64,000 nucleotides of DNA. Origin: an uncultured Bacilli bacterium. Lineage in GTDB: Bacteria > Bacillota_I > Bacilli_A > RF39 > UBA660. Where the stretch lies: contig CAJTRV010000004.1 of assembly GCA_910578855.1 (NCBI GenBank), positions 5,551 through 69,550 of the forward strand. The letters are read 5' to 3'. How positions within the stretch are numbered: position 1 is the first letter of the stretch; each line of letters starts with the position of its first letter. This document shows, piece by piece, positions 1 to 64,000 of this stretch. The notes beneath the pieces were generated by a model. That model saw nothing but the letters and a program-made list of their open reading frames with translations. It was not told the DNA's origin and did no database searches. Made by a program: the position numbers and the translations under genes.

Positions 1-796
1 TTAAACGATCCCGATATTTAATATGAATTTGTTCTCCAAATTTTTCTTTTAATCCATGAATACATAACTGTTTTAAATAGGTATAACTATCTATGCCATC
101 TGGACATTTATAAATCGGTAATAAATTTCCACCAGTTTCAATGGTTACATTACATAACTGATTGATCTTAAGGTTATTATCCCAATCCTCAGGAAACTGA
201 TCCTTAACTTCATCTGGCAAGCGAAATGGTTTGGGAACATCTTTAATCTTATGATCAGTGATTGTTTTTCCATCACGAATATCAGTTAAAATGGTCAGAT
301 ATTTACTATCATCAGCTTCAAAATAACGAATCTCATCCATATAAACACAATGTTCTCCGCGGTAAGAACGGCGTTCTTCTAGTGAAGTATATCCGTGGAA
401 AACATATTGATATATTTTATTAACCTGATCAATCAGTTCCATACTAGCAAATGGTAAGATAGCCAGTAACCCTTTACTATGTGTTTCTAAATCACATAAA
501 GTAAGAGCCCGTTCACTCATAAGGGTCGCCAATTTCATTAAATTATGATACCCATCACTATCCATACAATATAAAATAATATGTTTTTGATTAAAAGTAA
601 TATCTAACCCAATGATTGGTTTGATATCATGTTTCCGACAAGCTTCATAAAATTCCATGACACCAAACATATTATTATCGGTAATTGTGAGGGTGTCTAA
701 TTGATTAGCCTCGGCAAATTTAATCAATTGAGGAATCTTGATTAAACTATAAAGTAAAGAATATTCTGTTTTTAAATTTAGTGGTACGTATTTCAT
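1..796 (-). CDS. dnaE: DNA polymerase III alpha subunit (DnaE-type), N-terminal PHP-domain portion; the gene continues beyond the window start
   Basis: The reverse-strand ORF starts at ATG 794-796, preceded by an AGAGGAGG RBS. Its translation MKYVPLNLKTEYSLLYS...GLDITF matches the DnaE N-terminal PHP motif (HxHxEYSLLD-like). It is not in the ORF track because it is truncated by the window edge. Confidence 0.65.
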   Translation of the reverse strand, partial: MKYVPLNLKTEYSLLYSLIKIPQLIKFAEANQLDTLTITDNNMFGVMEFYEACRKHDIKPIIGLDITFNQKHIILYCMDSDGYHNLMKLATLMSERALTLCDLETHSKGLLAILPFASMELIDQVNKIYQYVFHGYTSLEERRSYRGEHCVYMDEIRYFEADDSKYLTILTDIRDGKTITDHKIKDVPKPFRLPDEVKDQFPEDWDNNLKINQLCNVTIETGGNLLPIYKCPDGIDSYTYLKQLCIHGLKEKFGEQIHIKYRDRL

Positions 797-891
797 AGAA
801 TCCTCCTCTACCTTATTATAACATGTATCATATTATTTTTGACAATTTCCTTATGATTGTGTTAGAATAACCATAAGAGTGAGGAGTATAT

Positions 892-1794
892 ATGAACGCA
901 ATTTTTTTTACAAATAGACAATTGAAAAAACTACAGAACTGTAGTTTGCAAAAAAGTATTGATCATACCGAATCAAAACTATATATTGTTGAAAATAATG
1001 GAAAATGGCAGCATAAAAAAATGATATTAAAATATTTTTATAATAATAGTGGCGAATACTTTAAAAACAAATTATTTACCATTAATAATCTTATTGATAG
1101 TACTAGTACTATCAATATCAGGGCCCTGATATTGCCCCAAAAATTAGCAATTGCTGGAGGGCAAATAATCGGATATATAATGCCATTTATTGAAAATACT
1201 AATTTATTAACTTTATTACAAGATTTCAAACTCAATACAGAAAAGAAAAAAGAGTATTTAACACAAGTTGGCCAAATTATTTCTCAAGTCCATGACCTAA
1301 ATAAATTTCAAAGCGAGTTATTTATTGGTGACATTCACGAAGCCAACTTCATTGTTGGAAAAGAAGATGATCAAGTATATGTAGTTGATAGTGATAGTTT
1401 TAAAACCAAAAATAATCTTCCTTTTGCTGCCAAATATTTAGCAACCAATCCTAATATATTAAATATGACACATAAATATCCCATCAATACCGAAGGGATT
1501 CATATTCCAAATGAAAATAGTGATCTTCTTTGTTATGTTTTTATCATATTAAACACAATTGCTCGAAAAGAAATGCAGAAAGTTTCTATTGATGAATATT
1601 ATAATTACCTTGATTATTTATTATCACTTGGATTTGGAGACGATTTTATTAAAACATGTGGCAAAATTTATACCAATGCCAAAAATACCTCTCCATTGCC
1701 ATATTTAGAACAAATTCCTAATAATATTTATCAAGCTACCTATCAAGTATTTAAACAGCGTCAATATATAAGTAATAATAACCGAACAAAATAA
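892..1794 (+). CDS. Phosphotransferase-family protein (APH/CotS/choline-kinase-like fold)
   Basis: 300 aa ORF with a GAGGAG RBS. The motifs IGDIHEANFIV and VVDSDSF resemble the HGDxHxxN catalytic loop and the IDxE/DFG-like motif of CotS/APH kinases. Confidence 0.45.
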   Translation: MNAIFFTNRQLKKLQNCSLQKSIDHTESKLYIVENNGKWQHKKMILKYFYNNSGEYFKNKLFTINNLIDSTSTINIRALILPQKLAIAGGQIIGYIMPFIENTNLLTLLQDFKLNTEKKKEYLTQVGQIISQVHDLNKFQSELFIGDIHEANFIVGKEDDQVYVVDSDSFKTKNNLPFAAKYLATNPNILNMTHKYPINTEGIHIPNENSDLLCYVFIILNTIARKEMQKVSIDEYYNYLDYLLSLGFGDDFIKTCGKIYTNAKNTSPLPYLEQIPNNIYQATYQVFKQRQYISNNNRTK

Positions 1795-1841
1795 ACATTT
1801 TTCATATAAAAATTGTTGATTACTCAACAATTTTTTGTTCT

Positions 1842-2615
1842 TTATTTAGCTATCATTTTATCGACAATTATCTTAATATCCCGTTCATTAAACGGCTTTT
1901 GTAAGACATCGATAATCGGATATTGAAATGCCTTCTTTACTTCATCATCATTGCCAATTCCAGTAATAATTGAAACCGGAATTTTCGTAAACAATTGTTG
2001 CCTCTGAAAATAATCTAATACCGTAAACCCATCGACATGGGGCATATTTAAGTCTAGTAACATTCCAACAATATCATATTGATTGGATTCAACAATAATT
2101 CGTAATGCTTCTTCCCCATCACTAGCCGTTACAACTTGATATTGATCCATAAATAGCTTCTGAATAAACTTTTGGATAATATCAGAATCATCGACCACCA
2201 AAATAGTTTTATCAGTTGCGACGGTAACTTTCTCATGATCAATTGCAACCTCTCGCTGTTTTCCTAAATACGTTAATCCAATTTGAATCATCTGTTTAAA
2301 TTCCTTGATTAACTCATCATAGTGTTCATACACATAATAAATATCATTTGCACGACTCTTTTCTTCGTGTTGATAACACATATCCCCTAGTACATCAAAC
2401 CCAAAATACCGAGCATCACTTTTTAAGGCATGAACTAAAATAGAGTAATTTCCCATATCAGCGATCTCTTTAAACGCTTTTAATTGTTGAAGACGCTCCT
2501 CAATATCTTGAAGAAAATCCGCCAATGTCTCATCATATGTCTCCATATCTCCAAATAATTCCAAACTCTTTTGAACATTTACTCCATGTTGAAGCAATAA
2601 ATTTACATCTTTCAT
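1842..2615 (-). CDS. Hpt-domain + receiver-domain phosphorelay protein
   Basis: The N-terminus has an HALKSDARYFG Hpt signature. The C-terminus has a receiver-domain signature (VVDDSD...DLNMP). Confidence 0.7.
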   Translation of the reverse strand: MKDVNLLLQHGVNVQKSLELFGDMETYDETLADFLQDIEERLQQLKAFKEIADMGNYSILVHALKSDARYFGFDVLGDMCYQHEEKSRANDIYYVYEHYDELIKEFKQMIQIGLTYLGKQREVAIDHEKVTVATDKTILVVDDSDIIQKFIQKLFMDQYQVVTASDGEEALRIIVESNQYDIVGMLLDLNMPHVDGFTVLDYFQRQQLFTKIPVSIITGIGNDDEVKKAFQYPIIDVLQKPFNERDIKIIVDKMIAK

Positions 2616-2643
2616 ATCAATTCTCCTATTTTCTAATCTTTTC

Positions 2644-4485
2644 CTATAAAAATTTCCGCAATACTCTATCTAATTCAGCTCGATCAATTGGTTTTGAAAG
2701 ATAATCATCAAACCCATCTTGCAAATACTTCTCCTTCATTCCGGTAATCGCATTGGCAGTTAAAACAACCGTTGGAATCATAAAACCAGGTATTTTCTTT
2801 AATGATTTTAATGTTTCAACACCACTCATTCCTGGCATCATATCATCTAATAATATCAAATCATACTGTTCACCATTATTAATACGTGTAAGACATTCTG
2901 CTCCTGATGATAAACAAACAGTCTCAACCTCATAATTTAATAATAAGCGCGCAGCTACTTTTAAATTAATACGATTATCATCCACCAATAATACCTTCTT
3001 ACCCTTAGCAACAAACGGTTTTTGGTCCGCGCTTATTAATTTTTCTTGAGCAACTTTTCGCTCCTCTGTAATCGGGATAATTTTCTGATCGATTGCCACC
3101 GTAAAACAAGATCCCTCTCCATAGGTACTCTGAACGACAATTCGGCCATGCATTAATTCAACCAATTTTTTGGTAATTGCTAGCCCAAGTCCCGTTCCTT
3201 CAATGGTTACATTTTTCTCAACATCAAAACGCTCAAACTTGGTAAATAACTTCTGAATATTCTCTGGCTTAATTCCGATTCCAGTATCTTTTACTGATAT
3301 AATTAAGCGACAGATATCATCTTGAATCACCGAACTCATCTGCAACTCGATGGATCCATCTTTCGTATATTTAACCGAATTGGTCAGTAGATTAACCATA
3401 ATCTGCTTTAAGCGCATACTGTCACCATATAATATGGGCGGCATATCGGCAGCCAAATGAAAGTGGAACGCCAAAAACTTATTTCCAATCCGGACTTTCG
3501 TTAACGAGACAACTTCATCAAAGATTTGCCGCGGATGATATTCCGTATTTACAATCTCTAATTTACCAGCTTCAATCTTAGAAATATCCAAAATACCGTT
3601 GACAATTTCTAACAGATTATTAGAGGCGATCAAGATATCTTGAATTTCATCTTGAGTATGTTCAGGTAAATTCTCTTCTAGTAAGACTTGACTGAATCCG
3701 ACAATCGAATTTAATGGTGTTCGAATCTCATGTGACATATTAGATAAAAACTCTGATTTTGCTTCGTTAGCGCGGACCGCCTGTTCCCGCGCTAGTTTCA
3801 GTTCATGAATTAATTTCAAATCAGGATTCTCAATAGTAAAATACATTAAGAATGTTACAAATGTCTCCATCGATGTAATAAGTAATAAACTAGGATTATA
3901 TTTTTGTAATAGCATAATTACCGTTCCAAACGTTAATAGAAAAAATAATGGTAAATATTTCTTGGAACGAATATTTTTTAAATTCGCAATTAAACTAACA
4001 ATACTGATTATAATACAAATGATCGACACCAAATAAACCAAATCAATACTAGGACCATAAGAATATATCTGTCCAGCAGTATTAACAAATGATATTGGTA
4101 AAAAAATTAATAATACAATAATAATCCAATAACTTATAGTAACAAAATTCATTACTTTCCTAATATTTGTACTAATATCATAGTGAATTTTATCTTCTTT
4201 ACTAAAGGAAATAATAAAAATATAAACAGTAAAAATTAAAATCCATGTTAATAAATAAACCAAATATAATTTTGAAATAACTAAATTATAAAGGGGATAA
4301 GAATTCATATTTAACACAGAATAATAATTTAATAATTCGATCATTAAACCGAGAAAATTAACGACAATCAAAATAGAAAAAATTTTATTTTCAACACTTT
4401 TCACTTTATCTTTTCTAAAAAAAACCGTCATTAATGAAATACTATAAAATAAACTTCCGACGATTAAGATAACACTTCCTATCAT
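2644..4485 (-). CDS. Hybrid sensor histidine kinase (multi-TM sensor, HisKA, HATPase, C-terminal receiver)
   Basis: N-terminal polytopic membrane region. H-box [10 protein letters not shown]-box GTGLGLAI. C-terminal [11 protein letters not shown]...[10 protein letters not shown] receiver. Confidence 0.8.
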
Positions 4486-4603
4486 GAAACATCATCCTTT
4501 ACTATCTGTCAATATTATAGCATAGAAAAAGAGAAAAAGTAAACACACTTTTCCCTTTCACTATTTAGTAAAAAATACTAATTGTTAACATCCATTTATT
4601 TCT

Positions 4604-6496
4604 TTAGCGTTTATAACAATACACCTTTGAATTTTCCTTTTTATATTGATTAGCCGTTAATAACTGGCCTGTCTCTATACTAGGTTTCACCATAAAATCA
4701 CCATCATACCCTTCAGCCTTTAACAAGGGTTGACTACGCTTTCCGCAACCGCTTAACGGAAATGACTCTTTCATACCACGAATTCGATAATACAAACAAT
4801 TTAACACTTCATCAGAAAAAACATTCTTACATCTTTTTTCAGCTCCCATTAAAACATTCGTGACATTAATCTTTACTCCTGGTTGAAACTCAATATGCAC
4901 AACAATCTTATCATCATTTTTATCATCTTTTACCATGACTAACTCGCATGACAAAATATGTTTGGTATCTTTTAATATCTCATCGCTTATTAAAAATAAG
5001 GGAATTTTTTCGCCATTACTACTAATAAATTCATTTCCTATTCTTCCTTTGATATGAATAGATCCAAATTGATCAATATATCCATAAACTTGACAATCTC
5101 CCCATCTTTTTCCTGTATTATCATAAATAAAAAATTGCCTCGTCGCTTCCGGATTATTTTTATATCCTTTCATTGTACAATTAGAATTGGCAACTAATCT
5201 CCCTAGTTCATTGACTCCACATCGCTTCCCGTTCTGATCCAAGATAGCATACTCAGCCAAAGCAAATGGTTTTAAACCAAATGATTTTTTCCGTAGCCAA
5301 CATGATAATCGCTTTTCTTGTAATGCCTTATAGAGAGTAAAAAATAATCCACCGTGTTCACAATCTCCCCCACCAATCGAAAGGCAAACTGGCGTATAAG
5401 GTAAATGAAACAGATCCTTTCCCGCTTTAGTAGTTTTCAAAGCTTTATTAATAAACTTTTCTTCATTAGGTGCGACCGGCTCACCTACCGCAGTTGGTAT
5501 TATCAAGAATGGCAATTGTAAATTTCGGTATGACTCATCAAATCTAATTTTCTTCGCCGCATTTAACCAAAAACTTGTAGTAGCTGGAACAAAATTAGGT
5601 TTGTTAATCATCAAACTAGTCAAAAAGAAATTTTGATCATAGATTGGCTCTAAGGCAACCGTCCCATGCTGCGATAATACATCAGAAATACTCGTAATTA
5701 AATCCGTATTCGAATGAGCTGGAATATGCGCTAATCCTCTAATATTTTTCATTGCTGGTAATCCTGAAACATCAGAATCATGAATCCGCGCCATGGTAAC
5801 AAAACTTCTAATTCGATGAACAATTGCCTTGGGTCTTGTTGAATGGGTAGAACCACTACTATATGTAATGGTGAATTCATCATCTAAATTGGTATTGGCA
5901 GGAACAATATCCTCCATATCATCACCAAAAGCTGCAAACTCTTTCACATCGATGATTTTATCATTTTCACATTGAAATTCTGGAATTTTATTCCTAAATT
6001 CGCAAAAAATCTTATCTACCTCATCATAAGGATCTATCCCGTCCTTCAATGAACTAGTCAACGAAACCAAAACAATCTTTTCAATGCTACTTTCTAAAGT
6101 TATATTCTTAATATCTTCATATTGACAGTCAGTCGCAAAGAATACTTTTGAACTACAATCATCGATAATCTTTTTTATATAATCCTGATCAAACTGACTT
6201 CCAAAAAGATTAATTTTAGCTCCAAGCATACTAATAGCCAATAAAAGATAAATAAGTTCTGGTGTATTAGATAAGCATGCTGATACTTCATCACCTTGTT
6301 TTATTCCTAGTTTTCGTAATGACTTTGCATACCTATTTGCTTCTTTCAACATCTCTTGATAAGAGATGTTGGTACCGCGGTACCATAGGGATGGCGCATC
6401 TAAATTATCTTTGTTTCGCTCATAAATGTCTTGAAACCACGACTCGTTATGTTGTTCTATTTCACTTAGTACTTCTTTGATATCAGATTCTTTCAT
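4604..6496 (-). CDS. AMP-binding (adenylate-forming) enzyme family protein, acyl-CoA ligase-like
   Basis: The ITYSSGSTHSTRPKAIV motif matches the AMP-binding TSGTTGxPKG core. 630 aa. Confidence 0.6.
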   Translation of the reverse strand: MKESDIKEVLSEIEQHNESWFQDIYERNKDNLDAPSLWYRGTNISYQEMLKEANRYAKSLRKLGIKQGDEVSACLSNTPELIYLLLAISMLGAKINLFGSQFDQDYIKKIIDDCSSKVFFATDCQYEDIKNITLESSIEKIVLVSLTSSLKDGIDPYDEVDKIFCEFRNKIPEFQCENDKIIDVKEFAAFGDDMEDIVPANTNLDDEFTITYSSGSTHSTRPKAIVHRIRSFVTMARIHDSDVSGLPAMKNIRGLAHIPAHSNTDLITSISDVLSQHGTVALEPIYDQNFFLTSLMINKPNFVPATTSFWLNAAKKIRFDESYRNLQLPFLIIPTAVGEPVAPNEEKFINKALKTTKAGKDLFHLPYTPVCLSIGGGDCEHGGLFFTLYKALQEKRLSCWLRKKSFGLKPFALAEYAILDQNGKRCGVNELGRLVANSNCTMKGYKNNPEATRQFFIYDNTGKRWGDCQVYGYIDQFGSIHIKGRIGNEFISSNGEKIPLFLISDEILKDTKHILSCELVMVKDDKNDDKIVVHIEFQPGVKINVTNVLMGAEKRCKNVFSDEVLNCLYYRIRGMKESFPLSGCGKRSQPLLKAEGYDGDFMVKPSIETGQLLTANQYKKENSKVYCYKR

Positions 6497-6580
6497 AATA
6501 CCTCCATCAAACTTTACTACTCACTCTTATCATAACACAGTTAAATGAAATATAGAACTACTTTAATCATAAATATCTTC

Positions 6581-7672
6581 TTATTTTTGATAACGACTAA
6601 TATTTAAAATAATTCCAATACTAGACATCGTAATAAGCAAGCTAGAGCCTCCATAACTTAGAAATGGAAGTGTAACCCCAGTTACGGGAATTAAGCCAGT
6701 TACAACCATTAAATTTAAAATCGCTTGGAAGCCAATTTGAAAGGCAATCCCAAATGTCAAATACTTCGCAAACATATCTTGACTCTTTCTAGCAATCTTA
6801 AACGCACGCGTAAGAATAATAAGAAACAAACCAACGACAATAATGACCCCTAGAAAACCAAACTCTTCACTGATAATGGAGAATATAAAATCAGTCTGTG
6901 GTTCTGGTAGATAGAAATGCTTTTGTCGCGAATTTAAAAAGCCATAGCCAAATAATCCTCCAGGACCAATCGCATATAACGATTGAATGATCTGGAAGCC
7001 ACTACCAAGTGGATCCTTCCATGGATTTAAAAAGGATAATATCCGTTCTAACCGATAGGGAGCTACAGCAATCAAGCCAACAATCCCGGCCATTCCAAGC
7101 ATTCCCATGCGTAAGAAAAATTTGAAAGGAACACCGCCAACAAAGATAAGCCCCATAATACTCATCACGATAATCATTCCGGTTCCAAAGTCAGGTTGTA
7201 ACATAATAATTCCAAAGACAAGTAAGGTAAGGCTTAGAATCGGTAAAACCCCTTTTTTGATATCAGTCATCTGCTTTTCATTCTTAACCAGATACTTCGC
7301 TGTAAAAATGATAAGTGCCAATTTCATGAACTCACTTGGTTGAATCCCAAATGAGCCAATTCCAAACCAGCTACGACTTCCATTCCGAACCGTTCCAATC
7401 CCAGGAATTAAGACCAACACCAATAAAATAAAACAGGTAATAACCAAAGGTGTAGCCTTCTCATAATAAAGTCGATAATCAATTTTACTAATAACATACA
7501 TAAAAACTAGTCCCAAGAGAAAGAAGACACCTTGATTAATGACAAATTTAAATGGATTATGAAACTTATATTCAGCCCATACATAAGAAGCGGAATAAAT
7601 CATGATAATTCCAAAGATGGAAATCAAGATCACACTAATCAGAAGTCCATAATCAATATTCCCTTTTTTCAT
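6581..7672 (-). CDS. ftsW: SEDS-family peptidoglycan glycosyltransferase (FtsW/SpoVE/RodA)
   Basis: 10-TM protein with the N-terminus IDYGLLISVILISIFGIIMIYSAS typical of FtsW/RodA. It sits after mraY in the dcw cluster. Confidence 0.8.
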   Translation of the reverse strand: MKKGNIDYGLLISVILISIFGIIMIYSASYVWAEYKFHNPFKFVINQGVFFLLGLVFMYVISKIDYRLYYEKATPLVITCFILLVLVLIPGIGTVRNGSRSWFGIGSFGIQPSEFMKLALIIFTAKYLVKNEKQMTDIKKGVLPILSLTLLVFGIIMLQPDFGTGMIIVMSIMGLIFVGGVPFKFFLRMGMLGMAGIVGLIAVAPYRLERILSFLNPWKDPLGSGFQIIQSLYAIGPGGLFGYGFLNSRQKHFYLPEPQTDFIFSIISEEFGFLGVIIVVGLFLIILTRAFKIARKSQDMFAKYLTFGIAFQIGFQAILNLMVVTGLIPVTGVTLPFLSYGGSSLLITMSSIGIILNISRYQK

Positions 7673-7684
7673 TCTATCACCCTT

Positions 7685-8677
7685 TTAAAACCATACTCCA
7701 AATGCCAGCGCAACCATTGCCCCCAATAGTCCGATAATCCAAAATAACTTCACAATATCATTTTCCTTCCAGCCCCATTTTTCAAAAGTATGATGAATCG
7801 GTGCCATAGGAAAAAGGCGTTTTTTCGTTAGTTTATAATAATAACGTTGTAAAATACAACTCATCGTTTCTAGAACAAAGACAATCCCGATGATCACTAG
7901 TAGCAATTCATGACGCGTCAAAATGGCTAGTGTTCCTAATGTTGCCCCAAGAGCGAGCGAACCGGTATCACCCATAAATATTTTAGCTGGTTTGGTATTA
8001 AACACAAGAAACCCTAGTAGTGATCCAATCAGAATAAAACAAAATAAGCCAAGATCCGTATACCCCTCTAACCAACCAGTATTATAACTAATTAAACCAA
8101 AAGCAAGAAAAGCAATAACGGAAAGACCGCCAGCAAGACCATCTAAGCCATCGGTTAAGTTAACCGCATTACTACTGGCAAGGAGCAAAAAGAGAATAAA
8201 TAAACCATAGAAGAACCCGATGTTACAGCGAATATTAAATGTATGAATCCAGATTAGTGGCTCGTTCCCAGCTTTCATAAATAAATAGAAAAAGACAATC
8301 GCAATGATCAATTGTAATAATAATTTTTGTCCCTCCGATAATCCTTTATTATTATGTCTTAACACAATTAGATAGTCATCGATAAACCCAATCATTGCAT
8401 AACCAATAAACGATAATAAAACGATTGCTAGCGTATAAGTCATCACCATCTTGCCTGTAAGAATTAAGATCGTCACCGTAAATAACGTTGGAAGTAGGAA
8501 AATAAGTCCGCCCATCGTCGGTGTATGCGACTTACTCTGGTGGGCCTCCCGAAGATAAATACTGAGATTTTGATCAACCTTAAATTTCTTTAAAATAGGA
8601 ATGAGAATCGCAGCGGTAATCACCGATAAAATAAATCCGATCATCATTGCTAGTACTGATTTTGTCATTAGTAACAT
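7685..8677 (-). CDS. mraY: Phospho-N-acetylmuramoyl-pentapeptide transferase
   Basis: Translation includes the NAVNLTDGLDGLA and MGDTGSLALG MraY motifs. Confidence 0.9.
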   Translation of the reverse strand: MLLMTKSVLAMMIGFILSVITAAILIPILKKFKVDQNLSIYLREAHQSKSHTPTMGGLIFLLPTLFTVTILILTGKMVMTYTLAIVLLSFIGYAMIGFIDDYLIVLRHNNKGLSEGQKLLLQLIIAIVFFYLFMKAGNEPLIWIHTFNIRCNIGFFYGLFILFLLLASSNAVNLTDGLDGLAGGLSVIAFLAFGLISYNTGWLEGYTDLGLFCFILIGSLLGFLVFNTKPAKIFMGDTGSLALGATLGTLAILTRHELLLVIIGIVFVLETMSCILQRYYYKLTKKRLFPMAPIHHTFEKWGWKENDIVKLFWIIGLLGAMVALAFGVWF

Positions 8678-8687
8678 ACCATTCCTC

Positions 8688-10604
8688 CTACTGTTTTAAT
8701 AACAATCTTACTACGTCACCCTCGTAAATTTTCTCGCCTGCTTTAGGTGATTGATAGGCGATTGTCTCCCCAGTTCCAGAAAATTCTACCTTGAAGCTGG
8801 TAAGCTCCTTCATCGCCTCACTGGTACTCTTGCCAACAACATTTGGAACCTTGGCATATTTCTTATCCCCATAGTTATAGCGTTTCTCGCTACTTCCTTT
8901 TCGTTTGGGAATATTAAGAGCAGTAATCGAATCTTGTAAAATAGTCTTAGCAATCGGTGCCGCAACAGTTCCACCATACTGGGTAATGCCCTTGGCATTG
9001 TCAATTGCTACATAGACAACAACCTGAGGATCATCAGCTGGTAAAAAACCAATAAACGAGGTAATATAGTTTCCTACCATATAACGACCATCCTTTACCT
9101 TTTGCGCTGTCCCAGTCTTTCCACCAACCCGGTACCCATCAATAAAGGCTGGGCGTCCTGTTCCATTGGTTACAACACTTTCTAGCGTCATTCGTACTTG
9201 CTCAGATGTTTTCGAACTGATGACTTTGCGGACCACTTTCTTCTTCGTCTCTTTAATTACACCATTGGTTTCCGGTTCATTTAAACTCTTAACAATATAG
9301 GGTTGATATAAGTATCCCCCATTGATGGCTGCACTAACTGCTGTAATCTGTTGAATTGGTGTAACTGATACCCCTTGCCCAAATGACGTCGTTGCAAGTT
9401 CAACAGGCCCTACTTTATCGAGTGGAAACAAGATACCAGATCCTTCTCCATTTAAATCAATTCCGGTTTTCGTTCCAAAACCAAAATTATGAATGTACTG
9501 GAACAATTTTTCCTTACCGATTCGCTGCCCCAGTACAACGAATCCTGGGTTGCATGAATTTTCAACAACCTGTAAAAAAGTTTGTTCCCCATGACCTCCA
9601 TGCTTCCAACACTTAATCTTGGCATTCTCAACCCGAATTGATCCCCCATCGGTAAACTTATCTTTATTAAGATCAACAAGCTTCTCTTCTAAAGCCGTTG
9701 CAAGGGTAATAATTTTAAATGTCGATCCTGGCTCATAGGTCATCCAAATTGGTAAATTTCGATTGATTTCCTCGATGGTATAATCTTGATAATTACTTGG
9801 TGAAAAATTAGGACGCGAAGACATTGCTAATATCTCCCCACTCTTAGGATCCATCACAATTCCAAGAGCTTGATCAGGATTATACTTTAACATCGCATTA
9901 TCTAGTTCCCGTTCTAGTGAGGATTGAATATCATAATTAATTGTTAACGTCATATTCATTCCATCCTGTGGTTTTTCATAGACCTCATTTAATTCTAACT
10001 TGTTTCCCTTGGCATCACTAAAATATTTAATTGCTCCATATTCTCCCGTTAAATACTGATCATACATGAGTTCCAATCCTGATAATCCTTGGTTATCAAT
10101 TCCAACAAATCCAATCGTATGTGATAAATACCGATCGTTAGGATAATTGCGTTTTGACTCTTTTACGAGATAAACCCCTGGTAATTCTAAAGCAGCAATT
10201 TTATCGGCAACATCATATGACAAACGGCGTCCTTCAGGGTGAACCCGTTCAATCGACTCCTTCTTGGTAACATGCTGATAAATAGTCTGATATGAAACAC
10301 CTAAAATCGCACTGATCTCTTTGGCTGTCTTTTCCTTATCTTTAATTTGATTGGGAATAAAGACCAATGACGATGTTGTTAGATTATCAGCGAGAACAAC
10401 CCCATTACGGTCATAGATATTACCACGACTCGCCTCGATAGGAAGATTACGACTCCATAAACCAGCTGCATATTGATTAAGACGTTTATAATCGATTACT
10501 TGAATATAAAAGACTTTCCCAATGATCATCAAAAATAATAGAAGCATGATCAATAAAACAATCCGAATACGATAGTGAATATTTTTAAAGAACATGGTAA
10601 TCAC
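8688..10604 (-). CDS. Class B penicillin-binding protein (SpoVD/PBP2B-like, single PASTA)
   Basis: STFK (SxxK) active site, SCN, KTGT motifs. One C-terminal PASTA domain. Confidence 0.8.
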   Translation of the reverse strand: MITMFFKNIHYRIRIVLLIMLLLFLMIIGKVFYIQVIDYKRLNQYAAGLWSRNLPIEASRGNIYDRNGVVLADNLTTSSLVFIPNQIKDKEKTAKEISAILGVSYQTIYQHVTKKESIERVHPEGRRLSYDVADKIAALELPGVYLVKESKRNYPNDRYLSHTIGFVGIDNQGLSGLELMYDQYLTGEYGAIKYFSDAKGNKLELNEVYEKPQDGMNMTLTINYDIQSSLERELDNAMLKYNPDQALGIVMDPKSGEILAMSSRPNFSPSNYQDYTIEEINRNLPIWMTYEPGSTFKIITLATALEEKLVDLNKDKFTDGGSIRVENAKIKCWKHGGHGEQTFLQVVENSCNPGFVVLGQRIGKEKLFQYIHNFGFGTKTGIDLNGEGSGILFPLDKVGPVELATTSFGQGVSVTPIQQITAVSAAINGGYLYQPYIVKSLNEPETNGVIKETKKKVVRKVISSKTSEQVRMTLESVVTNGTGRPAFIDGYRVGGKTGTAQKVKDGRYMVGNYITSFIGFLPADDPQVVVYVAIDNAKGITQYGGTVAAPIAKTILQDSITALNIPKRKGSSEKRYNYGDKKYAKVPNVVGKSTSEAMKELTSFKVEFSGTGETIAYQSPKAGEKIYEGDVVRLLLKQ

Positions 10605-10630
10605 CTCTAATAATGTATATGTACAAGCAC

Positions 10631-10659
10631 AAAAAAAAGAACAACATCACGATTGTTCT
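10631..10659 (-). terminator. Rho-independent terminator downstream of the deacetylase gene
   Basis: On the minus strand, AGAACAA-tcgtgatg-TTGTTCT hairpin followed by a T8 run. Confidence 0.5.
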
Positions 10660-10839
10660 TAGCGTTCTTTATGTGCATAAATATAAAGTGAGATAGGGTA
10701 ACCAATCTAATGATCATTGCGGTCATCAACCAGTAACAAAGTCCCTGGATGCGCAAAAAATATTTCAAATAATACTACACCAATGGGAAGATTATGCTTC
10801 CAGATTTTCCAAAAAGTTCTCCAGTAAGACAACTAAATC

Positions 10840-12042
10840 TTAATTGTTCACTCCATGATGGATGGGCTTAGTCCCAGCTGTAATCCGATCAAACTGATAG
10901 CCATTCTGTTTGCCATAGGTAATAATACGGTCTAAAGCATCCGCTGTTTGTTGGTTTGCTGCATAATCATGCATCAATACAACATATGTGGACTCATTAC
11001 CTAAACTAGACGTTACATTTTTGACAATCGCATCGCTCCCAATTCGCCCAGTATCTCCGCTATCAATATTCCAATCAAAATAATGAAATCCTCGGCGCAT
11101 TACTTCGGTTGTCAGAGTACTCATAATGCCTGGTTGAAACTTACTAACAGTATTCGAACTTCCTCCTGGAAAACGAATAATATTAGCATCTTCCCCAGTA
11201 ATCGTTTTTAAGCGAGCTCGTAATTCATAAAGATCTTTAAAATAAGTATCCACTGATTGATAAATATAACGATAATTATGCGTATTGCTATGAATTGCCA
11301 CCGTATGACCTTCATCATGTACTCGTTTCGTGATAGCATTGTAACTAGAATCTTTCCCGATCATAAAAAATGTTGCTTTGACCCCATGCTGCTTTAAAAC
11401 ATCCAATATGGCAGGTGTAACCTGCGATGGACCGTCATCAAATGTTAAATAAATAGTTTTTAAATTTGGATCTTTCTTAGGAACCACTCGAATTGTTCGG
11501 ATTTCCGTCACTTCATTCCCCGCTTGATCCTTACTATAATATTGTAATCGATATTCCCCCTGTTTCTTTGGATTGACTTGCCCCGTTACCCGAACAGATT
11601 TGGTAATATCTCCATCATTATTATCGATTGCCTGATAACCAGGCTCGGTATAGTTTGTCCCCTCTTCTACAAACATCTCTTTGGCTCCATGTAGGACAAG
11701 TCGGGGTTTATCACGGTCTATAACAATCACTGTTCGTGATTTACGAATCGTTCCATTTAGATAAGAAATACGATATTGAATTTGATACCTACCAGCTCTC
11801 TTCATATTTAAATTACTTTTAACGATAACCCGTGGTGACTTCATTCCAAGTATCACTGAAACCTTCGTTCCAGGATCAACATAGTTCTCCCCCATAGGAA
11901 TAGTCATTGTCTTTGGACCCTTCAATTGGATCCTTGGACGATATAATACCAGTCCCGTAATTAAAATAAATAAAAAACTCCAAAAAACAACGAGAAACTG
12001 CATTCTTCGCGTCCATTTTTTTATCGCTTGTTGCTTCATCAA
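10840..12042 (-). CDS. Polysaccharide deacetylase (NodB homology) with N-terminal TM and Ig-like domains
   Basis: TFDDGP motif and a HSNTH-containing catalytic region. N-terminal TM helix. Confidence 0.75.
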   Translation of the reverse strand: MMKQQAIKKWTRRMQFLVVFWSFLFILITGLVLYRPRIQLKGPKTMTIPMGENYVDPGTKVSVILGMKSPRVIVKSNLNMKRAGRYQIQYRISYLNGTIRKSRTVIVIDRDKPRLVLHGAKEMFVEEGTNYTEPGYQAIDNNDGDITKSVRVTGQVNPKKQGEYRLQYYSKDQAGNEVTEIRTIRVVPKKDPNLKTIYLTFDDGPSQVTPAILDVLKQHGVKATFFMIGKDSSYNAITKRVHDEGHTVAIHSNTHNYRYIYQSVDTYFKDLYELRARLKTITGEDANIIRFPGGSSNTVSKFQPGIMSTLTTEVMRRGFHYFDWNIDSGDTGRIGSDAIVKNVTSSLGNESTYVVLMHDYAANQQTADALDRIITYGKQNGYQFDRITAGTKPIHHGVNN

Positions 12043-12178
12043 TAATCACATCCTACATCCTCATCATTAGTATAACTAATTTTAATCAAAATACTCTTTT
12101 TATCATAACACACCCAAATCTTTTTGTATAGCAAGTTCTAACTTATTTTAGCAAAAAAACATAGTCATTTTTTCATGT

Positions 12179-14377
12179 CTATGTTTCTTTTTTAGAATCT
12201 TGTTCCTCTACATATTTATCATTTAAAATAATTTTAATCGTTTCTTTTCCAGTAATTACCGTTCCTGGTTTGATACTCTGGTTAGTAATATATCCATGTC
12301 CTTCTGTTTCATACGCAATTCCTAATAAGGTAAACAGGTGAATGGCATCACCACTCGACCAACCAGTTAAATCAATCATTTTTTTATTGGCATCATTGGT
12401 TAATAGAATTACTTTATCTCCTGACATAACGGTTGTTCCACGAGAAGGATATTGACTAATAATTTTTGCACCCTCTCCAATGACGATTGGCGTAATTTTT
12501 TGATTGGTTAACTCTTTTACCACCGTCTCCTTTGTTTTGTTGATATAGGATGGCAACACATAAGTAACAATCGCCGTCTTATCTAATGTTTCACCAAACA
12601 TATTTCTATATTTGGCAATACTAGTAATCACACTCTTAACCGCGGTATATAGGCCTTTACTTTCACCCCAGCTTGGTTTTCGCATGGCACCATAAATAAT
12701 AATTTCCGGCTCATCTTTGGGATACATCCCAGCAAACGAGAAAATATAATCATTTTTCCCACTCAAATATAGACCTGTTTCATTGTCAAAAATTTGGGCA
12801 GTTCCGGTTTTTCCAATAATATCAAAACCATCAATTTTATATGTTGTTCCGGTCGTTCCAAGATCTTTTCCGTGAATGGTATTCCACATCAATTCTTTCA
12901 TCTTATCAACCGTCGATTGTTTGACTAGTTGTTCTGATTCTTCCCGCTTCGCCTTATACGTAACTTTTTTGGTATTAGGATCGACGATTTTATCAACAAT
13001 ATGTGGTTTCAACATCTTTCCATTATTCGATAGAATTGTAAGGGCTTGTAAATTTTGAATTTGCGTTGTTGTAATCCCTTGCCCAAATCCCGCATTGGCA
13101 ACTTCAATGGGATATGTGAATGAAATATCACCAGTTTGTTCCCGAGGAAGTTCAATTCCCGTCTTCGCCCCAAAACCATATTTTTTAAGACAAGTCCGTA
13201 AATCTTCTTTATTGATAAACCGCGATAGCATATTGGTAATACCAACATTTGAAGAATACTCATACCCTTTATCAAAGGTGATGTTTCCCCAACCTTTTCG
13301 GTTCCAATCATATACCGTATTCTCACCTACAGCAATCGATCCCGATTTAAACGAAGCTTGACCATCATAAGTACCTTTTTCAAGCGCACACATATAGGTA
13401 AATGTCTTCATCGTCGATCCTGGTTCATAGACATATGAGACTAAAGGATTCTCATAGTTTTCAATATCTCGTAAATTAGGATCAAATGAAGGAATCGAGG
13501 AAGTACCAAGTATTTTCCCAGTCTTTGCATCCATAGCTGTTAAAATTAGCCATTCTGGATCATAAACGTTTTCACTTTCTTTCACCGCACTTTCGATAAA
13601 GCGCTGAATATTAGAGTCAAGTGTAAGATAGATATTTGCCCCATCCAAGGCTGGAGTCTTATATTCTTTCGTATCAGGTATTTGATATCCATTTCGGTCC
13701 TGTTGTTGCCTAAGACTCCCATTACTTCCTTTCAGTAAATCATCATACATACTCTCGATACCAAGCTCTCCAACAATATAGCTTTGAATGGTACTAATAC
13801 CATTATCTTCAATTGTTTTATCATACTGTTTGGCATATCCAACGACATAAGAAGCAAAATTTCCATTTGGATAGTAGCGTTTCTTATTCTCAGTAAAACC
13901 AATTCCTGGTAGCTCCAACTGTTCAATCTCTTCTTTTTTTAGCTCCGTAATTCCCCGACCACCAGGTCCAAGCTCAACCTGATAGGCATTGCTACTAAGT
14001 AGCCGCTCTAAATATTCTACAGTCATCCCAAGAACGGGCGCTAATTTTTCGGCTGTCTTCTTTTTATCGACAACATGACGTGGCTTTTTCGAATTGGTGG
14101 TTCGGCTCTCACTTAGATAAGCAACCACCGTATACGAGTAAACATTTAAAGCGAGCGTATTTCCATCTTTATCATAGATATTTCCCCGCTTCGCATATAA
14201 TGTTTTCGTTACTGTATTTCGAGCCTTAGCAAATTTCTCCATATTAATTCCATAAATAATTGGTGACAATGATAAATAACACAATTGCACATACAAAAGA
14301 ACCATAAAAAAAAGGAAGCATTTTAAAATCAAATTTGGAAATTTCCAAGCTTTTAATTTTACACTTCTCTTCTTCAT
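12179..14377 (-). CDS. Class B penicillin-binding protein (PBP2B/FtsI-type) with two PASTA domains
   Basis: STMK, SSN, KTGT motifs. Two C-terminal PASTA repeats. Follows ftsL. Confidence 0.8.
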   Translation of the reverse strand: MKKRSVKLKAWKFPNLILKCFLFFMVLLYVQLCYLSLSPIIYGINMEKFAKARNTVTKTLYAKRGNIYDKDGNTLALNVYSYTVVAYLSESRTTNSKKPRHVVDKKKTAEKLAPVLGMTVEYLERLLSSNAYQVELGPGGRGITELKKEEIEQLELPGIGFTENKKRYYPNGNFASYVVGYAKQYDKTIEDNGISTIQSYIVGELGIESMYDDLLKGSNGSLRQQQDRNGYQIPDTKEYKTPALDGANIYLTLDSNIQRFIESAVKESENVYDPEWLILTAMDAKTGKILGTSSIPSFDPNLRDIENYENPLVSYVYEPGSTMKTFTYMCALEKGTYDGQASFKSGSIAVGENTVYDWNRKGWGNITFDKGYEYSSNVGITNMLSRFINKEDLRTCLKKYGFGAKTGIELPREQTGDISFTYPIEVANAGFGQGITTTQIQNLQALTILSNNGKMLKPHIVDKIVDPNTKKVTYKAKREESEQLVKQSTVDKMKELMWNTIHGKDLGTTGTTYKIDGFDIIGKTGTAQIFDNETGLYLSGKNDYIFSFAGMYPKDEPEIIIYGAMRKPSWGESKGLYTAVKSVITSIAKYRNMFGETLDKTAIVTYVLPSYINKTKETVVKELTNQKITPIVIGEGAKIISQYPSRGTTVMSGDKVILLTNDANKKMIDLTGWSSGDAIHLFTLLGIAYETEGHGYITNQSIKPGTVITGKETIKIILNDKYVEEQDSKKET

Positions 14378-14390
14378 AGGTTCACCTCGA

Positions 14391-14687
14391 TTATTTATTA
14401 ATTATTACAATATTATCATTATTATACTCTAAACCCATTTCCTTGGCAACATCTTTCACTTTATCAAAAGATGTTAACTCATTGACTTTCATCGTTAAAC
14501 TCTCATTCTTTTTTTCTTGTTGGGTAATATCATATTTTAACTTTTCAACATTCATTTTTAAATTTCCAATATTGGCTCCACAAAAAATAGAGGAAGCAAA
14601 AGAAAGCACAGCACAAAGAACTGCTGCTGTATATAATATTTTCTCACCCTTAGTAATACGTAGTCTTCTCACTTTTCTCGTTCTCAC
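14391..14687 (-). CDS. ftsL: Cell division protein FtsL
   Basis: 98 aa, single TM, coiled coil. Located between rsmH and the PBP gene. Confidence 0.7.
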   Translation of the reverse strand: MRTRKVRRLRITKGEKILYTAAVLCAVLSFASSIFCGANIGNLKMNVEKLKYDITQQEKKNESLTMKVNELTSFDKVKDVAKEMGLEYNNDNIVIINK

Positions 14688-14701
14688 ACTGAACCCTCGC
14701 T

Positions 14702-15619
14702 TTATTTTATTCTTTCAATGACTCTAAGTCGCGCACTACGAGCCCGATTGTTTTCTTCTAATTCCTCAGTACTTGGACAAATATTAGCAATGATTTGATA
14801 CTTTGGCAAGTATTCCTCCGGAACTACCGGCAATTGCCGCAAGCTAGCATCCATTGTACTATGTGCTTTAAAGATCGTCTTTACCAACCGATCTTCTAAG
14901 GAATGAAAGGTAATTACACAGACTCTTCCCCCTACTTTGACAAGCTCCAGTGCTTGTCTTACCGCTTCTTCACAGACTGCTAATTCCTGATTCACTTCAA
15001 TTCGAATTGCCTGAAACACTTTGCGTGCAGGATGTTTTAAACGACGATATTTTTCAGGAACATGATTCTTAATAATCTCAACCAGCTCTAATGTCGTGGC
15101 AATTGGTTGTACTTCTCTTGCTTGAACAATTCCCCGGGCAATTTGATAAGCAAATTTTTCTTCTCCATATTCTTTAAAAATACGGGTTAAATCAGAAATC
15201 GTATAAGTATTAACCACTTGATAAGCAGATAACGCTTGATCCTGATCCATGCGCATATCAAGCGGTGCATCCTGATGAAAACTAAACCCCCGATCTTTTT
15301 CATCTAATTGTGGACTTGAAACCCCAAGGTCAAACAAGATCCCATCGACCTCTTGGATTCCCCGCTTCTGTAATTCTTCTGTCATATGACAAAAATTACT
15401 CTTGATAATTTCAAAATTAGGCGCTATTTCACTAAGCCGTTTCTGACTATGAGAAATAGCATCGCGATCTTGGTCAAAGGCGAATAGAAACCCCTTTTTA
15501 ATTTCTTTTAAAATGGCACTACTGTGCCCGCCATATCCCAAGGTGGCGTCGACGATAATACTATCGTCGTGTATTTTTAAATAGGATAGACTCTCTTCTA
15601 ATAAAACACTTTTATGCAT
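14702..15619 (-). CDS. rsmH: 16S rRNA (cytosine1402-N4)-methyltransferase
   Basis: N-terminus VLLEESLSYL...VDATLGYGGHS is the MraW signature. Confidence 0.9.
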   Translation of the reverse strand: MHKSVLLEESLSYLKIHDDSIIVDATLGYGGHSSAILKEIKKGFLFAFDQDRDAISHSQKRLSEIAPNFEIIKSNFCHMTEELQKRGIQEVDGILFDLGVSSPQLDEKDRGFSFHQDAPLDMRMDQDQALSAYQVVNTYTISDLTRIFKEYGEEKFAYQIARGIVQAREVQPIATTLELVEIIKNHVPEKYRRLKHPARKVFQAIRIEVNQELAVCEEAVRQALELVKVGGRVCVITFHSLEDRLVKTIFKAHSTMDASLRQLPVVPEEYLPKYQIIANICPSTEELEENNRARSARLRVIERIK

Positions 15620-15627
15620 AGTCCCTC

Positions 15628-16059
15628 CTAATTAAAACTTGTAGAAAATAGATTATCAGCAATTGCTGATAAGTTGCTCTCATTTTCATCAATAAACGCT
15701 TCCCAACGATCTTTACTCCAGATTTCCAAACGATCATTGACGCCAATAATAATACAGTCTTTCACTAGACCGGCAAATTTCATCAGTGGTGGTGTTAATT
15801 TTAAACGTCCTTGTTTATCAAATTCACAAGTGGTCGCACCCGATAAAAAGAAGCGCATGAAATTACGAGCATCTTTCGTATTGGGTAATTCTTTGTACTT
15901 CTCAATAATGGAATTCCATTCTTTCATCGGATAGACAAATAGACAGTTATCAAGACCTCGCGTCACGACAAAAGTTTCTCCTAGGTCATAACGGACTTTC
16001 GACGGAATGGTTAATCGGCCTTTGTCATCAACCGAATGATGATATTCCCCCATCAACAT
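15628..16059 (-). CDS. mraZ: Transcriptional regulator MraZ
   Basis: MLMGEYHHSVDDKGRLTIPSK...: two DxxxR repeats. The start was moved to an internal Met to give the ~143 aa typical of MraZ. Confidence 0.85.
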   Translation of the reverse strand: MLMGEYHHSVDDKGRLTIPSKVRYDLGETFVVTRGLDNCLFVYPMKEWNSIIEKYKELPNTKDARNFMRFFLSGATTCEFDKQGRLKLTPPLMKFAGLVKDCIIIGVNDRLEIWSKDRWEAFIDENESNLSAIADNLFSTSFN

Positions 16060-16189
16060 GAAATCACCCACTTTGCTCCACTTTATTCCACTAGATACCA
16101 CTATTTTACTCCATAACACCCACTTTGTAAATAGGTCCTTTCGATTTTTTCATAAAAAGTGAAGCAAGAAAACAAATTAGAAATCAATT

Positions 16190-16206
16190 ATGACAAGTAA
16201 ATTGTC
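16190..16206. promoter_or_regulatory. Perfect inverted repeat TGACAA-N5-TTGTCA upstream of mraZ (candidate operator overlapping a -35-like TTGACA)
   Basis: Sequence tgacaagtaaattgtca, about 130 nt upstream of the mraZ start. Confidence 0.3.
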
Positions 16207-16336
16207 AAGAAATAAGAATGGCCAACCATAAGACACAAAAAAAGACAATCAAAAATTCGATTGTCGAGACCATTATCAGAAATTGTGAATAGTATTTGAT
16301 AAATCGGTATTCCCAATTTAAAATCAATTCTATCAA

Positions 16337-16795
16337 TTACCAACGTCTTACTTTATTATTTTTTACTCTTTGAATATTTTGAATATTAAGCTGATTGTAA
16401 TTTTGTTCTGCACCACAGAGATTCAATATATCTTCATCAGAGTTTAATTCAAAGAATCTTTTTAACGACTCCTCTAAAGTGATATTTTTACCTTCCATTC
16501 GCTGCTTCATTAGCCATATTTGCATATCACCATAATTCATAATATTTTTCAGAAGCAGTAGGAATTCATCATACTCCATCTTTTCTTGTCTTTTATCTTC
16601 AATAGCTGCTTTTATTATCCAAAGTCTTTGTAACACTTCATCATCCCGAATACCGTATACTAACTTCATATCTTCTAATGTTTCATTTATAATAAGAATG
16701 TCTGTACAACAAAGTTTGCTCGGTTCCGTACCACATCCCTTTTTCTGCTTCCTCTTTAAACTTTCACTCAATTTTTTAAATATGTTTTCACCCAT
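16337..16795 (-). CDS. Hypothetical protein
   Basis: ORF with a GGGAGGAAG RBS before MGENIF. No recognisable domain. Confidence 0.5.
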   Translation of the reverse strand: MGENIFKKLSESLKRKQKKGCGTEPSKLCCTDILIINETLEDMKLVYGIRDDEVLQRLWIIKAAIEDKRQEKMEYDEFLLLLKNIMNYGDMQIWLMKQRMEGKNITLEESLKRFFELNSDEDILNLCGAEQNYNQLNIQNIQRVKNNKVRRW

Positions 16796-16888
16796 ATATA
16801 CTTCCTCCCAGAAGTAGTATAACATATTTTAGATATTATTGTTATTATCTACTAATATTATTTAAAATAACTGTATAAAATTTTATAT

Positions 16889-16918
16889 AAAAAAGAAAAG
16901 AGGACTACTCTCCTCTTT
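16889..16918 (-). terminator. Rho-independent terminator after the YjcZ-like gene pair
   Basis: AAAGAGGA-gagtag-TCCTCTTT hairpin followed by TCTTTTTT on the minus strand. Confidence 0.55.
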
Positions 16919-17057
16919 AAAAGAAACAAGAACCTAAAATAATTGCTAATAAGATGTATAATACGATAATGCAAACATAATTATTTCCGGTGTTGCATCC
17001 ACATCCACATCCACAATTAGTTGGTTCTGGACGACTGCAATTGTTTCCACATGCCAT
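16917..17057 (-). CDS. YjcZ-family tiny Cys/Gly-rich transmembrane (sporulation-type) protein
   Basis: Not in the ORF track (<60 aa). A GGAGGTG RBS precedes MACGNNCSRPEPTNCGCGCGCNTGNNYVCIIVLYILLAIILGSCFF. Confidence 0.6.
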   Translation of the reverse strand: MACGNNCSRPEPTNCGCGCGCNTGNNYVCIIVLYILLAIILGSCFF

Positions 17058-17073
17058 ACGATTCACCTCCTGC

Positions 17074-17157
17074 CTAAATGTACGCTCCAAGTATGATTAT
17101 TAAAAGAATAAATAATACTAAAACGATAGCAGCGCCTGATACTCCTGTGTTACACAT
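17074..17157 (-). CDS. YjcZ-family tiny transmembrane protein (27 aa)
   Basis: AAGGAGGA RBS, then MCNTGVSGAAIVLVLFILLIIILGAYI, which matches the YjcZ GFALIVVLFILLIIVG core. Confidence 0.6.
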   Translation of the reverse strand: MCNTGVSGAAIVLVLFILLIIILGAYI

Positions 17158-17303
17158 AAAAATCATTCCTCCTTTTTTTGTCTTTTCAAGAGTATTTTAT
17201 GGCAATCAGAGTAATTTGTGATTACTTATAACCAAAATATTGTAATTTTTATATTTTTTTGATAATATAGTACATGTATAATTGAAAGGAGTTCATAAAA
17301 CAT

Positions 17304-18299
17304 ATGAATAAAAACAGAAATAAAAAACTAGGTTTGATTGCCCTTGTAGCAGTTGTACTGTTAACAGCTGGATGTGGAAAGGTATCAAAACTAAAAAATG
17401 GTGAAGAATTAGTTGCTAGTATCAATGGAAAGAAAATTACAACCGAAGATTTATACAAGGAATTAAAAAAACAGGGAGGATCTAGTGTTCTGATTAATTT
17501 AATTGACGAATATATCGCCAATAAAGAAGTAAAAACCGATGATACAACCAAAGAATATGCCAATGCACAATTAGAACAAATGAAAACACAATATACCCAA
17601 GCTGGACAAGACTTTAATGCAGCTCTTATCAATGCTGGTTATAAAAATGAAGCGGCATTTAAAGACGTATTAATTCTCGACTATAAAAAACAACAAGTAG
17701 TTAAGAAATTCTTAGAGAAAGAATTGAAAGATGAAGAAATTGACAAATACTATAAAGATGAAATCTTTGGAGCCATGACAGCTCGCCATATCTTAATTAA
17801 ACCTGATGTCAAAGATGATGCTAGTGATGAAGACAAAGAGAAAGCGGAAGAAGCAGCAAAGAAAAAAGCCGAAGAGCTCATAAAAAAATTAGAAGATAGC
17901 AAAGATGTTGAAAAAACATTCAAGGAACTAGCTGAGAAAAATTCTGACGATGAAGCTACAGCCAAAGAAGGTGGACTATTTAGTGACTTTGAAAAAAGTG
18001 AAGTCGTAACTGAATTCTGGGATGCAAGTGCCAAATTAAAAGATGGAAAATATACCAAAGAGCCAGTAAAAAGTGACTATGGATATCATATCATTTATCG
18101 TGTTAGCCAAAAAAGCAAACCAAAATTAAAAGATGTCAAAGACGAAATTAAAGAAACCCTTGTTTCTAATAAATTAACAAATGACGCTAACTTATCTAGT
18201 AAAACTTGGGATCGTATTCGTCGGGAAAAGTATAAATTAAAAATTGAAGACAGTGAACTAAATGATTCTTATAAGAGCATTGTTGATAATATTAAATAA
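17304..18299 (+). CDS. prsA: Foldase lipoprotein PrsA (parvulin-type PPIase)
   Basis: LTAGC lipobox. Parvulin motifs ARHILIK, GGLFSDF, GYHIIY. Confidence 0.85.
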   Translation: MNKNRNKKLGLIALVAVVLLTAGCGKVSKLKNGEELVASINGKKITTEDLYKELKKQGGSSVLINLIDEYIANKEVKTDDTTKEYANAQLEQMKTQYTQAGQDFNAALINAGYKNEAAFKDVLILDYKKQQVVKKFLEKELKDEEIDKYYKDEIFGAMTARHILIKPDVKDDASDEDKEKAEEAAKKKAEELIKKLEDSKDVEKTFKELAEKNSDDEATAKEGGLFSDFEKSEVVTEFWDASAKLKDGKYTKEPVKSDYGYHIIYRVSQKSKPKLKDVKDEIKETLVSNKLTNDANLSSKTWDRIRREKYKLKIEDSELNDSYKSIVDNIK

Positions 18300-18321
18300 A
18301 AAGAGCAACTGCTCTTTTTTT
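18298..18321 (+). terminator. Rho-independent terminator of prsA
   Basis: AAGAGC-aact-GCTCTT hairpin followed by T7. Confidence 0.6.
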
Positions 18322-18327
18322 GATCTT

Positions 18328-19188
18328 CTAAAACATAATCCGTGGTTTAAAGTGTCCTGGTTCATATTGTTCATATATCCCAATCGGTGAGCCATCAGGA
18401 TTAATAAATAAAATCTTATCAACATCATAATAAGCTTCTATTTTATTACCATTCCGGATCCGGGTTGCATTTTCATCACCAACGACCATCTGTTTGACAT
18501 CGACTAATGCTTCGGGAATCGAAATACAACGATAATTGCCATTTTCAAGCGCGGTTAAGCGAATTGCCGATGCCAAGGTATAATTTCCCTGTCTCGTCCG
18601 TTCTAACCGCAGCATCGTTCCAATCGTTCCCAACTGAGCAGCCAAGTCCCGGATGAGACTACGAATATAAGTCCCCTTACTTACCGTTGTTCGAATCGTA
18701 AACCGAATTTTTCCATCGCTAACAGTAAGTGGGGAAATCCGTTTTAAAGAGGCAATTGTCACCTCTTTTTTTGGTAATGTTACTGCCTCATGATGACGAG
18801 CATACTCATATAATTTTTTTCCCCGAACCTTAACCGCTGAATAAATTGGTACTTCTTGCAGATACGTCCCAATCATTTGCGCTAAGGCATGATCAATCTC
18901 AGTCTCTGATTTCCTTACTGTTTCCGAAGCGAGAATCTTACCCGTAATATCTAAAGTATCAGTCAACGTTCCCAATTCTATTTCGGCAATATATTCTTTC
19001 TCCTTATTGGTAATATAATCCACTAATTTCGTTGCTTTCCCAACGGCTAAAACCAACACCCCGGTAGCCATGGGATCAAGAGTTCCCGTATGGCCGATTT
19101 TCTTCGTCTTTAGGGCCTTGCAGGCAATGTTTACAACATCACGACTTGTATACCCTGTTTCCTTATTAATCACAATAAACCCATTCAT
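18328..19188 (-). CDS. truB: tRNA pseudouridine(55) synthase
   Basis: GHTGTLDPMATGVL catalytic motif. Confidence 0.9.
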   Translation of the reverse strand: MNGFIVINKETGYTSRDVVNIACKALKTKKIGHTGTLDPMATGVLVLAVGKATKLVDYITNKEKEYIAEIELGTLTDTLDITGKILASETVRKSETEIDHALAQMIGTYLQEVPIYSAVKVRGKKLYEYARHHEAVTLPKKEVTIASLKRISPLTVSDGKIRFTIRTTVSKGTYIRSLIRDLAAQLGTIGTMLRLERTRQGNYTLASAIRLTALENGNYRCISIPEALVDVKQMVVGDENATRIRNGNKIEAYYDVDKILFINPDGSPIGIYEQYEPGHFKPRIMF

Positions 19189-19253
19189 ATCATCACCACT
19201 CGTCTTACAGTATAAAGAAAATTATTGAAAAAGGCAAGAAAAAAAAATCCAGG

Positions 19254-19715
19254 TTATGAATTCTTACAGGTAAGACCATCATCTTCCATCTGTTTTTGAT
19301 ACTTTTTCACATCAATCGTTTTCTTGTTTGCATCATACTTAGGCATAAACTTTTGAATATCTGCTTCCGAAGCCTTGGCAAAATCTAGCTCTAATAACAC
19401 GACAAGATTGTTATCCTTCTGTTTAACCGAAGCTTCGACTCCGGTAGCATTATATGATTCATAGGCTTTTTTTAATGCCTCATAGGCAGCGGTTCTAACA
19501 CTCTCTTGCTGCTTAGAAACATCCATATCAACCGATATCGTCATTTGTTGAATCGCATTTCGCTTGGTCTTTAAAACCATTTTTTGCTCGGTTGGAATCC
19601 CAGAATCTTCCGTATGCTCCGTACAAGTTAAGGTCTTCGTTCCCCCGAAACATCCCGTTACCATGCTTACCATTAAAACAGTAACAACAATGGCAACTCC
19701 TTTTTTCTTTATCAT
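19254..19715 (-). CDS. Lipoprotein of unknown function
   Basis: Signal peptide plus a VTGC lipobox. No recognisable domain. Confidence 0.55.
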   Translation of the reverse strand: MIKKKGVAIVVTVLMVSMVTGCFGGTKTLTCTEHTEDSGIPTEQKMVLKTKRNAIQQMTISVDMDVSKQQESVRTAAYEALKKAYESYNATGVEASVKQKDNNLVVLLELDFAKASEADIQKFMPKYDANKKTIDVKKYQKQMEDDGLTCKNS

Positions 19716-19790
19716 TTCCTCACTCCTCCTATTTCAATTATAACATAATTTGACTTTTTTCACCAATGTTTCACATTCAAAAAAACAAGA

Positions 19791-20489
19791 TCAATCACGA
19801 TCTTGCATCATTATAATAATTCGCAAAATATTTAGAATATTCGATACCAAACTCGCCACATAAGTCATCGCTGCTGCTTTCAACATATCAGCGATCCCTT
19901 GTTTTTCGTCTGGTTCGATTAACATTAACTGTTCTAACTGAACTCCAGCTCGTTTAGAAGCATCAAATTCAACTGGCAATGTCACTAGCTGAAATAACAA
20001 TGTCGCACATAACACCAAGATAGAAACCATGAAATATCCTGTCAGTCCACTAAATAAAGAAATGATAATTCCAAAATATCCAAGGTAAGAAACAAGATTT
20101 ACAAATGGTACTAAAGCTGAACGGATTTTCATCATGGAATACCCTTCTTTATCCTGAATCGCATGCCCTACTTCATGGGCAGCAATTGCTAAGGCAGCAA
20201 TCGTTTCCCCATGGAAAATCTGTGACGACAGACGAATCACTTTTCTACTAGGATCGTAGTGATCAGTCAATTCTCCTTTGGTTTCCACCACATAAATCTC
20301 TTGTAACCCATTGGCATCTAGAATAACGCGAGCAGCTTCTGCTCCACTCATCGTTTTCTTATTCTTGATCACTCTAAATCGTCGGTAGGCGCTGCTTATT
20401 TTTGACTGTGCAACAACTACAATGATAATTGCAATAATTGATAATAATATGGTTAAGGGCGTCTCATAGCCCCATGTTAAATAATTCAT
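19791..20489 (-). CDS. Membrane zinc metallopeptidase (Zn_peptidase_2-like)
   Basis: HEVGHAIQ HExxH motif flanked by TM helices. Confidence 0.65.
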   Translation of the reverse strand: MNYLTWGYETPLTILLSIIAIIIVVVAQSKISSAYRRFRVIKNKKTMSGAEAARVILDANGLQEIYVVETKGELTDHYDPSRKVIRLSSQIFHGETIAALAIAAHEVGHAIQDKEGYSMMKIRSALVPFVNLVSYLGYFGIIISLFSGLTGYFMVSILVLCATLLFQLVTLPVEFDASKRAGVQLEQLMLIEPDEKQGIADMLKAAAMTYVASLVSNILNILRIIIMMQDRD

Positions 20490-21890
20490 TTATTTCTCCT
20501 CTATTTCATATGTCGTACCAACTCTTGTATCTCGAAGCACAATTCCTTGTTTTAAGAGCTCTGATCGAATTCGATCGGCAGTTGCAAAGTCTTTTTGCTC
20601 TTTGGCTTCTTGACGTTTGGCTATTTGTTCTAAAATATATTGTTCTAAATTTTTATCAACTTCAACTGTTTCTAACAATGACAATGATAAAACAGAATCG
20701 AACTTACGTATCAAATCAAGTTTGGTCGCATTGTTACAATCCAATTTCAAGACATCATATAAAACAGTACAAGCATTGGCAGTATTTAAGTCATCCATTA
20801 ACGCTTCCTGAAATTGCCTGTCATACTGAAAAACGATTTTAGAATCAACTTCTCCACTAGAATCTAATAATAAACCTCGTACCCGCTGTTTTAGTTTTTG
20901 ATATGCCTTCGCCGCACTTTCTAATGATTCATAATGAAACAATAACTGTTTACGATAATGCGAACCAAGACAGAAAAAGCGGTAACTAAGTGGATCAAAG
21001 CCTTTTTCTTCTAAGGTTGCCACCGTAATAAATTCCCCAGTTGACTTACTCATCTTCCCACTTGCTATATTCAAGTGTTCATTATGAACCCAATAGTTAC
21101 ACCATTTATGCCCCAAATAGGCCTCACTTTGGGCAATTTCGTTGGTATGATGGGGAAAAATATTATCAACTCCGCCACAGTGAATATCCAATGTTTCCCC
21201 AAGATGACACATCGAGATACAGGAACATTCAATGTGCCAGCCAGGATAACCAATTCCCCATGGACTATCCCACTTCAGCTCCTGATCATCAAACTTTGAC
21301 TTAGTAAACCACAAAACAAAGTCGGCCTGATTTCGCTTACTATCATCATACTCTACCCCAGCCCGTGCTCCTACTACCAAGTCATCTTCCTGATGATTGG
21401 TCAGTTGATAATAATCATCTAGCTTAGATGTATCAAAATAAATATTACCTTGACTCTCATAGGCATACCCTTTGGCTAGTAACGTCTCAATCATTTTAAT
21501 ATAATCAGCAATATGGCTCGTTGCTGGGGAAACAATATCAGGGTATTTAATATTTAATTTTTCACAGTCTTGAAAAAATGCTTTCGTATATAAATCAGCA
21601 ATTTCTAATACCGTTTTATGTTCCCGTTTGGCCCCCTTTAACATTTTATCTTCACCAGTATCTGCATCACTACTAAGATGTCCAACATCGGTAATATTCA
21701 TCACTCTCGTAACCTCGTATCCGATATACCGTAAAGTCTTTTCTAAAATATCTTCCATAATATAATTACGAAGATTTCCAATATGTGCATAGTGATATAC
21801 CGTCGGACCACAAGTATACATTTTTACTTTTCCTTCTTCAAGGGGAACAAATGGTTCGATCTTTCCAGACAATGTGTTATATAATTTCAT
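20490..21890 (-). CDS. cysS: Cysteine--tRNA ligase
   Basis: CGPTVY HIGH region and a KMSKS motif. The start was set to MKLYNTL, which has a GGAGGG RBS. The track ORF begins 15 nt earlier, inside that RBS. Confidence 0.9.
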   Translation of the reverse strand: MKLYNTLSGKIEPFVPLEEGKVKMYTCGPTVYHYAHIGNLRNYIMEDILEKTLRYIGYEVTRVMNITDVGHLSSDADTGEDKMLKGAKREHKTVLEIADLYTKAFFQDCEKLNIKYPDIVSPATSHIADYIKMIETLLAKGYAYESQGNIYFDTSKLDDYYQLTNHQEDDLVVGARAGVEYDDSKRNQADFVLWFTKSKFDDQELKWDSPWGIGYPGWHIECSCISMCHLGETLDIHCGGVDNIFPHHTNEIAQSEAYLGHKWCNYWVHNEHLNIASGKMSKSTGEFITVATLEEKGFDPLSYRFFCLGSHYRKQLLFHYESLESAAKAYQKLKQRVRGLLLDSSGEVDSKIVFQYDRQFQEALMDDLNTANACTVLYDVLKLDCNNATKLDLIRKFDSVLSLSLLETVEVDKNLEQYILEQIAKRQEAKEQKDFATADRIRSELLKQGIVLRDTRVGTTYEIEEK

Positions 21891-21910
21891 AGTTTCCCTC
21901 CACACTATTT

Positions 21911-21943
21911 ATTATATCATATCTCATTTACTTTGGAAATATG
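21911..21943 (-). promoter_or_regulatory. Candidate cysS promoter (TTCCAA-16-TGaTATAAT, extended -10)
   Basis: Read on the minus strand immediately upstream of the cysS RBS. It leaves only a ~15-20 nt leader. Confidence 0.35.
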
Positions 21944-22030
21944 TTCGACATCTCTATATTCCGCTATATTTATGGTACCTAGACCAAAAAGATTTAAAAC
22001 TATTTTTACATCTTCTTAAAGTAAGTATTT

Positions 22031-22059
22031 GAATATTCATCCCCAACATGTTATAATAC
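22031..22059 (+). promoter_or_regulatory. Sigma-A-like promoter TTGAAT-17-TATAAT
   Basis: Sequence ttgaatattcatccccaacatgttataat upstream of the ORF at 22155. Confidence 0.45.
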
Positions 22060-22154
22060 AACCATTCCAAGTCACGCTTTTAAATACCATAAAAAGAAGT
22101 GAGGAAAATATAATATATATATCTTACTATTTATGTATATTATATTACTTTATA

Positions 22155-22907
22155 ATGAAATATAATTTAGACAAAGAGGCGGCGCTATTTATCGATAGAA
22201 TTAATCATGGTTTTTTCTACCAAGATTACCTAAAAAACGGGGCAAAAAGTTATCACGATACCGGAAAAGCAGACCAAGATGTCCAGACGTTCCTTGATTG
22301 TATGCTTTTAGATTTTCCTGATTTATTCGCCCAGGAAACCCCTTATACAATTAATGTCAAATACAGCGAATTATTAGATCCAATTTATTTTGAAACAATG
22401 AAAAATAGATATAAAATGATTCTAGAAGAAATGATAGCTTTCATTGAAAAAGGTAATCATGAAAATAATTTAATTATAAATACCAATCTTTTAAGTCAGG
22501 CTATTTTGGATTACTTTCTTAATATTCAACATTTAAAGAGTATTTATAATGTTTACAATGTTAACACCGATATCATCTATGCTGATACAGCATTCTGGCT
22601 CTTACGAAAGAAGCCTATTCAAGTTATCCCTACTTTGAATCATGATGAAATAACAATTCCAAACCAAAAGGAAGCAATCAATCAATTCCTATTTATCAAT
22701 GAAGAGTTTGTTGCTTTCCAAATGATAAGTAATCTTTTATCAGACTTAGAAATTAATCCATTCTTATTAAAAACGGAAGAAACACATCTTACTGAGTTTT
22801 ATAATCATTTATTATACTATTTTAAAAATTATGATTTCACATCATTCCATTTAGAGTTAATGGTGAAGGGATTTAGATCCGGCTATACATTCGGTAAAAG
22901 AAAATAA
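22155..22907 (+). CDS. Hypothetical protein
   Basis: The track ORF 22029-22907 begins inside the promoter. The in-frame Met at 22155 (MKYNLDKE) was taken as the start. No recognisable domain. Confidence 0.45.
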   Translation: MKYNLDKEAALFIDRINHGFFYQDYLKNGAKSYHDTGKADQDVQTFLDCMLLDFPDLFAQETPYTINVKYSELLDPIYFETMKNRYKMILEEMIAFIEKGNHENNLIINTNLLSQAILDYFLNIQHLKSIYNVYNVNTDIIYADTAFWLLRKKPIQVIPTLNHDEITIPNQKEAINQFLFINEEFVAFQMISNLLSDLEINPFLLKTEETHLTEFYNHLLYYFKNYDFTSFHLELMVKGFRSGYTFGKRK

Positions 22908-22944
22908 TTTTAATACCTTTCATGCCAAAATAAAAGACTAAATA

Positions 22945-22978
22945 GCAAAGTTGATTTTCAAAACCGCCTTTGCTACTA
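22945..22978 (+). terminator. Terminator hairpin between convergent genes
   Basis: TAGCAAAG...CTTTGCTA stem. A second palindrome aataaaccggtttatt lies at 22997-23012. Confidence 0.4.
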
Positions 22979-23061
22979 GCCTATAAAATTTTAAAATAAA
23001 CCGGTTTATTACAATTGGGAACTTTTCTAAAGTTGCCAGGATCGATTATATATCCCATTGT

Positions 23062-24021
23062 TTAAGAAATTATCTCATAATCTAACAATTCAATTTGATT
23101 AGATAAATAAGCTGCATCAGAATTGATCTCATCGGCATACGAAGTAGATAAATATTTTTTATTATCATCAGGAAAAACGGTTGCAACTACTCCAGGATAA
23201 TCAGCTTGTTCTAAGACAGCTGCTAAAAAATTAGCACCCGAAGAAATTCCTACGCCAAGTCCAAGTTTGGCTGCTAAGAGCCTTGCCATATTAACTGCAT
23301 CATCATCATTAATTAATCGAACATCATCTAATAATGATTGATCGACTAATTCAGGAATAAAATCATCGCCAATTCCCTCAATTTTATGTTGACCGAGTAT
23401 CGCTCCATTTGTCAGCATTGGCATCTTATCAGGTTCTAAAGCTACAACCCGAATACGAGGGTTATTCTCTTTGAGATAAGAGCCAATCCCCATTAATGTT
23501 CCACCCGTTCCAATCCCTGATACAAAACTCGTAACACCAGGAAGCGATTTATATATCTCTAAAGCGGTACTTTTATAATGGGCCTTTCGATTATCAGAAT
23601 TTGAAAATTGATCAGGTCGATATCCACCAAGTGTTTTCGCTAAGGCATCTGCTTTTGCAATACACCCAGCAAACCCACCTTCTGCTTTAGATACCAGTGT
23701 AAGATGGGCGCCATATCGCTTCATCATAAGTTGTCGTTCTTTGCTACACCAATCTGGCATAAAAATATAAACTGAGTGATGATAACGAGCTCCTAACGCT
23801 GCAATCGATATTCCTGTATTCCCACTCGTTGCTTCGATAATCGGCATACCATCTTTTAACATTCCCGTTTGTTTGGCATTCGTTAATATATAATCGACCA
23901 TTCGGTCTTTAATGCTACCTGATAAATTATAGTACTCTAATTTGGTATAACATGAGCCCATCACTCCTTGATATCGATAGTTTATTTTGATCATTGGGGT
24001 ATTTCCAATTAATGTTGTCAT
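23062..24021 (-). CDS. PLP-dependent cysteine synthase / O-acetylserine sulfhydrylase family protein
   Basis: GNTPM...SGSIKDR (PLP lysine) and SGNTGIS motifs. The start was set to MTTLIGNTPM, which has a GAGGAAA RBS. Confidence 0.8.
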   Translation of the reverse strand: MTTLIGNTPMIKINYRYQGVMGSCYTKLEYYNLSGSIKDRMVDYILTNAKQTGMLKDGMPIIEATSGNTGISIAALGARYHHSVYIFMPDWCSKERQLMMKRYGAHLTLVSKAEGGFAGCIAKADALAKTLGGYRPDQFSNSDNRKAHYKSTALEIYKSLPGVTSFVSGIGTGGTLMGIGSYLKENNPRIRVVALEPDKMPMLTNGAILGQHKIEGIGDDFIPELVDQSLLDDVRLINDDDAVNMARLLAAKLGLGVGISSGANFLAAVLEQADYPGVVATVFPDDNKKYLSTSYADEINSDAAYLSNQIELLDYEIIS

Positions 24022-24092
24022 CTTTTTCCTCACTTTCACATATATTATTATAGCCAATTTTTAAATAATTGCCCTCTTTTTTAGAAATAATG

Positions 24093-24121
24093 TTGCAAAA
24101 TCATCAAACTTATGATATTAT
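24093..24121 (+). promoter_or_regulatory. Promoter TTGCAA-17-TATTAT for the tRNA pair
   Basis: Lies 20 nt upstream of the first tRNA. Confidence 0.5.
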
Positions 24122-24139
24122 TAAATAGCGATGTATCTT

Positions 24140-24216
24140 GGACCTTTAGCTCAGTTGGTTAGAGCATCCGGCTCATAACCGGACGGTCGATGGTTCGAGT
24201 CCATCAAGGTCCACCA
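24140..24216 (+). tRNA. tRNA with anticodon CAU; the GGACC... acceptor stem suggests tRNA-Ile2 (lysidine) rather than elongator Met
   Basis: 77 nt cloverleaf. Acceptor GGACCTT/AAGGTCC. Anticodon loop CTCATAA. Encoded CCA. Confidence 0.8.
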
Positions 24217-24222
24217 TTACTT

Positions 24223-24307
24223 GCGAGTGTGGCGAAATTGGCAGACGCACTAGACTTAGGATCTAGCGCCTTATGGCATGGGGGTTCAAGTCCCTTCACT
24301 CGCACCA
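24223..24307 (+). tRNA. tRNA-Leu (anticodon UAG)
   Basis: 85 nt. Acceptor GCGAGTG/CACTCGC. Anticodon loop CTTAGGA. Long variable arm. Encoded CCA. Confidence 0.8.
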
Positions 24308-24672
24308 TCGATGAATCTGTTCGAACTATTCGAACTTCATATATAAATATCAACTCAATTTGGGTTGATTTTTTCGTTATATGGAAAATCATCCTACTAA
24401 GAAAAGCTAGTGTCTATGATAAACATTATTAAGCAAGAAATAACTTTTGATGAATCTTTAAAATAAAAATTAGAGTTTATCTATAGTTTTTGCAATACTA
24501 CATCTACTATTTATAATGAATTTATCATATTTCTTCATTATTCTTATCTCCAATGATATCATACTAAGATGTATCACAAGGGTAAATTTTTCATTAAAAA
24601 ACGTCTATACCCAAAACTGCACCAGCGTATTTTGACCAAGTTACTTTAAATTCACTTTGGACTACTTTTAGA

Positions 24673-25110
24673 TTAGCAGTAAATTTTATAGTCTTTACTT
24701 GGAACATATTTTAAGAAATTTCTAATTAAACGTACAATACATCTTTGTACAATAACACCTTTAAAGATTCCTTTTGCACCATCCTCAATACCACTGACTT
24801 CATCCATAGAAATAAAGAATATGTCTTCAACACCACGAGTTTTTATCTCATCAAATATTTGCACCCAAGAATGCTTCGATTCTGTCTCATTTAACCAGAT
24901 ACCAGTGAGATCCCTATGACTATCATCATATCCAAGTATTATATAAACAGCACTTTCCGTACGTTCAGATTCATAACACATCATAACATACACATTTCAC
25001 CCTGTAGCATCACCTCAAACATAGGAACAAATACATCTTTTAATACATCCGGCACTTCTTTAGTAGTTTCTGGTTGATAAACACCTAACATTGATTGAAA
25101 TAGCTCATTT
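24673..25110 (-). pseudogene. IS256-family (mutator-type) transposase remnant, truncated at both ends and frameshifted
   Basis: AVYIILGYDDSHRDLTGIWLNETESKHSWVQIFDEIKTRGVEDIFFISMDEVSGIEDGAK...CIVRLIRNFLKYV matches the IS256 Tnp core. An upstream out-of-frame segment NELFQSMLGVYQPETTKEVPDVLKD continues the homology. Confidence 0.6.
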
Positions 25111-25210
25111 TACTTCTCATACTTTTACCTCTTTCATTTATTTTATCACACTATAAAAGTGCGTAGCTTTTACTAGACTACACACTTTATTTTACGCACT
25201 CTCGACTTAA

Positions 25211-25558
25211 TTATAATTTGATGCTAATATTTTTAGTTGCTCCCTGATTACCAGTTGCAAATACTTTTATACTTTCTGGATCTGTTAAAAAGTACATGTT
25301 GTAAACTACTTTTTCCCTTATTAATTGTAACCATTTATTATCATCATCAACCATAGATCTACCAAACCTTGAAATTAGAACTAAATCGTCACCAATTTCA
25401 GTTATGTTTCTTTTTATTGTATCAACGTCATTGTGAATAAATCCACATGCATCTGAACAAGCTAAAAGATAATCTAGCGCCTGAAAATCTTCTAAACTTT
25501 GAAGTCGATTCCAAAGCCTACCACTTTTTAAAGTCGTCAAACTTGCTAAACTTATCAA
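25211..25558 (-). CDS. Hypothetical ORF, probably a gene fragment (TTG start in track)
   Basis: The frame stays open ~60 nt upstream of the called start. No recognisable domain. Confidence 0.3.
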   Translation of the reverse strand: MISLASLTTLKSGRLWNRLQSLEDFQALDYLLACSDACGFIHNDVDTIKRNITEIGDDLVLISRFGRSMVDDDNKWLQLIREKVVYNMYFLTDPESIKVFATGNQGATKNISIKL

Positions 25559-25645
25559 TAGATGTTCATCAATCCCTAACTCTTGTAAGATAAATGTCGT
25601 CAGTATTGATATATAATATCTCTAAAGTTTAAAAATAACTAAAAA

Positions 25646-26650
25646 TTATAATAGCGTTTTTAATACTAAGTCAATTAAAAAAGAGATCGTTTTAGATTTT
25701 CCATAAAATTGATAAAAAAAGTTTCTAATATAGGTATTATAAATTAAGAATTTTGATATTCTATGATTAAAAATTATAAATCTATCCTTCCACATTCGAA
25801 CTTTATAAAACCAATTCATTGATTTTGATAAATTATAAGAAGATGATACAGCATAATAAATTCCCTCACCACTTACTGGAGAAATAAGACCTGCGGCATC
25901 TCCTACAAAAAATATATCCCCTTTTCTCAGAAAAATATTATTCCCTGTTGGCAAAAAGGCTCCCCTCATAGGAATATCATTCTTTAAATAAAAATGATTT
26001 AAAAATATATTTTGAATATCCGTATTTTGAGAAACATCTCCCAACCCCCTCAAATTAGTTTTATTATTTGAAATAGTCCAAGCATATCCTTTGAAATGAT
26101 TAAAAAAATCTATTTGAATTATTTCGTTTTTTATGGCATTTTCACTTTCAATAGCAAAATTCATTTTCTGACGTTTACCTGTCAAATCATTTCTTACTTT
26201 ACTAAAAACCCCGTCTGCCCCAACTAAATGATTATATTTAAAAGCTTTCTCAGAAGTATATATAATTTTATTTTTAAAATCTATTTTTTCATAACTAGTG
26301 TTATCAATAACTTTCCCACCACATTGTTTAAACTGATTAACTACAAAATCGTCCAAATCTTTTCTATCTATTGTATATATCGAATGCATCTTTATTTCTT
26401 TTGTAATTCCATTATTATTAACCTTAAAAGTATCAAATTTTTTAAAATCTATTTTTGCAAGTTCTGTTCCATATATTTTAAATAAAAGTTTATATGCCTT
26501 CGTTGTAACGATCCCCCCACATAATTTGTTTTTCTTTTTTAAATCTTGACTTTCAACAATCATTACAGTTTGTTTTTTATTTAGAAGAAGATTACCCAAA
26601 GTGCATCCTGCTAATCCCGCTCCTATTATTATAGTATCAAAATACTCCAT
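25646..26650 (-). CDS. FAD-dependent oxidoreductase, geranylgeranyl-reductase-like family
   Basis: IIGAGLAGC (GxGxxG), CGGIV and GDAAGLISPVSGEGI motifs. The gene is extremely AT-rich. Confidence 0.65.
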   Translation of the reverse strand: MEYFDTIIIGAGLAGCTLGNLLLNKKQTVMIVESQDLKKKNKLCGGIVTTKAYKLLFKIYGTELAKIDFKKFDTFKVNNNGITKEIKMHSIYTIDRKDLDDFVVNQFKQCGGKVIDNTSYEKIDFKNKIIYTSEKAFKYNHLVGADGVFSKVRNDLTGKRQKMNFAIESENAIKNEIIQIDFFNHFKGYAWTISNNKTNLRGLGDVSQNTDIQNIFLNHFYLKNDIPMRGAFLPTGNNIFLRKGDIFFVGDAAGLISPVSGEGIYYAVSSSYNLSKSMNWFYKVRMWKDRFIIFNHRISKFLIYNTYIRNFFYQFYGKSKTISFLIDLVLKTLL

Positions 26651-26894
26651 TTTAACCTCCGATATTTAAATTTTTCCTTTTGATAATTATACCATTTTTT
26701 ATAAATTTATAATAGAATACTAAAATCTTTTTATATGCTTTTTATTTAACCAAAAGTTACATAATTATAATCGATATCGTAAATATAGTATTAAATCAAT
26801 ATAGCTCCATCTTATCCTATTGTATACAACTCTATCTAATTACCGATCCCTGTCCCCTAACCTCATCAAAAATACACGTTATTCATAAAAAATA

Positions 26895-26903
26895 TGCTAT
26901 AAT
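26895..26903 (+). promoter_or_regulatory. Extended -10 (TGcTATAAT) upstream of the WYL regulator
   Basis: About 35 nt upstream of the GGAGGTG RBS and TTG start. Confidence 0.3.
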
Positions 26904-26937
26904 AGTTATAATCATTTTAACCATTGGAGGTGTTGGA

Positions 26938-27537
26938 TTGTCAAAGATATCAAATGTTATAACAATGCTTAATCTTCTAGCAACTGGTAAAAAATATGGC
27001 ATTAAAGAACTCGCTAATCTGCTAGAAGTATCACCAAGAATGATTAGAATATATAAAGAAGAGTTAGAAAAAGCAGGAATCTATATTGATTCTATTATGG
27101 GACCATATGGAGGATATGTCTTAAATCAAACAATTAGAATTCCAAAACGTAAATTTAAACAAGAAGATTATCTATTACTCGATCAACTACTAACGAATCA
27201 TATTTCTAATCTAGAAAAAGAAAAACTAGAACTATTAAAAGATAAAATTAGAGGTATCTACATTGGAAGTACCCAAGAAAGAGTCGAATTAAATTTGGAC
27301 GATTACAATTTAAAAAAATATAATATTTTAACACGAGCCATTAAAGAAAGACAAAAAGTAAATACCTTATATTATTCTTATAACAAAGGTGAACATGAAA
27401 GAGTAATCTGTCCAGCTGAAATGTTTTTATTTAAAGATGGCTGGTATTGTGCCGCCTATTGCACCCTTAAACACGATATGAGACACTTTGAATTAAAACG
27501 AATTAGAAATATAGAACTTTTAGATGATAAATTTTAG
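26938..27537 (+). CDS. HTH + WYL-domain transcriptional regulator
   Basis: N-terminal DeoR-type HTH (YGIKELANLLEVSPRMIRIY). C-terminal WYL region (LFKDGWYCAAYCTLKHDMRHFELKRI). TTG start with a GGAGGTG RBS. Confidence 0.75.
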   Translation: MSKISNVITMLNLLATGKKYGIKELANLLEVSPRMIRIYKEELEKAGIYIDSIMGPYGGYVLNQTIRIPKRKFKQEDYLLLDQLLTNHISNLEKEKLELLKDKIRGIYIGSTQERVELNLDDYNLKKYNILTRAIKERQKVNTLYYSYNKGEHERVICPAEMFLFKDGWYCAAYCTLKHDMRHFELKRIRNIELLDDKF

Positions 27538-27549
27538 AGTAGACCATAT

Positions 27550-27592
27550 ATTACCTCCTTACGTGATAAGATTCATGTAGGAGGTAATTTTA
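27550..27592 (+). terminator. Terminator-like hairpin whose 3' arm is the SD of the next gene
   Basis: 10-bp perfect stem ATTACCTCCT / AGGAGGTAAT, 19-nt loop, then TTTTAATT and an ATG at 27596. Confidence 0.5.
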
Positions 27593-27595
27593 ATT

Positions 27596-28510
27596 ATGAA
27601 AGACAATATGAATGATAATTTTTCTAAATTACAAGCAAGAGTCTTCGATTCTATAGGCAAAACAGATTTACTAGCAATACGAAATATTTTATCTACAATA
27701 AAGGACCCTACACTGGTAAGTGGGGTCGGTGGTTCATCCGTAGTGAGTTTATTTTTATCCAAAGTATTAAGTGCTAAAAATAATATTATATGTGAAGATG
27801 TGACCCCAAGAGACTTAAATTATAAAAATTTACAAGGTTTTAAAAATATCATCGTCTGTAGTTATGGAGGGCTTAACTATGGTGTTACAACAGCCTTTAA
27901 TCATGATTTAACAAAATATTTATTGGCTAGGAACACCAAAGACGAAATCATCAATCTTCAATATCAAAACGATGATCTAGAAAAAAGTTTTATTTCACTG
28001 GCGGCAACTTTAATCCCAATGACTATTTCCTTGATGTATTATTTGGACAATGATCCTACGATTATCTATGAAATTTTGAATTCATCACCTCAGTTTGATT
28101 TTATCGATCATGATATCTATGAAATATTGACTGGATACGAAACGAGCACAGCCGCAAGATTCATGGAATCAACCCTAGTCGAAGCAGGGCTTGCAATTCC
28201 TATCCTCCACGATAAATATGACTATTGTCATGGAAGAACAACATTAGGCTTTCAACAAGATCATGGTTTACTATTCTTTAATAATCATAATGAGTTAGAC
28301 CAACTATATAGCGAGATACTAAATCATGCCTATCACAACATCATCACAATCGATCGAAAATATGATGATCATATTATTAACGATTATTATTTTACCTATA
28401 TAAGTATGCTATTATGTAAGAAAATTGCCGAACAAAAAGGAAAAGATTTATCAAATGTAAGTTATTCGCCACTCGTCAAAAAACTATATTTTTATAAAGG
28501 AGAAATGTAA
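27596..28510 (+). CDS. Hypothetical protein with an N-terminal SIS-like (sugar isomerase/phosphosugar-binding) fold
   Basis: LVSGVGGSSVVSLFLSKVL resembles the SIS GxGxS nucleotide/sugar-phosphate loop. The remainder is unassigned. Confidence 0.4.
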   Translation: MKDNMNDNFSKLQARVFDSIGKTDLLAIRNILSTIKDPTLVSGVGGSSVVSLFLSKVLSAKNNIICEDVTPRDLNYKNLQGFKNIIVCSYGGLNYGVTTAFNHDLTKYLLARNTKDEIINLQYQNDDLEKSFISLAATLIPMTISLMYYLDNDPTIIYEILNSSPQFDFIDHDIYEILTGYETSTAARFMESTLVEAGLAIPILHDKYDYCHGRTTLGFQQDHGLLFFNNHNELDQLYSEILNHAYHNIITIDRKYDDHIINDYYFTYISMLLCKKIAEQKGKDLSNVSYSPLVKKLYFYKGEM

Positions 28511-28523
28511 AAAAAGTCTACAA

Positions 28524-29480
28524 TTAAATAGACTTTTTGATTTCATTCTTCTCAGGATAGATCGCAAATAAAACAATTTCCGTTGGAAAAATATTACTAC
28601 CATAAAATCTTAAATAAAATTCATATCCGGGACAAATCTCCTCGATCATTTTAGGAATTTTCCACAAATCCTCATGGTTATGGTAAACAGATAGTAATAA
28701 TTTAGGATGATCTTCTACAATATGTCGCCGACACCCTAATAATGCTTTCGTCTCTGCCCCTTCAATATCCATTTTCACCATTGTAATTGGTTCACTAATA
28801 TCATCATCCAAGGTTACCGTTTCGACAAATGTATTCCCATTGTCTACTAACACATTGGCAGAAGCATTGACCCTATTCGTATCCATCGAGACAACTTCTT
28901 GTCGATCAGTCACAGCTTTTTTACGACATACAATATTGGGATAATCTTTGACATTTGTTTGGAGATTTAAAAATGTCTCATCCGTCATTTCGTAACAATA
29001 AATTTTTTGATAAGCATCCAAGCCATAACTATGAATAAAGTCTAAGGTCGAATCACCAATATAAGCTCCAACATCAACCAATATTTCTTGATCACAAGTC
29101 ACAATATCTAAATCAAAATAGTGACAATAAGTTTGATCCATTAACTCCTTTAAAGTTGTAAAATCGTAATCATACCAATTATATAATATAGCAAATAATA
29201 ATTTTTTTGAACGATAATCTTTTAAGTGTTGATATAACCAGCGATAATCATCAATATGATCATGAAGTGATTCTGCTTTATTATGAATCTCTTCATATAC
29301 TTTCTTCTGATCATCTAATACACCCCAATAAGGAAAATCAGATAAGAATTGTTCCATTGACTGTTTCACTGCTAGTGGAAGTAGCTGGTACTTCTTCTTG
29401 ATATGTTCAAATACTTCTATCTTCGTTTTTCCTTTTATTTCCGAAGTTAACCATTCAAAATTGCGATCCACATAATTCAT
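28524..29480 (-). CDS. FkbM-family methyltransferase
   Basis: VDVGAYIGDST...MVKMDIEGAE signature. Confidence 0.7.
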   Translation of the reverse strand: MNYVDRNFEWLTSEIKGKTKIEVFEHIKKKYQLLPLAVKQSMEQFLSDFPYWGVLDDQKKVYEEIHNKAESLHDHIDDYRWLYQHLKDYRSKKLLFAILYNWYDYDFTTLKELMDQTYCHYFDLDIVTCDQEILVDVGAYIGDSTLDFIHSYGLDAYQKIYCYEMTDETFLNLQTNVKDYPNIVCRKKAVTDRQEVVSMDTNRVNASANVLVDNGNTFVETVTLDDDISEPITMVKMDIEGAETKALLGCRRHIVEDHPKLLLSVYHNHEDLWKIPKMIEEICPGYEFYLRFYGSNIFPTEIVLFAIYPEKNEIKKSI

Positions 29481-29586
29481 CTTCTCACATCCTATTTCTT
29501 TACATCATATTCTAAACTTGAAAAATGATACCAATAATTGATTAAAGAATCGGAAACGTCCATAAATAATATTATGAACGTTTTTT

Positions 29587-30819
29587 TTATTCATTAAAAA
29601 TTCCTTTTAACATATTGGATACCGCAACAAAAATAGCTGATATTCGATACCAAGTAGCAAAGTTAACAATTCCTGTAACTGGTAGATTAAAAACACGTTG
29701 AAATACCTTTACGGCCTCGATCGTATCTGGGCCATATATTCCATTGGCCTTTTGAATGGAAGGAATAGCAGGATAACTCCCTCTAATTTTATTCAATGCA
29801 TTTTGTAATAGTTGAACTTCTTCACCACATGCCCCTTCTGTCAAATTATAACCTGGAAACGAAGTTGGCAACCCTGGGACAATTTCAGCTGTAACAAGCT
29901 CGATGGTATTTCCATAATAATAACGAACAATTTGTAGAGAATTATAACCTTGGTCCCCTAGTGACTTAGACCCCCACTGACTAAGCCAACCTTCTCGCAC
30001 TACATTAATTCCATCACTATATTGGGCAAAAAAAGGATAAGAACGTCCAGGAAATTTTAAATATTCCATAAATACTTCATCGACTACATTAGATATGGTA
30101 TCAAAAATTGTTCGATTATGAGAATATTTTTGATCATATGCAGTCGAAGAGGTAATCGTAAAATTATACCCTTTAGAGTAATACCATTCCGTATAGACCC
30201 GATTTAAAGTAAATGATACAATCGCATGGACATTGGCCTTTAGTGTTTCTCTAGGCCAACTAGGATAAATTTCTGACGATGTGACATTCTTGATATAATC
30301 TGAAAATGATACATAATAATTTGGAGCATAAGTATCCGTAGGAATTCCATCATGAACAATAATATATTCGGGAATGACAACCCGGGGTAATACCTTAGAT
30401 TCCAATGATCCTATCTCTGGATGTTCAACAATTTTGGGAACTTCATTGTCCCATATCGTTGGTGGTGGGACAATTGTTGTTATCTTTCCTGATCCCCCTG
30501 TTGTTGTACTGAGATATACATCCTGAATCGATGTAATACCAGCATAAACTTGAACCCCGAGAACGGTTCCGGTTCCAAGGCCATCTTTGGTTACGGTAAC
30601 ATTATACGTCTCCCAAGGTTGAACTATCGTCTGTGGTTCTAAAGAGTATTCGATATTAGGTGCTTCAAGAGCAATCGCCTCCGTCCTTCCAGATTCATCA
30701 GTAACAACATTAATATTGGTATTATTTCCACTAATATTCACTCTGGCCCCCATTAATGGTTGCGCAACATTATCTACAAACACATTCACAACCAAATGTC
30801 CAATTGCCATAACACTCAA
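29587..30819 (-). CDS. Cell-wall hydrolase-like protein with a C-terminal peptidoglycan-binding domain (SleC/cortex-lytic-like)
   Basis: C-terminal PG_binding_1 (GEEVQLLQNALN...GIYGPDTIEAVKVFQ). N-terminal carboxypeptidase-regulatory-like region. Confidence 0.45.
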   Translation of the reverse strand: MSVMAIGHLVVNVFVDNVAQPLMGARVNISGNNTNINVVTDESGRTEAIALEAPNIEYSLEPQTIVQPWETYNVTVTKDGLGTGTVLGVQVYAGITSIQDVYLSTTTGGSGKITTIVPPPTIWDNEVPKIVEHPEIGSLESKVLPRVVIPEYIIVHDGIPTDTYAPNYYVSFSDYIKNVTSSEIYPSWPRETLKANVHAIVSFTLNRVYTEWYYSKGYNFTITSSTAYDQKYSHNRTIFDTISNVVDEVFMEYLKFPGRSYPFFAQYSDGINVVREGWLSQWGSKSLGDQGYNSLQIVRYYYGNTIELVTAEIVPGLPTSFPGYNLTEGACGEEVQLLQNALNKIRGSYPAIPSIQKANGIYGPDTIEAVKVFQRVFNLPVTGIVNFATWYRISAIFVAVSNMLKGIFNE

Positions 30820-30928
30820 ATCCTTTCTTTCTATAATTCAATATATGTTTTTTAACAACTAATATCATTAAAAGACAACATTTTTCATCTTTCTAATATA
30901 ATACAAGTAATAGAGATGGGGTTATAAA

Positions 30929-31942
30929 ATGAATGATAACAAAAAATACTTTGTTCACCAAGAAACGGTTTCATCACTAGAAAATATGTATTTTAATGAT
31001 GTAATTACGATGATTCAACATCAACTTAAAACATTAGGTTATTATGATGTCAGCATTACCGGTAGCTACGACCACAATACCAAAACAGCAATCAAAAATT
31101 TTCAGACAGATCACCATTTAAAAAACGATGGTACGCTCAATGATCAAACCTGGGATACACTTTACTCTAACAGAAATAATTTAGAGCGCCAAGTAGCGGA
31201 ACGCCAAACAAGACCGGTTCTTAGACTCGGTAGTACTGGCCCATATGTAACGGAGTTACAAACAATTTTAAAAAATCTTCTTTACTATACTGGTACCATT
31301 GATGGTAATTTCGGAAATACTACTGCTCTCGCAGTCAAAACATTTCAGACGAATAATCACTTAACACCAGATGGTGTTGTCGGTCGAGATACTTGGAGTG
31401 CCCTTTCGACGCTATATTCACCACTGGCTATCTGTGATGACAACGAAAATGGAAATGGGAATAATCCAATTTCTTATACAGTGGTGGCCGGGGACTCCTT
31501 ATGGAGTATTGCCAAACGATTTAATACTACCGTTGAGGCAATTAAACAATTAAATCAATTAACGAGTGATGTTATTTATGTTGGTCAGCAACTTCTCATC
31601 CCGAGCGGCAATGATAATGGAACACCGCCAACTTATACCCTATATACGGTGGTAGCTGGTGATTCTCTATGGAATATTGCCAAACGATTTAATACCACCG
31701 TTGAAGAGATTAAAAGCCTCAATAATCTGACAAGTAACCTATTAACTATCGGTCAACAATTAAAGATCCCATCAGATACTTCAAATGTCATCACCTATAC
31801 AGTAATTGCTGGGGATACATTATGGAAAATAGCTCAAAAATTTAATACTACTGTAAATACATTAAAAAGCTTTAACAATCTTACCAATGACACTTTAAAT
31901 ATTGGTCAGCAATTAAGAATCCCAATCAATCGTAACGAATAA
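30929..31942 (+). CDS. Protein with two peptidoglycan-binding domains and three LysM domains
   Basis: 2x PG_binding_1 (LKNDG/LTPDG, TWDTL/TWSAL). 3x LysM (YTVVAGDSLWSIAKRFNTTV...). Confidence 0.75.
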   Translation: MNDNKKYFVHQETVSSLENMYFNDVITMIQHQLKTLGYYDVSITGSYDHNTKTAIKNFQTDHHLKNDGTLNDQTWDTLYSNRNNLERQVAERQTRPVLRLGSTGPYVTELQTILKNLLYYTGTIDGNFGNTTALAVKTFQTNNHLTPDGVVGRDTWSALSTLYSPLAICDDNENGNGNNPISYTVVAGDSLWSIAKRFNTTVEAIKQLNQLTSDVIYVGQQLLIPSGNDNGTPPTYTLYTVVAGDSLWNIAKRFNTTVEEIKSLNNLTSNLLTIGQQLKIPSDTSNVITYTVIAGDTLWKIAQKFNTTVNTLKSFNNLTNDTLNIGQQLRIPINRNE

Positions 31943-31973
31943 AAAATACCATCGAAATGGTATTTTTTGTTTC

Positions 31974-32942
31974 TTATATAATTAATCGTTGGCCTGGATA
32001 AATTCTATTGGGATTATCTCCAATCGTTGCTTTATTCTTATTATAAATAGTCTGCCATGTCGTCCCAAATTGTTTGGCAATTTTAGATAAATTATCGCCT
32101 TTTTTTACAATATAAACAGTTGGTTCAACTGCAGTAGATGGCAAGATTAGTACTTGACCTGGATAGATTAGATTGGGATTTTTAATATGATTCAATGCTA
32201 CTAATGTCGCAACAGTTGTTTGGTACCTACTTGCAATCGTCGATAAGTTATCACCAGCTTTTACGACATATGTTTTCTGATTAGTTGGTGGTTCATCTGG
32301 ATCAGTTGGTTCTGTTGATTCATCTAGGTGGTTTAATCCTCGTTCTTTTATGATCATAGGATAATCTAGATAAGCAATATCACGATCGACTCGACCATTA
32401 ATTCCGGAAATACTTCCATCACTCGTATACTGCCACATACCAAATGGTTTATCATAAGTAGGAAGATTACTCCATTGTGCCAACCACTTATCATAGCGAT
32501 CTAATTTAGGTGAATTTAATTTTGATTGAAAAAAGGCTTTGCTCGAATATATTCCTACATAGTATCCAGCCTGCTCTATTTTATCACAAAATGTTTGACA
32601 CATTTTTACCAGCATTTCATTACTATTTTGGTCGGTATAAGAGTTAGCCTCAATATCATAATAAATCGGATATTCTAGTCGGTAATTCTTAGCCAATCGT
32701 AAAGCATGATCTGCTTCACTACTCGCTTCAGCTGTTCCCCTGGCGTAACTAAATAAATAGATTCCAAAGGGAATCCCTAACCGAGTACATTCTGAAGCAT
32801 TACGGTGGAACTTTGTATCATCTTGACTAGTACGATCAACACCATAACCACATCTTAAAATAGCAAAATCAACTTGATCTTTAACTTTTTCCCAATCGAT
32901 ATCACCTTGGTAATAAGAAACATCAATTCCTTGCTTTTCCAT
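31974..32942 (-). CDS. GH25 muramidase with two C-terminal LysM domains
   Basis: [11 protein letters not shown]25 N-terminus. 2x LysM. AAAGGAG RBS before MEKQGI. Confidence 0.8.
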
Positions 32943-33025
32943 ATACAACTCCTTTCGTTATTATAGTATACGAATGAAATAATATAAGAGTAAGGAAGTC
33001 AAACTAAAAAAGAAGGAATAACCTT

Positions 33026-33445
33026 CTATTTTTGAATCATGTTTAATAAATTGATTTTAAAAATGTCTTTTTCCGCATGTTCTTTCGAAACCATAACACC
33101 CTTGTAAGTAACCAATTCCGATTGATGACCTTCTGCTAAAATATCTTCCGGTGTAATCGTATCTAACATAATAATATGATCTGCTTCATAAACGTGATAA
33201 TGTAATTTAATATCACCATGGACTTTAGAAAACATGGAATCCGTTGGCAATTTTAATTCATAAGTTACAGTTCCTTTGCTTTGATTGGTAGAAACAATTT
33301 CTCCTAGAAAAATACCAGTTTTTAGTTTTGGATAAAATTCGAAATATAATTTTTTATAGGCTAACATATTATACTTTTTTAAAGAACGTTCAAGCTTCTT
33401 AAATTCATTTTCATTGACATAGTCAAATACGTAAGCACCCTTCAT
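33026..33445 (-). CDS. Hypothetical protein
   Basis: 139 aa. No confident domain assignment. Confidence 0.45.
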   Translation of the reverse strand: MKGAYVFDYVNENEFKKLERSLKKYNMLAYKKLYFEFYPKLKTGIFLGEIVSTNQSKGTVTYELKLPTDSMFSKVHGDIKLHYHVYEADHIIMLDTITPEDILAEGHQSELVTYKGVMVSKEHAEKDIFKINLLNMIQK

Positions 33446-33565
33446 TATATTTCACCTTCCCCATGCATCTACTATTTTCTATCGTACTTAAATGATAACA
33501 TGATTACTGGTTTTTGTCAAACAAAAAAAGGAAAGATTCCTTTCCTTTAGAAACTTGAATAACAA

Positions 33566-35239
33566 CTATCGTGACATTCCACCAGTAGATGCTTCTACTT
33601 GAACAGGAGTGCCATCAGATAAATACCAGTTACCATCAGCACCCATAATCAAGTCACTATAATAAACTTCCTCAGTCGTCGTTGTAGTAGTTGCACTATT
33701 ACTATTTTCATTTGGTTGCGACTGTCCACCATTATTTGGAAGCACATTACCACTATCGAAACCTGGATAATAGTTGTCTTGTGTATCTTGATTATTATCT
33801 ATAACATTATCGTCCTCAGGTGGCGTTATGTTATTTTTAACAGAATTATATCCTAACATATAATTAGAATCACTTGATTGTGGTGGCAACCCTGCAAGTG
33901 CATCATTTGCCCCACGTTGAACTAATTGTTCAACTGTTTCTTTATTTGACTGTTGATTGTTTTCATCATGAAAACCGGTATCCACTTCTTGACCTTTATG
34001 TTCATTATAATCAGCTACACCTGCATTAATCGTCGTTTTTCCAGTCTTTGGATCAGTTCGCAAATTTTTATAATCCTCCGCTGTCATCTGACTACCTTTT
34101 TGTTTTTTCATTGCTTCTGTATATTCATGTGAATCACTTGCTTGCGAAGCAATTTCACTAGCATTTTTCTTATTTTCAACTTTTACTTTACTAATTTCAA
34201 TCGCGATTTCTTTTAAAGATTTACCACCATCAGACTTTGATTCATCAGTTGCTTTTTCAATTTCAATCATCTCAGTAATATTTTCTAATATTGATGTGAA
34301 AGCACTGGAATAACTAGAATGATTTTCTTCAATAAAATCCGTATTTTCTGTTCTTTCAGCACATGCTTTATCGAGATGATCAATGAAAGTATTTCGAACA
34401 GTTTGATTAATATCCTTATAGCTATGAAAATACTGAGCGTAACTTGTTGCAACGAACATAGCCATTTCACTATAACCAGCTGATCCATTTTGAATTTTAT
34501 CTAAGGTCTTTACCAATTCATCACGATTTTCATTACTTCGTTCTGTATTCAATTTTTGATACAATGCTTGTAACTCATTTAACATCTTCGCATCATATTT
34601 TTTCGGAAATATACTAGACCAATCCACTTTGAATTGATTAGTCATCAACCCAGTATTCAATGATTGTCTATATTCCTCAAGGTATTTCAACGCATCCGCT
34701 CTATTAGATACAAACTCAGAAATATTTAATGATTTAATTCTAGCATCAGTTTTTGCTTCAAAACCAGCTAATATTGAATAAAATGCTAACTTATCATTAG
34801 AAAACCGTCCCTCTTCTAACAATCCATTTTCACCTAATAACTTCTTAATACTAATTCCTTGATCAATTAGCGTTTGGTCTGCTAAAGCATTACGGCTCCA
34901 ATAATCCTCATCAAACAAAACAATATTATTTTTATCTGAACCTGGTTCTTTATCTTTACTATCATTTCCACAACCAGTCAAGGAAACCGCAATTGCTCCA
35001 ATTAGTCCCACTGGAACTAGTATTTTTACAAGTACTCCATACTTTTCTTTAATTTTACTGACAATATTTTCCCGAACACCCTGTTGCTTTTTATAGTCCT
35101 TCACAATTTTATTAATTTTAGTTAATGCTCCATTCGAAAAATCATTTAGTTCAAGTTTCGAAAAGGCTTCCAACACATTTTCCCCGCGATCGAGTGTTCG
35201 TTGTAAAGCTGCAATTATGGACATTTCATATGCATTCAT
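33566..35239 (-). CDS. Membrane-anchored protein with a Q/N/D-rich C-terminus
   Basis: Internal TM helix plus a lipobox-like LTGC. Low-complexity tail. Confidence 0.5.
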   Translation of the reverse strand: MNAYEMSIIAALQRTLDRGENVLEAFSKLELNDFSNGALTKINKIVKDYKKQQGVRENIVSKIKEKYGVLVKILVPVGLIGAIAVSLTGCGNDSKDKEPGSDKNNIVLFDEDYWSRNALADQTLIDQGISIKKLLGENGLLEEGRFSNDKLAFYSILAGFEAKTDARIKSLNISEFVSNRADALKYLEEYRQSLNTGLMTNQFKVDWSSIFPKKYDAKMLNELQALYQKLNTERSNENRDELVKTLDKIQNGSAGYSEMAMFVATSYAQYFHSYKDINQTVRNTFIDHLDKACAERTENTDFIEENHSSYSSAFTSILENITEMIEIEKATDESKSDGGKSLKEIAIEISKVKVENKKNASEIASQASDSHEYTEAMKKQKGSQMTAEDYKNLRTDPKTGKTTINAGVADYNEHKGQEVDTGFHDENNQQSNKETVEQLVQRGANDALAGLPPQSSDSNYMLGYNSVKNNITPPEDDNVIDNNQDTQDNYYPGFDSGNVLPNNGGQSQPNENSNSATTTTTTEEVYYSDLIMGADGNWYLSDGTPVQVEASTGGMSR

Positions 35240-35253
35240 CTAAACCCCTCCTT

Positions 35254-36606
35254 CTATTTTTCTTTCTTCTCGCCGGTCCATTCATAACCGTCGTTGATTA
35301 AATTTTTATCGTCACACTTGCTCCATTTTTCATCACGCCATCCGCTCTTAATAGATCGTGTTCGGTAACGATAATACTTTGTATTAACAGGAACTTTGAC
35401 CGTTCCATAAATTGGTTCGGTTGTTTTTTCGACCCGTTGTGATGTACCATAATCTACAATCACCTTAATGGTTGTATAAACAGGTGTTGACTTCGTCTCC
35501 CATTTTGTACATACCGTTTGCGTTTTAGTAACTTCGTACTTTTGACATGTTTTTTGAGCCCATATCTGATATTCTCCAAAAGAACAATTACCACAATGCT
35601 CTGGGACATCTGAAATCCAATACCAATACTCAGTATCACTAAAAGTTAACTCGTCTCTACTTCCAACCTTTTTTCTAACCCCTGTATCAGTAAATTTTGT
35701 ATATTTATACTCACCAGTTCCCACTTCCTGAGTTTTCGTTGCTGTACATACTTTTTTCTGTTCAGTACCAATTTGAATTTGTTTATCACCATAAATTGGC
35801 TTATTTTTATCTTTATATGTAATGGTCTTGGTGATAATTCGTTCTCCAATTTTAACCGTCTCATTTTTATAAGTAACTTCGTTTTTCGTTTCAACATCAG
35901 TTAAATCATCTTCATACTTTGGTGATGTTGACCAGCTTGACCAGTTACCCCAATCAGTATAGGAAGCCTTTACCGTCTTAACATACTTACAAATAAATTC
36001 TTTTTGACCTGGTGTTGGCGTTGGTTTTGGTTTATTTGTCGGAGTTGGTGTCGGTTTTGGTTTACTAGTTGGCGTTGGTGTTTTACTAGGCTTACTGGTT
36101 GGTGCTGGAGTTGCCTTTGATGGTAAGATCGCTGGTGTTTTCACATCCTTTTCATCTTTTTCACAGATGGTCGTCTTACAATAATCATAACATCCCATGT
36201 AAACTAATAAATAATTTTCTTGTTCAGTACATTTCAAGTTGACCTTCATGATATACTCTTCATCCATCTTCGTAATTTCTACATAAGAAGCCGTATTATC
36301 ACATGATCTTCCTTTACTATCGGTAAATGGTAACACAATTTTCTTGTCTAACATTTCACCTAATGTCATCGACACTTTATCCCCAACTTTTTGTGGCAAT
36401 CGCGGCGTCGTATAATAACTCTTTGCTGAATCTTTCATCATTAAAATGTTTTCATTAAAGATTCGATCATATAAAGGTGTTAACGCATCCTTTACAAATT
36501 GTTTTGATGGAAATAAATAAATTAAAATAAATACAAACAGTACTACAAATAAAATCTGTAATACAATATCCTTAATTGAAAAACTATCTTTACGTTCTTG
36601 ATACAT
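35254..36606 (-). CDS. Membrane protein with a Pro/Thr-rich linker and a Cys-rich ectodomain
   Basis: The start was set to MYQERK, which has a GGGGGAG RBS. Single TM helix. PTPTSKPKPTPTPTNKPKPTPTP linker. Confidence 0.5.
   Translation of the reverse strand: MYQERKDSFSIKDIVLQILFVVLFVFILIYLFPSKQFVKDALTPLYDRIFNENILMMKDSAKSYYTTPRLPQKVGDKVSMTLGEMLDKKIVLPFTDSKGRSCDNTASYVEITKMDEEYIMKVNLKCTEQENYLLVYMGCYDYCKTTICEKDEKDVKTPAILPSKATPAPTSKPSKTPTPTSKPKPTPTPTNKPKPTPTPGQKEFICKYVKTVKASYTDWGNWSSWSTSPKYEDDLTDVETKNEVTYKNETVKIGERIITKTITYKDKNKPIYGDKQIQIGTEQKKVCTATKTQEVGTGEYKYTKFTDTGVRKKVGSRDELTFSDTEYWYWISDVPEHCGNCSFGEYQIWAQKTCQKYEVTKTQTVCTKWETKSTPVYTTIKVIVDYGTSQRVEKTTEPIYGTVKVPVNTKYYRYRTRSIKSGWRDEKWSKCDDKNLINDGYEWTGEKKEK
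35990..36115. repeat. Degenerate tandem ~24-nt repeats encoding the (PTPTxKPK) linker
   Basis: Repeated ggtgttggcgttggttttggttt-type units. Confidence 0.55.
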
Positions 36607-36742
36607 AAAAACTCCCCCTCTTCTCAAATTATGTTCGCTATGATAACACAACCGTCTATTCTTGTCAAGTGCCACACAATTCCAATTTTTTCTTATTTTT
36701 CAAACCATCACTTGTTAATAAATTATACCATATTTTAGGCTG

Positions 36743-37012
36743 TTAGTCAATTTTGATTTGGACAATTGTACAACCATGATTATAGTAAAAACTCTTGTAA
36801 TCGATTACCATTTTATGACTTCTTAATACTTCGTTGGTCGTGCTTCTTAAAATTCCATATCCAATTCCATGAATGATAACGATAATTGGTTGTTTTAACG
36901 TTCTTTGATCACGAATAAAATCCTGAATGGCTACTCTCGCCGTTTCCCGATCATAACCATGTAAATCTAGTTTAGGAAAGCGATCAATAAAAATAACATC
37001 ATTTAAATTCAT
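36743..37012 (-). CDS. Smr-domain protein
   Basis: LDLHGYDRETARVAIQDFI...IIHGIGYGILR Smr signature. An internal Met was taken as the start. Confidence 0.6.
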   Translation of the reverse strand: MNLNDVIFIDRFPKLDLHGYDRETARVAIQDFIRDQRTLKQPIIVIIHGIGYGILRSTTNEVLRSHKMVIDYKSFYYNHGCTIVQIKID

Positions 37013-37898
37013 AAAAATACTTCCGCATTTCTTCTTTTTCGGGCATCGAAGGCTTACTGCCAATGCGGGTTGCCGAAATGGCCCCAGCTAAATTACCGAT
37101 TCTGAGGCAATCTTCAAACGGATAATGTTTGGCAATCGCATAAGTAAATGCCCCATGAAAAATATCACCTGCTCCAGTTGTATCTTTGGCCTCAACCGTA
37201 ATAGATGGCATGATTTTGATCATTCCGTCATATTCATAAAGACAACCATGTGCTTCTAAAGTAATAACAATATTGGTTTGAAATCGTTGTTGTAAATAAC
37301 GGAGATTATCAATTAACGTTTGATGATTTTCGTAATCAATAGTAATCCCACTTACTTGCTCAGCAAAATCATGAGAACAAACAACATAGTCAACCAACGA
37401 ACATAATTCCTGAATCTCAGGAGTGGACCTACCCGCATCGATAATTCCAATTGCCTTCGGATACTGCTTTAACACCATCTTCGCATAGGCATATTCCTGA
37501 CCATCAATTAAAATAATATCAGGTTCCACAGGATAACACGGTGCCTGGTATTCTAACTGATCAGAGCGATATGTCAAAATTGTCCGTGACCCTGTTTCCG
37601 TATTGACAATTACCGTTGATGATGTTGTCGCCCCTGTCTCACTAAACGCTAAATAATCCGTATTGACATGGGCTTCCGTTAATTCCTGCTTAATCTTCTC
37701 TCCAAAACGGTCTTTTCCAACCACCCCAGCAAAGGCGACATCTAAGCCCCATTTTCCTAGTAAATAGGCAGCATTACATGCCGGACCACCGCCACATTCA
37801 ATTTGCTGTTTCACTCTATTTTTGGTATTTTCCTTAGGATAACCATCAACGGGAATGGTCGTATCATAGGCAGCATGTCCAATTGCTAAAATTTTCAT
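36999..37898 (-). CDS. PfkB-family carbohydrate kinase
   Basis: DTTGAGDIFHGAF motif and an N-terminal GG motif. Confidence 0.8.
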   Translation of the reverse strand: MKILAIGHAAYDTTIPVDGYPKENTKNRVKQQIECGGGPACNAAYLLGKWGLDVAFAGVVGKDRFGEKIKQELTEAHVNTDYLAFSETGATTSSTVIVNTETGSRTILTYRSDQLEYQAPCYPVEPDIILIDGQEYAYAKMVLKQYPKAIGIIDAGRSTPEIQELCSLVDYVVCSHDFAEQVSGITIDYENHQTLIDNLRYLQQRFQTNIVITLEAHGCLYEYDGMIKIMPSITVEAKDTTGAGDIFHGAFTYAIAKHYPFEDCLRIGNLAGAISATRIGSKPSMPEKEEMRKYFYEFK

Positions 37899-37971
37899 TG
37901 ATCCACCTCATCTTGTGTATCGTACTATTTACGATCTACTATTATTATTCTACCACAAAACTAATTATTAC

Positions 37972-38006
37972 AGAAAAAAAGTGATCAAAATCATCACTTT
38001 TTTACA
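37972..38006 (-). terminator. Terminator hairpin downstream of ppdK
   Basis: AAAAAGTGAT...ATCACTTTTTT palindrome. Confidence 0.45.
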
Positions 38007-38009
38007 ACT

Positions 38010-40637
38010 TTACATCATTTCTTTTACTTTGGCCTGTGCTGCCGCTAAACGAGCAACCGGAACACGGAATGGACTACAAGACACATATGTAAGGCCAATG
38101 TTATGGCAGAACTCGACGGTTGCTGGTTCTCCACCATGCTCTCCACAGATTCCCATTTTCATATTTGGTCTTGTTTCACGACCTTTTTCCACAGCCATTT
38201 TCACAAGCACTCCCACACCTGTTTGATCTAATTTAGCAAATGGATCAGCCTCGAAAATTCCTTTGGCATAATAATCTTCTAAGAATTTACCAGCATCATC
38301 ACGACTAAATCCATATGTTAGTTGTGTTAAATCATTGGTTCCAAAACTAAAGAACTCAGCCTGTTCGGCAATCTTATCAGCTAAAAGCGCTGCTCTTGGA
38401 ATCTCGATCATCGTTCCAACACTATAACGAAGTTTTACACCAGATTCAGCAATAATTGCATCGGCTGTTTTAGTGACAATATCTTTTACAAATTGCAATT
38501 CCTTTTCATCACCAATCAATGGGATCATAATCTCAGGTTCAACATTCATACCATCTTTATTAACATTGATGGCCGCTTCAATCACCGCTTGTGTCTGCAT
38601 TCTTGCAATTTCTGGATATGTTACAGCAAGCCTGCAACCACGATGTCCCATCATCGGATTAAATTCTTTTAATGATTCAACCCGCACCTTTAATGCTTCA
38701 AAAGTCATCCCAAGACTTTCAGCAAGTGGTTTTATCTCTTCATCTGTATGAGGCAAGAATTCGTGAAGTGGTGGGTCTAAGTAACGAATGGTAACACTAT
38801 ATCCATCCATTGCTCTAAATAAGCCTTCGAAATCGTCACGTTGATAAGGAAGAATTTTTTCTAAGGCTTCTTCACGTGCTTCTACTGTTTCTGCGGTAAT
38901 CATTCGGCGGAAATTAAAAATTCGCTCTTCTTCAAAAAACATATGCTCCGTTCGACAAAGTCCAATTCCCTCAGCACCATATTTACGAGCATTGATCGCA
39001 TCTTTTGGGGTATCCGCATTCGTTCTGACCTTTAATGTACGAATATCATCAGCCCAAGCCATAAACACTTCGAAATCCCCAACAATTTCTGGATCAACAG
39101 TTTCAATCTTTTCCCCATAAACATTACCAGTAGTTCCATCTAAACTAAACCAATCACCCTCATGGTACTCATGACCATCTTTGGTTCTAACAATTTTAGC
39201 TGTTTCATCGATTTGTAATTCACCACAGCCACATACACAGCAAGTTCCCATTCCTCGGGCAACCACAGCAGCATGACTGGTCATTCCCCCACGCGTTGTC
39301 AAAATACCATGGGCGAGGTTCATCCCTTCGATGTCTTCCGGTGATGTTTCTAATCGAACAAGAAGAATATCTTCAATCCCTTCTTTATGTGCCTTAATTA
39401 CATCAGGAGCTGTAAAATAAATATGTCCCGTAGCTGCTCCAGGAGAAGCTGCAAGTCCTTTGGCAATGACCGCCCCATTCTTCAACGATTCACTATCAAA
39501 ATTAGGATGAAGCAATTGATCTAATTGCTTTGGTTCTACTTTTAACAAAGCCTCTTCTTTGGTACACATTCCTTCATTGACTAAGTCAACCGCAATTTTT
39601 AATGCTGCTGGCGCTGTTCGTTTCCCATTTCGAGTTTGTAGCATAAATAGTTTTCCATCTTCAATCGTAAACTCCATATCTTGCATATCACGATAATGAT
39701 TTTCTAAAATACCACAGATTTTTACAAATTCGTTATAACAATCAGGCATAACCTCTTTTAACGTATCAATTGATTGTGGTGTTCGAATTCCGGCAACCAC
39801 ATCTTCTCCTTGGGCATTCATGAGGTATTCTCCGTATAACTTCTTTTCACCTGTCGCTGGATTACGTGTAAAAGCTACTCCGGTTCCTGAGGTTTCCCCA
39901 CGGTTACCATAAACCATCTCTTGGACGTTAACAGCTGTTCCCCAACTTCCTGGGATATCATTTAAACGGCGATAAGTAATTGCCCGGTCATTGTTCCAAC
40001 TACGGAATACTGCTTTGACCGATTCTAATAGTTGTACCTTAGGATCTTGAGGAAAATCAGTTCCTGCATGATTGCGATATTCATTTTTATAGATTTCCAC
40101 CACTTCTATTAAATCTTCAGCAGTTAAATCAGTATCAAACTCAACTCCCTTAGCTTCCTTGATACGATCAAACTGATGTTCAAATGAACTTTTAGGAAAT
40201 CCCATCACCACATCAGCAAACATCTGGATAAAACGACGATAACTATCATAAACAAACCGGGGATTATTGGTGATTTCGATAAATCCTTTGGCAACTTCAT
40301 CATTTAGTCCCAAGTTGAGAACCGTATCCATCATTCCTGGCATACTCGTTCTTGCCCCACTACGAACTGATACCAATAATGGATTCTTAGGATCGCCCAT
40401 TTTCTTACCCGTCATCACTTCGAGCGCCGAAAGCTGTTCAAAGATTTCCTTTTCAACTTCCTCGCTAATTCGTTTCCCATCTTCATAGTACTTGGTACAA
40501 GCTTCGGTCGTAACAGTAAATCCTTGAGGAACTGGTAGTCCTAATCCCGTCATTTCTGCAAGATTGGCGCCTTTTCCTCCTAACAAATTCTTCATTTCTT
40601 TATTTCCCTCTTTAAAGAGGTAAACGTACTTTGTCAT
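38010..40637 (-). CDS. ppdK: Pyruvate, phosphate dikinase
   Basis: 875 aa. GGKGANLAEM N-terminus, TRGGMTSHAAVVARG phosphohistidine region, C-terminal PEP-utilising domain. Confidence 0.9.
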   Translation of the reverse strand: MTKYVYLFKEGNKEMKNLLGGKGANLAEMTGLGLPVPQGFTVTTEACTKYYEDGKRISEEVEKEIFEQLSALEVMTGKKMGDPKNPLLVSVRSGARTSMPGMMDTVLNLGLNDEVAKGFIEITNNPRFVYDSYRRFIQMFADVVMGFPKSSFEHQFDRIKEAKGVEFDTDLTAEDLIEVVEIYKNEYRNHAGTDFPQDPKVQLLESVKAVFRSWNNDRAITYRRLNDIPGSWGTAVNVQEMVYGNRGETSGTGVAFTRNPATGEKKLYGEYLMNAQGEDVVAGIRTPQSIDTLKEVMPDCYNEFVKICGILENHYRDMQDMEFTIEDGKLFMLQTRNGKRTAPAALKIAVDLVNEGMCTKEEALLKVEPKQLDQLLHPNFDSESLKNGAVIAKGLAASPGAATGHIYFTAPDVIKAHKEGIEDILLVRLETSPEDIEGMNLAHGILTTRGGMTSHAAVVARGMGTCCVCGCGELQIDETAKIVRTKDGHEYHEGDWFSLDGTTGNVYGEKIETVDPEIVGDFEVFMAWADDIRTLKVRTNADTPKDAINARKYGAEGIGLCRTEHMFFEEERIFNFRRMITAETVEAREEALEKILPYQRDDFEGLFRAMDGYSVTIRYLDPPLHEFLPHTDEEIKPLAESLGMTFEALKVRVESLKEFNPMMGHRGCRLAVTYPEIARMQTQAVIEAAINVNKDGMNVEPEIMIPLIGDEKELQFVKDIVTKTADAIIAESGVKLRYSVGTMIEIPRAALLADKIAEQAEFFSFGTNDLTQLTYGFSRDDAGKFLEDYYAKGIFEADPFAKLDQTGVGVLVKMAVEKGRETRPNMKMGICGEHGGEPATVEFCHNIGLTYVSCSPFRVPVARLAAAQAKVKEMM

Positions 40638-40751
40638 AACTCTTCCTCCTTTATGTTATACATCCACATTATAACACATTTTATTTTGTTTGTAACAAAG
40701 TATGTAAAAACACAATGATTCGACAAAAAAAGAATGTCACTTGACAATCAT

Positions 40752-41648
40752 TCACTTCTCATGGGCCCGGGGATGGGTGTGGAGATAAACACTTCGAAGT
40801 CGTTCATTCGAAACATGGGTATAAATTTGGGTTGTACTTAAGTTTTCATGTCCCAATAATTCTTGAACACTCTTTAAATCCGCCCCATTATTTAAAAGAT
40901 GGGTGGCAAAGGTATGGCGCAGCGTATGGGGAGAAACATGGAGTTTTAATCCACTTTGCTTCAATAGTTTATTTATGATATAACGAACTCCGGCAGTCGA
41001 TAATTGATTCCCATCTTTATTTAAAAATAAATATGATGTCGGTTTCTGGTGAAGCAACTTCTTTCGACCATCTTGCAAGTATAATTCTAATAATTTAGCA
41101 CATTGACGACCATATAATACATAGCGTTCCTTGTTTCCTTTTCCGCAAATTTTAATATTCCGCTCAGTGTATTTAATGTGTTTTAACTGAATAGAAACCA
41201 GCTCACTAACCCGAATGCCGCTAGCATACAGTAATTCCAAAATTAAGGCATCACGCTGCCCAAATGGATCTTTCAAATCAGGAAGTCCTAAAATTGTCTC
41301 AATTTCTGTATCATTGAGATAATTTGGTAACTTTTTATCCTGTTTTGGATTACTAATCAAAGTCATAGGGTTAACCGTAATCTGCTCTTCCTGAAGCAAA
41401 TACTTAAAAAAAGAGCGTAGTGTACTAATATGTCTTGCAATCGTCTTTTTAGCATATTGTTTTTCATACATCATTTTTAGAAAAGAACGAATATCTTGAT
41501 ATGTCACTTGTGAAAACGAATGCATCTTCTGCTGCCTCAAAAATTCACTAAAATGACATAAATCTTCTTCGTAACTCAAAATGGTATCATCCGCATACTG
41601 TTTTTCAAATGTCAAATAATCTAAAAAAGCTTGTTTGTTTCTATCCAT
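40752..41648 (-). CDS. Tyrosine recombinase XerC/XerD family
   Basis: R...HTLRHTFATHLL...LGHENLSTTQIYTHV catalytic motifs. Confidence 0.85.
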   Translation of the reverse strand: MDRNKQAFLDYLTFEKQYADDTILSYEEDLCHFSEFLRQQKMHSFSQVTYQDIRSFLKMMYEKQYAKKTIARHISTLRSFFKYLLQEEQITVNPMTLISNPKQDKKLPNYLNDTEIETILGLPDLKDPFGQRDALILELLYASGIRVSELVSIQLKHIKYTERNIKICGKGNKERYVLYGRQCAKLLELYLQDGRKKLLHQKPTSYLFLNKDGNQLSTAGVRYIINKLLKQSGLKLHVSPHTLRHTFATHLLNNGADLKSVQELLGHENLSTTQIYTHVSNERLRSVYLHTHPRAHEK

Positions 41649-41718
41649 ACTATCATCTCTATTTTTAGCATAACAAATTTTAAAAGAAAGAGCAAATAAA
41701 AATGACTATGAAAGTCAT

Positions 41719-42705
41719 TTAACGTCTTATTGTGCATCCATTATAATTATCTTGGGGACGATAGTATCCAGGTTGAGTCAAACGATCGATAAGATCAAAA
41801 ATCTCACCCGCAAGGTCAGCACGTTCTTGGCGTAAAACATCAAATTGCATCATCATCTCCAGCATTGCTTTTACCCTATCATAATCATTTCGTCTACGAA
41901 AAGGAATCTTTGAAAGATCAACCGTTCCATTAATAATTGATTGATAAAATTTCCAAACCACTTCATTTCCTTGATAACGAAGAGAATCAATATAACTCAA
42001 ATTTTCACTTCCGAAAGAAGCGGCCGTTATTTCATCAGGCTTTTCGCAATGATAAAGCCACCAATCGCGTTGTGTTACTTTTTGTTCCTTTAATTCCTTA
42101 AAATAATGACTTGCAGCTATATAGGTTCCGCGTAATACAGGATAAGAACTCATCAACTGAAAGACATTATAAATTGAGACGTGATTCCCATTATAGTGTT
42201 GTAATGCCTGTTTCATCTTAGTTCCAATATAAGGACCTTCCATCAAATGATTCCGGTAAGCTGCTTGATCGATATCATTCATAAATTGTTCTTTATAATG
42301 CAAAAACGAATCAGCAAGCATAGGGATTGTTTCATTCTTCGAATCCATACTTTCGAGAATTTCTTCCATCATATAATCATGATAAAGTGGCTCGATATCG
42401 ATTCGTTGCTTCTGTTTCTTTTTAAATAATTCAATCCGTACAAAAGCTTTGTACTGATCTTCAAATGGATCATATGATGTAAAATACTGATCAATAAAGT
42501 GTTCCATGCAATCGTACTTTAACAATTCACGATCAATATCACTAAGCCGATTCCCAATCTCTTCAGGACAAAATGTATAGATATGATCAAAACGGGTATA
42601 ATGATTGATCGTTAAATGAAATAAACTAGGATCTTTTGGCTTTATTTGATCTCCCATAGTTTCAACGATAAGAAAATACTGATTATTTCGTTTTCTTACT
42701 TTCAT
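41719..42705 (-). CDS. Hypothetical protein
   Basis: The start was set to MKVRKR, which has a GAGGGA RBS. Confidence 0.45.
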   Translation of the reverse strand: MKVRKRNNQYFLIVETMGDQIKPKDPSLFHLTINHYTRFDHIYTFCPEEIGNRLSDIDRELLKYDCMEHFIDQYFTSYDPFEDQYKAFVRIELFKKKQKQRIDIEPLYHDYMMEEILESMDSKNETIPMLADSFLHYKEQFMNDIDQAAYRNHLMEGPYIGTKMKQALQHYNGNHVSIYNVFQLMSSYPVLRGTYIAASHYFKELKEQKVTQRDWWLYHCEKPDEITAASFGSENLSYIDSLRYQGNEVVWKFYQSIINGTVDLSKIPFRRRNDYDRVKAMLEMMMQFDVLRQERADLAGEIFDLIDRLTQPGYYRPQDNYNGCTIRR

Positions 42706-42792
42706 ACTATCCCTCACTTCTTTCATTATATCCAATCTTGGGCCAAACGTCAATTGCATCTTTATCCTTTTTCCTACAAAAAAAGGGAAAGC

Positions 42793-43212
42793 TTATTTCC
42801 CTTCGCTTTCCAAACGTGTTAACACTTCTTTGGTCGTTGTAATCGCTTTTTCCCGAATTGAGTTTGCTGTTTTTTCTAACACTGGTGTCCCTTTTTCTAC
42901 CGTATATTCAACCAATTCTTCCACAGCATCTTGAATTTGTTTTGCTTTTTTCTTGGCAATCTTAAGAACTTTCTCTTTGTCTAAGTCTTCTAGTTCTTCT
43001 TTGATCTCATACAACTTTTCTTCAAACTCTACTTTTACTTCTTCAACATCAATATCTTTAATTTTAAGAATCATATCATCGATCGCTTTTTTTAAATCTT
43101 CTCTTGTTTCACTTCCTTTTTTCGGTGCGAACAAAATTCCAAGTCCAGCCCCAAGTGCTGCTCCAGCTAAAAATTTTCCAAAACCACTATGCTTTTTACT
43201 CTTTTTACTCAT
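42793..43212 (-). CDS. YtxH-like general stress protein
   Basis: GFGKFLAGAALGAGLGILFAPKKGSETR N-terminus. Confidence 0.65.
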   Translation of the reverse strand: MSKKSKKHSGFGKFLAGAALGAGLGILFAPKKGSETREDLKKAIDDMILKIKDIDVEEVKVEFEEKLYEIKEELEDLDKEKVLKIAKKKAKQIQDAVEELVEYTVEKGTPVLEKTANSIREKAITTTKEVLTRLESEGK

Positions 43213-43492
43213 AATTGTTATCCTCTTTTCTTTTTCTATTCATGATACGACTCACGGTTCGTGTAATATATCCAACCGCCATATCACTTACCGATGCTAA
43301 AGCATCAGCAGTATGATCAACAATATCAAACACACCATTTAACTTACTCGCTTTTAAATTAACATCATCAATTAGCGTATCCACTCGATTCAACGTCTGA
43401 ATCAATCGGACACCTAATACAATCATGACAATTAATAATATGCTACCTAACATATAAAGTATGATTGGAAATAATTCATTTATACAGATCAT
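43205..43492 (-). CDS. DUF948-like membrane protein
   Basis: N-terminal TM helix plus a helical region. Adjacent to the ytxH-like gene. Confidence 0.55.
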   Translation of the reverse strand: MICINELFPIILYMLGSILLIVMIVLGVRLIQTLNRVDTLIDDVNLKASKLNGVFDIVDHTADALASVSDMAVGYITRTVSRIMNRKRKEDNNYE

Positions 43493-44292
43493 TATTCTTC
43501 ATCTCTCTTTTCATACATCGAATCAATCAAATGAAACAAATCATTTTCATCTAATTCTTGGTCTTCTACTTCTTGATTTAACGCTTCTTCAACCATATTA
43601 TCAGATTCGATCGCGTGGGCCATTGCTGGCGATTCTTCCACATTACCAATTGTAATATCATCCGTCTGATCAATCACTGGTTCGGTAAGATGATCGACAC
43701 TCATTTCCTCAAAAATATCATTTTCTAATGACTCTTCACCAAATTGATTTTCTAAGACAAGATCATCATCTTGCAAAGCAGATTCGGTATGCAAATTCAA
43801 ATCTATATCATCTTCTAGAGTGCCAAATGCCTTTTTTCGTACTTCATCTACCGTTAATTCTCTTGTTGTCTCATGGTAATAGGATGATACAAAATCTTCT
43901 CCTTTATTCACAATATCTTCTTTTTTATAATTTTTATCTAAAATACCATACACTGGAGAAATAATTGGCGAAGGCTCGAATACATGCTTTTCCCGACGGT
44001 CTTTTTGATGATACGTTGGCCGTTCCGTTCGCTTAGCAGGTACTTCCTCTTTCCGTTTTGGCTTTGGTTTTGGTTGTTCCAAATTGACAAAATCCTTGTC
44101 ATCAAAGAACACTGGTCCCGATGTTTTCATTTCTTCTAATGGGGCAATGACATGATCCACTTCAGGTACTCGTACAGTTTCCTTCTTCGGTACTGGGGCC
44201 TTAATCTCCACCTGCATCACTTCTTTTTTAACGGGTTCAATGATTTCCTCTTCCTCTGTGAATAAATTCTTCATTTTTTCCATAAATCCCAT
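43492..44292 (-). CDS. Acidic hypothetical protein
   Basis: E/D-rich 266 aa. Confidence 0.45.
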   Translation of the reverse strand: MGFMEKMKNLFTEEEEIIEPVKKEVMQVEIKAPVPKKETVRVPEVDHVIAPLEEMKTSGPVFFDDKDFVNLEQPKPKPKRKEEVPAKRTERPTYHQKDRREKHVFEPSPIISPVYGILDKNYKKEDIVNKGEDFVSSYYHETTRELTVDEVRKKAFGTLEDDIDLNLHTESALQDDDLVLENQFGEESLENDIFEEMSVDHLTEPVIDQTDDITIGNVEESPAMAHAIESDNMVEEALNQEVEDQELDENDLFHLIDSMYEKRDEE

Positions 44293-44293
44293 C

Positions 44294-44944
44294 TTATTTC
44301 ACCTCTTCGTTTTTCTTTGCTTCTGCTTCCAGGCGTTTTGCTTCTTCTTCATCATACTGTAAAAAATTGTTATCAGTATCCTTCTTAGTCGTGTCAAAAA
44401 TATCATATTTTTCCTCTTTATTGACAAAACTATTTTCATTCATCATAAGTTTAATTACATTATGATTAAATTTAACTGTTGACAAGATATAGGAAGCATT
44501 TAAGACTGTTTCGTTGATATCTTGTTTATCAACCAACGCTTCAATCTTAGAATAGTTATACATGAATTCAATGAGATATTTTCCATCCATCTCGTTAATC
44601 TCCAAATAGCCTGTCTTACCATTCATATTTAGCGCTCTAGAATAATAAGCATCCGGATTTTCTTGATAATTACTCTTGGCTTTATGATAATACCGAATTG
44701 CGTCAATATATAAATAATAATAAGTACCATTGGAATACAGCTTTTCATTTAATTCATTGGTATCAATATAAGTTACACCTCGTGGTACATAATACTTATA
44801 TCCCTTACCTACGCGATTATATAATGTATTGTTCTTCGATAATATTACATTGATAGTATTATCTATACTTGCTGTATCTATTCTCACAACAGTACATCCT
44901 GATAGAAAGACTACAGTAAGCATTATCCATATGAGTTTTTTCAT
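44294..44944 (-). CDS. Lipoprotein of unknown function
   Basis: LSGC lipobox. Confidence 0.55.
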   Translation of the reverse strand: MKKLIWIMLTVVFLSGCTVVRIDTASIDNTINVILSKNNTLYNRVGKGYKYYVPRGVTYIDTNELNEKLYSNGTYYYLYIDAIRYYHKAKSNYQENPDAYYSRALNMNGKTGYLEINEMDGKYLIEFMYNYSKIEALVDKQDINETVLNASYILSTVKFNHNVIKLMMNENSFVNKEEKYDIFDTTKKDTDNNFLQYDEEEAKRLEAEAKKNEEVK

Positions 44945-45023
44945 ATATCACCACTCTTTCTAAATTATATCAGATTTTAATGACTTGCAAAAGTCCTTTT
45001 GTTTTTTAGTGTATATCAAATGT

Positions 45024-45662
45024 CTAATCATGCTTTTTGGCAACTAGTTTATAGATTGGAAAACCTTGATTGGCAAACCTTTCTTCATATTCAGTTGGAA
45101 TATTATCCTTTACATTATCTTGATATAAATCGAGAGATAATTCCGTTAGTTGGTATCCATAATTAGCAATACTCATTATGGAATATGCAAATAAAGATCG
45201 ATTATCTGTTTTCATAACAATTTGTTTTTCTTGACAAAATAAGGAATCATATTTTTGAAGAAATAACGGACTACTTAATCGACGATTCTGATGCCGTTTC
45301 TTAGGCCATGGATCAGAAAAATTCAAATATACAGTCGTAATTTCATGATCAAATACCTCCATAATATGAAGCGCATCCATACGAATTAGTTTTAGATTTT
45401 GTAGTGGTTCTTCCACTTCCAACTTCTCAATCGCCCGAACAATCACACTATCAAATTTTTCAATTCCAATAAAATTGATCTCAGGATAACGTTTGGCATT
45501 TTCAATAATAAAATTTCCTTTTCCCATTCCAATTTCAACATGGATTGGATTATGATTTTGAAAGACTTGGTTCCAGGCTCCAAAATGGTCCTTAGGATCT
45601 AAGACCATATAGGGGGAGTTATAAATCTTCTCCTCTGCCCCTTTCACTTTTTTTAATCTCAT
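45024..45662 (-). CDS. trmB: tRNA (guanine46-N7)-methyltransferase
   Basis: VEIGMGKG, LNFSDPWPKKRH motifs. Confidence 0.85.
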   Translation of the reverse strand: MRLKKVKGAEEKIYNSPYMVLDPKDHFGAWNQVFQNHNPIHVEIGMGKGNFIIENAKRYPEINFIGIEKFDSVIVRAIEKLEVEEPLQNLKLIRMDALHIMEVFDHEITTVYLNFSDPWPKKRHQNRRLSSPLFLQKYDSLFCQEKQIVMKTDNRSLFAYSIMSIANYGYQLTELSLDLYQDNVKDNIPTEYEERFANQGFPIYKLVAKKHD

Positions 45663-45757
45663 ATTATCACCACAGACATTATATCATATTTTTAAATTTG
45701 ACACCATTTTATTCTAGATGCATATAATGAATTAGAGAAATAAAAGGAGTGTGTAAT

Positions 45758-46126
45758 GTGAAGAAAGATAGAAACTGTGGTTGTCCTGGAAACATGGCAA
45801 TGCCCTATGGTGGTATGCCCGTAATGCCAGGTGCTCCAATGCCAGGAGGAATGCCAGGAGGAATGCCTGTATATCCAATGGGTCCAGGAATGGCATACCC
45901 AATGCCAAATGATATGAATACCATGCCAACACCTAGTACAGGAAGTACGATGAATTCTAATTCAGGCATCACGACCAACCAAGCTGTAACAGCCGTTGAA
46001 CAGTTACAAGCCCAGATCAATAATATTGATCGCCGAGTTAGTCGCTTAGAGTCAATGATTCAAGATACTAAATCAACATCATTCTCTAGTAACAAATATA
46101 CTGATTCAAATTATCATATGATGTAA
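45758..46126 (+). CDS. Met/Pro/Gly-rich protein with a C-terminal coiled coil
   Basis: A GTG at 45758 lies 8 nt after the AAGGAG RBS, so it is the likely start (the track start at 45749 sits inside the SD). MPGGMPGGMPVYPMGPGMAYPMP repeats. Confidence 0.45.
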   Translation: MKKDRNCGCPGNMAMPYGGMPVMPGAPMPGGMPGGMPVYPMGPGMAYPMPNDMNTMPTPSTGSTMNSNSGITTNQAVTAVEQLQAQINNIDRRVSRLESMIQDTKSTSFSSNKYTDSNYHMM

Positions 46127-46162
46127 CAAAAAACTTCACAAATCGTGAAGCTTTTTTTAGTA

Positions 46163-48073
46163 TTAGAAACGGCCACCACCACCGCCGCCACCGAAAGATC
46201 CACCACCACTAGAAAATCCTCCGCCAAATCCGCCACCAGATGAGTTGGACGACTGAGCAGCACTTTTGGTTGAAATCGCATTCGATACAGCCCGACTCAT
46301 TCCCTGATTAATTGCTCGGTTAAATGAAACCATAAAATAGAAATCATATGAACTATCTGGGTAAATCGAATGGTCACCAGAATAATATTCCTGAGCCTTG
46401 ATCTCCATCGTTTTCGCTAGCTTATTAGCACATCCTAGAACGACAGCATAAACAAGATATTTTTCCCATAGAACAATCTCTGGTAATTCTTTTTGACTAA
46501 AATTCCCAAAGTCTAATAAGAAATTTTTAAACGCTTTCCAGCGAACATATAATTCATTTCCTTGAATCGTTCGTTTTTGAAATGATAATAGATAGATTAT
46601 ACTACCAATTGTCAGTACCAAAATAGAGGCTATAACAATATTATTTACCTCTAAATTAACAAGCATAAAGACAAGAATAAATCCTAGTAAAGCATAGAAA
46701 ACAGTTCCTATTTTTTGACGCGTAAAATTGTAGAAAAAATTACGTTGTTCAGCCTCTTTTTTCACAATATTTTTCCAATCCTCATAGCCACTTAAAAAGG
46801 TATCATAGTTGCGTTTGGCATCCTTTTGCAATTCTGATAACAAGATACTTTCCTCTTTTGAAGCATCATGATGACTTTTCTGAAATAACCATCCTATCAA
46901 AATTCGATCAGTTGGTGATAACGTCTCATTGGCAATTTGATCTGGTTGATAAAGAAAACGATAGTCATCTTTTTTCTTTCCTTGAACTTTTTCAACCTTA
47001 ATTGCTTTCCGATAAACAAGATCTAAAATGGTTGCCGATAATGCCTTAGTTCCAATTTTTTGTTCCATCAAATATTCAATTGTTGACGGCGAATCCTCAC
47101 TCGGAAACTCTCGATAATACTTACCTGTAAAATTACCTCGATATTCTTTATCATACTTGAAATAAACCCAGATCACGATTGCGATCATTCCCAGTGACCA
47201 TAATCCACTAAGCATTAAAACTCCATAGTATTTTACCCGAGCTTGCTTACGAATTTGATTGGCTTCATCGGCCATTTTCTCCTCATACTTCAGAATCTTA
47301 TCTAAAGCTATCACATCTGTTTTTTTCGTACTTTCTTTAATCACTTCTTGATCAAAAGCGAGCCGAACATCAAAGGCAGTATTTGCTGATAAATGATCGA
47401 TGGTCACTTTGACTGTTTCAGAATCAATTATTTCACTCTTTCCATTCAATGGACCATGCGCCCAAATTCGCATCAAAGTTTTATTATCCGGAAGATGAAC
47501 CATTAGTTCAAAATAACCAACTGATTCTTTTAATTCGTCACTAAAAATATTCCAACCAATTTCTGCCATATCCTGATGTAGAATGGCTGCATTTTTGACA
47601 ATATATTCTAAATAAAATGATTTGTTTCGCTCACTTGGATTATAAATTCGGTACCGATAACCATTTGCTTTACTTATTGTTGTGTAATCCCCATAATCAC
47701 TTCCAATATTGGTAGCAGTAAAGACTTCGATATCACGATCTGTAAGTGTTTCTAAACGTTTCCCACGATCAACTGCCCCTACTCTTACTAGTACAATATC
47801 ATCAGCATTATGAATGTCACTCCCACCATAATAATTTTGATTTGCGTCAAAAGATGAAGCAAGGGAGTTCTTATAATTAATAATACGATCATACCCATTA
47901 TAATCCCCATTCACGGTAAATAATTCCTTTATGAGAATATCCCCGTTAGCCTGTACAGTTGCATCCATATAATAATGCTTAATGCCATCATCACTTGCCA
48001 TTACATAATCAGGCGCAACATTCAATGCCAAAACAAAGAAAAATGCAATGATAAGACTTTTTATTTTTTTCAC
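46163..48073 (-). CDS. DUF2207-family membrane protein with a Gly-rich C-terminal tail
   Basis: Signal peptide, internal TM helices, C-terminal GGGFGGGFSSGGGSFGGGGGGGRF. Confidence 0.65.
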   Translation of the reverse strand: MKKIKSLIIAFFFVLALNVAPDYVMASDDGIKHYYMDATVQANGDILIKELFTVNGDYNGYDRIINYKNSLASSFDANQNYYGGSDIHNADDIVLVRVGAVDRGKRLETLTDRDIEVFTATNIGSDYGDYTTISKANGYRYRIYNPSERNKSFYLEYIVKNAAILHQDMAEIGWNIFSDELKESVGYFELMVHLPDNKTLMRIWAHGPLNGKSEIIDSETVKVTIDHLSANTAFDVRLAFDQEVIKESTKKTDVIALDKILKYEEKMADEANQIRKQARVKYYGVLMLSGLWSLGMIAIVIWVYFKYDKEYRGNFTGKYYREFPSEDSPSTIEYLMEQKIGTKALSATILDLVYRKAIKVEKVQGKKKDDYRFLYQPDQIANETLSPTDRILIGWLFQKSHHDASKEESILLSELQKDAKRNYDTFLSGYEDWKNIVKKEAEQRNFFYNFTRQKIGTVFYALLGFILVFMLVNLEVNNIVIASILVLTIGSIIYLLSFQKRTIQGNELYVRWKAFKNFLLDFGNFSQKELPEIVLWEKYLVYAVVLGCANKLAKTMEIKAQEYYSGDHSIYPDSSYDFYFMVSFNRAINQGMSRAVSNAISTKSAAQSSNSSGGGFGGGFSSGGGSFGGGGGGGRF

Positions 48074-48115
48074 TCTAACACTCCTTCATTATAAAAAAGG
48101 GCTTACTTTGTAAGC

Positions 48116-48679
48116 CTAAAATTTTACTTGTGGCACTTCTTTATCCGCTTCAGATGCTTCAAAGAATGCTTCCTGTTTAAATCCAAACATTCCGGCGATA
48201 ATATTAGATGGGAACATTTCTAATTTATTTTTATAGGCAAGTACCGTATCATTATAAAATTGTCTTGCAAATGTTATTTTATCTTCGGTATCCTGTAATG
48301 AAGCTTGTAATTCCATAAAATTGGTATTGGCTTTTAAATCAGGGTAACTTTCCGTAAGAGCAAATAAACGACTCAAGGCACCACTGAGTTCTCCATTAGC
48401 GGCCATTTCATCAACAGGGGTAGTCGCACTCACCGCTTTATTCCGCGCGTTGATCACCGCATCTAATGTTTCTTTTTCATGACCAGCATATCCTTTGACA
48501 GTTTCCACTAAATTAGGGATTAAATCAGCCCGTCTTTTTAAGACAACATCCACTTGTGCCCATTGATCTTTCACTCGATTCCTTAAACGAACTAAGGAAT
48601 TGTAAACTCCCATCGCCCATAGGGCAATTAAGACGATTAAGACAACGATAACAATAACACCAACCATAATTCCATTCAT
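48116..48679 (-). CDS. lemA: LemA-family protein
   Basis: TM helix plus GVYNSLVRLRNRVKDQWAQVDVVLKRRADLIPNLV. The start was set after the GAAGGAGGA RBS. Confidence 0.8.
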   Translation of the reverse strand: MNGIMVGVIVIVVLIVLIALWAMGVYNSLVRLRNRVKDQWAQVDVVLKRRADLIPNLVETVKGYAGHEKETLDAVINARNKAVSATTPVDEMAANGELSGALSRLFALTESYPDLKANTNFMELQASLQDTEDKITFARQFYNDTVLAYKNKLEMFPSNIIAGMFGFKQEAFFEASEADKEVPQVKF

Positions 48680-48786
48680 AACAAATCCTCCTTCTATTTT
48701 CATTATATAATAATTTTCTAAAAAAATATAGATAAATTGAATAAAATTGAATTATTTCATCACTATAACTTAGAAAGGATGGTTAT

Positions 48787-48990
48787 ATGAATATCGATAT
48801 TAGAAAAAACATCATCGACAATTTTAAAGGATCAGATATTGAGGAGATTAAAACATCGATTGTCTCTTCAATTTCAGAACATCAAGAAATTACATTACCT
48901 GGACTTGGTGTCTTCTTTGAATTACTATGGAACAATAGCGATGAATCAAATCAAACCGAGATATTAAATACCATCAAAAAAGGACTTTAA
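48787..48990 (+). CDS. sspI: Small acid-soluble spore protein I
   Basis: LPGLGVFFELLWNNSDESNQTEILNTIKKGL matches the SspI core LPGLGVLFEVIW...E.EML.TLE.GL. Confidence 0.8.
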   Translation: MNIDIRKNIIDNFKGSDIEEIKTSIVSSISEHQEITLPGLGVFFELLWNNSDESNQTEILNTIKKGL

Positions 48991-51900
48991 CAGTCTTTTT
49001 TTGATGCTAATTCTTGATAAGATTGAAAGCGTCGCATCGCATCTTGTTTATTTTGTTCAAACAATTCTTTCGCATGATCAGGATTAACTGTTTCTAACAT
49101 TTGATAGCGAAGCTGACTTCGTAAATAGTTCTCATACTGATCAAAATCGACATTTTTATAATCTAGAAGGAATTTTCCGGTCTCAGGATGCCGATGAAAG
49201 ATTGGGAAATAGCCACAAGTAACCGCCAGTTTTTCACTCGCAATACTCTCCTGCATTCCCCCAATTAGTCCATGGGCAATACATGGGGCATAAGCAATGA
49301 TAATAGATGGCCCATCATAATTAGCAGCCTCCCTCATCACCCGAATTACCTGTTGCATATTGCCACCCAGTGATACTTGGGCAACATAAACATGAGGATA
49401 CATAAGCGCAATTGCTGCCAAATCTTTCTTAGCTAGTTTCTTTCCACTCGAAGTAAATGAGGCAATCGTTCCTTTGGGACTTGCTTTACTAGACTGCCCG
49501 CCAGTATTAGAATAAACTTCAGTATCTAAAACGAGAATGTTGATATTATCACTCCGTGATAAAACATGATCAATCCCACTATATCCAATGTCGTAGGCCC
49601 AACCATCCCCGCCGATACACCAAACTGTCTTGGTCAAAAAATCACTTCGATAATTTTCTAACTCACTTGGTAACTTCATAGTACTTAACGTATGATATAA
49701 TTCTTTTACTTGATCCAAATCATGATGTTGTTCAAGCCATGTTTCAAAAATAGGATATTCCCTTTGATATTTCGCTACCAGTGCTCGCATCCGTTCTTGT
49801 TTTAGCTGTTCTGACAATAAAATTCCATACCCATATTCAGCATTGTCTTCAAACAATGACGATCCCCAGGATACTTGATATGGTAATGTCGGAACACTGG
49901 CTCCATAAATAGACGAGCACCCAGTCGCATTGGCAATCACGAGTTGCTCCCCAAATAACTGTGTTAATAATTTAATATAGGCTGGTTCCCCACAGCCAGC
50001 ACAAGCCCCACAGAATTCAAATTTAGGCTTGCGAAATTGACTTCCCTTGATCGTATATTTATTCCCTACAGGTTTTTCTGTAACATGTTGATTTACATAA
50101 TCAAATATTTCCTGCTCATGATTTCGCTTGCTATCGTCTAAACTAATTTCAGTAAGAGCTTTCGGAATCGCAGGACATGTTTTAATACATAACCCACACC
50201 CGGTACAGTTTTGAATCGATACAGCCAACAAATAGTAATAGTCGGATAAATCTGGTGTTTTGGCCTTTATTGCACGCTGTTTTACAATATCTGGAGCTTC
50301 TTGATACTCTGCCTCTGTTAATAGAAAAGGTCGAATGACACTATGCGGACAGACAAAGGAACATTGATTACATTGAATACAATTGCTGCTGATCCACTCG
50401 GGAACCAAGGCACTGATTCCCCGTTTCATCGTCTCCTTTTCATCATAGTAGAATTTTCCATCGGCCCCTTTAAGAAATGCGCTAGTTGGAAGAAGATTGG
50501 CAGTTCTATTTTGGAGAGCGTTGATCACACTCTTATTGGCAAGATCTAATATTTCAGCATCATCAGTGTCATATATACTAATTCTTGTGATATAGCTAAG
50601 GGCTTGATCAAGCGCTTGAATATTGGCCTCGACAACTTTATGACCTTTTTTATAAAAGTGATGTTGAATATACTGGATTAATTCCTGTTTCATCTCTTCA
50701 TGAGAAAAATCTTCTAATAAAGACAGAATTGCACTTTCCATAATCATACTAATTTTATCTTTTAGACCTAACTTTCGAGCTAGTGCATAAGCATGAATGG
50801 TGTAGCAAGTAATATTTTGATCCCGTAATAACTGCTTATCTTTTGGTGTTAATAAATGATTCAATTCTTCTTCCGTCTTAGCCGTATTAATTAAGACAAT
50901 TCCATTTTTACAAATTCCATGAAAACAATCAAAGTCATCAAGGTAAGTATCTTTACTAATAACCACAATCCGTGGATGTTCAACATAATAAGTTGATCGA
51001 ATAGGATGCTCACTAATTCGTAGATGACTAATCGTTACCCCACCTGATTTTTTAGAATCATATTGGAAATAGCCTTGAATATACTGATTTTTACTAGTTC
51101 CGATTAATTTTAACAAGGACTTACTAGCGCTGATCATTCCGTCACTACCATATCCATAAATGCGCATTTCATGCGATGATGAAATATAAAAATGATGATC
51201 AACTGGCAAACTCAAATGGGTCACATCATCGATAATCCCCACCGTAAAGTTATGAAATGGTTGCTTTCGTAAAAAATCATAGACCGCCTTGATATCAGCC
51301 GGAGTTGTATTTTTACTAGATAATCCATAACGTCCTCCATAAACAGAAATGTTATCTCCTAAGACACTCTTAATATCTAAATATAACGGTTCCCCTACAC
51401 TTCCACTTTCTTTGGTACGATCTAAGACTGCAATTCTTTGAACTGTGGTCGGCAATACTTGTAATAGATACTTCGGACTAAATGGGCGATATAGGTGAAC
51501 GATGATCAACCCTACTTGATATCCTTGTTCATTTAAGACATCAATCGTTTCCTTGATCGTCTCTGTCACCGACCCCATTGCCACGATAATATGCTCAGCA
51601 ACACTCGATCCATAGTATTCAAATGGCTGATAATGCGTCCCCTTAATCCGATTGATTTTAGTCATGTAATCGTTAACTATATCAGGAATTGCATCATATG
51701 CTTGATTTCGTGCTTCCGTAGCTTGGAAGTAAATATCATCATTCTGATTGGTTCCAATAGTATAAGGGGTCTCTCCTAATAAAGAATGAGTTCTAAATTT
51801 CTCTACCTTTTTCTTATTCAATAATGGAGCTAGATCATCACGTTCTAATAAAGTCACAGTAGATAATTCATGACTGGTTCGAAAGCCATCAAAAAAGTGA

Positions 51901-52397
51901 AGAAAGGGCATCCCCGCCTCGATCGCCGCTAAATGACTAACCGCCGCCATATCGCCTGCTTCTTCTGGATTAGATGAAGAAAGCATGGCAAAGCCAGTCA
52001 TTCTTGTCGCATAGACATCTTGATGATCCCCTAAAATACTAAGAGCATGAGTCGATAAACTACGGGCTGCTACATGCATTACACAAGGTAGCATTTCCCC
52101 GGCTATCTTATACATGTTGGGTATCATCAACAATAGACCTTGACTTGCTGTATAGGTAACTCCTAAAGTACCAGCTTGTAAAGCCCCATGCAAAACCCCG
52201 GCAGCCCCTGCTTCACTTTGCATCTCGACTACATGGACCTCGGTATCAAACAAATTTTTCATATTCTGACTGGCAAACGCCTCGACATGCTCGGCCATCG
52301 GACTCGACGGTGTAATCGGATATATGCTAGCAAGTTCTGTAAATAAATAAGAGACCCTTGCTACCGCCTCATTACCATCTATCATTAATTTTTTCAT
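48987..52397 (-). CDS. nifJ: Pyruvate:ferredoxin (flavodoxin) oxidoreductase
   Basis: 1136 aa. 2x4Fe-4S CxxCxxCxxxCP motifs and a TPP domain. Confidence 0.9.
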   Translation of the reverse strand: MKKLMIDGNEAVARVSYLFTELASIYPITPSSPMAEHVEAFASQNMKNLFDTEVHVVEMQSEAGAAGVLHGALQAGTLGVTYTASQGLLLMIPNMYKIAGEMLPCVMHVAARSLSTHALSILGDHQDVYATRMTGFAMLSSSNPEEAGDMAAVSHLAAIEAGMPFLHFFDGFRTSHELSTVTLLERDDLAPLLNKKKVEKFRTHSLLGETPYTIGTNQNDDIYFQATEARNQAYDAIPDIVNDYMTKINRIKGTHYQPFEYYGSSVAEHIIVAMGSVTETIKETIDVLNEQGYQVGLIIVHLYRPFSPKYLLQVLPTTVQRIAVLDRTKESGSVGEPLYLDIKSVLGDNISVYGGRYGLSSKNTTPADIKAVYDFLRKQPFHNFTVGIIDDVTHLSLPVDHHFYISSSHEMRIYGYGSDGMISASKSLLKLIGTSKNQYIQGYFQYDSKKSGGVTISHLRISEHPIRSTYYVEHPRIVVISKDTYLDDFDCFHGICKNGIVLINTAKTEEELNHLLTPKDKQLLRDQNITCYTIHAYALARKLGLKDKISMIMESAILSLLEDFSHEEMKQELIQYIQHHFYKKGHKVVEANIQALDQALSYITRISIYDTDDAEILDLANKSVINALQNRTANLLPTSAFLKGADGKFYYDEKETMKRGISALVPEWISSNCIQCNQCSFVCPHSVIRPFLLTEAEYQEAPDIVKQRAIKAKTPDLSDYYYLLAVSIQNCTGCGLCIKTCPAIPKALTEISLDDSKRNHEQEIFDYVNQHVTEKPVGNKYTIKGSQFRKPKFEFCGACAGCGEPAYIKLLTQLFGEQLVIANATGCSSIYGASVPTLPYQVSWGSSLFEDNAEYGYGILLSEQLKQERMRALVAKYQREYPIFETWLEQHHDLDQVKELYHTLSTMKLPSELENYRSDFLTKTVWCIGGDGWAYDIGYSGIDHVLSRSDNINILVLDTEVYSNTGGQSSKASPKGTIASFTSSGKKLAKKDLAAIALMYPHVYVAQVSLGGNMQQVIRVMREAANYDGPSIIIAYAPCIAHGLIGGMQESIASEKLAVTCGYFPIFHRHPETGKFLLDYKNVDFDQYENYLRSQLRYQMLETVNPDHAKELFEQNKQDAMRRFQSYQELASKKDC

Positions 52398-52524
52398 AAG
52401 ATCCTCCTTTTAAGCATACGAAAGAAACATTCTATCTATTAATATTTTATCACAAAATTCTATATTATGGGCCCTGGAAACAAGATTTACCAAAAAAGAG
52501 TAGCATCATCGCTACTTTCAATAA

Positions 52525-53151
52525 TTACTTTGTATCTAATTCATCTAAAATATTACGCATTTTCCCTTTGATCCGTTGTAAAGCATTATCGATAGACTTC
52601 GTATTCTTATCTAAAATGCTGGCAATTTCATCATAGGAAAAATGGTTAAGTTTTAATTCAAATACCTGCAATTCAAGATCAGTTAACTGATCTTTGATTA
52701 AATTGGATAAGATATGTTCCCGTTCACTATTTAATAAAACATGTTCTGGATCCGTAGTTTCATCACGTAATAGATAATCAGCATAGACCATTTCATTATC
52801 ATCACCACGCACTTCAAAAGGAACTGATTCATTGAGAATTTTATGTTTCATTCGACGGGTGCTAACAGCTGCAGTAATGATTTTCCGTTCAATACACGTT
52901 TTAGCAAACGTATAAAAAGTAATATTCTTTTTTTCATTAAAGTGATCAATCGCTTTCGATAGACCTAACATCCCTTCTTGAATCAAATCATTGAGTTCGA
53001 GGCCACCATTTTCACAATAAGGAAGCATTTTCTTCGCAAAATTAACAATTAATGGTTTATATTTATCGTATAAAAGAGTTTCTGCTTCATCACTATGTTC
53101 TGCAATCGCATAATTTACCAACTCATAATCATTAAGATCTTTATAATTCAT
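52525..53151 (-). CDS. sigH: RNA polymerase sporulation/stationary-phase sigma factor SigH
   Basis: KSIDNALQR region-4 motif. Operon context rbgA-mrnC-rlmB-sigH. Confidence 0.8.
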   Translation of the reverse strand: MNYKDLNDYELVNYAIAEHSDEAETLLYDKYKPLIVNFAKKMLPYCENGGLELNDLIQEGMLGLSKAIDHFNEKKNITFYTFAKTCIERKIITAAVSTRRMKHKILNESVPFEVRGDDNEMVYADYLLRDETTDPEHVLLNSEREHILSNLIKDQLTDLELQVFELKLNHFSYDEIASILDKNTKSIDNALQRIKGKMRNILDELDTK

Positions 53152-53157
53152 AAGAAC

Positions 53158-53853
53158 CTACTTTCTAAGTCTTACTGCTTCATAAATAATAATCCCGGCA
53201 GCCACCGAGGCATTTAGACTATTGGTCTTACCCTTCATAGGAATACTGGCAATAAAATCACAGTTTTCTCTGACCATTCGCGCCAAACCGTCACCTTCAT
53301 TTCCTATCACAATCGCACATTTTCCACGATAATCAATATCGCTATAGTCTTCACCCTCCATATCTGTTCCAACAATCCAAAACCCCTGTTTCTTTAAATA
53401 ACGCATCGTATTATTTAGATTGGTTACCTGGGCTATTTTCATATAATCAATCGCCCCCGTACTCACTTTAATAACCGTTGGGGTTACCCCAACAGATCGA
53501 TGTTCTGGAATAATAATTCCATCCACTCCAGCCGCTTCACAAGTACGAATAATCGCACCTAAGTTATGAGGATCTTCTAAATGATCGAGAATGACAATGA
53601 GTGGGTTGTCCCCTTGAATTAGGGTTTCTATTTCATCATACTGAAAATCAGGAACTTGCAAAACAATTCCTTGATGATTTCCTTTAACCATTTGATCCAA
53701 CTGTCTTTTTTCGACATAGCGAATTGGAGCTGCAGTCGTGGCAAGGGCACCTATGACTTCGTTATCCCGAAATTGTTTGGATAAGTAAACCCGTTTTATT
53801 TTCTTGTTCGTCTTAATTGTTTCTAATGCGACATTTTTTCCATAGATATACAT
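53158..53853 (-). CDS. rlmB: 23S rRNA (guanosine-2'-O)-methyltransferase RlmB (SpoU family)
   Basis: SpoU motifs GNEGDGL, SLNASVAAGI. Confidence 0.85.
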   Translation of the reverse strand: MYIYGKNVALETIKTNKKIKRVYLSKQFRDNEVIGALATTAAPIRYVEKRQLDQMVKGNHQGIVLQVPDFQYDEIETLIQGDNPLIVILDHLEDPHNLGAIIRTCEAAGVDGIIIPEHRSVGVTPTVIKVSTGAIDYMKIAQVTNLNNTMRYLKKQGFWIVGTDMEGEDYSDIDYRGKCAIVIGNEGDGLARMVRENCDFIASIPMKGKTNSLNASVAAGIIIYEAVRLRK

Positions 53854-54230
53854 AATTTTTCTCCTAACATTATTTCCATAATTTCTTGAATTCGATTAAA
53901 GTGACCATTTAGATAATGATACCCAATTAATGCTTCTAAACCAGTTGATTCTTTATAAGTTACAATGTCAGTATGCTTAGGATGACGAGATCCTTTATGA
54001 TTCCTGGCACGTTTCACAATCTGAATCTCTTCGGTTGTTAATGATTCCTGATCTAGTAACATTTTTAAATAACGACTTTGGGCTTTGGCACTAACATATT
54101 GAACAGCTTCTTTCTGAAGATCATTCACTTTACAAAGACCTTTTTTTAATAACAGAGTCCGAATAACAACTTCATAAATACTATCACCAACATAAGCCAA
54201 CGCCAAAACATTTAGGCAATCTGTTTTCAT
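53823..54230 (-). CDS. mrnC: Mini-ribonuclease 3
   Basis: LALAYVGDSIYE RNase III-like motif. 135 aa. Confidence 0.8.
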   Translation of the reverse strand: MKTDCLNVLALAYVGDSIYEVVIRTLLLKKGLCKVNDLQKEAVQYVSAKAQSRYLKMLLDQESLTTEEIQIVKRARNHKGSRHPKHTDIVTYKESTGLEALIGYHYLNGHFNRIQEIMEIMLGEKLCISMEKMSH

Positions 54231-55108
54231 ACAAGTTCCTCAATTCGATCAAAGGTAATTCCTTTTATTAGACCACTTTTCATATCGTTTAAAATGAGAT
54301 TCATCACGCGGTCATAATCAATTTCCCCACCCTGAATCATACATCCTCGACGTTTACCAATGATATCCAACGTGTTAACCATATCTTCTTCATCAATAGT
54401 CGTAATTCCATAACGTGATTCTAACTCCTGAGGATAATAAGTATATAGCATGTTCAAAATGTAACAGACCACATCATAAATAGGCAATACTTCCTCTTTA
54501 ATTGCCGTTAAACTTGCGAGATTAAGGGCAATAGTTTGATCATCAAACTTCGGCCATAGTACCCCTGGTGAGTCTAACAATTCAAGACGCTGATTGATGC
54601 GAATCCAATCCAATGACTTCGTCACTCCAGGACGGTTTCCAACATTGGCAACCTTTTTTCCAACTAAGCGATTGATCAATGTGCTCTTTCCAACATTGGG
54701 AATCCCGACAACAAGGACCCGAATACGTCTTGATTTCATTCCTCTAGCAATCATATCATCCATCTTATCTTGCATCATCGCTTCAGTCTTTTTCACTATT
54801 CCGGTTGTACTTTGTTGATGCTCTAAATCAACCCCCATTACTTGATAACCTAGTTGTTCATAATACCGAATCCAGCGCTCTGTTTCTTTTTTATCACATA
54901 GATCCATCTTGGTCATAATTAACAACTTCGGCTTATTTCCAATAATCGATTCAATATCTTGAATCTTTGATGAGTATGGCATCCGAGCATCGATTACTTC
55001 ATAAACAACATCAATAACACTCATTTTTTCCTTCATAATTCGCTTGGCTTTCGCCATGTGACCGGGATACCAGTTGATTGTCGTATTTTGTCCTTTATTG
55101 TCGTTCAT
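54227..55108 (-). CDS. rbgA: Ribosome biogenesis GTPase A
   Basis: WYPGHMAKAKR, DARMP and NVGKSTLINRL circularly permuted GTPase motifs. The start MNDNKG has an AGGAAGTG RBS. Confidence 0.85.
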   Translation of the reverse strand: MNDNKGQNTTINWYPGHMAKAKRIMKEKMSVIDVVYEVIDARMPYSSKIQDIESIIGNKPKLLIMTKMDLCDKKETERWIRYYEQLGYQVMGVDLEHQQSTTGIVKKTEAMMQDKMDDMIARGMKSRRIRVLVVGIPNVGKSTLINRLVGKKVANVGNRPGVTKSLDWIRINQRLELLDSPGVLWPKFDDQTIALNLASLTAIKEEVLPIYDVVCYILNMLYTYYPQELESRYGITTIDEEDMVNTLDIIGKRRGCMIQGGEIDYDRVMNLILNDMKSGLIKGITFDRIEELV

Positions 55109-55559
55109 TTGTTTCACTTCCTTTAGATTTATTTTTATATTTAACATATTCTTCAATTTTTTTATTATAGTTCTTTAAATCTTCTACAAATTGAGGCTTA
55201 AATTGATTTAAATAATCAATGATTAAATCAGCATATTCATCAATATTTTCATCATCAACTATATCTATGAGATATTTATTGATTCCTTTTTTAGTATTTA
55301 TTCTTTCTACATAAAAGGCTAACAAATTAGTTGGACCTATTTTTTCTTTTGCTGATAAAACAATAGAAATCAAATTTTCTCTTGATGCATAATATCTCGG
55401 TTTAAATCCATTTGACCTAGAAAATAATATCAAAGTACAACCAATAAATAATTTATCTGAACCATTTTTAGGAAATGTTTTGTTTGCAAATTCAATTAAA
55501 CTTTCTGTATTACCCTGTTCGTAATCATCATATAGTTCCATTAAAATTCTATTTATCAT
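55095..55559 (-). CDS. Hypothetical protein (cassette 1 variable partner B1); its stop overlaps the rbgA start by 14 nt
   Basis: 154 aa. The C-terminal residues KSKGSETNERQ are encoded by the rbgA RBS region. Confidence 0.5.
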   Translation of the reverse strand: MINRILMELYDDYEQGNTESLIEFANKTFPKNGSDKLFIGCTLILFSRSNGFKPRYYASRENLISIVLSAKEKIGPTNLLAFYVERINTKKGINKYLIDIVDDENIDEYADLIIDYLNQFKPQFVEDLKNYNKKIEEYVKYKNKSKGSETNERQ

Positions 55560-55569
55560 TTTATCTCCT

Positions 55570-55845
55570 CTATTTATATAGACTTTTTATAACTCTATTA
55601 ATGCAATCTTTGGCACTTCTGTTATTATTTGAAAAACTAATTTTTACTAATGTCCCATTTACTTTAAAAGCATATGGATTCTTTGTGGAAGCAATAAAAT
55701 CCAATATTCTTTCATTACTAGGTTTTCTTCTATCTATTTTTATATTTGTTATTTCATCCACATCTTCTAATTTTACATCATCAAGATTTACATTTCTACA
55801 TCTTTCTAATTTTTCTGCTAATTCTTTAATATTATATTTATTCAT
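55570..55845 (-). CDS. Small conserved protein A1 (paralogue of 57697-57996)
   Basis: MNKYNIKELAEKLERCRNVNLDDVKLEDVDEI...: 47 of the first 49 aa are identical to A2. Confidence 0.55.
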   Translation of the reverse strand: MNKYNIKELAEKLERCRNVNLDDVKLEDVDEITNIKIDRRKPSNERILDFIASTKNPYAFKVNGTLVKISFSNNNRSAKDCINRVIKSLYK

Positions 55846-55927
55846 AAAATCACACTCCATATTAATTATAAAATCAAATACAATTAATGTTAAATGTGCA
55901 ATTTTTTATTATAAATGATAATCTTTA

Positions 55928-56953
55928 CTAATCTTTATTATTTTCTGAAGTTTCTAATAATTTTGTACTTTCAATAAATTTATCGAAGTCAGAAATATAT
56001 AATTGGTCTTGTTTTTCCTTAAACTTATCATACTCTTTATATGCAAGTTCTTGAGCCACTTTATGAGATATTTTTCCTGCATCATGCAGTATTTCTTGCC
56101 CATTAAATTGTAAAAACGCATCCAATTTTTCTACCCAATCTTTCATTGTCATCGCATTATGATTTTCTGCTTGTAATTCAGCATAATCTAAATACATAGT
56201 AACTATTCTATTTAAGTTTTTTAATTCTTTTTCTGTCAAATAATTTTTAGCAATATCAACATCATATTTATAAATCGTTCCATCAGGAGAACCTGTCCAA
56301 TTTGTTAAACCCATATTGTCTTTTTCTGAATCAACTCTATTATAAATAATCTCTGCAGCAGTATTACCAGTGACTGAATAATGAAGTTTATTCTGCACAG
56401 TTTTAAAAAAAGTTTTAGTGATTTCTGAATCTTTATCATAATCAACACTACAAGATGAATATATATCTGTTATCTTTTGGTAAAATCTTCTTTCACTAGA
56501 ACGAATATTTCTAATTCTTTCTAGTGTTCTTTCAAAATAATCTTCTCCAAAAATATAATTTGGATTTTTTAATCTCTCGTCATCCATAACAACGCCAGTA
56601 ATTAAGTATTCTTTTAGAACTTTTGTTGCCCATATTCTAAATTGCGTTGCTTTTTTGGAATTAACTCTATAACCTACAGCAATAATCATATCTAAATTGT
56701 ATATTTTAGATTTTCTTCCACCTGTACTTTCGTCGGAAATTCCGACAGAAGTTTCTTCCTTAAGTTCACCACTATTTAATATATTATTAATATGTTCTGT
56801 TATGGTACTTCTACCTACTCCAAATAATTCAGCAATCAAATTTTGCGTCAACCAAATATCATTATTAATTAATAATACATTCACTTTGATATCATTATTA
56901 TCATCACGATATATTAAAAAGTCGTGGGTAGTTATTTGTAAATTATTTTTCAT
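55928..56953 (-). CDS. RhuM-family (virulence protein RhuM / Bro-N-like) protein
   Basis: WLTQ..IAELFG...TI.EHI.NI...GEL...S...YNLDMIIAVGYRVNSKKATQFRIWATKVLKEYL...DDERLKN matches the RhuM family core. Confidence 0.7.
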   Translation of the reverse strand: MKNNLQITTHDFLIYRDDNNDIKVNVLLINNDIWLTQNLIAELFGVGRSTITEHINNILNSGELKEETSVGISDESTGGRKSKIYNLDMIIAVGYRVNSKKATQFRIWATKVLKEYLITGVVMDDERLKNPNYIFGEDYFERTLERIRNIRSSERRFYQKITDIYSSCSVDYDKDSEITKTFFKTVQNKLHYSVTGNTAAEIIYNRVDSEKDNMGLTNWTGSPDGTIYKYDVDIAKNYLTEKELKNLNRIVTMYLDYAELQAENHNAMTMKDWVEKLDAFLQFNGQEILHDAGKISHKVAQELAYKEYDKFKEKQDQLYISDFDKFIESTKLLETSENNKD

Positions 56954-57215
56954 TTATTTTCACCGCTTTCTTATGTTCTTAAATGTCGTAATCACCTATC
57001 TAATTTCTATTATAAATAGCGCAAAAATTACTATATTTTTATGAATTTTTATTGTTTTTTATCATTTTTTAATGAAAACATGCAAGATATAAATTGGATA
57101 GTTTCCTTTATTTATAAGGGTTTAAGGGTGTTCTTAATTAAATCGTAATCAACCAGTTTATGTTTGCCTGATTTTGTCGATTTTCATTATTCATTTATTT
57201 CACTTCCTTCAATTC
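56954..57215. repeat. Inter-cassette repeat R1 with a leader/promoter region plus a pseudo-copy of the rbgA RBS + 18 codons (MNNENRQNQANINWLITI*)
   Basis: About 85% identical to 58900-59160. The pseudo-rbgA start lies at 57138-57194 on the minus strand. Confidence 0.7.
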
Positions 57216-57704
57216 AATATTATTTTCTAATAAAACGCTTTCTAATGTTTCATTTTCGTTTATAATATATAAGTTCTCATAATTTCTTTGCAAACAATCC
57301 TCATAGAATGGAACAAATACATTTCCCAAGCCACTAATAAAACTTTCATTATTACCTCGATTTATACACTTTCTCTTTACATCTTCCCAATTATTAATAT
57401 TAGGATATGCTATACTGTATTTAATATTATTTTTATCGAAATAATCGAAGTGTTCTGGTTTTAATTGAACTAAAACAACATCATATTCCTTTATAGCCAT
57501 TCGAATGGCTTTATAGTAATTCTTTGGCCATTCACTATTTACTTCTCTTTTCGTTCCTTTTCTTGCTTCAACAGGTACATTTTCAAGATTAGTATTAATA
57601 TATTTAAAATTACTCGATTCTAAATCAATTACATTCCTATATTTTTTACCCAAAATGCTTTTTCCACACGTTGCAAATCCTGCAATTATTATTCCCTTAG
57701 CCAT
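57195..57704 (-). CDS. Small P-loop NTPase/kinase (zeta-toxin/AAA_33-like)
   Basis: GFATCGKS Walker A. 169 aa. The C-terminal LKEVK* is encoded by the RBS copy of R1. Confidence 0.6.
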   Translation of the reverse strand: MAKGIIIAGFATCGKSILGKKYRNVIDLESSNFKYINTNLENVPVEARKGTKREVNSEWPKNYYKAIRMAIKEYDVVLVQLKPEHFDYFDKNNIKYSIAYPNINNWEDVKRKCINRGNNESFISGLGNVFVPFYEDCLQRNYENLYIINENETLESVLLENNIELKEVK

Positions 57705-57996
57705 TATTTACCTCTTGTCTATATAAATTTTCTAAAATTTTAGTTAAACAATCATCTGCAGTTAAATTACTATTTTCTGAAAATCTTATTCTAACTAATT
57801 TCCCATTGACTTTAAATATATATGGGTTCTTTTTCTTCATTACAAACGCTAATATTCTTTCATTACTAGGTTTTCTTCTATCTATTTTTATATCTGTTAT
57901 TTCATCCACATCTTCTAATTTTACATCGTCAAGATTTACATTTCTACATCTCTCTAATTTTTCTGCTAATTCTTTAATATTATGTTTATTCATATT
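57697..57996 (-). CDS. Small conserved protein A2 (paralogue of A1); overlaps the downstream kinase gene by 8 nt
   Basis: MNKHNIKELAEKLERCRNV...: the 5' half is ~95% identical to A1 at the nucleotide level. The C-terminal third is divergent. Confidence 0.55.
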   Translation of the reverse strand, partial: NMNKHNIKELAEKLERCRNVNLDDVKLEDVDEITDIKIDRRKPSNERILAFVMKKKNPYIFKVNGKLVRIRFSENSNLTADDCLTKILENLYRQEVNNG

Positions 57997-58056
57997 ATAC
58001 CTTCTTTCTATAATAATTTTATTATTTAGAAAGAAATAACACAAATGTGCAAAATA

Positions 58057-58899
58057 CTAGATATTATCTTTTTCTCCTAATAGTTTTATCTTTTCTGCAT
58101 TATTAAGTATATCAAGTTGATACTTAGCAATGCTACTTAATATTTCAAATCTTTCTTCTTTGCTTTTTCCTTCTTTAATTAGTTCTGCATTATGTGATTC
58201 TAAATTAGATAATACTGTTAATTCATTTATCGATGCATAATCTCTAACATTTGAGTTTTTTGCTAAATTCGGATTAAGTTCTCTCCATCTTTTAGCAGTT
58301 GTGTTAAATAAGGCAACATTTAAAATATCTGCTTCTTCTGCATACTTTAACCATTCTCTATCTTTATAATAATCATTATCAGGTAATATATAATTTTTAA
58401 TTGCATCTGTATGAATAAGATAATTATTTTTGGTTAAGATTCTTTTTATATCCCATTCCCTATTTTGATTTTCTAACTCTTTTAGTCTTTCAAATTCTTT
58501 TATCAAATATAGTTTAAAAACCGGACTAATAGAAGATGCAAATTCAAAAGCAATGTCTTTATGAGCATAAGTTCCACCATATTTTCCACGCTTCGAATAT
58601 ATCCCAATTGCATTTGTTTTACTACACCATTCTGTAACACTTAGTGTAAAAGTATGAAGTCCTGCCTCACTTTTAAACCCGTCGAATTCGACGGAATTAA
58701 AATTTGGATTGTAAATTGACTCCCAAGTACCTAAAAATTCTAAAGTAATTCTATTTCTTAACCAATTTCTGATAACATCATCTGATGTAGATTTTCCTTC
58801 TTTAAACTTGGTAAAATCAGAAATACAAATATAATCGCTATCATTTATATTTGTTATGTTCACTTTAATATTTTGAACTTCAATTATTTTGTTTGGCAT
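58057..58899 (-). CDS. KilA-N domain protein
   Basis: IRNWLRNRITLEFLGTWESIYNPNF...GGTYAHKDIAFEFASSISPVFKLYLIKEFERLKE matches the KilA-N family. Confidence 0.7.
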   Translation of the reverse strand: MPNKIIEVQNIKVNITNINDSDYICISDFTKFKEGKSTSDDVIRNWLRNRITLEFLGTWESIYNPNFNSVEFDGFKSEAGLHTFTLSVTEWCSKTNAIGIYSKRGKYGGTYAHKDIAFEFASSISPVFKLYLIKEFERLKELENQNREWDIKRILTKNNYLIHTDAIKNYILPDNDYYKDREWLKYAEEADILNVALFNTTAKRWRELNPNLAKNSNVRDYASINELTVLSNLESHNAELIKEGKSKEERFEILSSIAKYQLDILNNAEKIKLLGEKDNI

Positions 58900-59160
58900 A
58901 TATTCGCCTCTTTTCCATGTCCTTAAAATTCGTAATCACCTATCTAATTCTTATAATAAATAATACCAAAATTATTAGTTTTTATATTTTTAATTATTTT
59001 TTAATGAAAATATGCAAGATCTAATCTAGATAATTTTCTTTATTTATAAGGGTTTAATGGTATTCTTAATTAAATCGTAATCAGCCAGTTTATGTTTGCC
59101 TGATTTTGTCGATTTTCATTATTCATTTGTTTCACTTCCTTTATTATTTAACATTGAGAA
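58900..59160. repeat. Inter-cassette repeat R2 (pseudo-rbgA start at 59070-59126 on the minus strand)
   Basis: Homologous to R1. Ends with cattattcatttgtttcacttccttta, identical to the real rbgA RBS region. Confidence 0.7.
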
Positions 59161-59312
59161 TTTAAAAAATTTGCAATTTGTTCTAAATTTTTAAATATTT
59201 TTCCATCATTTCTTATAACTATTCCTCTTGCACCATATCTCATTCTAGGCTCATTCATTTCAATCATACTTTCGCCTAAATCTTCATCAGTTATTTTACA
59301 TATTAATTTCAT
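59148..59312 (-). pseudogene. 54-aa ORF, probable truncated remnant (NUDIX-like N-terminus?)
   Basis: MKLICKITDEDLGESMIEMNEPRMRYGARGIVIRNDGKIF...: it terminates inside R2. Confidence 0.25.
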
Positions 59313-59338
59313 TAATATCATCTCGCTTTCATTTTATA

Positions 59339-59863
59339 TTACAACTTGTATTCTTTTATCTCACAATTCTTCAATCCACGATTTAAAAACCAACCATCAT
59401 TAATGCCATCAAAATATGCACTAAAAGCTTTTGAAACACCACTATGTGCAACAATTAAAACACTTTTATAATTTTGAGTTTTAAGTTCATCTAAAAAATT
59501 ATATATTCTATCAAAAAAGTCTTTTATATTTTCAGAGGTTCCATATTGAATTGTTGTATTATAATTCCAATATTCATCACGATTAGTTATTTCAAGAGGT
59601 TTACCACTTAAATCTCCACAACTTCTTTCTTGAATTCTATCATCAATAATAATTTCATTATTATTAGCATTAATAATATTAGCTGTGTGTTTTGCCCTAA
59701 TTAAAGGTGAAGAAATTATAATATCAAAGTTTATATCTTTAATTTTGTCTCTTAATTCTTCTGCTTGACTTATTCCAAGTTCAGTTAAATCTTCATCTTT
59801 TGTATTATATTGTTTCAATGCATTATGAGGTACTTCACCATGTCTTACTATATATATTTTCAT
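59339..59863 (-). CDS. Histidine phosphatase family (phosphoglycerate-mutase-like) protein
   Basis: IVRHGE catalytic motif and AHSG. Confidence 0.7.
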   Translation of the reverse strand: MKIYIVRHGEVPHNALKQYNTKDEDLTELGISQAEELRDKIKDINFDIIISSPLIRAKHTANIINANNNEIIIDDRIQERSCGDLSGKPLEITNRDEYWNYNTTIQYGTSENIKDFFDRIYNFLDELKTQNYKSVLIVAHSGVSKAFSAYFDGINDGWFLNRGLKNCEIKEYKL

Positions 59864-60084
59864 TTATTGACTCCTTTTTTATAGAATTTTTATAGTAACA
59901 TTTTATCATCGAGGATATATATTTATTTTATTATTGATACCATTATATTAAAATCATACTCATTTTTACTATTTTTATCTGTTTCTAAGGTTATATGATT
60001 ATTCTCTGTTTTTCCTTTAAAATAAAGCAAATCAGCTATTTTAAATTGTCGTGTCATTTCGCGTACACAAGCCAGGAAGTCAGG

Positions 60085-60710
60085 CCCATATGTTCTTTAT
60101 TTGAATCAACTCTATTATATATAATTTCTGCTGTTTGTTTTGATACAGCAAAATGCATTTTGTTTTGTACTTTTTTAAAAAATTCAATTGATATTGGAGA
60201 TTTAAAATCATAGTCAATACTTGTAGCATATATATCTGTTATTTTTTGATAAAATCGCCTTTCTGATAACCTTATTTCTCTAATTTCTTCTAATAATTTT
60301 TCAAAATAATCTTCTCCAAAAATATAATTTGGATTTTTTTATCTTTCGTCATCCATAACAGCATCATTAATTAGATATTCTTTTAAAACCTTTGTTGCCC
60401 ATATTTTAAATTCTGTTGCTTTTTTAGAATTGATCCTGTATCCAACTACAATAATTACATCTAAATTATATATTTTGGTTTTATATTTTTTACCATCAGA
60501 GGCAGTTATCGAGGATTCCTCGATAACTGAATCCTGATTTAATGCATTATCTTTAGAAATTGCAGATTTTTTTATTTCCTTTTCATATAAATCTCTAGCA
60601 CCTTTAGCAACTCCTCCGCCTCTTTTTGCTACATTTAAATTTTCTTTTAAACCTTGCGGATGTTCTTCTCTTGCAATATCTCGTGTTGCAATCTCTCCTA
60701 TATTTGTTCA
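60085..60710 (-). pseudogene. Degenerate second copy of a RhuM-family gene (middle/C-terminal part, frameshifted)
   Basis: Nucleotide similarity to 56230-56760 (shared strings such as tcttctccaaaaatataatttggattttt, tgttgcccatatt). Absent from the ORF track because of stops. Confidence 0.55.
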
Positions 60711-60717
60711 CTAGCTT

Positions 60718-61263
60718 TCATTCCAGACCACCCCTTATAGATTTCATTGGTTTGGTTATGCCTCCTTCTTTCCAAACATCTGTAAGTTTAAATCTATCTA
60801 CAACCCCCATTAGTCTTGCCTTAATCCATTCATCAGAGTACCCTTTATTACGATAATAATTTACTGCTCTATTTATTGCAATTTCAGGATCAAATACTTC
60901 ATCAATCCTCTCACTACCAAGACTCGCTAACCAAACTTTAAATGGTTCGGCCTTAGGGCTAGAAACTGATTCAATTAATCTTAATATTCCATTTGTATCT
61001 AAAGTATCAGTTATACGATTTTTACCATCCCGGGCCTCCATTTTCAACTGCACGATTTCTTCGTGCAGTTCACTTCCTTCATAAATTAATCTTCTTTTTA
61101 AACCGCTCCAATAATTTCTTGGGATTTTTGCTTCAGTTAATACACTTATTACATCAGCAACGCTAAAATAATACTCTTCTTTTTCACTATCCCAAATGCT
61201 TCTTATTTCTTTACCTTCAAATAAATTTGATATTGTTTCTAATTTGTTGTTCAAATATAACAC
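60718..61263 (-). CDS. DinD/Bro-N-like protein (truncated relative to ~270 aa family members)
   Basis: FEGKEIRSIWDSEKEEYYFSVADVISVL resembles the DinD N-terminus (FEEIRHYGTEGQEFWSARELAPLL). Confidence 0.5.
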   Translation of the reverse strand: MLYLNNKLETISNLFEGKEIRSIWDSEKEEYYFSVADVISVLTEAKIPRNYWSGLKRRLIYEGSELHEEIVQLKMEARDGKNRITDTLDTNGILRLIESVSSPKAEPFKVWLASLGSERIDEVFDPEIAINRAVNYYRNKGYSDEWIKARLMGVVDRFKLTDVWKEGGITKPMKSIRGGLE

Positions 61264-61440
61264 CTCTTTTCTATGGTCTTAAATGCCGTAATCATCTTTC
61301 TAATTCTTAAATAAAAATATGGAAAATTTAAAATCGTACAACCTCCTTATTTATAGGGATTTACTTAAGAGTGCAATAAATCGTAATCAAACAGTTAATT
61401 CTGACTGATGAAAAACTTTTTTGATTACTTTCGCTATTCT
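61264..61440. repeat. Inter-cassette repeat R3 (diverged copy; pseudo-rbgA start decayed)
   Basis: Shares ttaaatg(t/c)cgtaatca, tttaag.accat and ttgattacgattta blocks with R1/R2. Confidence 0.5.
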
Positions 61441-61503
61441 TTTTTCTTGTCTCATTTTTCCCTTTTGATATATATCCATATTTTTCACTTTCTTTTCAAT
61501 AGT

Positions 61504-62064
61504 TTAAAGTTTTTTACCCATTACAATGGGTCTATCATCATAAATATGAATTCTGTTATTTATATCACTAATTAATGCAACAAGTTTTCTAGGATTTTCT
61601 ACTCCTTCAAAACTCATTCCATTTTTTATTTGTTCAATTAAATTATTAGCATAAAAATTAAAAGATATATCTCCATAATTATTTTTTTCTCTTGCAATTC
61701 CAATATGTTCTATATCAGATATATTTTCTATCCTAAATCCATTTTTAGAATTATATAGAGCTATCCTTTTATTGGTAATAAAATATTCATTATTTTTCTT
61801 TTTATATTTTAAGAATATATTATAAACTAATCCATAAATTAAACAAATTGTTAATATGCCCAAAGTAAGAAAAATTATCAAAATTTCAAAATTTAGTATT
61901 TCCCCACTTTTTATACCTATTATAATTAATATCCAAAATAATAACAATACGGCAAAACCTAATAAAAATCTACCATATTGTTTACTAGTCTTACTAACGT
62001 TTGAAACACCATAGAATAATATTTTTTCATTCTCTTCCAATTTATTTATAAACTCATTTTTCAT
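61504..62064 (-). CDS. Membrane protein with a bacterial PH (bPH_2-like) domain
   Basis: Two TM helices then a YFITNKRIALY motif. Confidence 0.5.
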   Translation of the reverse strand: MKNEFINKLEENEKILFYGVSNVSKTSKQYGRFLLGFAVLLLFWILIIIGIKSGEILNFEILIIFLTLGILTICLIYGLVYNIFLKYKKKNNEYFITNKRIALYNSKNGFRIENISDIEHIGIAREKNNYGDISFNFYANNLIEQIKNGMSFEGVENPRKLVALISDINNRIHIYDDRPIVMGKKL

Positions 62065-62201
62065 TTATCTCTCTCCTTACAATTTATTAAATATAATACC
62101 ATTTAATAAAAGAGAATTCCTTTATTAAAATCATTCTAGTTTTATCCACTATAGATTCCTCATAAGATAACCATTTATTCATTTCGAAAATGCATTTATT
62201 T

Positions 62202-62840
62202 TTATTTAAAGATTACATATGGAATGCCCATTTTATGATAAACATCATAAGCTCGTGGCCACGAGAACATTCGGGCAATTAATAAATTATAAAGTTCATC
62301 AAACATGATGATAGAACACAATGTAATTGAAAGCATTAAAAATAATTTTTTATTCATCCGTTTCGCAAGAAAAAAACACATAGGAATTATGACATACATC
62401 AACAATAAACTAGATAACCCAAAGAACATAACACTTCTTAAACAAACAAAACCATGAATGTTTCCAAAGTTTAAAATTTCCGAATTATAATCCCAACAAC
62501 GCATTCCATTTCCAATGATATACATGCCCAAACCTGATATATATTCGAGAATCCCAGTTGCAAAAAAACTAATTAAAAATACCCAGAATGGTTTTTTTCG
62601 ATGCTTGTAAGTTAATAGATAAATCATAATTGAACCTGTCGCATATATATTAATCCATGGTAAGAAATTACCACCTCGCCAATAAAATTGTTTCATACCA
62701 CCATTAAAATAATAAAATATAAATTCATAGATCCAACCAAAAATTCCGGTGATAACGATTAACAGACAACAAATTCCTAGCATCGTCCATTTATCAAACG
62801 AATGATTATTTTCTATATAATGTTTATACCATTTCTTCAT
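62202..62840 (-). CDS. Polytopic membrane protein (possibly the putative ABC-transporter type IV / DUF1113 family)
   Basis: 6 predicted TM helices. Family assignment is from memory only. Confidence 0.4.
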   Translation of the reverse strand: MKKWYKHYIENNHSFDKWTMLGICCLLIVITGIFGWIYEFIFYYFNGGMKQFYWRGGNFLPWINIYATGSIMIYLLTYKHRKKPFWVFLISFFATGILEYISGLGMYIIGNGMRCWDYNSEILNFGNIHGFVCLRSVMFFGLSSLLLMYVIIPMCFFLAKRMNKKLFLMLSITLCSIIMFDELYNLLIARMFSWPRAYDVYHKMGIPYVIFK

Positions 62841-62896
62841 ACTACTAAACTCCTACCTCATTATATCGTAAACAAAATATTAACTTAACAATTGTC

Positions 62897-64000
62897 CTAC
62901 TTTCGTTCTTCCATTTTCAATATTTTTTGTTTTCCTTTTTCATAACTGCTATCTAACACTTGCTGCTGCTTTAATAACTGTTCTTGTTGAGCCATAACCG
63001 TTTCTTCTAACGATTGTAATTCCTCTAAAAATTGTTCCACTTCAGGACTTCGATCATAAGCGAACTGTCCCATAAACTCCATCTTTAACGATTGAAGTTG
63101 ATCAAGTGAATCAGCGCAAAAATCAATCGACATCATCAAAGCATCTTTCTCTGTTTTTAATTGTTTCATTATCTTTTTTAAATCAAAATAAGCAATATCC
63201 TCGTTTCGGTCTTTGACCATATTGCGCATACCGCGAATTCCATGGTTCGTAAGCAATATCCCAGTTAGTAAGCCAAAGGCATTCTTGCGACTCTTTAATA
63301 ACGTAAAAACCCCCAGACTAGCAAACATTGTATGTTTAATTAACGATCCTAATCGAAAGAGACGACCACGTTTTCTCTTATGTTGTGGCAGTTTCCAAAG
63401 ACTCGCCTGTAATGACTCAATCATAATCCGTTGTTTGGTAATTTCTTGACTCATTTTTTTCTTTTCCAGAGTAATATCGACCATTTTCTCTTTTTGTTTA
63501 TTCAATACTTGTTTCTCTTTTTCTTTTTTTACCACTTGCTGCTTCTGCTTCACTTGCAATTGGTGAGTTCGCTCTTGACACTTCTTCAATCTTGATGCAA
63601 AGATAAGATCGGATGTTAAAAAATGTTCCTTATCTATCTTTTTTAATGTCTTATCAGAGGCAAACTTTGAAAAACGATATTGCTTTCGCATCGATAATTC
63701 TGACATATGACAAGAAAATATTTTATCATAAAGATTCGATAATTGAAGCAGAACCATTCCTATTTCCTTGTCATCAATTGATCCAGTATATTTTGCAAGT
63801 TCCCGGTCAAATTCTTTTAGTTTTTCATGACTTTCTTCTAAATATTGAGCAAGTACCACGATCGCTGGATCTTTACCCTCACCGACTTTTTTTCGTTGTG
63901 GAGAAACCAAGACCATTTCCGTGGCTTCTGCTAGCGCTATTTCTTTTTGTTCTAATTGTTCACTTACCGCATCGATCGTATCAAGTGTTTCCTCAAGTTG
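62897..64000 (-). CDS. Coiled-coil protein, C-terminal part (the frame stays open upstream to the window end)
   Basis: K/E/Q-rich heptad-like sequence. No stop between 63917 and 64000 in frame. Confidence 0.45.
   Translation of the reverse strand, partial: QLEETLDTIDAVSEQLEQKEIALAEATEMVLVSPQRKKVGEGKDPAIVVLAQYLEESHEKLKEFDRELAKYTGSIDDKEIGMVLLQLSNLYDKIFSCHMSELSMRKQYRFSKFASDKTLKKIDKEHFLTSDLIFASRLKKCQERTHQLQVKQKQQVVKKEKEKQVLNKQKEKMVDITLEKKKMSQEITKQRIMIESLQASLWKLPQHKRKRGRLFRLGSLIKHTMFASLGVFTLLKSRKNAFGLLTGILLTNHGIRGMRNMVKDRNEDIAYFDLKKIMKQLKTEKDALMMSIDFCADSLDQLQSLKMEFMGQFAYDRSPEVEQFLEELQSLEETVMAQQEQLLKQQQVLDSSYEKGKQKILKMEERK

What the first reader, a model, noticed from the sequence alone, without database searches (positions are those of the whole stretch)
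24308..29586. AT-rich accessory island immediately 3' of the tRNA(CAU)-tRNA-Leu pair, marked by an IS256 transposase remnant
Directly after the tRNA-Leu 3' end come, in order: an IS256-family transposase fragment, an orphan gene fragment, a very AT-rich GGR-like flavoprotein, a WYL regulator, a SIS-like unknown protein and an FkbM methyltransferase. tRNA 3' ends are classical integration sites, so this gene set looks horizontally acquired. I could not find a direct repeat of the tRNA 3' end by eye.
Basis: partly seen in the sequence, partly recalled or inferred. Interest (0 to 1): 0.55.

Follow-up and report, generated by a model that had tools for sequence, protein, structure and literature searches.

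The report
Patchwork region beside a tRNA pair
The stretch after the tRNA-Leu gene is not one imported island: it is a rearrangement-prone slot that mixes about 1.3 kb of dead mobile-DNA debris with genes that are ordinary, conserved residents of this gut Bacilli lineage.

Summary
The gene list is correct. After tRNA(CAU)/tRNA-Leu(UAG) come an IS256 transposase remnant, a 5'-truncated gene, a GGR-family flavoprotein, an HTH-WYL regulator, a double-SIS-fold protein and an FkbM methyltransferase.

The reading as one tRNA-integrated, horizontally acquired island does not hold:
- There is no integrase and no repeat of the tRNA 3' end.
- All same-species contigs recovered (found through a slot gene or the right-flank gene) carry the identical arrangement.
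- AT-richness is mild: 29.1% GC against 33.6%, the 9.5th percentile of same-size windows.
- WYL plus double-SIS is a strictly conserved two-gene operon across the clade. In one relative it directly follows the same tRNA pair.
- FkbM is also clade-wide.
- The first ~75 nt after the tRNA are its native trailer hairpin and terminator.

Part of the idea survives. The interval between tRNA-Leu and a conserved 139-aa gene is a variable slot. It measures 67 bp to 1.7 kb in some relatives, 8.7 kb here and 9.9 kb in another, and other relatives in a second tRNA/139-aa gene configuration carry further fillers. Fillers include a Mob relaxase remnant and a restriction enzyme. Window 24380-25600 holds three pseudogenes.

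This is an ordinary hotspot with decayed debris and of low interest. The uncharacterised WYL/double-SIS operon is the only mildly novel item.

The parts
24140..24216 (+). tRNA with anticodon CAU, called Met by ARAGORN. It could be tRNA-Ile2; this was not tested.
24223..24307 (+). tRNA-Leu(UAG). It is the left anchor of the variable slot.
   Evidence: Homology with L038, L013 and L050 stops at or within a few nt of its 3' end in L038 and L013.
24319..24335 (+). Native tRNA-trailer hairpin GTTCGAA-CTA-TTCGAAC. It is not foreign DNA.
   Evidence: A hairpin occupies the same position in L050, L051, L052, L056, L064 and L067. There are two compensatory pair changes: G-C to A-U and U-A to C-G in the ACTCGAA...TTCGAGT version (fold).
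24349..24375 (+). Intrinsic terminator of the tRNA operon: a 9-bp stem followed by a T-run.
   Evidence: Relatives have equivalent terminators of different sequence at the same distance.
24380..24526 (+). Pseudogene, with an in-frame stop, of a 59-80-aa small-ORF family. The family lies right after the tRNA-Leu terminator in L056 and L064 and beside the 179-aa gene in L048.
   Evidence: tblastn 53% identity over 45 aa, E = 1e-10; reading of the sequence
24676..25106 (-). IS256-family transposase pseudogene. Residues 12-49 are fused out of frame to residues 176-282 of a 430-aa reference, so it has an internal deletion and lacks the C-terminal third.
   Evidence: It is absent from L048, where the flanking homology is 268 bp apart instead of 743 bp.
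25211..25591 (-). 5'-truncated member of a ~180-aa family of unknown function. About 52 N-terminal residues are missing and a stop codon lies upstream.
   Evidence: A full-length 179-aa copy in L048 is 78% identical at the nucleotide level.
25646..26650 (-). Intact FAD-dependent oxidoreductase of the geranylgeranyl-reductase superfamily. It is the most AT-rich gene of the segment and sits at different chromosomal places in relatives.
26893..26903 (+). Conserved extended -10 promoter element TATGCTATAAT of the WYL operon.
   Evidence: The same element lies upstream of WYL in L038 and, minus the first base (ATGCTATAAT), in L036. Homology with L038 resumes at ~26882.
26938..27537 (+). wHTH-WYL transcription regulator, 199 aa, with no room for a C-terminal WCX domain. 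It is the first gene of a clade-conserved two-gene operon.
27596..28510 (+). Divergent double-SIS-fold protein, a probable phosphosugar-binding or isomerase-type enzyme. It is the second gene of the operon.
   Evidence: Invariant GxGGS loop and HDKYxxCHGR motif.
28524..29480 (-). FkbM-family SAM-dependent methyltransferase. The family is clade-wide and sits at other loci in relatives.
29587..32948 (.). Cell-wall gene trio that also lies inside the tRNA-Leu/139-aa-gene slot: SpoIID-like/PG_binding_1 (-), LysM/PG_binding_1 (+) and GH25-LysM (-).
   Evidence: The first two genes are inverted relative to L013.
33026..33445 (-). Conserved 139-aa gene. It is the right anchor of the slot and lies 67 bp from tRNA-Leu in L053 and L054.

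Best explanation
The segment is a mosaic inside a rearrangement-prone slot, not a discrete integrated element. The slot lies between tRNA-Leu(UAG) and a conserved 139-aa gene (window 24308-33025).

**Layers, from the tRNA outward**
1. 24308-24375: the native trailer hairpin and intrinsic terminator of the tRNA operon.
2. 24380-25600: a graveyard of three pseudogenes.
   - A small ORF with an in-frame stop.
   - An IS256 transposase with an internal deletion and a 3' truncation.
   - A 5'-truncated ~180-aa gene.
   - These record an old IS256 insertion followed by deletions.
3. 25646-26650: an intact GGR-superfamily flavoprotein gene. Its family is patchy and sits at different sites in relatives, so its origin (relocated or transferred within the clade) is unresolved.
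4. 26882-28510: the lineage's own WYL-regulator + double-SIS operon, with its conserved promoter. Its linkage to this tRNA pair is also seen in relative L038.
5. 28524-29480: a clade-wide FkbM-type methyltransferase gene, followed by a cell-wall gene trio.

**Inferred mechanism (not shown)**
- Repeated local inversions and translocations with breakpoints at tRNA genes, plus at least one IS256 transposition and later deletions, brought resident genes together here.
- Nothing in the segment can move today.
- The genes are probably expressed as independent units: GGR alone, WYL with SIS, and FkbM alone.
For: **Shown**
- Gene identities.
- No att repeat and no recombinase.
- Arrangement and sequence are identical (>=99.3%) in all same-species contigs recovered, from several independent samples.
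- WYL-SIS is a fixed pair in L009, L036, L038 and L040, lying among housekeeping genes.
- In L038 the order is tRNA-Met, tRNA-Leu, a 675-bp spacer, then WYL-SIS.
- DNA homology between the window and L038 breaks at 24308 and resumes at ~26882.
- The promoter element is conserved.
- FkbM homologues lie among core metabolic genes.
- The distance from tRNA-Leu to the 139-aa gene is 67 bp (L053, L054), 538 bp (L058, L061), 1.1 kb (L059) and 1.7 kb (L065). It is 8.7 kb here and 9.9 kb, with different genes, in L013.
- Trailer hairpin with compensatory changes, and terminator.
- Anatomy of the IS256 remnant and its absence from L048.
- Truncation of the ~180-aa gene.
- GGR, WYL and (in three of four relatives) SIS genes are 1-4 GC points below their neighbourhood in relatives as well.

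**Established background**
- Many gene-turnover hotspots lack integrases or recognisable mobile elements (PMC5635113, read).
Against: - The nearest genomes available are distant: 55-80% amino-acid identity in flanking core genes. No empty-site strain or sister species could be examined, so the order and age of events are inferred.
- GGR and WYL are more AT-shifted against their surroundings here (-7 and -5 points) than in relatives (-1 to -4).
- GGR is 72% identical to the L070 copy, while the nearby core gene TruB is only 51% identical. This is compatible with GGR having been transferred within the clade.
- The small ORF and the ~180-aa gene recur next to mobile-element debris. In L064 one copy of the small ORF abuts a truncated Mob_Pre relaxase. 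They may therefore be remains of an element that did use this tRNA.
Confidence: 0.65

Rival explanations
1. One reading: the whole of 24308-29586 is one horizontally acquired island that integrated site-specifically into the 3' end of tRNA-Leu. It has since lost its integrase and att repeat.
For: - It sits immediately 3' of a tRNA.
- It contains an IS remnant.
- Its GC is below average.
- Relatives carry other cargo at the same position, including a Mob_Pre remnant, a restriction endonuclease and an AAA_21 ATPase.
Against: - No recombinase or recombinase pseudogene, and no repeat of the tRNA end.
- The first 75 nt are the native trailer and terminator.
- WYL-SIS and FkbM are clade-wide families with divergence similar to the flanking core genes. 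WYL is 68-75% and SIS 55-68% identical, against cysS 61-67% and the SpoIID-like gene 73-78%.
- WYL-SIS follows the same tRNA pair in L038.
- No strain polymorphism.
- 29586 is not a synteny boundary.
Confidence: 0.05
2. Reduced island: only about 24380-26880 is the decayed remainder of a small element that once integrated next to tRNA-Leu. This comprises the small-ORF pseudogene, the IS256 remnant, the truncated ~180-aa gene and GGR. It pushed the native WYL-SIS operon 2.6 kb away from the tRNA.
For: - Homology with L038 is interrupted exactly over 24308-26882.
- All three non-GGR genes are pseudogenes.
- The small-ORF family recurs at the tRNA-Leu-proximal position in L056 and L064, in L064 beside a truncated Mob relaxase.
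- L048 carries the trailer, small ORF and 179-aa gene next to a GNAT gene instead of the tRNA. That is what a distal att junction would look like.
- GGR is the most AT-shifted gene and shows an identity excess over TruB.
Against: - No integrase remnant and no repeat.
- L038 is distant and has its own unrelated 633-bp filler, so the 'insertion' is really a non-homologous replacement.
- GGR lies 2.8 kb from TruB in L070 and 6.5 kb from TruB here. It may therefore be an old resident of this neighbourhood.
- The ~180-aa family has no hit in phage, plasmid or viral collections.
Confidence: 0.25
3. Functional-cluster model: GGR, WYL, double-SIS and FkbM form one co-selected module under WYL control, for example a sugar or isoprenoid modification pathway or a defence system.
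For: - Adjacency here, with divergent GGR/WYL promoters sharing a 287-bp intergenic region.
- WYL regulators often control neighbouring defence or stress genes (PMC9122601, PMC9122588, PMC11662680; listed). The WYL protein matches PADLOC's CRISPR-associated WYL model at E = 1.5e-29.
- In L042 a GGR homologue lies 2 kb from a paralogous WYL operon.
Against: - In L009, L036, L038 and L040 the WYL-SIS pair has neither GGR nor FkbM nearby.
- FkbM homologues sit alone among housekeeping genes.
- GGR homologues sit in three further unrelated contexts.
- No PADLOC hit for GGR, SIS or FkbM.
Confidence: 0.05

Closest known systems
Integrase-less gene-turnover hotspots flanked by core genes or tRNAs (Oliveira et al. 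2017, PMC5635113)
   Same: - One chromosomal interval is bounded by conserved anchors (tRNA-Leu and the 139-aa gene).
- Its content differs between related genomes.
- It contains an IS remnant and, in relatives, defence or mobility genes.
- It has no integrase.
   Different: - Hotspots in that work are defined within species from many genomes. Here the variation is seen only between distant species, and the species itself looks fixed.
- Much of the content is clade-core genes moved by rearrangement rather than imported genes.
Classical tRNA-integrated genomic islands, prophages and integrative elements
   Same: Position immediately 3' of a tRNA gene, and somewhat lower GC.
   Different: - No tyrosine or serine recombinase.
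- No direct repeat of the tRNA 3' end.
- No presence/absence polymorphism.
- The native trailer and terminator are intact between the tRNA and the first gene.
- Half of the genes are lineage-conserved.
IS256-family insertion sequences
   Same: The central DDE-transposase region is 62% identical to an Enterococcus faecium IS256-family transposase.
   Different: - Only residues 12-49 and 176-282 of ~430 remain.
- They are in two frames.
- No ends could be identified.
- It is non-functional.
wHTH-WYL-WCX regulators of defence systems (BrxR, CapW)
   Same: An N-terminal winged HTH plus a WYL domain, encoded directly upstream of the gene it presumably controls.
   Different: - It is 199 aa and ends right after the WYL domain, so it has no WCX domain.
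- Its partner is a double-SIS-fold protein, not a known defence system.
- It is conserved as a housekeeping-like operon rather than in defence islands.
Double-SIS phosphosugar enzymes (GlmS isomerase domain, NagB-II, AgaS, FrlB; Lmo0035, PDB 2aml)
   Same: - Predicted fold matches with TM ~0.7 and Foldseek E down to 2e-11.
- A conserved glycine-rich GxGGS loop; that it corresponds to the SIS phosphate-binding site rests on my own knowledge and was not tested.
   Different: - 10-15% sequence identity.
- No Pfam or NCBIfam SIS hit.
- A family-specific invariant HDKYxxCHGR motif.
- Substrate unknown.

Membership tests
tRNA-integrated genomic island / integrative element | Site-specific recombinase (integrase) gene inside or at the edge of the island | tested here: not met
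   - Pfam and NCBIfam on all ORFs from 24308 to 33025 find none.
- tblastn with a prophage integrase and with the window's own Xer-like protein hits only 40752-41648.
tRNA-integrated genomic island / integrative element | Direct repeat of the tRNA 3' end (attL/attR) bounding the island | tested here: not met
   25-mer and 15-mer searches with 2-3 mismatches find only the tRNA itself. The repeat scan of 24100-36000 finds nothing beyond chance.
tRNA-integrated genomic island / integrative element | Presence/absence among strains or close relatives with a precise empty site | tested here: not met
   - All same-species contigs that reach the region have the identical order.
- Distant relatives differ, but the breakpoints are 24308 with ~26882 or 33025, not 24308 with 29586.
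tRNA-integrated genomic island / integrative element | Composition or codon usage foreign to the host | tested here: inconclusive
   - 29.1% against 33.6% GC, the 9.5th percentile.
- Per-gene synonymous-codon scores lie within the range of the window's other genes.
- GGR, WYL and (in three of four relatives) SIS are AT-shifted in relatives too.
IS256-family insertion sequence (intact) | Full-length DDE transposase (~400-430 aa) | tested here: not met
   Only residues 12-49 and 176-282 align, in different frames. The NCBIfam score of 88.9 is below the cutoff of 150.
IS256-family insertion sequence (intact) | Terminal inverted repeats and a target-site duplication | not tested
   - No intact related copy from this lineage was available to define the ends.
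- The window-specific stretch relative to L048 is only 743 bp.
wHTH-WYL-WCX regulators (BrxR/CapW type) | N-terminal winged HTH plus WYL domain | tested here: met
   HTH_11 at residues 10-60 and WYL at residues 129-193. PADLOC WYL model at E = 1.5e-29.
wHTH-WYL-WCX regulators (BrxR/CapW type) | C-terminal WCX dimerisation domain, and adjacency to a defence system | tested here: not met
   - The protein ends 6 residues after the WYL domain, at 199 aa.
- The neighbours have no PADLOC hit.
SIS-domain phosphosugar isomerase/deaminase superfamily | Tandem SIS alpha/beta fold | tested here: met
   AlphaFold2 model with pLDDT 90.7 and pTM 0.92. Foldseek top hits are 2aml, the GlmS isomerase domain, NagB-II and FrlB, with TM 0.6-0.75.
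SIS-domain phosphosugar isomerase/deaminase superfamily | Match to the sequence profile, and conserved catalytic residues | tested here: inconclusive
   - No Pfam or NCBIfam hit at E <= 0.01.
- A conserved GxGGS loop is present.
- Catalytic residues were not mapped.
FkbM-family methyltransferase | Match to TIGR01444 / PF05050 above the curated cutoff | tested here: met
   TIGR01444 scores 60.1 bits against 37.7. PF05050 scores 30.1 against 22.7.
Geranylgeranyl reductase family (TIGR02032) | Score above the family cutoff | tested here: not met
   - 129 bits against a cutoff of 158.8.
- FAD_binding_3 is above its cutoff (48 against 22).
- It is therefore a flavoprotein of that superfamily, but a GGR assignment is not secured.

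The most novel reading that the evidence does not exclude
The HTH-WYL + divergent double-SIS pair is an uncharacterised, lineage-wide sensor/enzyme operon of small-genome gut Bacilli.
- It has 862 homologue clusters and fixed ~57-bp spacing in the contexts read.
- It has no Pfam family and carries an invariant HDKYxxCHGR motif.
- It is placed directly 3' of tRNA genes in 5 of 6 contexts read.

One possibility is a nucleotide- or phosphosugar-responsive switch linked to tRNA-operon transcription. Its recurrent tRNA adjacency may be functional rather than accidental.
Probability: 0.2. Interest if true: 0.45.

Novelty: new member of a known kind. Interest (0 to 1): 0.2.

Why it matters
It matters mainly as a caution. 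Position next to a tRNA, an IS fragment and a dip in GC were not enough to call an acquired island. Comparison with relatives showed that half of the 'island' is conserved lineage genes and that the tRNA's own trailer and terminator are intact.

On the positive side, the work does three things:
- It defines a real variable slot (tRNA-Leu to a conserved 139-aa gene) in an uncultured, small-genome Bacilli clade from animal guts.
- It documents how IS256 decay and local rearrangements shape such genomes.
- It flags a conserved WYL/double-SIS operon of unknown function that could be tested experimentally.

Tried and rejected
- **att repeat.** Searched for a repeat of the tRNA-Leu 3' end (25-mer and 15-mer with mismatches, plus a general repeat scan) and found none. 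The perfectly conserved 20-mer next to the tRNA looked at first like an element end. It turned out to be the native trailer hairpin, present with compensatory changes in many relatives.
- **Structured RNA.** An Rfam scan of 23900-30000 found only the two tRNAs.
- **Defence-system reading.** PADLOC hits only the WYL protein.
- **Phage or plasmid origin.** For the ~180-aa family, the viral-contig scan and tblastn against phage and plasmid collections gave no hits. For GGR, only the viral-contig scan was run, and it found nothing.
- **N-terminal half of the truncated gene.** A tblastn alignment appeared to extend into the GGR 3' end. On inspection it was a weak extension through stop codons. True homology starts at 25591.
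- **Repeat in L064.** I looked for a repeat bounding the Mob-remnant filler and found none.
- **Exact-protein look-up of the 331-aa cysK ORF.** This failed because the called gene uses a later start.
- **Closer relatives.** The one genome-collection scan returned relatives at only 73-78% identity for the anchor protein, so no sister-species empty site could be examined.

Full report
**1. What is there**

ARAGORN and Rfam place a tRNA with anticodon CAU at 24140-24216 and tRNA-Leu(UAG) at 24223-24307, both on the + strand.
- **IS256-family transposase fragment**, 24673-24993(-). It covers only positions 137-232 of the 338-position NCBIfam model.
- **115-aa ORF** with no family hit, 25211-25558(-).
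- **FAD-dependent oxidoreductase** of the geranylgeranyl-reductase superfamily, 25646-26650(-). TIGR02032 scores 129 bits, below its cutoff of 158.8.
- **HTH-WYL protein**, 199 aa, 26938-27537(+).
- **304-aa protein** with no Pfam or NCBIfam hit, 27596-28510(+).
- **FkbM methyltransferase**, 28524-29480(-).

An AlphaFold2 model built on 43 homologues has pLDDT 90.7 and pTM 0.92. It matches double-SIS enzymes (Lmo0035/2aml, the GlmS isomerase domain, NagB-II, FrlB) with TM about 0.7 at 10-15% identity.

**2. Composition**

The genome is low-GC, at 33.6% over the window. The segment is 29.1% GC, and 9.5% of equally long windows are as low or lower.
- By gene, GGR (26.2% GC, GC3 18%) and WYL (28.0%) are low.
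- SIS-like (31.4%) and FkbM (31.9%) are ordinary against a gene mean of 33.3% with sd 4.9. Synonymous-codon scores lie within the range of the window's other genes.
- In relatives, the GGR, WYL and (in three of four relatives) SIS genes are also 1-4 points below their own neighbourhoods. The shift is therefore largely a property of these gene families.
- A much stronger AT-rich block lies at 55-62 kb (21-27% GC). It carries RhuM, KilA-N, Bro-N and DUF6870 genes.

**3. Tests of the integration model**

- No copy of the tRNA-Leu 3' end exists elsewhere in the window, even with 2-3 mismatches. The repeat scan shows only chance-level matches.
- No recombinase gene or pseudogene lies between the tRNA and 33025. 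The only Phage_integrase-type gene in the window is a 298-aa Xer-like gene at 40752-41648.
- The first ~75 nt after the tRNA are a 7-bp hairpin (24319-24335) and an intrinsic terminator (24349-24375).
  - Relatives have a hairpin and a terminator at the same positions.
  - The hairpin shows two compensatory pair changes: GTTCGAA/TTCGAAC here against ACTCGAA/TTCGAGT in L051, L052 and L067.
  - This is therefore the native tRNA-operon trailer, not an element end.

**4. Same species**

Exact-protein look-ups with the GGR protein and the right-flank SpoIID-like protein returned 17 and 13 contigs. They come from independent metagenomes (at least one labelled mouse gut) and one NCBI MAG (GCA_022792275.1). 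Every contig long enough shows the same gene order. Nucleotide identity is 99.3-100% in slot and flanks alike. No presence/absence polymorphism was seen.

**5. Related genomes**

The nearest species representatives are distant, at 73-78% identity for the SpoIID-like protein. The comparison gave four results.

*WYL-SIS is a native operon.*
- The 304-aa protein has 862 homologue clusters, almost all about 304 aa long.
- In all four other contexts read (L009, L036, L038/L039, L040/L041) it is preceded by the 199-aa WYL gene with about 57 bp between them. The pair sits among housekeeping genes such as rpsO, Ham1, cysS and TruB.
- In L038 the order is tRNA-Met, tRNA-Leu, a 675-bp spacer, WYL, SIS.
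- DNA homology between the window and L038 stops at 24308 and resumes at about 26882. That point is just upstream of a shared TATGCTATAAT promoter element, which is also present in L036 minus its first base (ATGCTATAAT).
- WYL and SIS identities to relatives (68-75% and 55-68%) are in the same range as cysS (61-67%) and the SpoIID-like gene (73-78%). This is what vertical descent predicts.

*FkbM is also clade-wide.* It has 1176 homologue clusters at 51-68% identity. In L046 and L047 it lies among GAPDH, pyruvate kinase, TIM/PGK, rpsD and ychF.

*GGR is patchier.* About 26 clusters are at or above 58% identity. The gene sits in three different contexts:
- next to a paralogous tRNA-Thr/WYL operon in L042;
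- near a toxin-antitoxin pair in L044;
- 2.8 kb from TruB and beside a prophage in L070.

GGR is 72% identical between the window and L070 while TruB is only 51% identical. Within-clade transfer therefore remains possible.

*The real anchors of the variable interval are tRNA-Leu and a conserved 139-aa gene (window 33026-33445).*
- A metagenome scan with the tRNA-Leu(UAG) sequence returned 20 loci.
- In those with the cysS...tRNA...139-aa-gene arrangement, the gap between tRNA-Leu and the 139-aa gene is 67 bp (L053, L054), 538 bp (L058, L061), 1.1 kb (L059) or 1.7 kb (L065). It is 8.7 kb in the window.
- In L013 the gap is 9.9 kb. It holds a histidine phosphatase, an AAA_21 ATPase, an ECF sigma factor and hypothetical genes, followed by the same cell-wall gene pair in inverted orientation.
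- Other fillers 3' of tRNA-Leu include a truncated Mob_Pre relaxase with DUF1835/DUF3658 (L064), an MvaI/BcnI restriction endonuclease (L066) and a GNAT (L067).
- The position is therefore a variable slot. Its right edge is not at 29586.

**6. The debris next to the tRNA (24380-25600)**

- **Small-ORF pseudogene, 24380-24526(+).** It has an in-frame stop and belongs to a 59-80-aa family. That family lies directly after the tRNA-Leu terminator in L056 and L064 and beside the 179-aa gene in L048.
- **IS256 remnant.** Residues 12-49 (25106-24993) are joined out of frame to residues 176-282 (24993-24676) of a 430-aa Enterococcus IS256-family transposase. About 126 internal residues and the C-terminal third are missing.
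- **The 115-aa 'orphan'.** It corresponds to residues ~53-175 of a ~180-aa family. A stop codon lies upstream, and true homology starts at 25591.
- **Comparison with L048.** This 1.6-kb contig from a closer relative (78% nucleotide identity) carries the full-length 179-aa gene, an intact 59-aa ORF and the trailer sequence. Only 268 bp lie where the window has 743 bp containing the IS256 remnant. The IS therefore inserted in the window's lineage and then decayed.
- **An open point.** In L048 the trailer abuts a GNAT gene instead of the tRNA. This could be a distal att-like junction or just another rearrangement. The contig is too short to tell.

**7. Interpretation**

The segment is a mosaic with five layers:
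- the native tRNA trailer;
- 1.2-1.3 kb of pseudogenised debris from at least one IS256 insertion and later deletions;
- one intact GGR-superfamily gene of unresolved origin;
- the lineage's own WYL/double-SIS operon with its promoter;
- a lineage-wide FkbM gene, followed by cell-wall genes.

It lies in an interval that has been repeatedly remodelled in this clade. This matches integrase-less gene-turnover hotspots (PMC5635113, read) better than a tRNA-integrated island. Three steps are inferred rather than shown: the order of events, the role of tRNA genes as rearrangement breakpoints, and whether GGR was relocated or imported.

**8. Function**

- **WYL protein.** It has a winged HTH and a WYL domain but no room for the WCX domain of BrxR/CapW-type regulators. 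Its partner is not a known defence gene (literature listed).
- **Most likely role (inference).** It is a ligand-responsive regulator of its own two-gene operon.
- **Double-SIS protein.** It is a probable phosphosugar-binding or -converting enzyme. It has an invariant GxGGS loop and an HDKYxxCHGR motif.
- **GGR and FkbM.** They show no conserved linkage to the WYL-SIS pair, so a single functional cluster is unlikely.

**9. Verdict**

- The interpretation as one acquired island is not supported. The weaker claim of a variable, debris-bearing slot 3' of tRNA-Leu is supported.
- This is an ordinary phenomenon and of low interest. The conserved WYL/double-SIS operon, and its recurrent placement just 3' of tRNA genes (5 of 6 contexts), is the only mildly novel lead.

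Noticed in passing
window 55000-62100: This block is much more AT-rich than the finding (GC 21-27%, GC3 10-16%). It carries RhuM (55928-56953), DUF6870 (57697-58044), KilA-N (58057-58899) and Bro-N (60718-61263) genes. It is a far better candidate for phage- or mobile-element-derived DNA.
   Followed up: partly
window 22029-22907 (+): A 292-aa ORF with no family hit and 28% GC lies on the minority strand between cysS and cysK. In L013 cysS and cysK are adjacent, so this is another lineage-specific insertion just left of the tRNA pair.
   Followed up: partly
L009 3205-3950; L036 9089-9943; L038 8497-9943; L042 11104-11955; window 24140-27537: WYL-regulator operons sit directly 3' of tRNA genes in 5 of 6 contexts read: tRNA-Ala twice, tRNA-Met/Leu twice, and tRNA-Thr for a 42%-identical paralogue with different downstream genes. 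Only L040 lacks a tRNA. This is unexplained.
   Followed up: partly
L038 8870-9160: The spacer between tRNA-Leu and WYL in L038 folds very stably (z = -6.2 on + and -7.0 on -), with a ~27-bp closing helix. On the minus strand it has a GGAGG site followed by a 27-residue hydrophobic ORF (MSKKDFLISSLILIILLLIALLFTFVI). It looks like a type I toxin mRNA. There is no Rfam hit. A 54-nt partial match lies just after tRNA-Leu in L013.
   Followed up: partly
L064 (oriented) 2646-5958; L066 4291-5874; L013 3302-8900: Other fillers 3' of tRNA-Leu(UAG) in relatives:
- a truncated Mob_Pre relaxase plus a DUF1835/DUF3658 protein, with two copies of the small ORF (L064);
- an MvaI/BcnI restriction endonuclease (L066);
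- an AAA_21 ATPase plus an ECF sigma factor (L013).

   Followed up: partly
L070 267-8899: A GGR homologue (72% identity) lies 2.8 kb from TruB and next to a prophage-like region with an integrase. TruB itself is only 51% identical to the window's TruB. This discordance is compatible with GGR moving between clade members.
   Followed up: no
window 29587-31942 versus L013 8901-11221: The divergent cell-wall gene pair (SpoIID-like/PG_binding and LysM/PG_binding) is inverted in place relative to L013 and L009. In L013 the neighbouring GH25 gene has choline-binding repeats instead of LysM.
   Followed up: no
L020, L021 and L022 contig ends, equivalent to window ~24680-24810: Three short-read (Logan) contigs of the same species end inside the IS256 remnant. 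This probably reflects related IS copies elsewhere in those metagenomes breaking the assembly, rather than strain variation.
   Followed up: no
window 24140-24216: From my own recollection of Bacillus tRNA-Ile2 sequences, the tRNA(CAU) has a G1-C72 acceptor end and a CUCAUAA anticodon loop. It may therefore be the lysidine-modified tRNA-Ile2 rather than elongator tRNA-Met. ARAGORN calls it Met. Not tested.
   Followed up: no

Follow-up and report, generated by a model that had tools for sequence, protein, structure and literature searches.

Three open reading frames (ORFs) in the window, i.e. the whole 64-kb stretch of DNA that was analyzed, had been noted in an initial annotation, and all three are real and lie at the coordinates given there (Table 1). 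The first encodes a flavoprotein, which matched FAD_binding_3 and the TIGR02032 “GG-reductase family” (E 2.9e-37). Its earlier designation as GGR-like was retained for the predicted similarity at the superfamily level only, as the 129 bits scored against TIGR02032 fall short of the 158.8 required for family membership. The flavoprotein gene had also been counted in a three-gene combination with the WYL regulator gene and the gene of the SIS-like protein. In a tblastn comparison, L001 and L002, both near-identical to the window, were the only loci with the GGR-like gene next to the WYL–SIS pair, and the count among the 80 other species-level loci was 0; the GGR-like and FkbM methyltransferase genes accompanied the pair only in the near-identical contigs L001–L004. 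A GGR–WYL–SIS system was thereby ruled out, and the flavoprotein gene is a lineage-specific neighbor, located beside tRNA genes and an IS256 remnant, rather than a member of the unit. An Rfam 15 scan of the whole window found two tRNAs and nothing else. The WYL gene, on the other hand, was directly upstream of the SIS gene in 75 of 80 species-level loci with differing flanks, and the adjacency persisted in remote relatives, in agreement with the early suggestion that the regulator belongs with its neighboring gene. The junction between the two genes, initially described as tight, is actually a 58-nt spacer, and this spacer is itself strongly conserved.

Table 1. Features at the WYL–SIS locus (positions are those of the window)
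Feature	Position	Strand	Remarks
GGR-superfamily FAD oxidoreductase gene (predicted)	25646-26650	-	334 aa; outside the two-gene unit
wHTH-WYL regulator gene	26938-27537	+	199 aa; TTG start; GGAGG SD 7 nt upstream
Spacer between the WYL and SIS genes	27538-27595		58 nt; strongly conserved
Motif M (TAGACCATATATTACCT), putative operator/promoter element for the WYL protein	27540-27556	+	-39 to -23 from the inferred start site
Hairpin	27550-27588	+	5′ arm = anti-SD; 3′ arm contains the SIS SD (GGAGG, 27580-27584); followed by a T-run (27588-27591)
Extended -10 box, TGaTAAGAT	27564-27572	+	hexamer 27567-27572 is exactly the hairpin loop
Gene of a divergent double-SIS enzyme, predicted phosphosugar isomerase/deaminase type	27596-28510	+	304 aa

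The regulator gave a Pfam WYL match at residues 129–193 (E 1.8e-16, 60.3 bits against a cut-off of 21.8), an HTH_11 match at residues 10–60 whose 25.0 bits are exactly the cut-off, and an Rrf2 match (3.8e-6); its best PADLOC match was the generic “WYL” model (1.5e-29). At most 6 residues follow the WYL domain before the chain stops at residue 199, and a C-terminal WCX domain is absent. Its homologs, among the matches listed, are 190–222 aa long, nearly all 197–200, and the structural relatives of its model are 266–330 aa. That model, which is moderately confident (pLDDT 69), aligned with wHTH-WYL factors over approximately 210 columns, and its top four Foldseek matches were PafBC, BrxR, DriD and CapW. 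The regulator profile aligned with the WYL domains of PafBC, BrxR and CapW, PafBC being the best sequence match (3.5e-9). Across loci, the regulator is 57–75% identical. Of the four residues through which CapW contacts ssDNA (S144, R164, R168 and R184), two have an aligned counterpart in S147 and R182, both invariant; at the positions of the two arginines flanking the WYL triad in the repressor-class RWHVR motif, the regulator has G168 and A172. The factor is probably a homodimer rather than a PafB/PafC-like heterodimer. Operator repeats between 26651 and 26937, upstream of the WYL gene, had been put forward for checking; the search returned AT-rich chance matches only, none of them conserved, and this candidate was rejected. 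Different species do not share the sequence that precedes the WYL gene, and in many cases this region directly borders the next gene upstream; no conserved operator of the WYL gene's own was found in the regions compared.

Searches of Pfam, PADLOC, PHROGs and PDB sequences returned no match for the 304-aa protein. A direct sequence relationship with known SIS proteins was rejected, because phmmer and hmmsearch against PDB returned nothing relevant and hhalign of the family against E. coli GlmS (probability 0.1) revealed no sequence similarity. The sole trace in the family libraries was the archaeal PGI/PMI model TIGR02128 at 0.017, a model of 308 positions and thus close in length to the protein; the same model reached 7.5e-7 for a fusion relative. 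The AF2 model (pLDDT 90.9, pTM 0.92) matched double-SIS enzymes in Foldseek with E 9e-13 to 1e-9 and TM 0.65–0.75, at 12–15% identity. A total of 138 PDB chains matched at E <= 1e-3, and the 50 listed of these 138 were all double-SIS enzymes or putative phosphosugar isomerases; the matches include Lmo0035, NagB-II, the GlmS isomerase domain and FrlB. The SIS-like character guessed initially from a GVGGSS loop was borne out by this model and its matches. In sequence, the link is transitive: the window protein did not match PF01380 directly, the family profile matched P0333 (a PfkB::SIS fusion) at 3.3e-34, and P0333 matched PF01380 with 32.8 bits against a cut-off of 25.

Invariant residues of the family are G43-x-G45-G46-S47, S89, E196, H212-G-R214 and K295-K296. 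By motif order, spacing and fold topology, and not by residue-level superposition, S47/S89/E196/H212 correspond to S52/S97/E227/H243 of NagB-II and to S303/S347/E488/H504 of GlmS. The E-x15-H spacing (a 16-residue E-to-H distance) is the same in all three, and the C-terminus of the family resembles the KG.D...K tail of GlmS. The family shares the two-SIS fold, the Ser-rich phosphate loops, the Glu-x15-His pair and the C-terminal lysine tail with the GlmS isomerase domain, NagB-II, AgaS, FrlB and archaeal PGI/PMI. Unlike in these enzymes, the canonical SxSGxT is S89-Y-G-G-x-N94, and a family-specific motif, H205-D-K-Y-D-Y-C-H212-G-R, is present. The model places the protein in the GlmS-isomerase/NagB-II/FrlB/PGI-PMI class, and it most likely isomerizes or deaminates a phosphosugar. 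The initial annotation had named a sugar-phosphate isomerase in a conserved sugar operon as the finding that would speak against its proposal; the fold and catalytic residues are indeed those of a phosphosugar isomerase/deaminase, but no conserved sugar operon surrounds the gene. Homologs number 862 proteins at 90% clustering and 358 clusters at 50%, all unannotated and called “hypothetical” wherever a source gives a name. The family is absent from the copies of Pfam, NCBIfam, PADLOC and PHROGs that were searched, and the protein defines a sizeable family that these libraries do not recognize.

The two-gene unit was found in at least 161 species-level genomes, labeled mostly as uncultured gut Bacilli, with one copy per locus. 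All carriers of the pair are uncultured MAGs. Its recurrent neighbors are the housekeeping genes Ham1/RdgB, FtsE, RF2, rpsL/rpsG and cysS. Among the five loci where no WYL gene adjoined the SIS gene, three are cut by contig ends and two (L047 and L054) are real WYL deletions, in both of which the SIS gene survives. A toxin–antitoxin reading was rejected, since the SIS gene outlasts the deletion of its partner and retains its predicted enzyme active site. Remote relatives (profile E about 1e-30) are single polypeptides in which a PfkB sugar kinase domain precedes the double SIS; in others, SIS is fused to a Ham1 NTP pyrophosphatase. Both kinds of fusion adjoin orthologous short WYL genes, whose products are 36–45% identical to the regulator of the window. 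The PfkB half scored far below the cut-offs for fructokinase, ribokinase, ribose-1-P kinase, FrlD and heptose-7-P kinase, and its placement in a substrate subfamily was rejected for this reason; a search of metagenomes with P0333 gave 0 matches.

The spacer contains two elements that suggest a promoter. Motif M is a pseudo-palindrome of 17 bp (consensus TWGACnAwATAyTtCCT), invariant at 11 of its 17 positions among 69 distinct sequences. Its dyad, centered at -30/-29, is imperfect, with a mean of 5.6 of 9 symmetric positions and a fixed C/C clash. The right half of M also serves as the anti-SD, so that the constraints on M are confounded. M overlaps the stop codon of the WYL gene, and three reading frames are represented in this overlap across loci; it occurs once per locus and only at this junction; it is absent from the shared 287-bp GGR/WYL intergenic region. 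A second, inverted copy inside the SIS gene (27679-27696, minus strand) was rejected because it is not conserved in other loci. The -10 box lies at a fixed 25-nt offset from the G of GAC (T in 69/69, A in 68/69 and the final T in 62/69), i.e. exactly 21 nt after GACn, and the M/-10 spacing is fixed in 69/69 sequences. An extension was present as TG at -15/-14 in 44/69 and as G at -14 in 62/69, and no -35 box was found at the canonical 17-nt spacing. Hexamers resembling a -10 box are common in DNA of 30% GC. In L096, M and the -10 box keep their 21-nt spacing and the hairpin is missing; in L095, M occurs twice upstream of the WYL gene itself, with the same 21-nt spacing to a -10 box, and the SD of that gene is 60 nt away. 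The identical spacing in these two contexts argues that M and the -10 box act on DNA. Considering that PafBC, BrxR, DriD and CapW all bind palindromes of roughly 20 bp or promoter motifs, M is a probable candidate for the binding site of the WYL protein.

Superimposed on these elements is a hairpin, which in the window has a free energy of -21.5 kcal/mol (RNAfold). All 63 of 63 homologous spacers folded, with a mean z of -5.9. RNAalifold on a MAFFT alignment gave no structure, as the 3′ arm was out of register, and this was resolved by alignment to a covariance model: 86% of cells were paired, and 52 cells had changed on both sides, compared with 18±3 in shuffles (0/500). On the plus strand, 103 G·U pairs were counted against 2 C·A mismatches, i.e. 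G·U tolerance is seen on the mRNA strand only. The stems have 10–17 pairs, with a mean ΔG of -15.6 kcal/mol; in 58/69 sequences, four or more consecutive T residues came next, and a terminator consensus scan flagged the site. The hairpin thus has the features of an intrinsic terminator (a stable stem-loop and a U-run), and termination at this site is predicted. The covariance model detected the junction element once per locus in 82 loci, on the plus strand only. It is not a described Rfam family, since Rfam 15 gave no match to 27538-27595 even at E <= 10. Within the 64-kb window, this was the single site where an anti-SD/SD hairpin directly precedes a start codon, and anti-SD hairpins as a pervasive design of the genome were rejected accordingly. 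One analog was observed in L082 (1212-1267), where an unrelated junction has a comparable promoter inside a terminator hairpin and the spacer is a normal 16 nt, and therefore a hairpin of this design does not by itself distinguish the WYL–SIS unit. Translational coupling through ribosomes terminating on the WYL gene was judged unlikely, as the stem begins 10–16 nt past the stop codon.

As a whole, these observations led us to propose, at a likelihood that we put near one half, that the pair is a dedicated two-gene regulon in which a minimal, WCX-less wHTH-WYL factor controls a promoter nested in the terminator of its own gene, and this promoter drives a divergent double-SIS phosphosugar enzyme. 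Transcripts of the WYL gene would end at the hairpin, which would act as a terminator/insulator, and in those that read through, the SIS SD would be kept masked. Transcripts from the nested promoter would begin inside the 3′ arm and hence lack the 5′ arm, leaving the SD free. Expression of the SIS gene would then be set by the WYL protein at the nested promoter, in response to a ligand of its WYL domain. Placing the promoter within a terminator, with the ribosome-binding site of the next gene in the 3′ arm, would constitute a compact insulation device.

With regard to the sign of regulation, we lean slightly towards activation over repression. This preference is based on PafBC being the best WYL match, on the replacement of the RWHVR arginines and on the missing -35 box; in addition, both WYL deletions also lost M and the -10 box, and their SIS genes are joined to other upstream DNA. 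PafBC and DriD, which are wHTH-WYL-WCX activators of the DNA-damage response, have the winged HTH and the WYL domain in common with the regulator. The promoters at which PafBC acts have no working -35 box, and the motif it uses there is situated between -35 and -10; the position of M and the lack of a -35 box at the canonical spacing are similar here. Unlike PafBC and DriD, the regulator lacks the WCX domain, which serves in dimerization and contributes to the ssDNA crevice, its predicted target is a sugar-phosphate enzyme gene and not DNA repair, and its host belongs to the Bacilli, with about 30% GC. CapW and BrxR, which repress CBASS and BREX, are wHTH-WYL-WCX proteins built alike at the N-terminus, and their genes likewise immediately precede the operons under their control. 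They differ in having the RWHVR arginines, WCX and associated defense genes, and the candidate operator here is not at the regulator's own promoter. MurR/RpiR–MurQ units similarly pair a dedicated regulator with an SIS-enzyme gene for a phosphosugar step, but there the sensor is an SIS domain fused to the HTH, whereas here it would be the WYL domain.

Three alternatives were weighed against the two-gene regulon. The first, to which we give some weight although it is unlikely, is that the protein is a housekeeping enzyme (the phosphoglucose/phosphomannose isomerase of the lineage or an SIS-type GlcN6P deaminase) with an incidental regulator; the junction would be a terminator plus a constitutive promoter, and M an unusual RNA polymerase or UP-type element. 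This would agree with the size of the protein and its weak TIGR02128 matches, the housekeeping neighbors, the breadth of the family, the persistence of SIS without WYL in two MAGs and the nested arrangement in L082, while leaving unexplained the constant association of one short WYL subfamily with SIS across deeply diverged relatives and three kinds of domain fusion, the invariance of M and its restriction to this junction, and its recurrence upstream of the WYL gene in L095.

Quite unlikely, in our judgment, is control at the RNA level, in which the WYL protein would bind the single-stranded leader GUAGACnAAAUA on a bicistronic mRNA and stabilize or melt the terminator/anti-SD hairpin (attenuation or translational control). 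WYL domains are Sm-like in fold, and WYL1 of type VI-D CRISPR is reported to bind ssRNA (PMC6547453). Such a mechanism would agree with the strand-specific G·U tolerance and the covariation, and with a conserved 5′ motif that is left unpaired just ahead of the stem; however, what is conserved in the loop is a -10 box, at a fixed distance from M, both elements occur in L096 without the hairpin and in L095 far from the SD, and the winged HTH is like that of DNA-binding WYL factors.

Very improbable is the WYL-regulated defense/stress module envisaged in the initial annotation, with the SIS protein as effector or sensor of an anti-phage/stress system: wHTH-WYL factors often control defense systems (PMC9122601, PMC11662680), the remote PfkB::SIS operon of L096 lies in a serine-recombinase-bearing element that splits a PBP5 gene, and in L007 an insertion immediately before the WYL gene encodes 978-aa and 230-aa proteins without assigned function and an HD protein, but PADLOC gave no significant match for the SIS protein, the PfkB::SIS fusion, HAD-X or other partners (only the WYL protein matched, with the generic model), no relatives were found in 2.9 million viral contigs, the metabolic catalytic site appears intact, the flanks are housekeeping genes around a single unit per locus, and WYL loss is tolerated with SIS retained. 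Nothing indicates an anti-phage system, and a phage origin was rejected on the basis of the viral contigs.

Returning to the two-gene regulon, we know of WYL-domain transcription factors only as ssDNA sensors controlling DNA-damage and anti-phage genes, all characterized ones of which need WCX, and the WYL fold is known to us so far for nucleic-acid ligands. Here, a minimal WCX-less form is locked to the gene of a predicted metabolic enzyme, which, if confirmed, would widen what WYL domains sense and regulate; it would also provide a very small system for finding a ligand, consisting of a single factor, a single 17-bp site and a single target gene. In a more speculative and rather improbable extension, the unit would be the minimal core of an undescribed nucleotide-linked sugar-phosphate metabolism or metabolite-repair pathway. 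The WCX-less factor would sense a nucleic-acid- or nucleotide-derived ligand and switch on the new double-SIS enzyme in a PafBC-like, -35-independent manner, which to our knowledge is not yet known in Bacillota. Partners of this enzyme would be a Ham1-type pyrophosphatase for non-canonical NTPs and, in older relatives, also a PfkB kinase together with a HAD phosphatase; it might serve ribose-phosphate salvage from scavenged nucleotides or amino-sugar adduct deglycation. The Ham1 and PfkB fusions are leads to the pathway of the SIS protein, and a Ham1-type pyrophosphatase is fused or adjacent to SIS in many genomes. The window protein has no kinase domain, whereas the remote PfkB::SIS members resemble FrlD/FrlB (a PfkB kinase with a double-SIS deglycase) and other kinase–isomerase pairs; the JGI label for the SIS half of these fusions is “FrlB-like”.

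The three ORFs of the initial annotation are real and encode proteins of 334, 199 and 304 aa, as it had placed them. The divergent 334-aa protein is a FAD oxidoreductase, whose resemblance to geranylgeranyl reductase (GGR) lies under the family cut-off, and the best PADLOC match of the 199-aa protein (WYL) is the generic "WYL" model. To compare loci, the gene for the 304-aa protein (SIS) was fetched from 80 further species-level genomes, of at least 161 encoding a relative; their records are mostly titled uncultured Bacilli, "Tenericutes" or Erysipelotrichaceae gut MAGs, Candidatus Coprovivens and CAG:460. The WYL gene was directly upstream of SIS in 75 of the 80 loci; three others end at contig edges, and two (L047 and L054) have lost WYL through a genuine deletion that spares SIS. 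WYL was better conserved than SIS (57–75% versus 45–64% identity). The WYL subfamily comprises 2551 homologues, and carriers of the pair include complete MAGs such as the circular JBAMOY010000001.1 (1.2 Mb). The proposed three-gene combination reduces to a two-gene unit, because only contigs that are close to identical with the window have the flavoprotein and an FkbM methyltransferase beside the pair. This WYL-SIS unit is real and strongly conserved, and its most informative part is the junction between the two genes, which the initial annotation had passed over. The WYL regulator without a WCX domain, the SIS family and the proposed nested promoter/terminator are new, each varying a known kind.

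Features of the window around the WYL-SIS pair
Feature	Position	Strand	Remarks
tRNA-Met	24140-24216		
tRNA-Leu	24223-24307		
IS256/Mutator transposase fragment, 106 aa	24673-24993		model positions 137-232 of 338
115-aa ORF	25211-25558		without assigned identity; followed by the GGR-like gene
GGR-like flavoprotein, 334 aa	25646-26650	-	divergent from WYL
WYL regulator, 199 aa	26938-27537	+	TTG start behind a GGAGG Shine-Dalgarno (SD) sequence; HTH_11 and WYL domains
Junction	27538-27595		spacer between WYL and SIS
Motif M	27540-27556		conserved box of the junction
SIS, 304 aa	27596-28510	+	
SpoIID-like protein with PG_binding_1	29587-30819	-	cell-wall cluster, 29587-32948
PG_binding and triple-LysM protein	30929-31942	+	cell-wall cluster
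GH25 muramidase, two LysM repeats	31974-32948	-	cell-wall cluster

The neighbours that recur beside the pair are housekeeping genes, namely those for the Ham1/RdgB NTP pyrophosphatase, FtsE, RF2, rpsL/rpsG and cysS; in 15 loci the Ham1/RdgB gene is directly downstream, and its start is no more than a few bases from the SIS stop codon. The suggestion that the genes form a defence module gained no support: SIS and its partners had no PADLOC match, no relative was present in viral contigs and the flanks are housekeeping, with the sole exception of a remote operon (L096) located in an insertion that carries a recombinase and interrupts a PBP5 gene. Nor do the surroundings form a recognisable sugar operon; neither a transporter nor any additional catabolic gene is conserved there. 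The initial annotation had named a clear metabolic identity of the 304-aa protein, together with a conserved sugar-modification operon, as the finding that would overturn its reading; the fold and motifs of the enzyme are indeed of the phosphosugar type, but no such operon is conserved around it.

The 304-aa protein had no match in Pfam, PADLOC, PHROGs or PDB sequences, and its sole family-library match was to archaeal PGI/PMI (0.017). Its family comprises 862 proteins at 90% clustering; none contains a Pfam domain, and the few members named by their sources are called "hypothetical protein". The SIS-like nature proposed initially was borne out by the AlphaFold model, which was confident (pLDDT 90.9, pTM 0.92; built on 29 members), and by the active-site motifs. 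In Foldseek the model matched the double-SIS enzymes Lmo0035, NagB-II, the isomerase domain of GlmS, FrlB, AgaS-like proteins and TM0813 (E 9e-13 to 1e-8, TM approximately 0.7, 12–15% identity); direct sequence comparison showed no similarity to GlmS. The family-invariant residues G43-V-G45-G46-S47, S89, E196 and H212-G-R214 occupy the active-site places of SIS enzymes, which in NagB-II are S52/S97/E227/H243, reported to equal GlmS S303/S347/E488/H504. The Glu-to-His distance is 16 residues in SIS, NagB-II and GlmS alike, and the C-terminal KGKD...P-L-V-K295-K296 of SIS resembles the KGTDVDQPRNLAK tail of GlmS. A profile search of 1.8 billion representatives reached proteins of 640–670 aa, which join an N-terminal PfkB sugar kinase to a C-terminal half that belongs to the SIS family (E 1e-20 to 1e-34), is above the Pfam SIS cut-off and is labelled "FrlB-like" by JGI. 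Fold and motifs together suggest that SIS is a catalytically competent enzyme of the phosphosugar isomerase or deaminase type, in a new and very divergent SIS family. A subgroup of SIS proteins carries an N-terminal extension of approximately 118 aa (MENKEFIMYILSDEYITWL..., Cys-rich near its end) without a Pfam match, for example at L054 (2695-3966) and L059 (5647-6921), and also at L063, L066, L069, L074, L077, L084, L089 and L092; here the junction element stands before the longer ORF.

The junction spacer is 50–58 nt long, conserved at the nucleotide level across the species compared, present in one copy per locus and without a match to any Rfam family. Among 69 distinct sequences, 11 positions of motif M (consensus T-W-G-A-C-n-A-w-A-T-A-y-T-t-C-C-T) are invariant. 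Its overlap with the stop codon of WYL occurs in three different frames, indicating that the constraint acts on nucleic acid. The motif is roughly dyad-symmetric about a central T/A step (5.6 of 9 positions; other centres scored 0.3–2.6, except for 4.3 at an adjacent AT-rich centre). An extended -10 hexamer is fixed 25 nt from the G of GAC (T in 69/69, A in 68/69, final T in 62/69), preceded by TG in 44/69 and with G at -14 in 62/69. No -35-like box was observed at the canonical place, and the TWGAC block is 21 nt, not 17, from the hexamer. This 21-nt spacing is kept in the remote locus L096, where motif M and the -10 box follow WYL without a hairpin, and in L095, where two tandem copies of motif M (approximately 8905-8960) precede WYL itself; on this evidence motif M and the -10 box seem to be signals at the DNA level, and the hairpin seems to be an addition at the RNA level.

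The hairpin has 10–17 pairs and contains the -10 box within its loop; in the window the loop (27567-27572) consists of the hexamer and nothing else. The 5′ arm (CCTCC...) complements the SIS SD in the 3′ arm, an arrangement of anti-SD hairpin before a start codon that is the single case within the 64-kb window. In 58 of 69 sequences the stem is followed by a T-run of at least 4. All junction sequences fold (mean z -5.9). In a covariance-model alignment, which was fitted to the structure and so favours the pairing figures, 86% of cells pair, and slid controls collapse; 52 cells had changed on both sides, compared with 18±3 in shuffles (0/500). The mRNA strand has 103 G·U pairs and 2 C·A mismatches, whereas the opposite strand would have 18 G·U and 33 A·C/C·A, and this asymmetry argues for selection of the hairpin on RNA. 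An unrelated junction in L082 (1212-1267) likewise has a terminator-like hairpin with the SD of the next gene in the 3′ arm and a -10 box (TAAAAT) in the loop; unlike the WYL-SIS junction, it has a -35 box of normal type (TTGTCA) with a 16-nt spacing. Junctions that nest a promoter in a terminator may be a recurrent economy in these compact AT-rich genomes.

The regions upstream of the WYL gene are not conserved across loci and contain no motif M, and WYL would be transcribed from whatever lies upstream. Its transcript would stop at the hairpin, and in read-through RNA the SIS SD would be locked. SIS would be driven by its own promoter inside the hairpin; because the predicted start, approximately 7 nt past the -10 box (near 27579), is inside the 3′ arm, SIS mRNA would lack the anti-SD and be translatable. 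The WYL protein probably binds motif M, which spans -39 to -23. The closest structures to the WYL protein are PafBC, BrxR, DriD and CapW, which bind palindromic sites or promoter motifs. We lean towards activation rather than repression, since PafBC is the best match of the WYL domain, in which the RWHVR arginines usual in the repressor class are missing, since the SIS promoter, like PafBC-dependent promoters, has no usable -35 box, and since both natural WYL deletions also lost motif M and the -10 box, leaving SIS behind other DNA. In CapW the WCX domain forms part of the ssDNA crevice; the WYL protein has no WCX domain, and its ligand may therefore differ from ssDNA. The deletion in L047 (5880-6003) fuses the first ~30 WYL codons straight to the 3′ arm of the hairpin, so that an intact SIS stands behind the WYL promoter as a ready-made "regulator-less" allele.

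The link between SIS and WYL is old; the fusions are also accompanied by short WYL genes. Those adjoining PfkB::SIS (L094-L096) are 36–45% identical to the window WYL, and a short WYL gene also precedes SIS fused at its N-terminus to Ham1, an XTP/dITP diphosphatase-like protein (L098, 2235-3716; L099, 6001-7632), with the same junction element in L098. L099 has a further, free-standing Ham1 gene just after its fusion (7632-8213); this nucleotide house-cleaning enzyme is repeatedly linked to the SIS family, by fusions and by adjacency in the 15 other loci. The L095 and L096 operons also encode a 770–782-aa protein (HAD-X), whose N-terminal domain is a Cof-type HAD phosphatase, and a 162–173-aa protein. 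The PfkB half could not be assigned to any subfamily. The associated domains, Ham1, PfkB kinase and Cof-type HAD phosphatase, are the sole functional clues, and would suit a route in which a phosphosugar passes through kinase, isomerase and phosphatase steps, perhaps tied to nucleotide turnover.

In L096 (387-9722), genes for a serine recombinase, an HTH_36 protein, a sigma-70 region-2 protein, WYL, the 173-aa protein, the 770-aa HAD-X and PfkB::SIS sit between the halves of a PBP5-type carboxypeptidase gene (Peptidase_S11 ... PBP5_C), which looks like an integrated element interrupting that gene. The remote L095 operon (4625-15896) is within a nucleotide-sugar-like cluster of HAD-X, PfkB::SIS, WYL, a P-loop protein, a 561-aa protein with a weak radical-SAM match, NUDIX, HD and methyltransferase-HD proteins, together with a glucose-1-P cytidylyltransferase-like gene (278 bits, just under the cut-off of 300).

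Comparison of L007 with L005, syntenic apart from this insertion, showed that genes for 978-aa and 230-aa unknown proteins, neither with a Pfam or PADLOC match, and for an HD-domain protein lie between a conserved 173-aa gene and WYL (1037-5322). In the window, the tRNA genes seem to border a small lineage-specific insertion zone that includes the GGR-like gene. Set against L009, the DNA separating a conserved 139-aa gene from cysS appears to be variable, with the WYL-SIS pair inside it inverted with respect to its flanks.

What the first reader, a model, noticed from the sequence alone, without database searches (positions are those of the whole stretch)
55095..61440. Tandem cassette array at the 5' end of rbgA; every cassette ends in a pseudo-copy of the rbgA RBS + first 18 codons
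Three 170-260 bp repeats (R1 56954-57215, R2 58900-59160, R3 61264-61440) separate three gene cassettes. R1 and R2 end with aaggaagtgaaa(c/t)aaATGAATAATGAAAATCGACAAAATCAGGCAAACATAAACTGG(T/C)TGATTACGATTTAA, which encodes MNNENRQNQANINWLITI*. This mimics the true RbgA N-terminus (MNDNKGQNTTINWYPGHM), and the similarity continues ~20 nt upstream of the RBS. R3 keeps the same blocks but has lost the ATG. This is the footprint expected from serial site-specific integration into an attB that overlaps the rbgA start, with each event regenerating the target and the oldest copy lying farthest from rbgA. Alternatively it could be a homologous-recombination cassette-exchange hotspot. No integrase is present inside the array. 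The arrangement looks like a cluster of attC sites lacking an integrase, but with an entirely different, gene-5'-end-derived repeat.
Basis: seen in the sequence. Interest (0 to 1): 0.85.

Follow-up and report, generated by a model that had tools for sequence, protein, structure and literature searches.

The report
Mobile gene cassettes stacked at rbgA
Three small mobile gene cassettes with no recombinase of their own are stacked head to tail in the first codons of the essential gene rbgA; each brings a replacement start for that gene, and they belong to a widespread, apparently undescribed cassette family of gut bacteria that a dedicated serine recombinase probably moves.

Summary

**What is in the window.** Window 55069-61389 (minus strand) holds three co-oriented cassettes of 2083, 1932 and 2306 bp. 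They are inserted after the Trp codon of the conserved I-N-W-Y-P-G-H-M start of rbgA. Each cassette has this layout:
- an arm that starts TGATTACGATTT;
- a Bro-N, KilA-N or RhuM gene;
- usually a DUF6870 gene;
- one cargo gene;
- a "cap" (ribosome-binding site, ATG and 13-14 codons ending in I-N-W).

The last cap is the working start of rbgA. The earlier caps survive as 18-codon stubs (MNNENRQNQANINWLITI*).

**Evidence from other genomes.**
- The same arm follows I-N-W codons at 110 of 110 matches, in 98 stretches of DNA from uncultured gut bacteria.
- Whole recombinase-less cassettes are 98-99.6% identical between species whose flanks are only 73-79% identical. The identity breaks exactly at the junctions.
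- Two assemblies of one species differ by extra cassettes inserted exactly after AACTGGT.

**The enzyme.** The window has no recombinase. A clade of about 405-residue large serine recombinases sits in such arrays next to rbgA in 6 of 6 members sampled, which makes it the probable enzyme (inferred).

**State of this array.** It is identical in three independent mouse-gut assemblies, and its oldest cassette has decayed, so it looks sedentary here.

**Closest analogues.** SCC elements at rlmH, the ICE Tn5253 at the rbgA 5' end, and integrase-less integron arrays.

The parts
54227..55108 (-). rbgA (ribosome biogenesis GTPase A), 293 aa from the ATG at 55108. Its first 13 codons (MNDNKGQNTTINW) are supplied by cassette 1.
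   Evidence: ORF list. The motif W-Y-P-G-H-M was located. The same cap sequence occurs as a dead stub in other species (L021, L052, L093).
55069..55123 (-). Working cap: ribosome-binding site AAGGAAGTGAAA, ATG, and 13 codons ending in ATCAACTGGT. The junction with native rbgA lies between 55069 and 55068.
   Evidence: Homology to the internal cassette in L084 ends exactly here.
55069..57151 (-). Cassette 1 (2083 bp, nearest rbgA): arm R1, RhuM gene 55928-56953, DUF6870 gene 55570-55845, 154-aa cargo 55095-55559, cap.
   Evidence: Pfam, PADLOC PDC-S05, boundaries.
56954..57151 (-). Arm R1: starts TGATTACGATTTAATTAAG at 57151, then TTATAAATAAAG, an AT-rich stretch, and a second TGATTACGA box at 56986-56994.
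57138..57209 (-). Stub 1: the displaced cap of cassette 2 (ribosome-binding site plus MNNENRQNQANINW) read into the arm (LITI*).
57152..59083 (-). Cassette 2 (1932 bp): arm R2 58900-59083, KilA-N gene 58057-58899, DUF6870 gene 57697-57993, 169-aa cargo with a Walker-A-like GKS motif (seen by eye) 57195-57704, cap.
   Evidence: PDC-S22. 92-93% nucleotide identity to cassettes in L068, L003 and L082, starting at the junction.
59070..59141 (-). Stub 2: the displaced cap of cassette 3 (MNNENRQNQANINWLITI*).
59084..61389 (-). Cassette 3 (2306 bp, farthest from rbgA, decayed): arm R3 61264-61389, Bro-N pseudogene 60507-61263, RhuM fragment 60072-60575, histidine phosphatase 59339-59863, 57-aa ORF 59148-59321, cap.
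61384..61492 (-). Distal stub: a cap of another type (MDIYQKGKMRQEKRIAKVIKKVFHQSELTV*) joined to R3 at ...AACTGTT|TGATTACG.

Best explanation
**What it is.** The segment is a head-to-tail array of three non-autonomous mobile cassettes. Each was inserted by site-specific recombination into the 5' end of rbgA, at the AAYTGGT of the Trp codon in the conserved I-N-W-(Y/F)-P-G-H-M motif.

**Cassette layout.** A cassette runs from an attachment-site arm (TGATTACGATTT...) to a cap.
- The arm region very probably holds the cassette's promoter.
- The cap holds a ribosome-binding site, an ATG and 13-14 RbgA-like codons ending in I-N-W.

**What insertion does.**
- The incoming cap fuses in frame to the rest of rbgA, so the essential gene stays intact.
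- Because all cassettes point the same way as rbgA, the gene stays transcribed.
- The previous cap becomes joined to the newcomer's arm and is left as an 18-codon stub.
- The cap plus the rest of rbgA recreates the target. The next cassette therefore lands next to rbgA, and older cassettes are pushed away.

**The enzyme.** The most likely recombinase is a clade of about 405-residue large serine recombinases. Autonomous cassettes of the same family encode it in other genomes. The three cassettes here lack it and would need it supplied in trans.

**State in this species.** The array is probably frozen.

**Cargo.** The payloads are candidate anti-phage genes (RhuM, KilA-N and Bro-N proteins, which match PADLOC candidates PDC-S05, S22 and S13) plus small nucleotide or metabolite enzymes.

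**Shown and inferred.**
- Shown: the unit boundaries, horizontal mobility, insertion polymorphism at the exact junction, and the association of the recombinase clade with rbgA arrays.
- Inferred: that this recombinase catalyses the reaction, that it acts in trans, the exact crossover base pair, and any defence function.
For: **Anatomy and significance.**

**Generality.**
- The arm motif occurs in 98 stretches of DNA from uncultured gut bacteria. It is preceded by I-N-W codons at 110 of 110 matches.
- Every tile that also holds a real rbgA (34 by tblastn; 35 by the motif scan) has the arm upstream of it and co-oriented.
- 70 complete cassettes measure 0.5-4.2 kb.
- 60 of the 70 start with a Bro-N, KilA-N or RhuM gene, and 33 hold a DUF6870 gene.

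**Mobility.**
- The window's cassette proteins are up to 98-99% identical in genomes whose RbgA is at most 64% identical.
- Whole recombinase-less cassettes are 97.9-99.6% identical junction to junction, while the flanks are 73-79% identical.
- The same cassette is internal in L089 and terminal in L093.
- Homology to the L084 cassette ends exactly at the window's rbgA junction.

**Insertion polymorphism.** L189 and L191 diverge exactly after AACTGGT.

**Empty sites.** Many relatives have a native promoter and start with no arm.

**Recombinase.**
- Homologues with Resolvase, Recombinase and Zn_ribbon_recom domains lie inside arrays in 8 of 98 tiles.
- A clade of 400-410-residue proteins was found.
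- All 6 members sampled (44-71% identical to the query) lie co-oriented, 0-2 genes upstream of rbgA.
- The predicted fold matches the SPbeta, PhiC31, Bxb1 and Listeria serine integrases.
- The catalytic serine is invariant.

**No other recombinase seen.** No tyrosine-recombinase motif occurs in any ORF of the 98 tiles.

**Age order.** The distal cassette is pseudogenised.
Against: - The window, and as far as can be seen this species' array, has no recombinase. The rest of the genome could not be searched.
- The array is 100% identical in three independent mouse-gut assemblies. Strains that are 99.5% identical share its distal part. There is thus no sign of current activity here.
- The recombinase link is guilt by association. 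No circular form, attP-only molecule or biochemical test was available.
- The arm was found in no phage or plasmid record and no viral contig, so the transfer vehicle is unknown.
- A one-sided similarity between the two recombining sites (cap resembling the host 5' end) is typical of tyrosine integrases such as that of Tn5253. It is unusual for large serine recombinases.
- Cargo genes swap at a second sharp boundary just after the DUF6870 stop codon. Recombination at TGGT does not explain this.
Confidence: 0.78

Rival explanations
1. The cassettes are moved by a tyrosine integrase of the Tn5252/Tn5253 type. They would be cis- or trans-mobilisable remnants that exploit the known ICE attachment site in the rbgA 5' end.
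For: - Tn5253 integrates after nt 20 of the rbgA coding sequence, downstream of a conserved 11-bp core. It restores the 5' end from its own attTn, with attL equal to attB and attR equal to attTn.
- Streptococcal ICEs with tyrosine integrases target the rbgA 5' end.
- One-sided identity between cap and host start is typical of such systems.
- An imperfect inverted repeat, AAATATCAA / TTACGATTT, around a 7-bp CTGGTTG can be read at the junction (my reading of the consensus).
Against: - No tyrosine-recombinase motif occurs in any ORF of the 98 tiles (a regex test, so not exhaustive).
- The only Phage_integrase genes seen in the longer loci are about 300-residue genes a few genes downstream of rbgA, beyond topA. 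Their place in the conserved housekeeping block suggests chromosomal Xer-type genes (my reading).
- No conjugation module lies in any array.
- A serine recombinase clade is specifically linked to the arrays (6 of 6).
Confidence: 0.08
2. There is no dedicated recombinase. The locus is a hotspot where cassettes are exchanged by homologous recombination, for example after DNA uptake, using the conserved caps, arms and rbgA itself as flanks.
For: - Caps are 75-90% alike and arms are highly conserved, which offers homology.
- Modules are shuffled: the same backbone carries different cargo and the reverse.
- L067 and L093 differ within the arm itself.
- This species' array is static.
Against: - More than 150 distinct junctions fall at the same nucleotide.
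- Identity cliffs sit at the junction itself rather than somewhere within the homologous flanks.
- The flanking rbgA is only 73-78% identical between the genomes that share 99% identical cassettes. That is poor substrate for homologous recombination.
- A dedicated recombinase clade is present in the arrays.
Confidence: 0.1
3. The repeats are only duplicated promoter or leader regions of paralogous gene modules that arose by local tandem duplication, and nothing is mobile.
For: R1 and R2 are about 85-90% identical, and the DUF6870 genes of cassettes 1 and 2 are 88-95% identical over 150-226 nt. This could suggest local duplication.
Against: - The first genes of the three cassettes belong to different families.
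- Closer relatives of each cassette are found in other species than in the neighbouring cassette.
- Cross-species identity cliffs and an insertion polymorphism are seen.
Confidence: 0.02

Closest known systems
Staphylococcal cassette chromosome (SCC/SCCmec) elements and tandem SCC-like or pseudo-SCC cassettes at rlmH
   Same: - Large serine recombinases (Ccr) insert cassettes at one end of a conserved ribosome-related gene.
- Cassettes accumulate in tandem, separated by repeats of the attachment site.
- Many cassettes lack a recombinase and are moved in trans.
- Tandem cassettes are enriched in anti-phage genes (PMC11470126).
   Different: - The target is the 5' end of rbgA, not the 3' end of rlmH, so each cassette must carry a replacement ribosome-binding site and start codons.
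- The cassettes are far smaller (0.5-4 kb).
- The recombinase is a different, shorter clade (about 405 residues, with no long coiled coil in the model).
- The hosts are uncultured gut bacteria labelled Bacilli or Tenericutes, not staphylococci.
ICE Tn5253/Tn5252 and other streptococcal ICEs integrated in the 5' end of rbgA
   Same: - The target gene and region are the same: integration after nt 20 of the coding sequence, downstream of a conserved 11-bp core.
- The element-borne site restores the rbgA 5' end.
- The host copy is left at the far end (PMC8571831; PMC4701971).
   Different: - Those are large conjugative elements with a tyrosine integrase.
- Here the units are about 2-kb cassettes with no conjugation genes.
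- No tyrosine integrase was found, and a serine recombinase clade is associated instead.
- Tandem arrays of many units are the rule here.
Integrons, sedentary chromosomal integrons, and clusters of attC sites lacking an integrase (CALINs)
   Same: - Arrays of small, co-oriented cassettes.
- The newest cassette lies next to the insertion point.
- Arrays persist and decay without a recombinase.
- Cassettes carry defence candidates and GNAT-type genes.
   Different: - There is no IntI tyrosine recombinase.
- There are no attC palindromes and no GTTRRRY core.
- Each cassette appears to carry its own promoter region, and usually 2-3 genes.
- The insertion point lies inside an essential gene.
Genomic islands that target the 5' end of dusA, and cis-mobilisable elements (CIMEs) of streptococcal ICEs
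   Same: - Integration into the 5' end of a conserved gene, with the element supplying a new 5' end (dusA islands; from background knowledge, with PMC8409611 seen only in the listing).
- Elements flanked by attachment sites but lacking recombination genes (CIMEs; from background knowledge).
   Different: - Both are tyrosine-integrase systems.
- Neither has a conserved arm plus Bro-N/KilA-N/RhuM plus DUF6870 backbone.
- Neither forms multi-cassette arrays of this kind.

Membership tests
Integron / CALIN | attC sites: imperfect palindromes (R''-L''...L'-R') with a GTTRRRY core at cassette boundaries | tested here: not met
   No inverted repeat lies within any R among the 25 longest inverted-repeat pairs listed. 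The junction reads GGT|TGATTAC, and GTTGATT does not fit GTTRRRY. The conserved TTATAAATAAAG block shows no compensating changes in the sequences listed (by eye).
Integron / CALIN | An IntI-type tyrosine recombinase next to attI in complete members | tested here: not met
   No tyrosine-recombinase motif in any ORF of the 98 tiles. Complete arrays instead carry serine recombinases.
SCC elements | Integration at the attachment site in the 3' end of rlmH (orfX) | tested here: not met
   All junctions lie in the 5' end of rbgA.
SCC elements | Mobilised by Ccr-type large serine recombinases; recombinase-less cassettes in tandem | tested here: inconclusive
   The recombinase has the same three Pfam domains, and recombinase-less tandem cassettes are present. 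Its closest solved relatives are TnpX and SPbeta SprA. No direct comparison with Ccr proteins was made.
Tn5252/Tn5253-type ICE | Integration after the first ~20 nt of rbgA, with restoration of the 5' end by the element's own site | tested here: met
   The junction follows codon 13-14 (I-N-W), and the cap restores the start. Equivalence with the Tn5253 position rests on the paper's text (nt 20 in pneumococcus, nt 17 in E. faecalis). The 11-bp core sequence itself could not be read.
Tn5252/Tn5253-type ICE | Tyrosine integrase and a conjugation module | tested here: not met
   Neither is present in the window or in the related arrays.
Integrative elements of large serine recombinases | A recombinase with Resolvase, Recombinase and zinc-ribbon domains and a catalytic serine | tested here: met
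   Met in related arrays. Not met in the window itself, which has no such gene.
Integrative elements of large serine recombinases | Recombination between short attP and attB sites at a central dinucleotide, with abrupt loss of similarity at the junction | tested here: inconclusive
   The junctions are abrupt, and ATCAAC-TG-GTTGAT is a 14-bp palindrome centred on TG (my reading). But the left halves of the two partner sites resemble each other over about 65 nt, which is atypical. The crossover base pair cannot be located from sequence.
Integrative elements of large serine recombinases | A coiled-coil motif in the zinc-ribbon domain that controls direction | tested here: not met
   The AlphaFold model of P0032 has only short helices (355-369 and 379-385) after the zinc ribbon, and the protein ends at 402. 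The alignment to SPbeta SprA stops at about residue 390 of 545. This is a model-based result, with pLDDT of about 85 in this stretch.
Cis-mobilisable elements (CIME-like, non-autonomous) | Flanked by attachment sites, with no recombinase or transfer genes of their own | tested here: met
   All three window cassettes are bounded by junctions and hold no recombinase.

The most novel reading that the evidence does not exclude
This could be a serine-recombinase counterpart of the integron.
- A minimal large serine recombinase without a coiled coil would insert and remove small, promoter-bearing cassettes at the Trp codon of rbgA.
- Every cassette ends in a mimic of the rbgA start. Each internal junction is therefore equivalent to the donor site, and the rbgA junction to the target site.
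- Cassettes could then be captured, excised and reshuffled without a separate directionality factor.
- The arrays would serve as exchangeable banks of anti-phage genes (RhuM, KilA-N or Bro-N proteins with DUF6870) across many uncultured gut Bacilli.

No description of such a system was found in the searchable literature.
Probability: 0.4. Interest if true: 0.85.

Novelty: new variant of a known kind. Interest (0 to 1): 0.7.

Why it matters
- **A further cassette platform.** Alongside integrons and SCC elements, it would be another platform for stacking and exchanging small gene cassettes. It operates in a large group of uncultured gut bacteria that cannot yet be studied genetically.
- **Parasitising an essential gene.** It shows a neat way to use an essential gene as a landing pad: every cassette carries a spare start for that gene.
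- **Possible tool.** It points to a compact (about 405-residue) site-specific serine recombinase with a defined, highly conserved natural target. That could be useful as an integration tool for Bacilli.
- **Function of the payload.** It links RhuM, KilA-N, Bro-N and DUF6870 genes, whose functions are unknown, to a mobile and probably defence-related context.
- **Annotation.** The first 13 or so codons and the promoter of rbgA in many genomes are of foreign origin. The 18-codon ORFs upstream are scars, not genes.

Tried and rejected
- **Structured RNA.** No Rfam match at E <= 1 on either strand of 54800-62300. Rejected.
- **Promoter and terminator scan.** Fewer promoter-like sites than in shuffles, and not informative in this AT-rich DNA.
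- **Phage or plasmid origin of the arm.** No match in 2.9 million viral contigs, in phage records or in plasmid records. DUF6870 has only two weak phage hits.
- **Tyrosine integrase.** A motif search of all ORFs in the 98 tiles found none. Ten large unassigned ORFs near arrays were read by eye and none looked like a recombinase (my reading, no family search was run on them).
- **A fourth repeat or the native rbgA start upstream of R3.** Nothing found, even with filters off.
- **Exact-protein look-up of RbgA (293 aa).** Not on record, probably because gene callers used a longer start (306 aa in L202).
- **Conspecific variation.** None found. The metagenome scan with RbgA gave one short identical contig (L099) and otherwise relatives at or below 65% identity.
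- **Co-variation of the two TGATTACGA boxes.** A shuffling control showed no excess. A cleaner tally gave only a few concordant variants.
- **MAFFT alignment of the rbgA 5' end with R1-R3.** It misplaced the rbgA sequence. Pairwise local alignment was used instead.

Full report
**1. The observation**

All genes of the region lie on the minus strand. rbgA runs from 55108 to 54227. Upstream of it, a block of 24-30% G+C (55.1-62 kb) interrupts DNA of about 36% G+C.

A profile of the repeat finds exactly three copies in the 64-kb window: 56958-57180, 58898-59112 and 61238-61405.

R1 and R2 each encode MNNENRQNQANINWLITI*. The 20-mer that spans the ribosome-binding site and start codon of rbgA recurs in R1 and R2 with 0-1 mismatch. 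None is expected by chance.

Local alignment shows similarity to the real rbgA 5' end from about -40 through AACTGG(T). The repeats then continue as TGATTACGATTTAATTAAG..., while rbgA continues as ATCCCGGTCACATGG.

R3 keeps the junction (...AACTGTT|TGATTACGATTT) but is preceded by another kind of start, MDIYQKGKMRQEKR.... That kind is the working RbgA start in other genomes (L102, L114, L115, L120).

**2. Anatomy**

Three units lie between junctions, at 55069-57151, 57152-59083 and 59084-61389 (2083, 1932 and 2306 bp). In the rbgA direction, each unit has this order:
- the arm, starting TGATTACGATTT;
- a conserved TTATAAATAAAG block;
- an AT-rich stretch;
- a second TGATTACGA box about 157 nt from the first;
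- a first gene, which is RhuM, KilA-N or Bro-N;
- DUF6870 (in cassettes 1 and 2);
- one cargo gene: a 154-aa protein, a 169-aa protein with a Walker-A-like GKS motif (seen by eye), or a histidine phosphatase followed by a 57-aa ORF;
- the cap.

Cassette 3 is decayed. Its Bro-N gene is frame-shifted and is fused to a RhuM fragment.

No recombinase gene is present in the array. No homologue of the serine recombinases described below occurs anywhere in the window.

**3. The same thing elsewhere**

An exact-pattern scan of one genome per species found the arm motif in 98 stretches of DNA from gut metagenome-assembled genomes labelled Bacilli, Tenericutes or Clostridia.
- At all 110 matches the arm is preceded by ...A(T/A)(C/A)AA(C/T)TGGT. 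Usually a ribosome-binding site, an ATG and 10-20 RbgA-like codons come before that.
- Every tile that also holds a real rbgA (34 by tblastn; 35 by the motif scan) has the arm upstream of it and co-oriented.
- In many genomes the array sits between lepB and rbgA, in the conserved rimM-trmD-rplS-lepB-rbgA-rnhB neighbourhood.
- 70 complete cassettes measure 0.5-4.2 kb, most often about 2 kb.
- 60 of the 70 begin with a Bro-N, KilA-N or RhuM gene, and 33 hold DUF6870.
- Cargo includes GNAT acetyltransferases, ASCH domains, a dCMP deaminase, a UDG-like protein, HAD and histidine phosphatases, ParA and ParB, and a reverse transcriptase.
- Some cassettes are just arm, one gene and cap (L045, L056, L073).

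**4. The units are mobile and precisely bounded**

- The window's RhuM, DUF6870 and KilA-N proteins are up to 98-99% identical in genomes whose RbgA is at most 64% identical.
- Whole recombinase-less cassettes are 97.9-99.6% identical from junction to junction between different species-level genomes. The 700 nt of rbgA downstream and the upstream flank are only 73-79% identical.
- The identity starts at TGATTACG and ends at AACTGGT.
- One cassette is internal in L089, where another arm follows it. The same cassette is terminal in L093, where rbgA follows it.
- Homology of the window's cassette-1 cargo to an internal cassette in L084 ends exactly at the window's rbgA junction.
- Two assemblies of one species, L189 and L191, are identical over 14,108 nt apart from one mismatch, as far as ...ATCAACTGGT. 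L189 then reads ATCCGGGTCATATGGC (rbgA). L191 reads TGATTCCGATTTAATTAAG, the arm of at least two further cassettes. The same cap is therefore a working start in one strain and a stub in the other. The additional cassettes lie on the rbgA side.
- Many relatives have an unoccupied site with their own terminator, promoter and start (L100, L101, L104, L121).
- The window's present RbgA start (MNDNKGQN..INW) occurs as a dead stub in other species (L021, L052, L093). It is therefore of cassette origin.

**5. The likely enzyme**

Serine recombinase homologues lie inside arrays in 8 of the 98 tiles, co-oriented with the cassettes. They carry the Resolvase, Recombinase and Zn_ribbon_recom domains.

A search with the 412-aa protein of L010 returned a large clade of uniform length, 400-410 aa.

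I looked up the genomic context of six members that are 44-71% identical to the query. All six lie co-oriented in arrays, 0-2 genes upstream of rbgA, in six different chromosomal backgrounds. One of these backgrounds (L195-L197) shares the window's rbgA-mrnC-rlmB-sigH neighbourhood.

One such cassette (L179) has the canonical arm.

The clade has an invariant catalytic serine. Its catalytic domain is closest to that of TnpX. The AlphaFold model (pLDDT 78.6) matches the SPbeta, PhiC31, Bxb1 and Listeria integrases. After the zinc ribbon only about 50 residues remain, with short helices. The long coiled coil that governs direction in classical serine integrases appears to be missing (this rests on the model).

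No tyrosine-recombinase motif was found in any ORF of the 98 tiles.

The link between this clade and the reaction is an inference from association. It is not a demonstration.

**6. This species**

The window is 100% identical over 12 kb to contigs from two mouse-gut metagenomes and a MAG (L202, L208, L203 = GCA_949738595.1). Strains that are 99.4-99.5% identical share the distal part as far as their contigs reach.

The full neighbourhood is rimM-trmD-x-rplS-lepB-524aa-552aa-212aa-186aa-[array]-rbgA-mrnC-rlmB-sigH-PFOR.

No within-species variation was seen. Together with the missing recombinase and the decayed distal cassette, this indicates a sedentary array.

Another species shows the same pattern. 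Its recombinase-less array is constant in six or more samples, apart from pseudogenisation of a KilA-N gene.

**7. How it most likely works**

*Shown:* the unit boundaries, the regeneration of the target, and the proximal position of the added cassettes.

*Inferred:*
- A circular cassette, whose cap is joined to its arm, recombines with the rbgA 5' end at or next to AAYTGGT.
- The incoming cap becomes the start of rbgA, and the old cap is left joined to the new arm.
- Because every cap mimics the rbgA start, each internal junction resembles the donor site and the rbgA junction resembles the target. A recombinase without directional control could in principle both add and remove cassettes.
- Co-orientation, together with promoter-like sequence in the arm or in the cap region (L108, L179, L195), keeps the essential gene transcribed.
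- Targeting the I-N-W-(Y/F)-P-G-H-M codons, which are highly conserved, would explain the broad host range.

**8. What the cassettes carry**

The RhuM, KilA-N and Bro-N proteins match the PADLOC candidate defence families PDC-S05 (5e-140), PDC-S22 (7e-116) and PDC-S13 (6e-69). These families are candidates, not validated systems.

Cargo next to the recombinase includes a reverse transcriptase and AAA_15/OLD-TOPRIM ATPases.

A defence role is plausible but untested.

**9. Comparison with what is known**

- **Tn5253 and other streptococcal ICEs.** The 5' end of rbgA is an established integration site. Tn5253 integrates after nt 20 of the coding sequence, downstream of a conserved 11-bp core, and restores the start from its own site (PMC8571831). 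Other streptococcal ICEs with tyrosine integrases do the same (PMC4701971). The target, and the trick of replacing the 5' end, are thus not new.
- **SCC.** The closest functional analogue is the SCC system. There, serine recombinases insert cassettes at the end of rlmH, recombinase-less cassettes accumulate in tandem, and defence genes travel with them (PMC11470126).
- **Integrons.** They are an analogy only, because their defining features are absent (see the membership table).
- **Literature.** I found no paper that describes small serine-recombinase cassettes at rbgA, nor any paper that mentions DUF6870. The library covers open-access papers and preprints only.

**10. Open points**

- Cargo genes are exchanged at a second sharp boundary, right after the DUF6870 stop codon.
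- The role of the two TGATTACGA boxes is unknown.
- The low-G+C genes at 61504-62840 have no recognisable arm, and the species' native rbgA start was not found.
- The vehicle for transfer between cells is unknown.

**Verdict**

The finding is real and correctly interpreted in its main lines. It leads to a widespread cassette system that appears to be undescribed. I rate it a new variant of known kinds (SCC-like, at the Tn5253 target). This particular array is an inactive, recombinase-less example.

Noticed in passing
window 61504-62840 (-): Two low-G+C genes lie between the array and chromosomal genes of normal G+C: a 186-aa membrane protein (21-27% G+C) and a 212-aa CmpB-like membrane protein. 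No repeat or stub is detectable next to them. They may be very old cassettes or an unrelated insertion.
   Followed up: partly
window 56986-56994, 58930-58938, 61286-61294 (-), and the same position in most related loci: Every arm holds a second direct copy of the TGATTACGA box, about 157 nt from the junction and just upstream of the first gene. In a few loci both boxes carry the same variant: TGATAACG in L197 and L198, TGATACCG in L090 and L195. Most single-base variants do not co-vary.
   Followed up: partly
window 55570/55571 and 57697-57712 (-); 40 related loci: Backbone homology between cassettes ends right after the DUF6870 stop codon (...AATTTATATAGATAR). Beyond that point the cargo gene differs. 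This is a second, unexplained module boundary.
   Followed up: partly
window 55095-55559 (-): The 154-aa cargo ORF of cassette 1 reads through the rbgA ribosome-binding site and overlaps the first 14 nt of rbgA. Public gene calls give RbgA a 306-aa form that starts inside this ORF (L202).
   Followed up: no
L107, L110, L115, L120, L130, L136, L137, L139, L142: Many metagenome contigs that encode RbgA relatives begin only about 100-170 nt upstream of the Trp codon. Assemblies seem to break at this site repeatedly, as expected if it varies between strains.
   Followed up: no
L010 50-1726; L199 5302-6852: Some arrays hold a second, only distantly related large serine recombinase of 516-558 aa, in addition to the 405-aa type.
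   Followed up: no
L078 1924-3576, L082; L195 4606-6264; L198 9369-10595: Genes next to the 405-aa recombinase include a 550-aa reverse transcriptase (RVT_1), a 552-aa AAA_15/AAA_21 ATPase, and an AAA_15 plus OLD-type TOPRIM protein. These are typical anti-phage gene types.
   Followed up: partly
L017 6241; L072 6362: In high-G+C Clostridia genomes the stub farthest from rbgA, and the DNA upstream of it, are high in G+C (for example MKHIQW after GC-rich sequence, or directly after trmD). This looks like the host's own displaced rbgA start.
   Followed up: no
L190 12343-16400: In one strain of the L189 species the RhuM gene is truncated and is followed by a Mob_Pre relaxase gene and an IS (rve) element. 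Other mobile DNA can therefore land inside these arrays.
   Followed up: no

Follow-up and report, generated by a model that had tools for sequence, protein, structure and literature searches.

A mosaic DUF6870 gene in a tandem array of X-A-Y modules at the 5' end of rbgA in an uncultured Bacilli bacterium

A stretch of 64,000 nucleotides from an uncultured Bacilli bacterium (GCA_910578855.1 CAJTRV010000004.1:5551-69550), hereafter the window, contains two copies of a small gene, A1 and A2, which share their first half, differ in their second half and are each followed by a different gene. The question is whether these pairs are two-gene systems of the antitoxin/immunity type, in which a conserved regulatory half is recombined onto a partner-matched half, as the preliminary description proposed, or parts of another kind of structure. 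All genes of the A1/A2 region are on the minus strand. A1 (55570..55845) encodes a protein of 91 aa and A2 (57697..57993) one of 98 aa. A2 is of the mainstream type, named type I; A1 shows type I sequence in codons 1-47 (55705-55845) and a rare type II sequence in codons 48-91 (55570-55704). In the codon alignment, both genes show four differences in 141 nt over codons 1-47 (97.2% identity) versus 41 differences in 132 nt over codons 48-91 (69% identity), and the full-length proteins are 74% identical. The maximum chi-square method places the identity breakpoint at nt 143, in codon 48 (chi2 = 43.8), and none of 5000 permutations reached this value; the sharp split previously noted is real, and a uniform divergence of A1 and A2 is not what the alignment shows. 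An independent repeat search recovers a 151-nt repeat with 95% identity (55696-55846 and 57844-57994), in agreement with the ~95% given before for the 5' ~150 nt, and the count of 47 identical residues among the first 49 changes trivially, to 46. Behind A1, after a gap of 10 nt, is the gene B1, which encodes 154 aa, and behind A2, with an overlap of 8 nt, is a gene encoding a 169-aa Walker-A protein, as had been described. The junction alignment shows that A2 does not have the usual stop codon and runs seven codons further (QEVNNG, then stop) into the start of this next gene.

Synonymous divergence between A1 and A2 rises from 0.087 for the 5' half to 0.864 for the 3' half, and this tenfold contrast in dS means that the break reflects different histories and not unequal protein constraint. 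Related loci were used for comparison: 79 loci plus the window, which make 80 sources with 109 A copies, of which 65 are intact and many are broken. Compared half by half with the 65 intact copies from related loci, the first half of A1 is 99% identical to those of L001 and L002, whose second halves share only 73% identity with A1. Over its own second half, A1 shows 93% identity to L024, 91% to L035 and 87% to each of L029 and L079, whose first halves are only 72-74% identical. Segment by segment, the leader, the RhuM gene upstream of A1, the spacer and codons 1-47 match L003, L005 and L018 at 85-97% identity, and codons 48-91 together with B1 match L035 at 90%, with reciprocal segment identities of 20-73% across codon 48. 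Since the nearest relatives of the two halves differ and the flanks switch at codon 48, A1 is the product of a single crossover at this codon, which joined a type I leader-RhuM-A(1-47) segment to a type II A(48-91)-B1 segment. The divergent C-terminus of A1 is hitch-hiking sequence of another A lineage and not an interface tuned to B1. The proposal of two-gene systems that diversify by recombination inside the small gene therefore stands in one part, as the crossover in A1 re-pairs upstream and downstream genes, and fails in the other, that of matched modules like those of toxin-antitoxin systems. It is hardly credible that no recombination took place and that the contrast is due simply to far stronger purifying selection on the 5' half of A than on the 3' half: the family-wide median dS is somewhat lower in the 5' half (0.48 versus 0.78), but this explanation does not account for the tenfold change across the breakpoint, the different relatives of the two halves or the change of flanking donor at the same point, and protein constraint is greater in the 3' half.

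Neither A nor B1 had been recognised as belonging to a known family. This still holds for B1, which shows no match in Pfam, NCBIfam, PHROG or PADLOC, and is superseded for A, since A1 and A2 belong to the Pfam family DUF6870 (PF21757), with E values of 6.4e-20 and 1e-15, respectively. The match of A1 covers residues 17-84 (model positions 2-69 of 71) with 71.3 bits, and that of A2 covers residues 17-86 with 57.9 bits; the gathering score of the family is 24.4 bits, so both match the whole domain well above it. DUF6870 proteins are found in Bacillota hosts and have a length of ~90 aa; the literature search found no paper mentioning the family. The domain spans both halves of the gene, so the N-terminal module and the C-terminus that had been told apart belong to a single domain. 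Among 63 family members in a diverse alignment, the best-conserved motif (I.ID....ERILDF...KNPY.FKV...VK..F) spans the A1 breakpoint. Family-wide dN/dS is 0.17 in the C-half and 0.28 in the N-half; the C-half is the more constrained one, which is the opposite of a conserved half with a fast-evolving binding half. The AlphaFold model of A (pLDDT 91.8) shows three helices and a beta-hairpin, in which no HTH-, RHH- or AbrB-like fold was found, and no structural neighbours of the model were found in PDB or BFVD. An Rfam scan of 54000-64000, with E values up to 1, gave no match, so neither the leader nor the 5' half of A contains a known RNA element. A match of A2 to type IV Cas11 in PADLOC is marginal (E 0.0054) and was treated as chance.

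B1 (55095..55559, minus strand) encodes an all-alpha protein and occupies the variable position behind A, hereafter Y, nearest to rbgA; its last codons and stop lie inside the ribosome-binding site and start region of rbgA. A homologue of B1 (P0213), 67-70% identical, is a solitary gene on 62 contigs, with no A nearby, and sits between a UDG-like gene and a gene encoding an SNF2 helicase. The gene behind A2 (57195..57704, minus strand) encodes a protein with a Walker-A motif (GFATCGKS), which matches phrog_4182 (3e-23), a group with no assigned function, and is without a match in Pfam or among PDB sequences; its former designation as a P-loop kinase goes further than the motif and this match allow. 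In the related loci, the Y position contains genes encoding ASCH, histidine phosphatase (His_Phos_1), HAD, several GNAT, dCMP deaminase, nucleoside deoxyribosyltransferase-like, nucleotidyltransferase (NTP_transf_6), DUF218 and DUF1835/DUF3658 proteins, and unassigned proteins such as B1. The expectation that A homologues are followed by variable genes is borne out by this neighbourhood comparison, with ~38 sequence clusters among ~90 A copies, mostly small enzymes and not known toxins. Even the rare type II C-half is found with four or five partners: B1 in the window, the clusters c16, c9 and c23, and, in L035, a B1-like start downstream of the C-half, which the ORF filter did not call. Among A copies with C-halves at least 93% identical, 38 of 58 pairs have different downstream genes.

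The reading of A-Y as toxin-antitoxin or immunity systems, in which recombination exchanges a partner-specific C-half of A, has a real resemblance behind it: as in type II systems with modular antitoxins, a small upstream gene is tightly coupled (10-nt gap or 8-nt overlap) to a variable gene and has recombined internally, and the partners include GNAT proteins, a group with known toxins. However, A is a single domain, without a DNA-binding or regulatory domain separate from a toxin-binding one; its C-half is the more constrained half and does not co-vary with the partner, as the discordant pairs with near-identical C-halves show; and the partners are mostly housekeeping-type enzymes, not of toxin families, which occur without A, as the solitary B1 homologue does. 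Neither A, B1 nor the Walker-A protein has a convincing PADLOC match, no regulator-like fold was found in A, and the canonical neighbour of DUF6870 is a serine recombinase, as described below. On this balance we regard the toxin-antitoxin or immunity reading as very unlikely, and the modular evolution of a conserved regulatory half with a partner-matched half, as first proposed, is not upheld.

The A-Y pairs are parts of a longer unit. This is a module of ~2 kb containing a ~55-nt copy of the start of rbgA, a ~200-nt leader, a gene X, A and Y, in which A is the constant backbone gene. In gut Bacilli MAGs, one to four X-A-Y modules per locus follow each other head to tail on the same strand at the 5' end of rbgA, in an array flanked by rplS-lepB on one side and rbgA-rnhB-topA on the other; rbgA is present in 52 of the 80 sources. 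Immediately upstream of A, 87 of the 109 copies show a gene from four defence-island X families, which correspond to the PADLOC entries PDC-S05 (RhuM), PDC-S22 (KilA-N), PDC-S13 (Bro-N type) and PDC-S02 (YhcG/DUF1016). Exceptions to this order are modules without A, such as that of L135, with a RhuM gene followed by an MBL gene, and modules without X. Homology between A copies extends to the last sense codon and no further; beyond that point, each Y supplies the stop codon of A together with its own ribosome-binding site; many Y ORFs, including B1, end inside the next rbgA-like repeat.

The window contains two intact modules and a decayed older part, all on the minus strand. Module 1 shows a repeat copy (DR1, 59085-59141) and a leader (58900-59084; joint span 58900..59141), followed by an X gene (58057..58899) encoding a 280-aa KilA-N domain protein (Pfam KilA-N 4e-19; PDC-S22 6.8e-116), A2 and the Walker-A protein gene. 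Module 2 shows a repeat copy (DR2, 57153..57209), a leader (56954..57152) that begins with TTGATTACGATTTA and is of the kind conserved upstream of all four X families, an X gene (55928..56953) encoding a 341-aa RhuM-family protein (Pfam Virulence_RhuM 4e-109; PDC-S05 4.9e-140), A1 and B1. Both X genes match their PADLOC models over the full length, and the RhuM gene is 92-94% identical in nucleotide sequence to those of L003, L005 and L018. The decayed part (59148..61399), delimited by tblastn and by the repeat families D1, D3 and D8-D10, corresponds to one or more older modules with no A copy left. It contains a degenerate leftmost leader (61242-61399), a Bro-N pseudogene (60501-61254), a RhuM fragment (60085-60509), a histidine phosphatase gene (59339-59863; Pfam His_Phos_1 3.5e-36) and a short ORF fragment (59148-59321).

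Leader and repeat define the ends of the modules. A leader of the TTGATTACGATTTA type precedes X genes in 71 of the 80 sources searched, and in the window the ~270 nt of repeat plus leader directly before the RhuM gene and those before the KilA-N gene are 88% identical to each other. The third repeat (DR3, 55070..55123, minus strand) is the true ribosome-binding site of rbgA with its codons 1-13 (ATG at 55108), and the junction between AACTGG and TATCC at 55070/55069 is the point where the modules and rbgA meet. DR2 is a copy of this ribosome-binding site with a pseudo-start (MNNENRQNQANINW...), ends with AACTGG and holds the stop codon of the Walker-A protein gene. Across the loci there are 115 copies of the rbgA-start repeat, of which 51 precede the true rbgA and 64 precede a leader; every copy ends with AACTGG, and exactly after it the copies diverge and continue either with TATCCAGG.CATATGGC, which encodes the RbgA residues Y-P-G-H-M-A, or with TTGATTACGATTTA of the next leader. 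The repeat variant follows the preceding Y gene, with an identity of 0.83 for the same Y versus 0.76 for different Y, and the sequence after the repeat has no effect on it, which identifies the repeat as the right end of the module. Direct repeats of the 5' end of the target with a restored target, as expected of integrative elements, are thus found in the window, with three copies and an intact rbgA. A larger element with ParA, ParB, sortase and pilin genes shows the same AACTGG junction and the same TTGATTACGATTTA left end.

The more distant contexts of DUF6870 were taken from viral and metagenome scans and one RefSeq record. In the IMG/VR loci L094-L110, relatives of A are directly followed by large serine recombinases (LSR) of 550-580 aa, often two in tandem. 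The order in L094 is A, LSR572, LSR528, repeat and rbgA, so this element adjoins rbgA. In almost all of 24 metagenome loci retrieved with a DUF6870 of the Clostridia type, the DUF6870 gene is followed by two or three recombinase genes, and in the RefSeq record, from Vescimonas fastidiosa, a 'DUF6870 family protein' gene is ahead of at least three 'recombinase family protein' genes. Some of the arrays contain smaller serine recombinases, a reverse transcriptase or a HerA-like system, and recombinases are present in the related elements L016, L050 and L070. The modules of the window contain no element-encoded site-specific recombinase; unrelated small genes occupy the place where the family usually has downstream serine recombinases. 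SprB and phiC31 gp3 are recombination directionality factors of large serine recombinases, and they share with DUF6870 that a small family-specific protein is encoded beside the serine recombinase genes of an element; A differs in having no sequence or fold similarity to known factors, and in the window it has no adjacent recombinase. The most likely guess, a tentative one, is that A might be an accessory or directionality factor for serine recombinases that was kept in modules without them. At ~55 nt, the direct repeats have a length typical of tyrosine integrases and not of serine recombinases, and they would fit an integrase of the tyrosine class better as the one behind the array. BLAST clustering, inspection by eye and partial Pfam revealed no tyrosine recombinase among the clustered neighbour genes from the 80 sources.

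Direct observations are the module order, the repeats, the A1 crossover and the occurrence of serine recombinases beside DUF6870. Because DUF6870 genes elsewhere are directly upstream of two or three LSR genes at element edges and one such element adjoins rbgA, the modules of the window are read as recombinase-less derivatives or cargo modules of rbgA-targeting integrative elements, accreted in tandem and reshuffled by homologous recombination, an account that we consider reasonably probable. On this account, integrative elements would insert at codon 13 of rbgA and pile up in tandem, short modules would be mobile as well, and the rbgA-like end of each element would restore rbgA after insertion. 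The modules would then have lost their recombinases, and homologous recombination through the leader, X and A may re-pair X with Y, as seen for A1. An excision circle of a module, if formed, should show a junction in which the repeat behind Y is joined to TTGATTACG; neither such a circle nor an empty site was seen. Streptococcal ICEs integrate in the 5' end of rbgA (PMC4701971), with direct repeats of 12-54 bp that include the upstream region and with the N-terminus of RbgA preserved (PMC4701971). These elements, together with IMEs and decayed ICEs in streptococci, resemble the array in their target, in direct repeats over the upstream region and first codons, in the kept RbgA N-terminus and in standing side by side, and the ParA/ParB/sortase element occupies the same junction as the modules. 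Unlike them, the modules of the window are only ~2 kb long, contain no integrase, relaxase or conjugation gene and show a regular leader-X-A-Y order, and the recombinases of their relatives are of the serine and not the tyrosine type. A tandem array of integrative-element-derived modules at rbgA, with an unusually regular grammar, is the best-supported reading.

The exact fit of ~38 different Y genes between the last codon of A and the repeat is more than accretion and homologous recombination alone would lead one to expect, so a site-specific cassette explanation has to be weighed. It holds that a trans-acting recombinase inserts single-gene Y cassettes at the end of A and in front of the rbgA-like repeat, on an integron-like platform with A and the repeat as a fixed recombination and expression scaffold. 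As in integron arrays, compact cassettes of diverse function lie in one orientation beside a fixed site; their boundaries are sharp, with Y supplying the stop codon and ribosome-binding site where A homology ends and terminating at or within the repeat, and serine recombinases are present in some arrays. However, there is no IntI or other integrase fixed beside the array; no attC-like hairpins or paired inverted repeats were found at the cassette ends, and conserved X and A genes stand between the cassettes. The repeat variant, and partly the 3' half of A, move with Y, which indicates that the inherited block is larger than Y, and the sole documented exchange took place midway along A by homologous recombination and not at a cassette boundary. 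Insertion of single Y cassettes is on this evidence an improbable account. A broader proposal, in which DUF6870 and the rbgA-mimicking repeat form a gene-cassette platform of gut Bacilli, integron-like in function and unrelated by origin, and DUF6870 is the accessory factor with which serine recombinases acting in trans mobilise the recombinase-less modules, is rather doubtful; if it were true, Y genes and X defence genes would be taken up, expressed and passed from one fixed scaffold to another.

A further alternative takes X-A-Y for a three-gene anti-phage system, with X as sensor, A as adaptor and Y as an effector that modifies nucleotides or small molecules. All four X families are PADLOC defence candidates, several Y proteins act on nucleotides (dCMP deaminase, nucleoside deoxyribosyltransferase-like, histidine and HAD phosphatases, the Walker-A protein) and defence genes are present nearby in related loci. 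Against it stand modules without A or without X, and a nearly constant A beside X genes of four unrelated families and Y genes of dozens; only 65 of the 109 A copies are intact, and the conserved neighbour of A elsewhere is a recombinase. We find this reading quite unlikely. The locus gives the first genomic context, and the first contextual clue, for DUF6870, an uncharacterised Pfam family, and the consistent position of the family just upstream of tandem LSR genes marks it as a concrete candidate for an accessory or directionality factor of enzymes that are wanted for genome engineering. It also shows a regular, hypervariable array of accessory genes at an essential gene, that of the GTPase RbgA, in poorly known uncultured gut Bacilli, in which homology in the conserved small gene A lets defence-type genes be paired anew with small enzymes. 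A lesson for annotation is that a mosaic small gene with a tightly coupled variable gene behind it is not necessarily part of a toxin-antitoxin system.

Strong mosaic pairs of A copies concentrate in two stretches, codons 48-55 and codons 72-79. The possibility that codon 48 is a recurrent recombination hot spot was set aside for lack of independent support, because A1 itself is probably involved in most of the pairs at codons 48-55 and because the contigs L062 and L067, which end at codons 47-51 of A, may come from the same organism. Likewise discarded was the idea that the 5' half of A contains an element functional at the nucleotide level, as the lower family-wide dS there is equally well explained by polarity of homologous exchange from the conserved X side; 68 of 69 mosaic pairs are more alike on the left side. 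The spacer between the RhuM gene and A1 contains a promoter-like site (55865..55893, minus strand; TTAACA, 17 nt, TATAAT), which matches 11 of 12 consensus positions, the best in the scan, and is a possible candidate promoter for A1-B1.

The open reading frame predicted mechanically for rbgA (54227-55156), which encodes 309 aa from a TTG codon, is over-extended, and the conserved rbgA start is an ATG at 55108, downstream of this TTG. From this ATG, rbgA overlaps by 14 nt the gene B1, which encodes the 154-aa protein following the first DUF6870 gene, A1 (B1 at 55095-55559, minus strand). Downstream of rbgA, the window shows genes encoding mini-RNase III and a TrmH-type methyltransferase, together with a sigH-like gene, whereas most of the related loci from other contigs show rnhB-topA in this position.

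In the two internal repeats resembling the rbgA start, at 59085-59141 and 57153-57209, the ribosome-binding site is still strong and an ATG is retained, and each repeat contains a putative mini-ORF, an 18-codon RbgA pseudo-start predicted to encode MNNENRQNQANINWLITI followed by a stop codon. The left end of the array is occupied by a decayed module (60085-61399) containing a Bro-N pseudogene, which is frameshifted and fused to a RhuM fragment, and a degenerate leader. No copy of A, the DUF6870 gene, is left in this module, and its degenerate att-like left end (61377-61399) reads AACTG followed by TTTGATTACGATTTA.

The AACTGG junction, at which the repeats end and the leader or rbgA continues, is not used by the short modules only. 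A larger element, seen without its far end or an integrase gene, which contains genes encoding ParA, ParB, a sortase and a SpaA-type pilin, was found in L087 (9276-16276) and also in L011, L014, L075 and L077. This element has its insertion point precisely at the AACTGG junction that the modules use, and it starts with TTGATTACGATTTA, as the module leaders do.

Several public contigs, 98% identical to the window, break off inside A where its conserved 5' half ends; L062 ends at codon 51 of A and L067 at codon 47. These ends look like assembly breaks at a repeat boundary, and the module arrays at rbgA are probably under-assembled in MAGs.

Some of the arrays include serine recombinases. L016 (1994-4817) shows, after a Bro-N gene, a split serine recombinase gene and then a gene encoding a 528-aa reverse transcriptase (Pfam RVT_1), both in the place usually occupied by A and the variable gene Y; the RVT_1 protein is possibly a defence-type reverse transcriptase borne by a small recombinase element. 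L052 (7177-12271) and L050 (25-5665) contain, inside the array, a set of three genes, encoding proteins of 424 aa, 587 aa (a HerA-like ATPase) and 320 aa, accompanied by a 411-aa serine recombinase, and in L050 this set is immediately upstream of a copy of A. This set looks like a defence system carried by a small serine-recombinase element.

In another lineage, L135/L138 (3526-5245) show a gene encoding a metallo-beta-lactamase-fold protein, which matches the anti-Pycsar Apyc1 family, directly after RhuM and with no A between them; an AF_0155-family gene lies between RhuM and A. The recombinase-bearing relatives L094, L095, L098 and L100 contain, before A, a gene for a PemK/MazF-like toxin, one small ORF and a gene encoding a sigma-70-like protein. 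Since these three take the position of the X gene (RhuM, KilA-N, Bro-N or YhcG) upstream of A, the autonomous elements and the short modules are built on different backbones.
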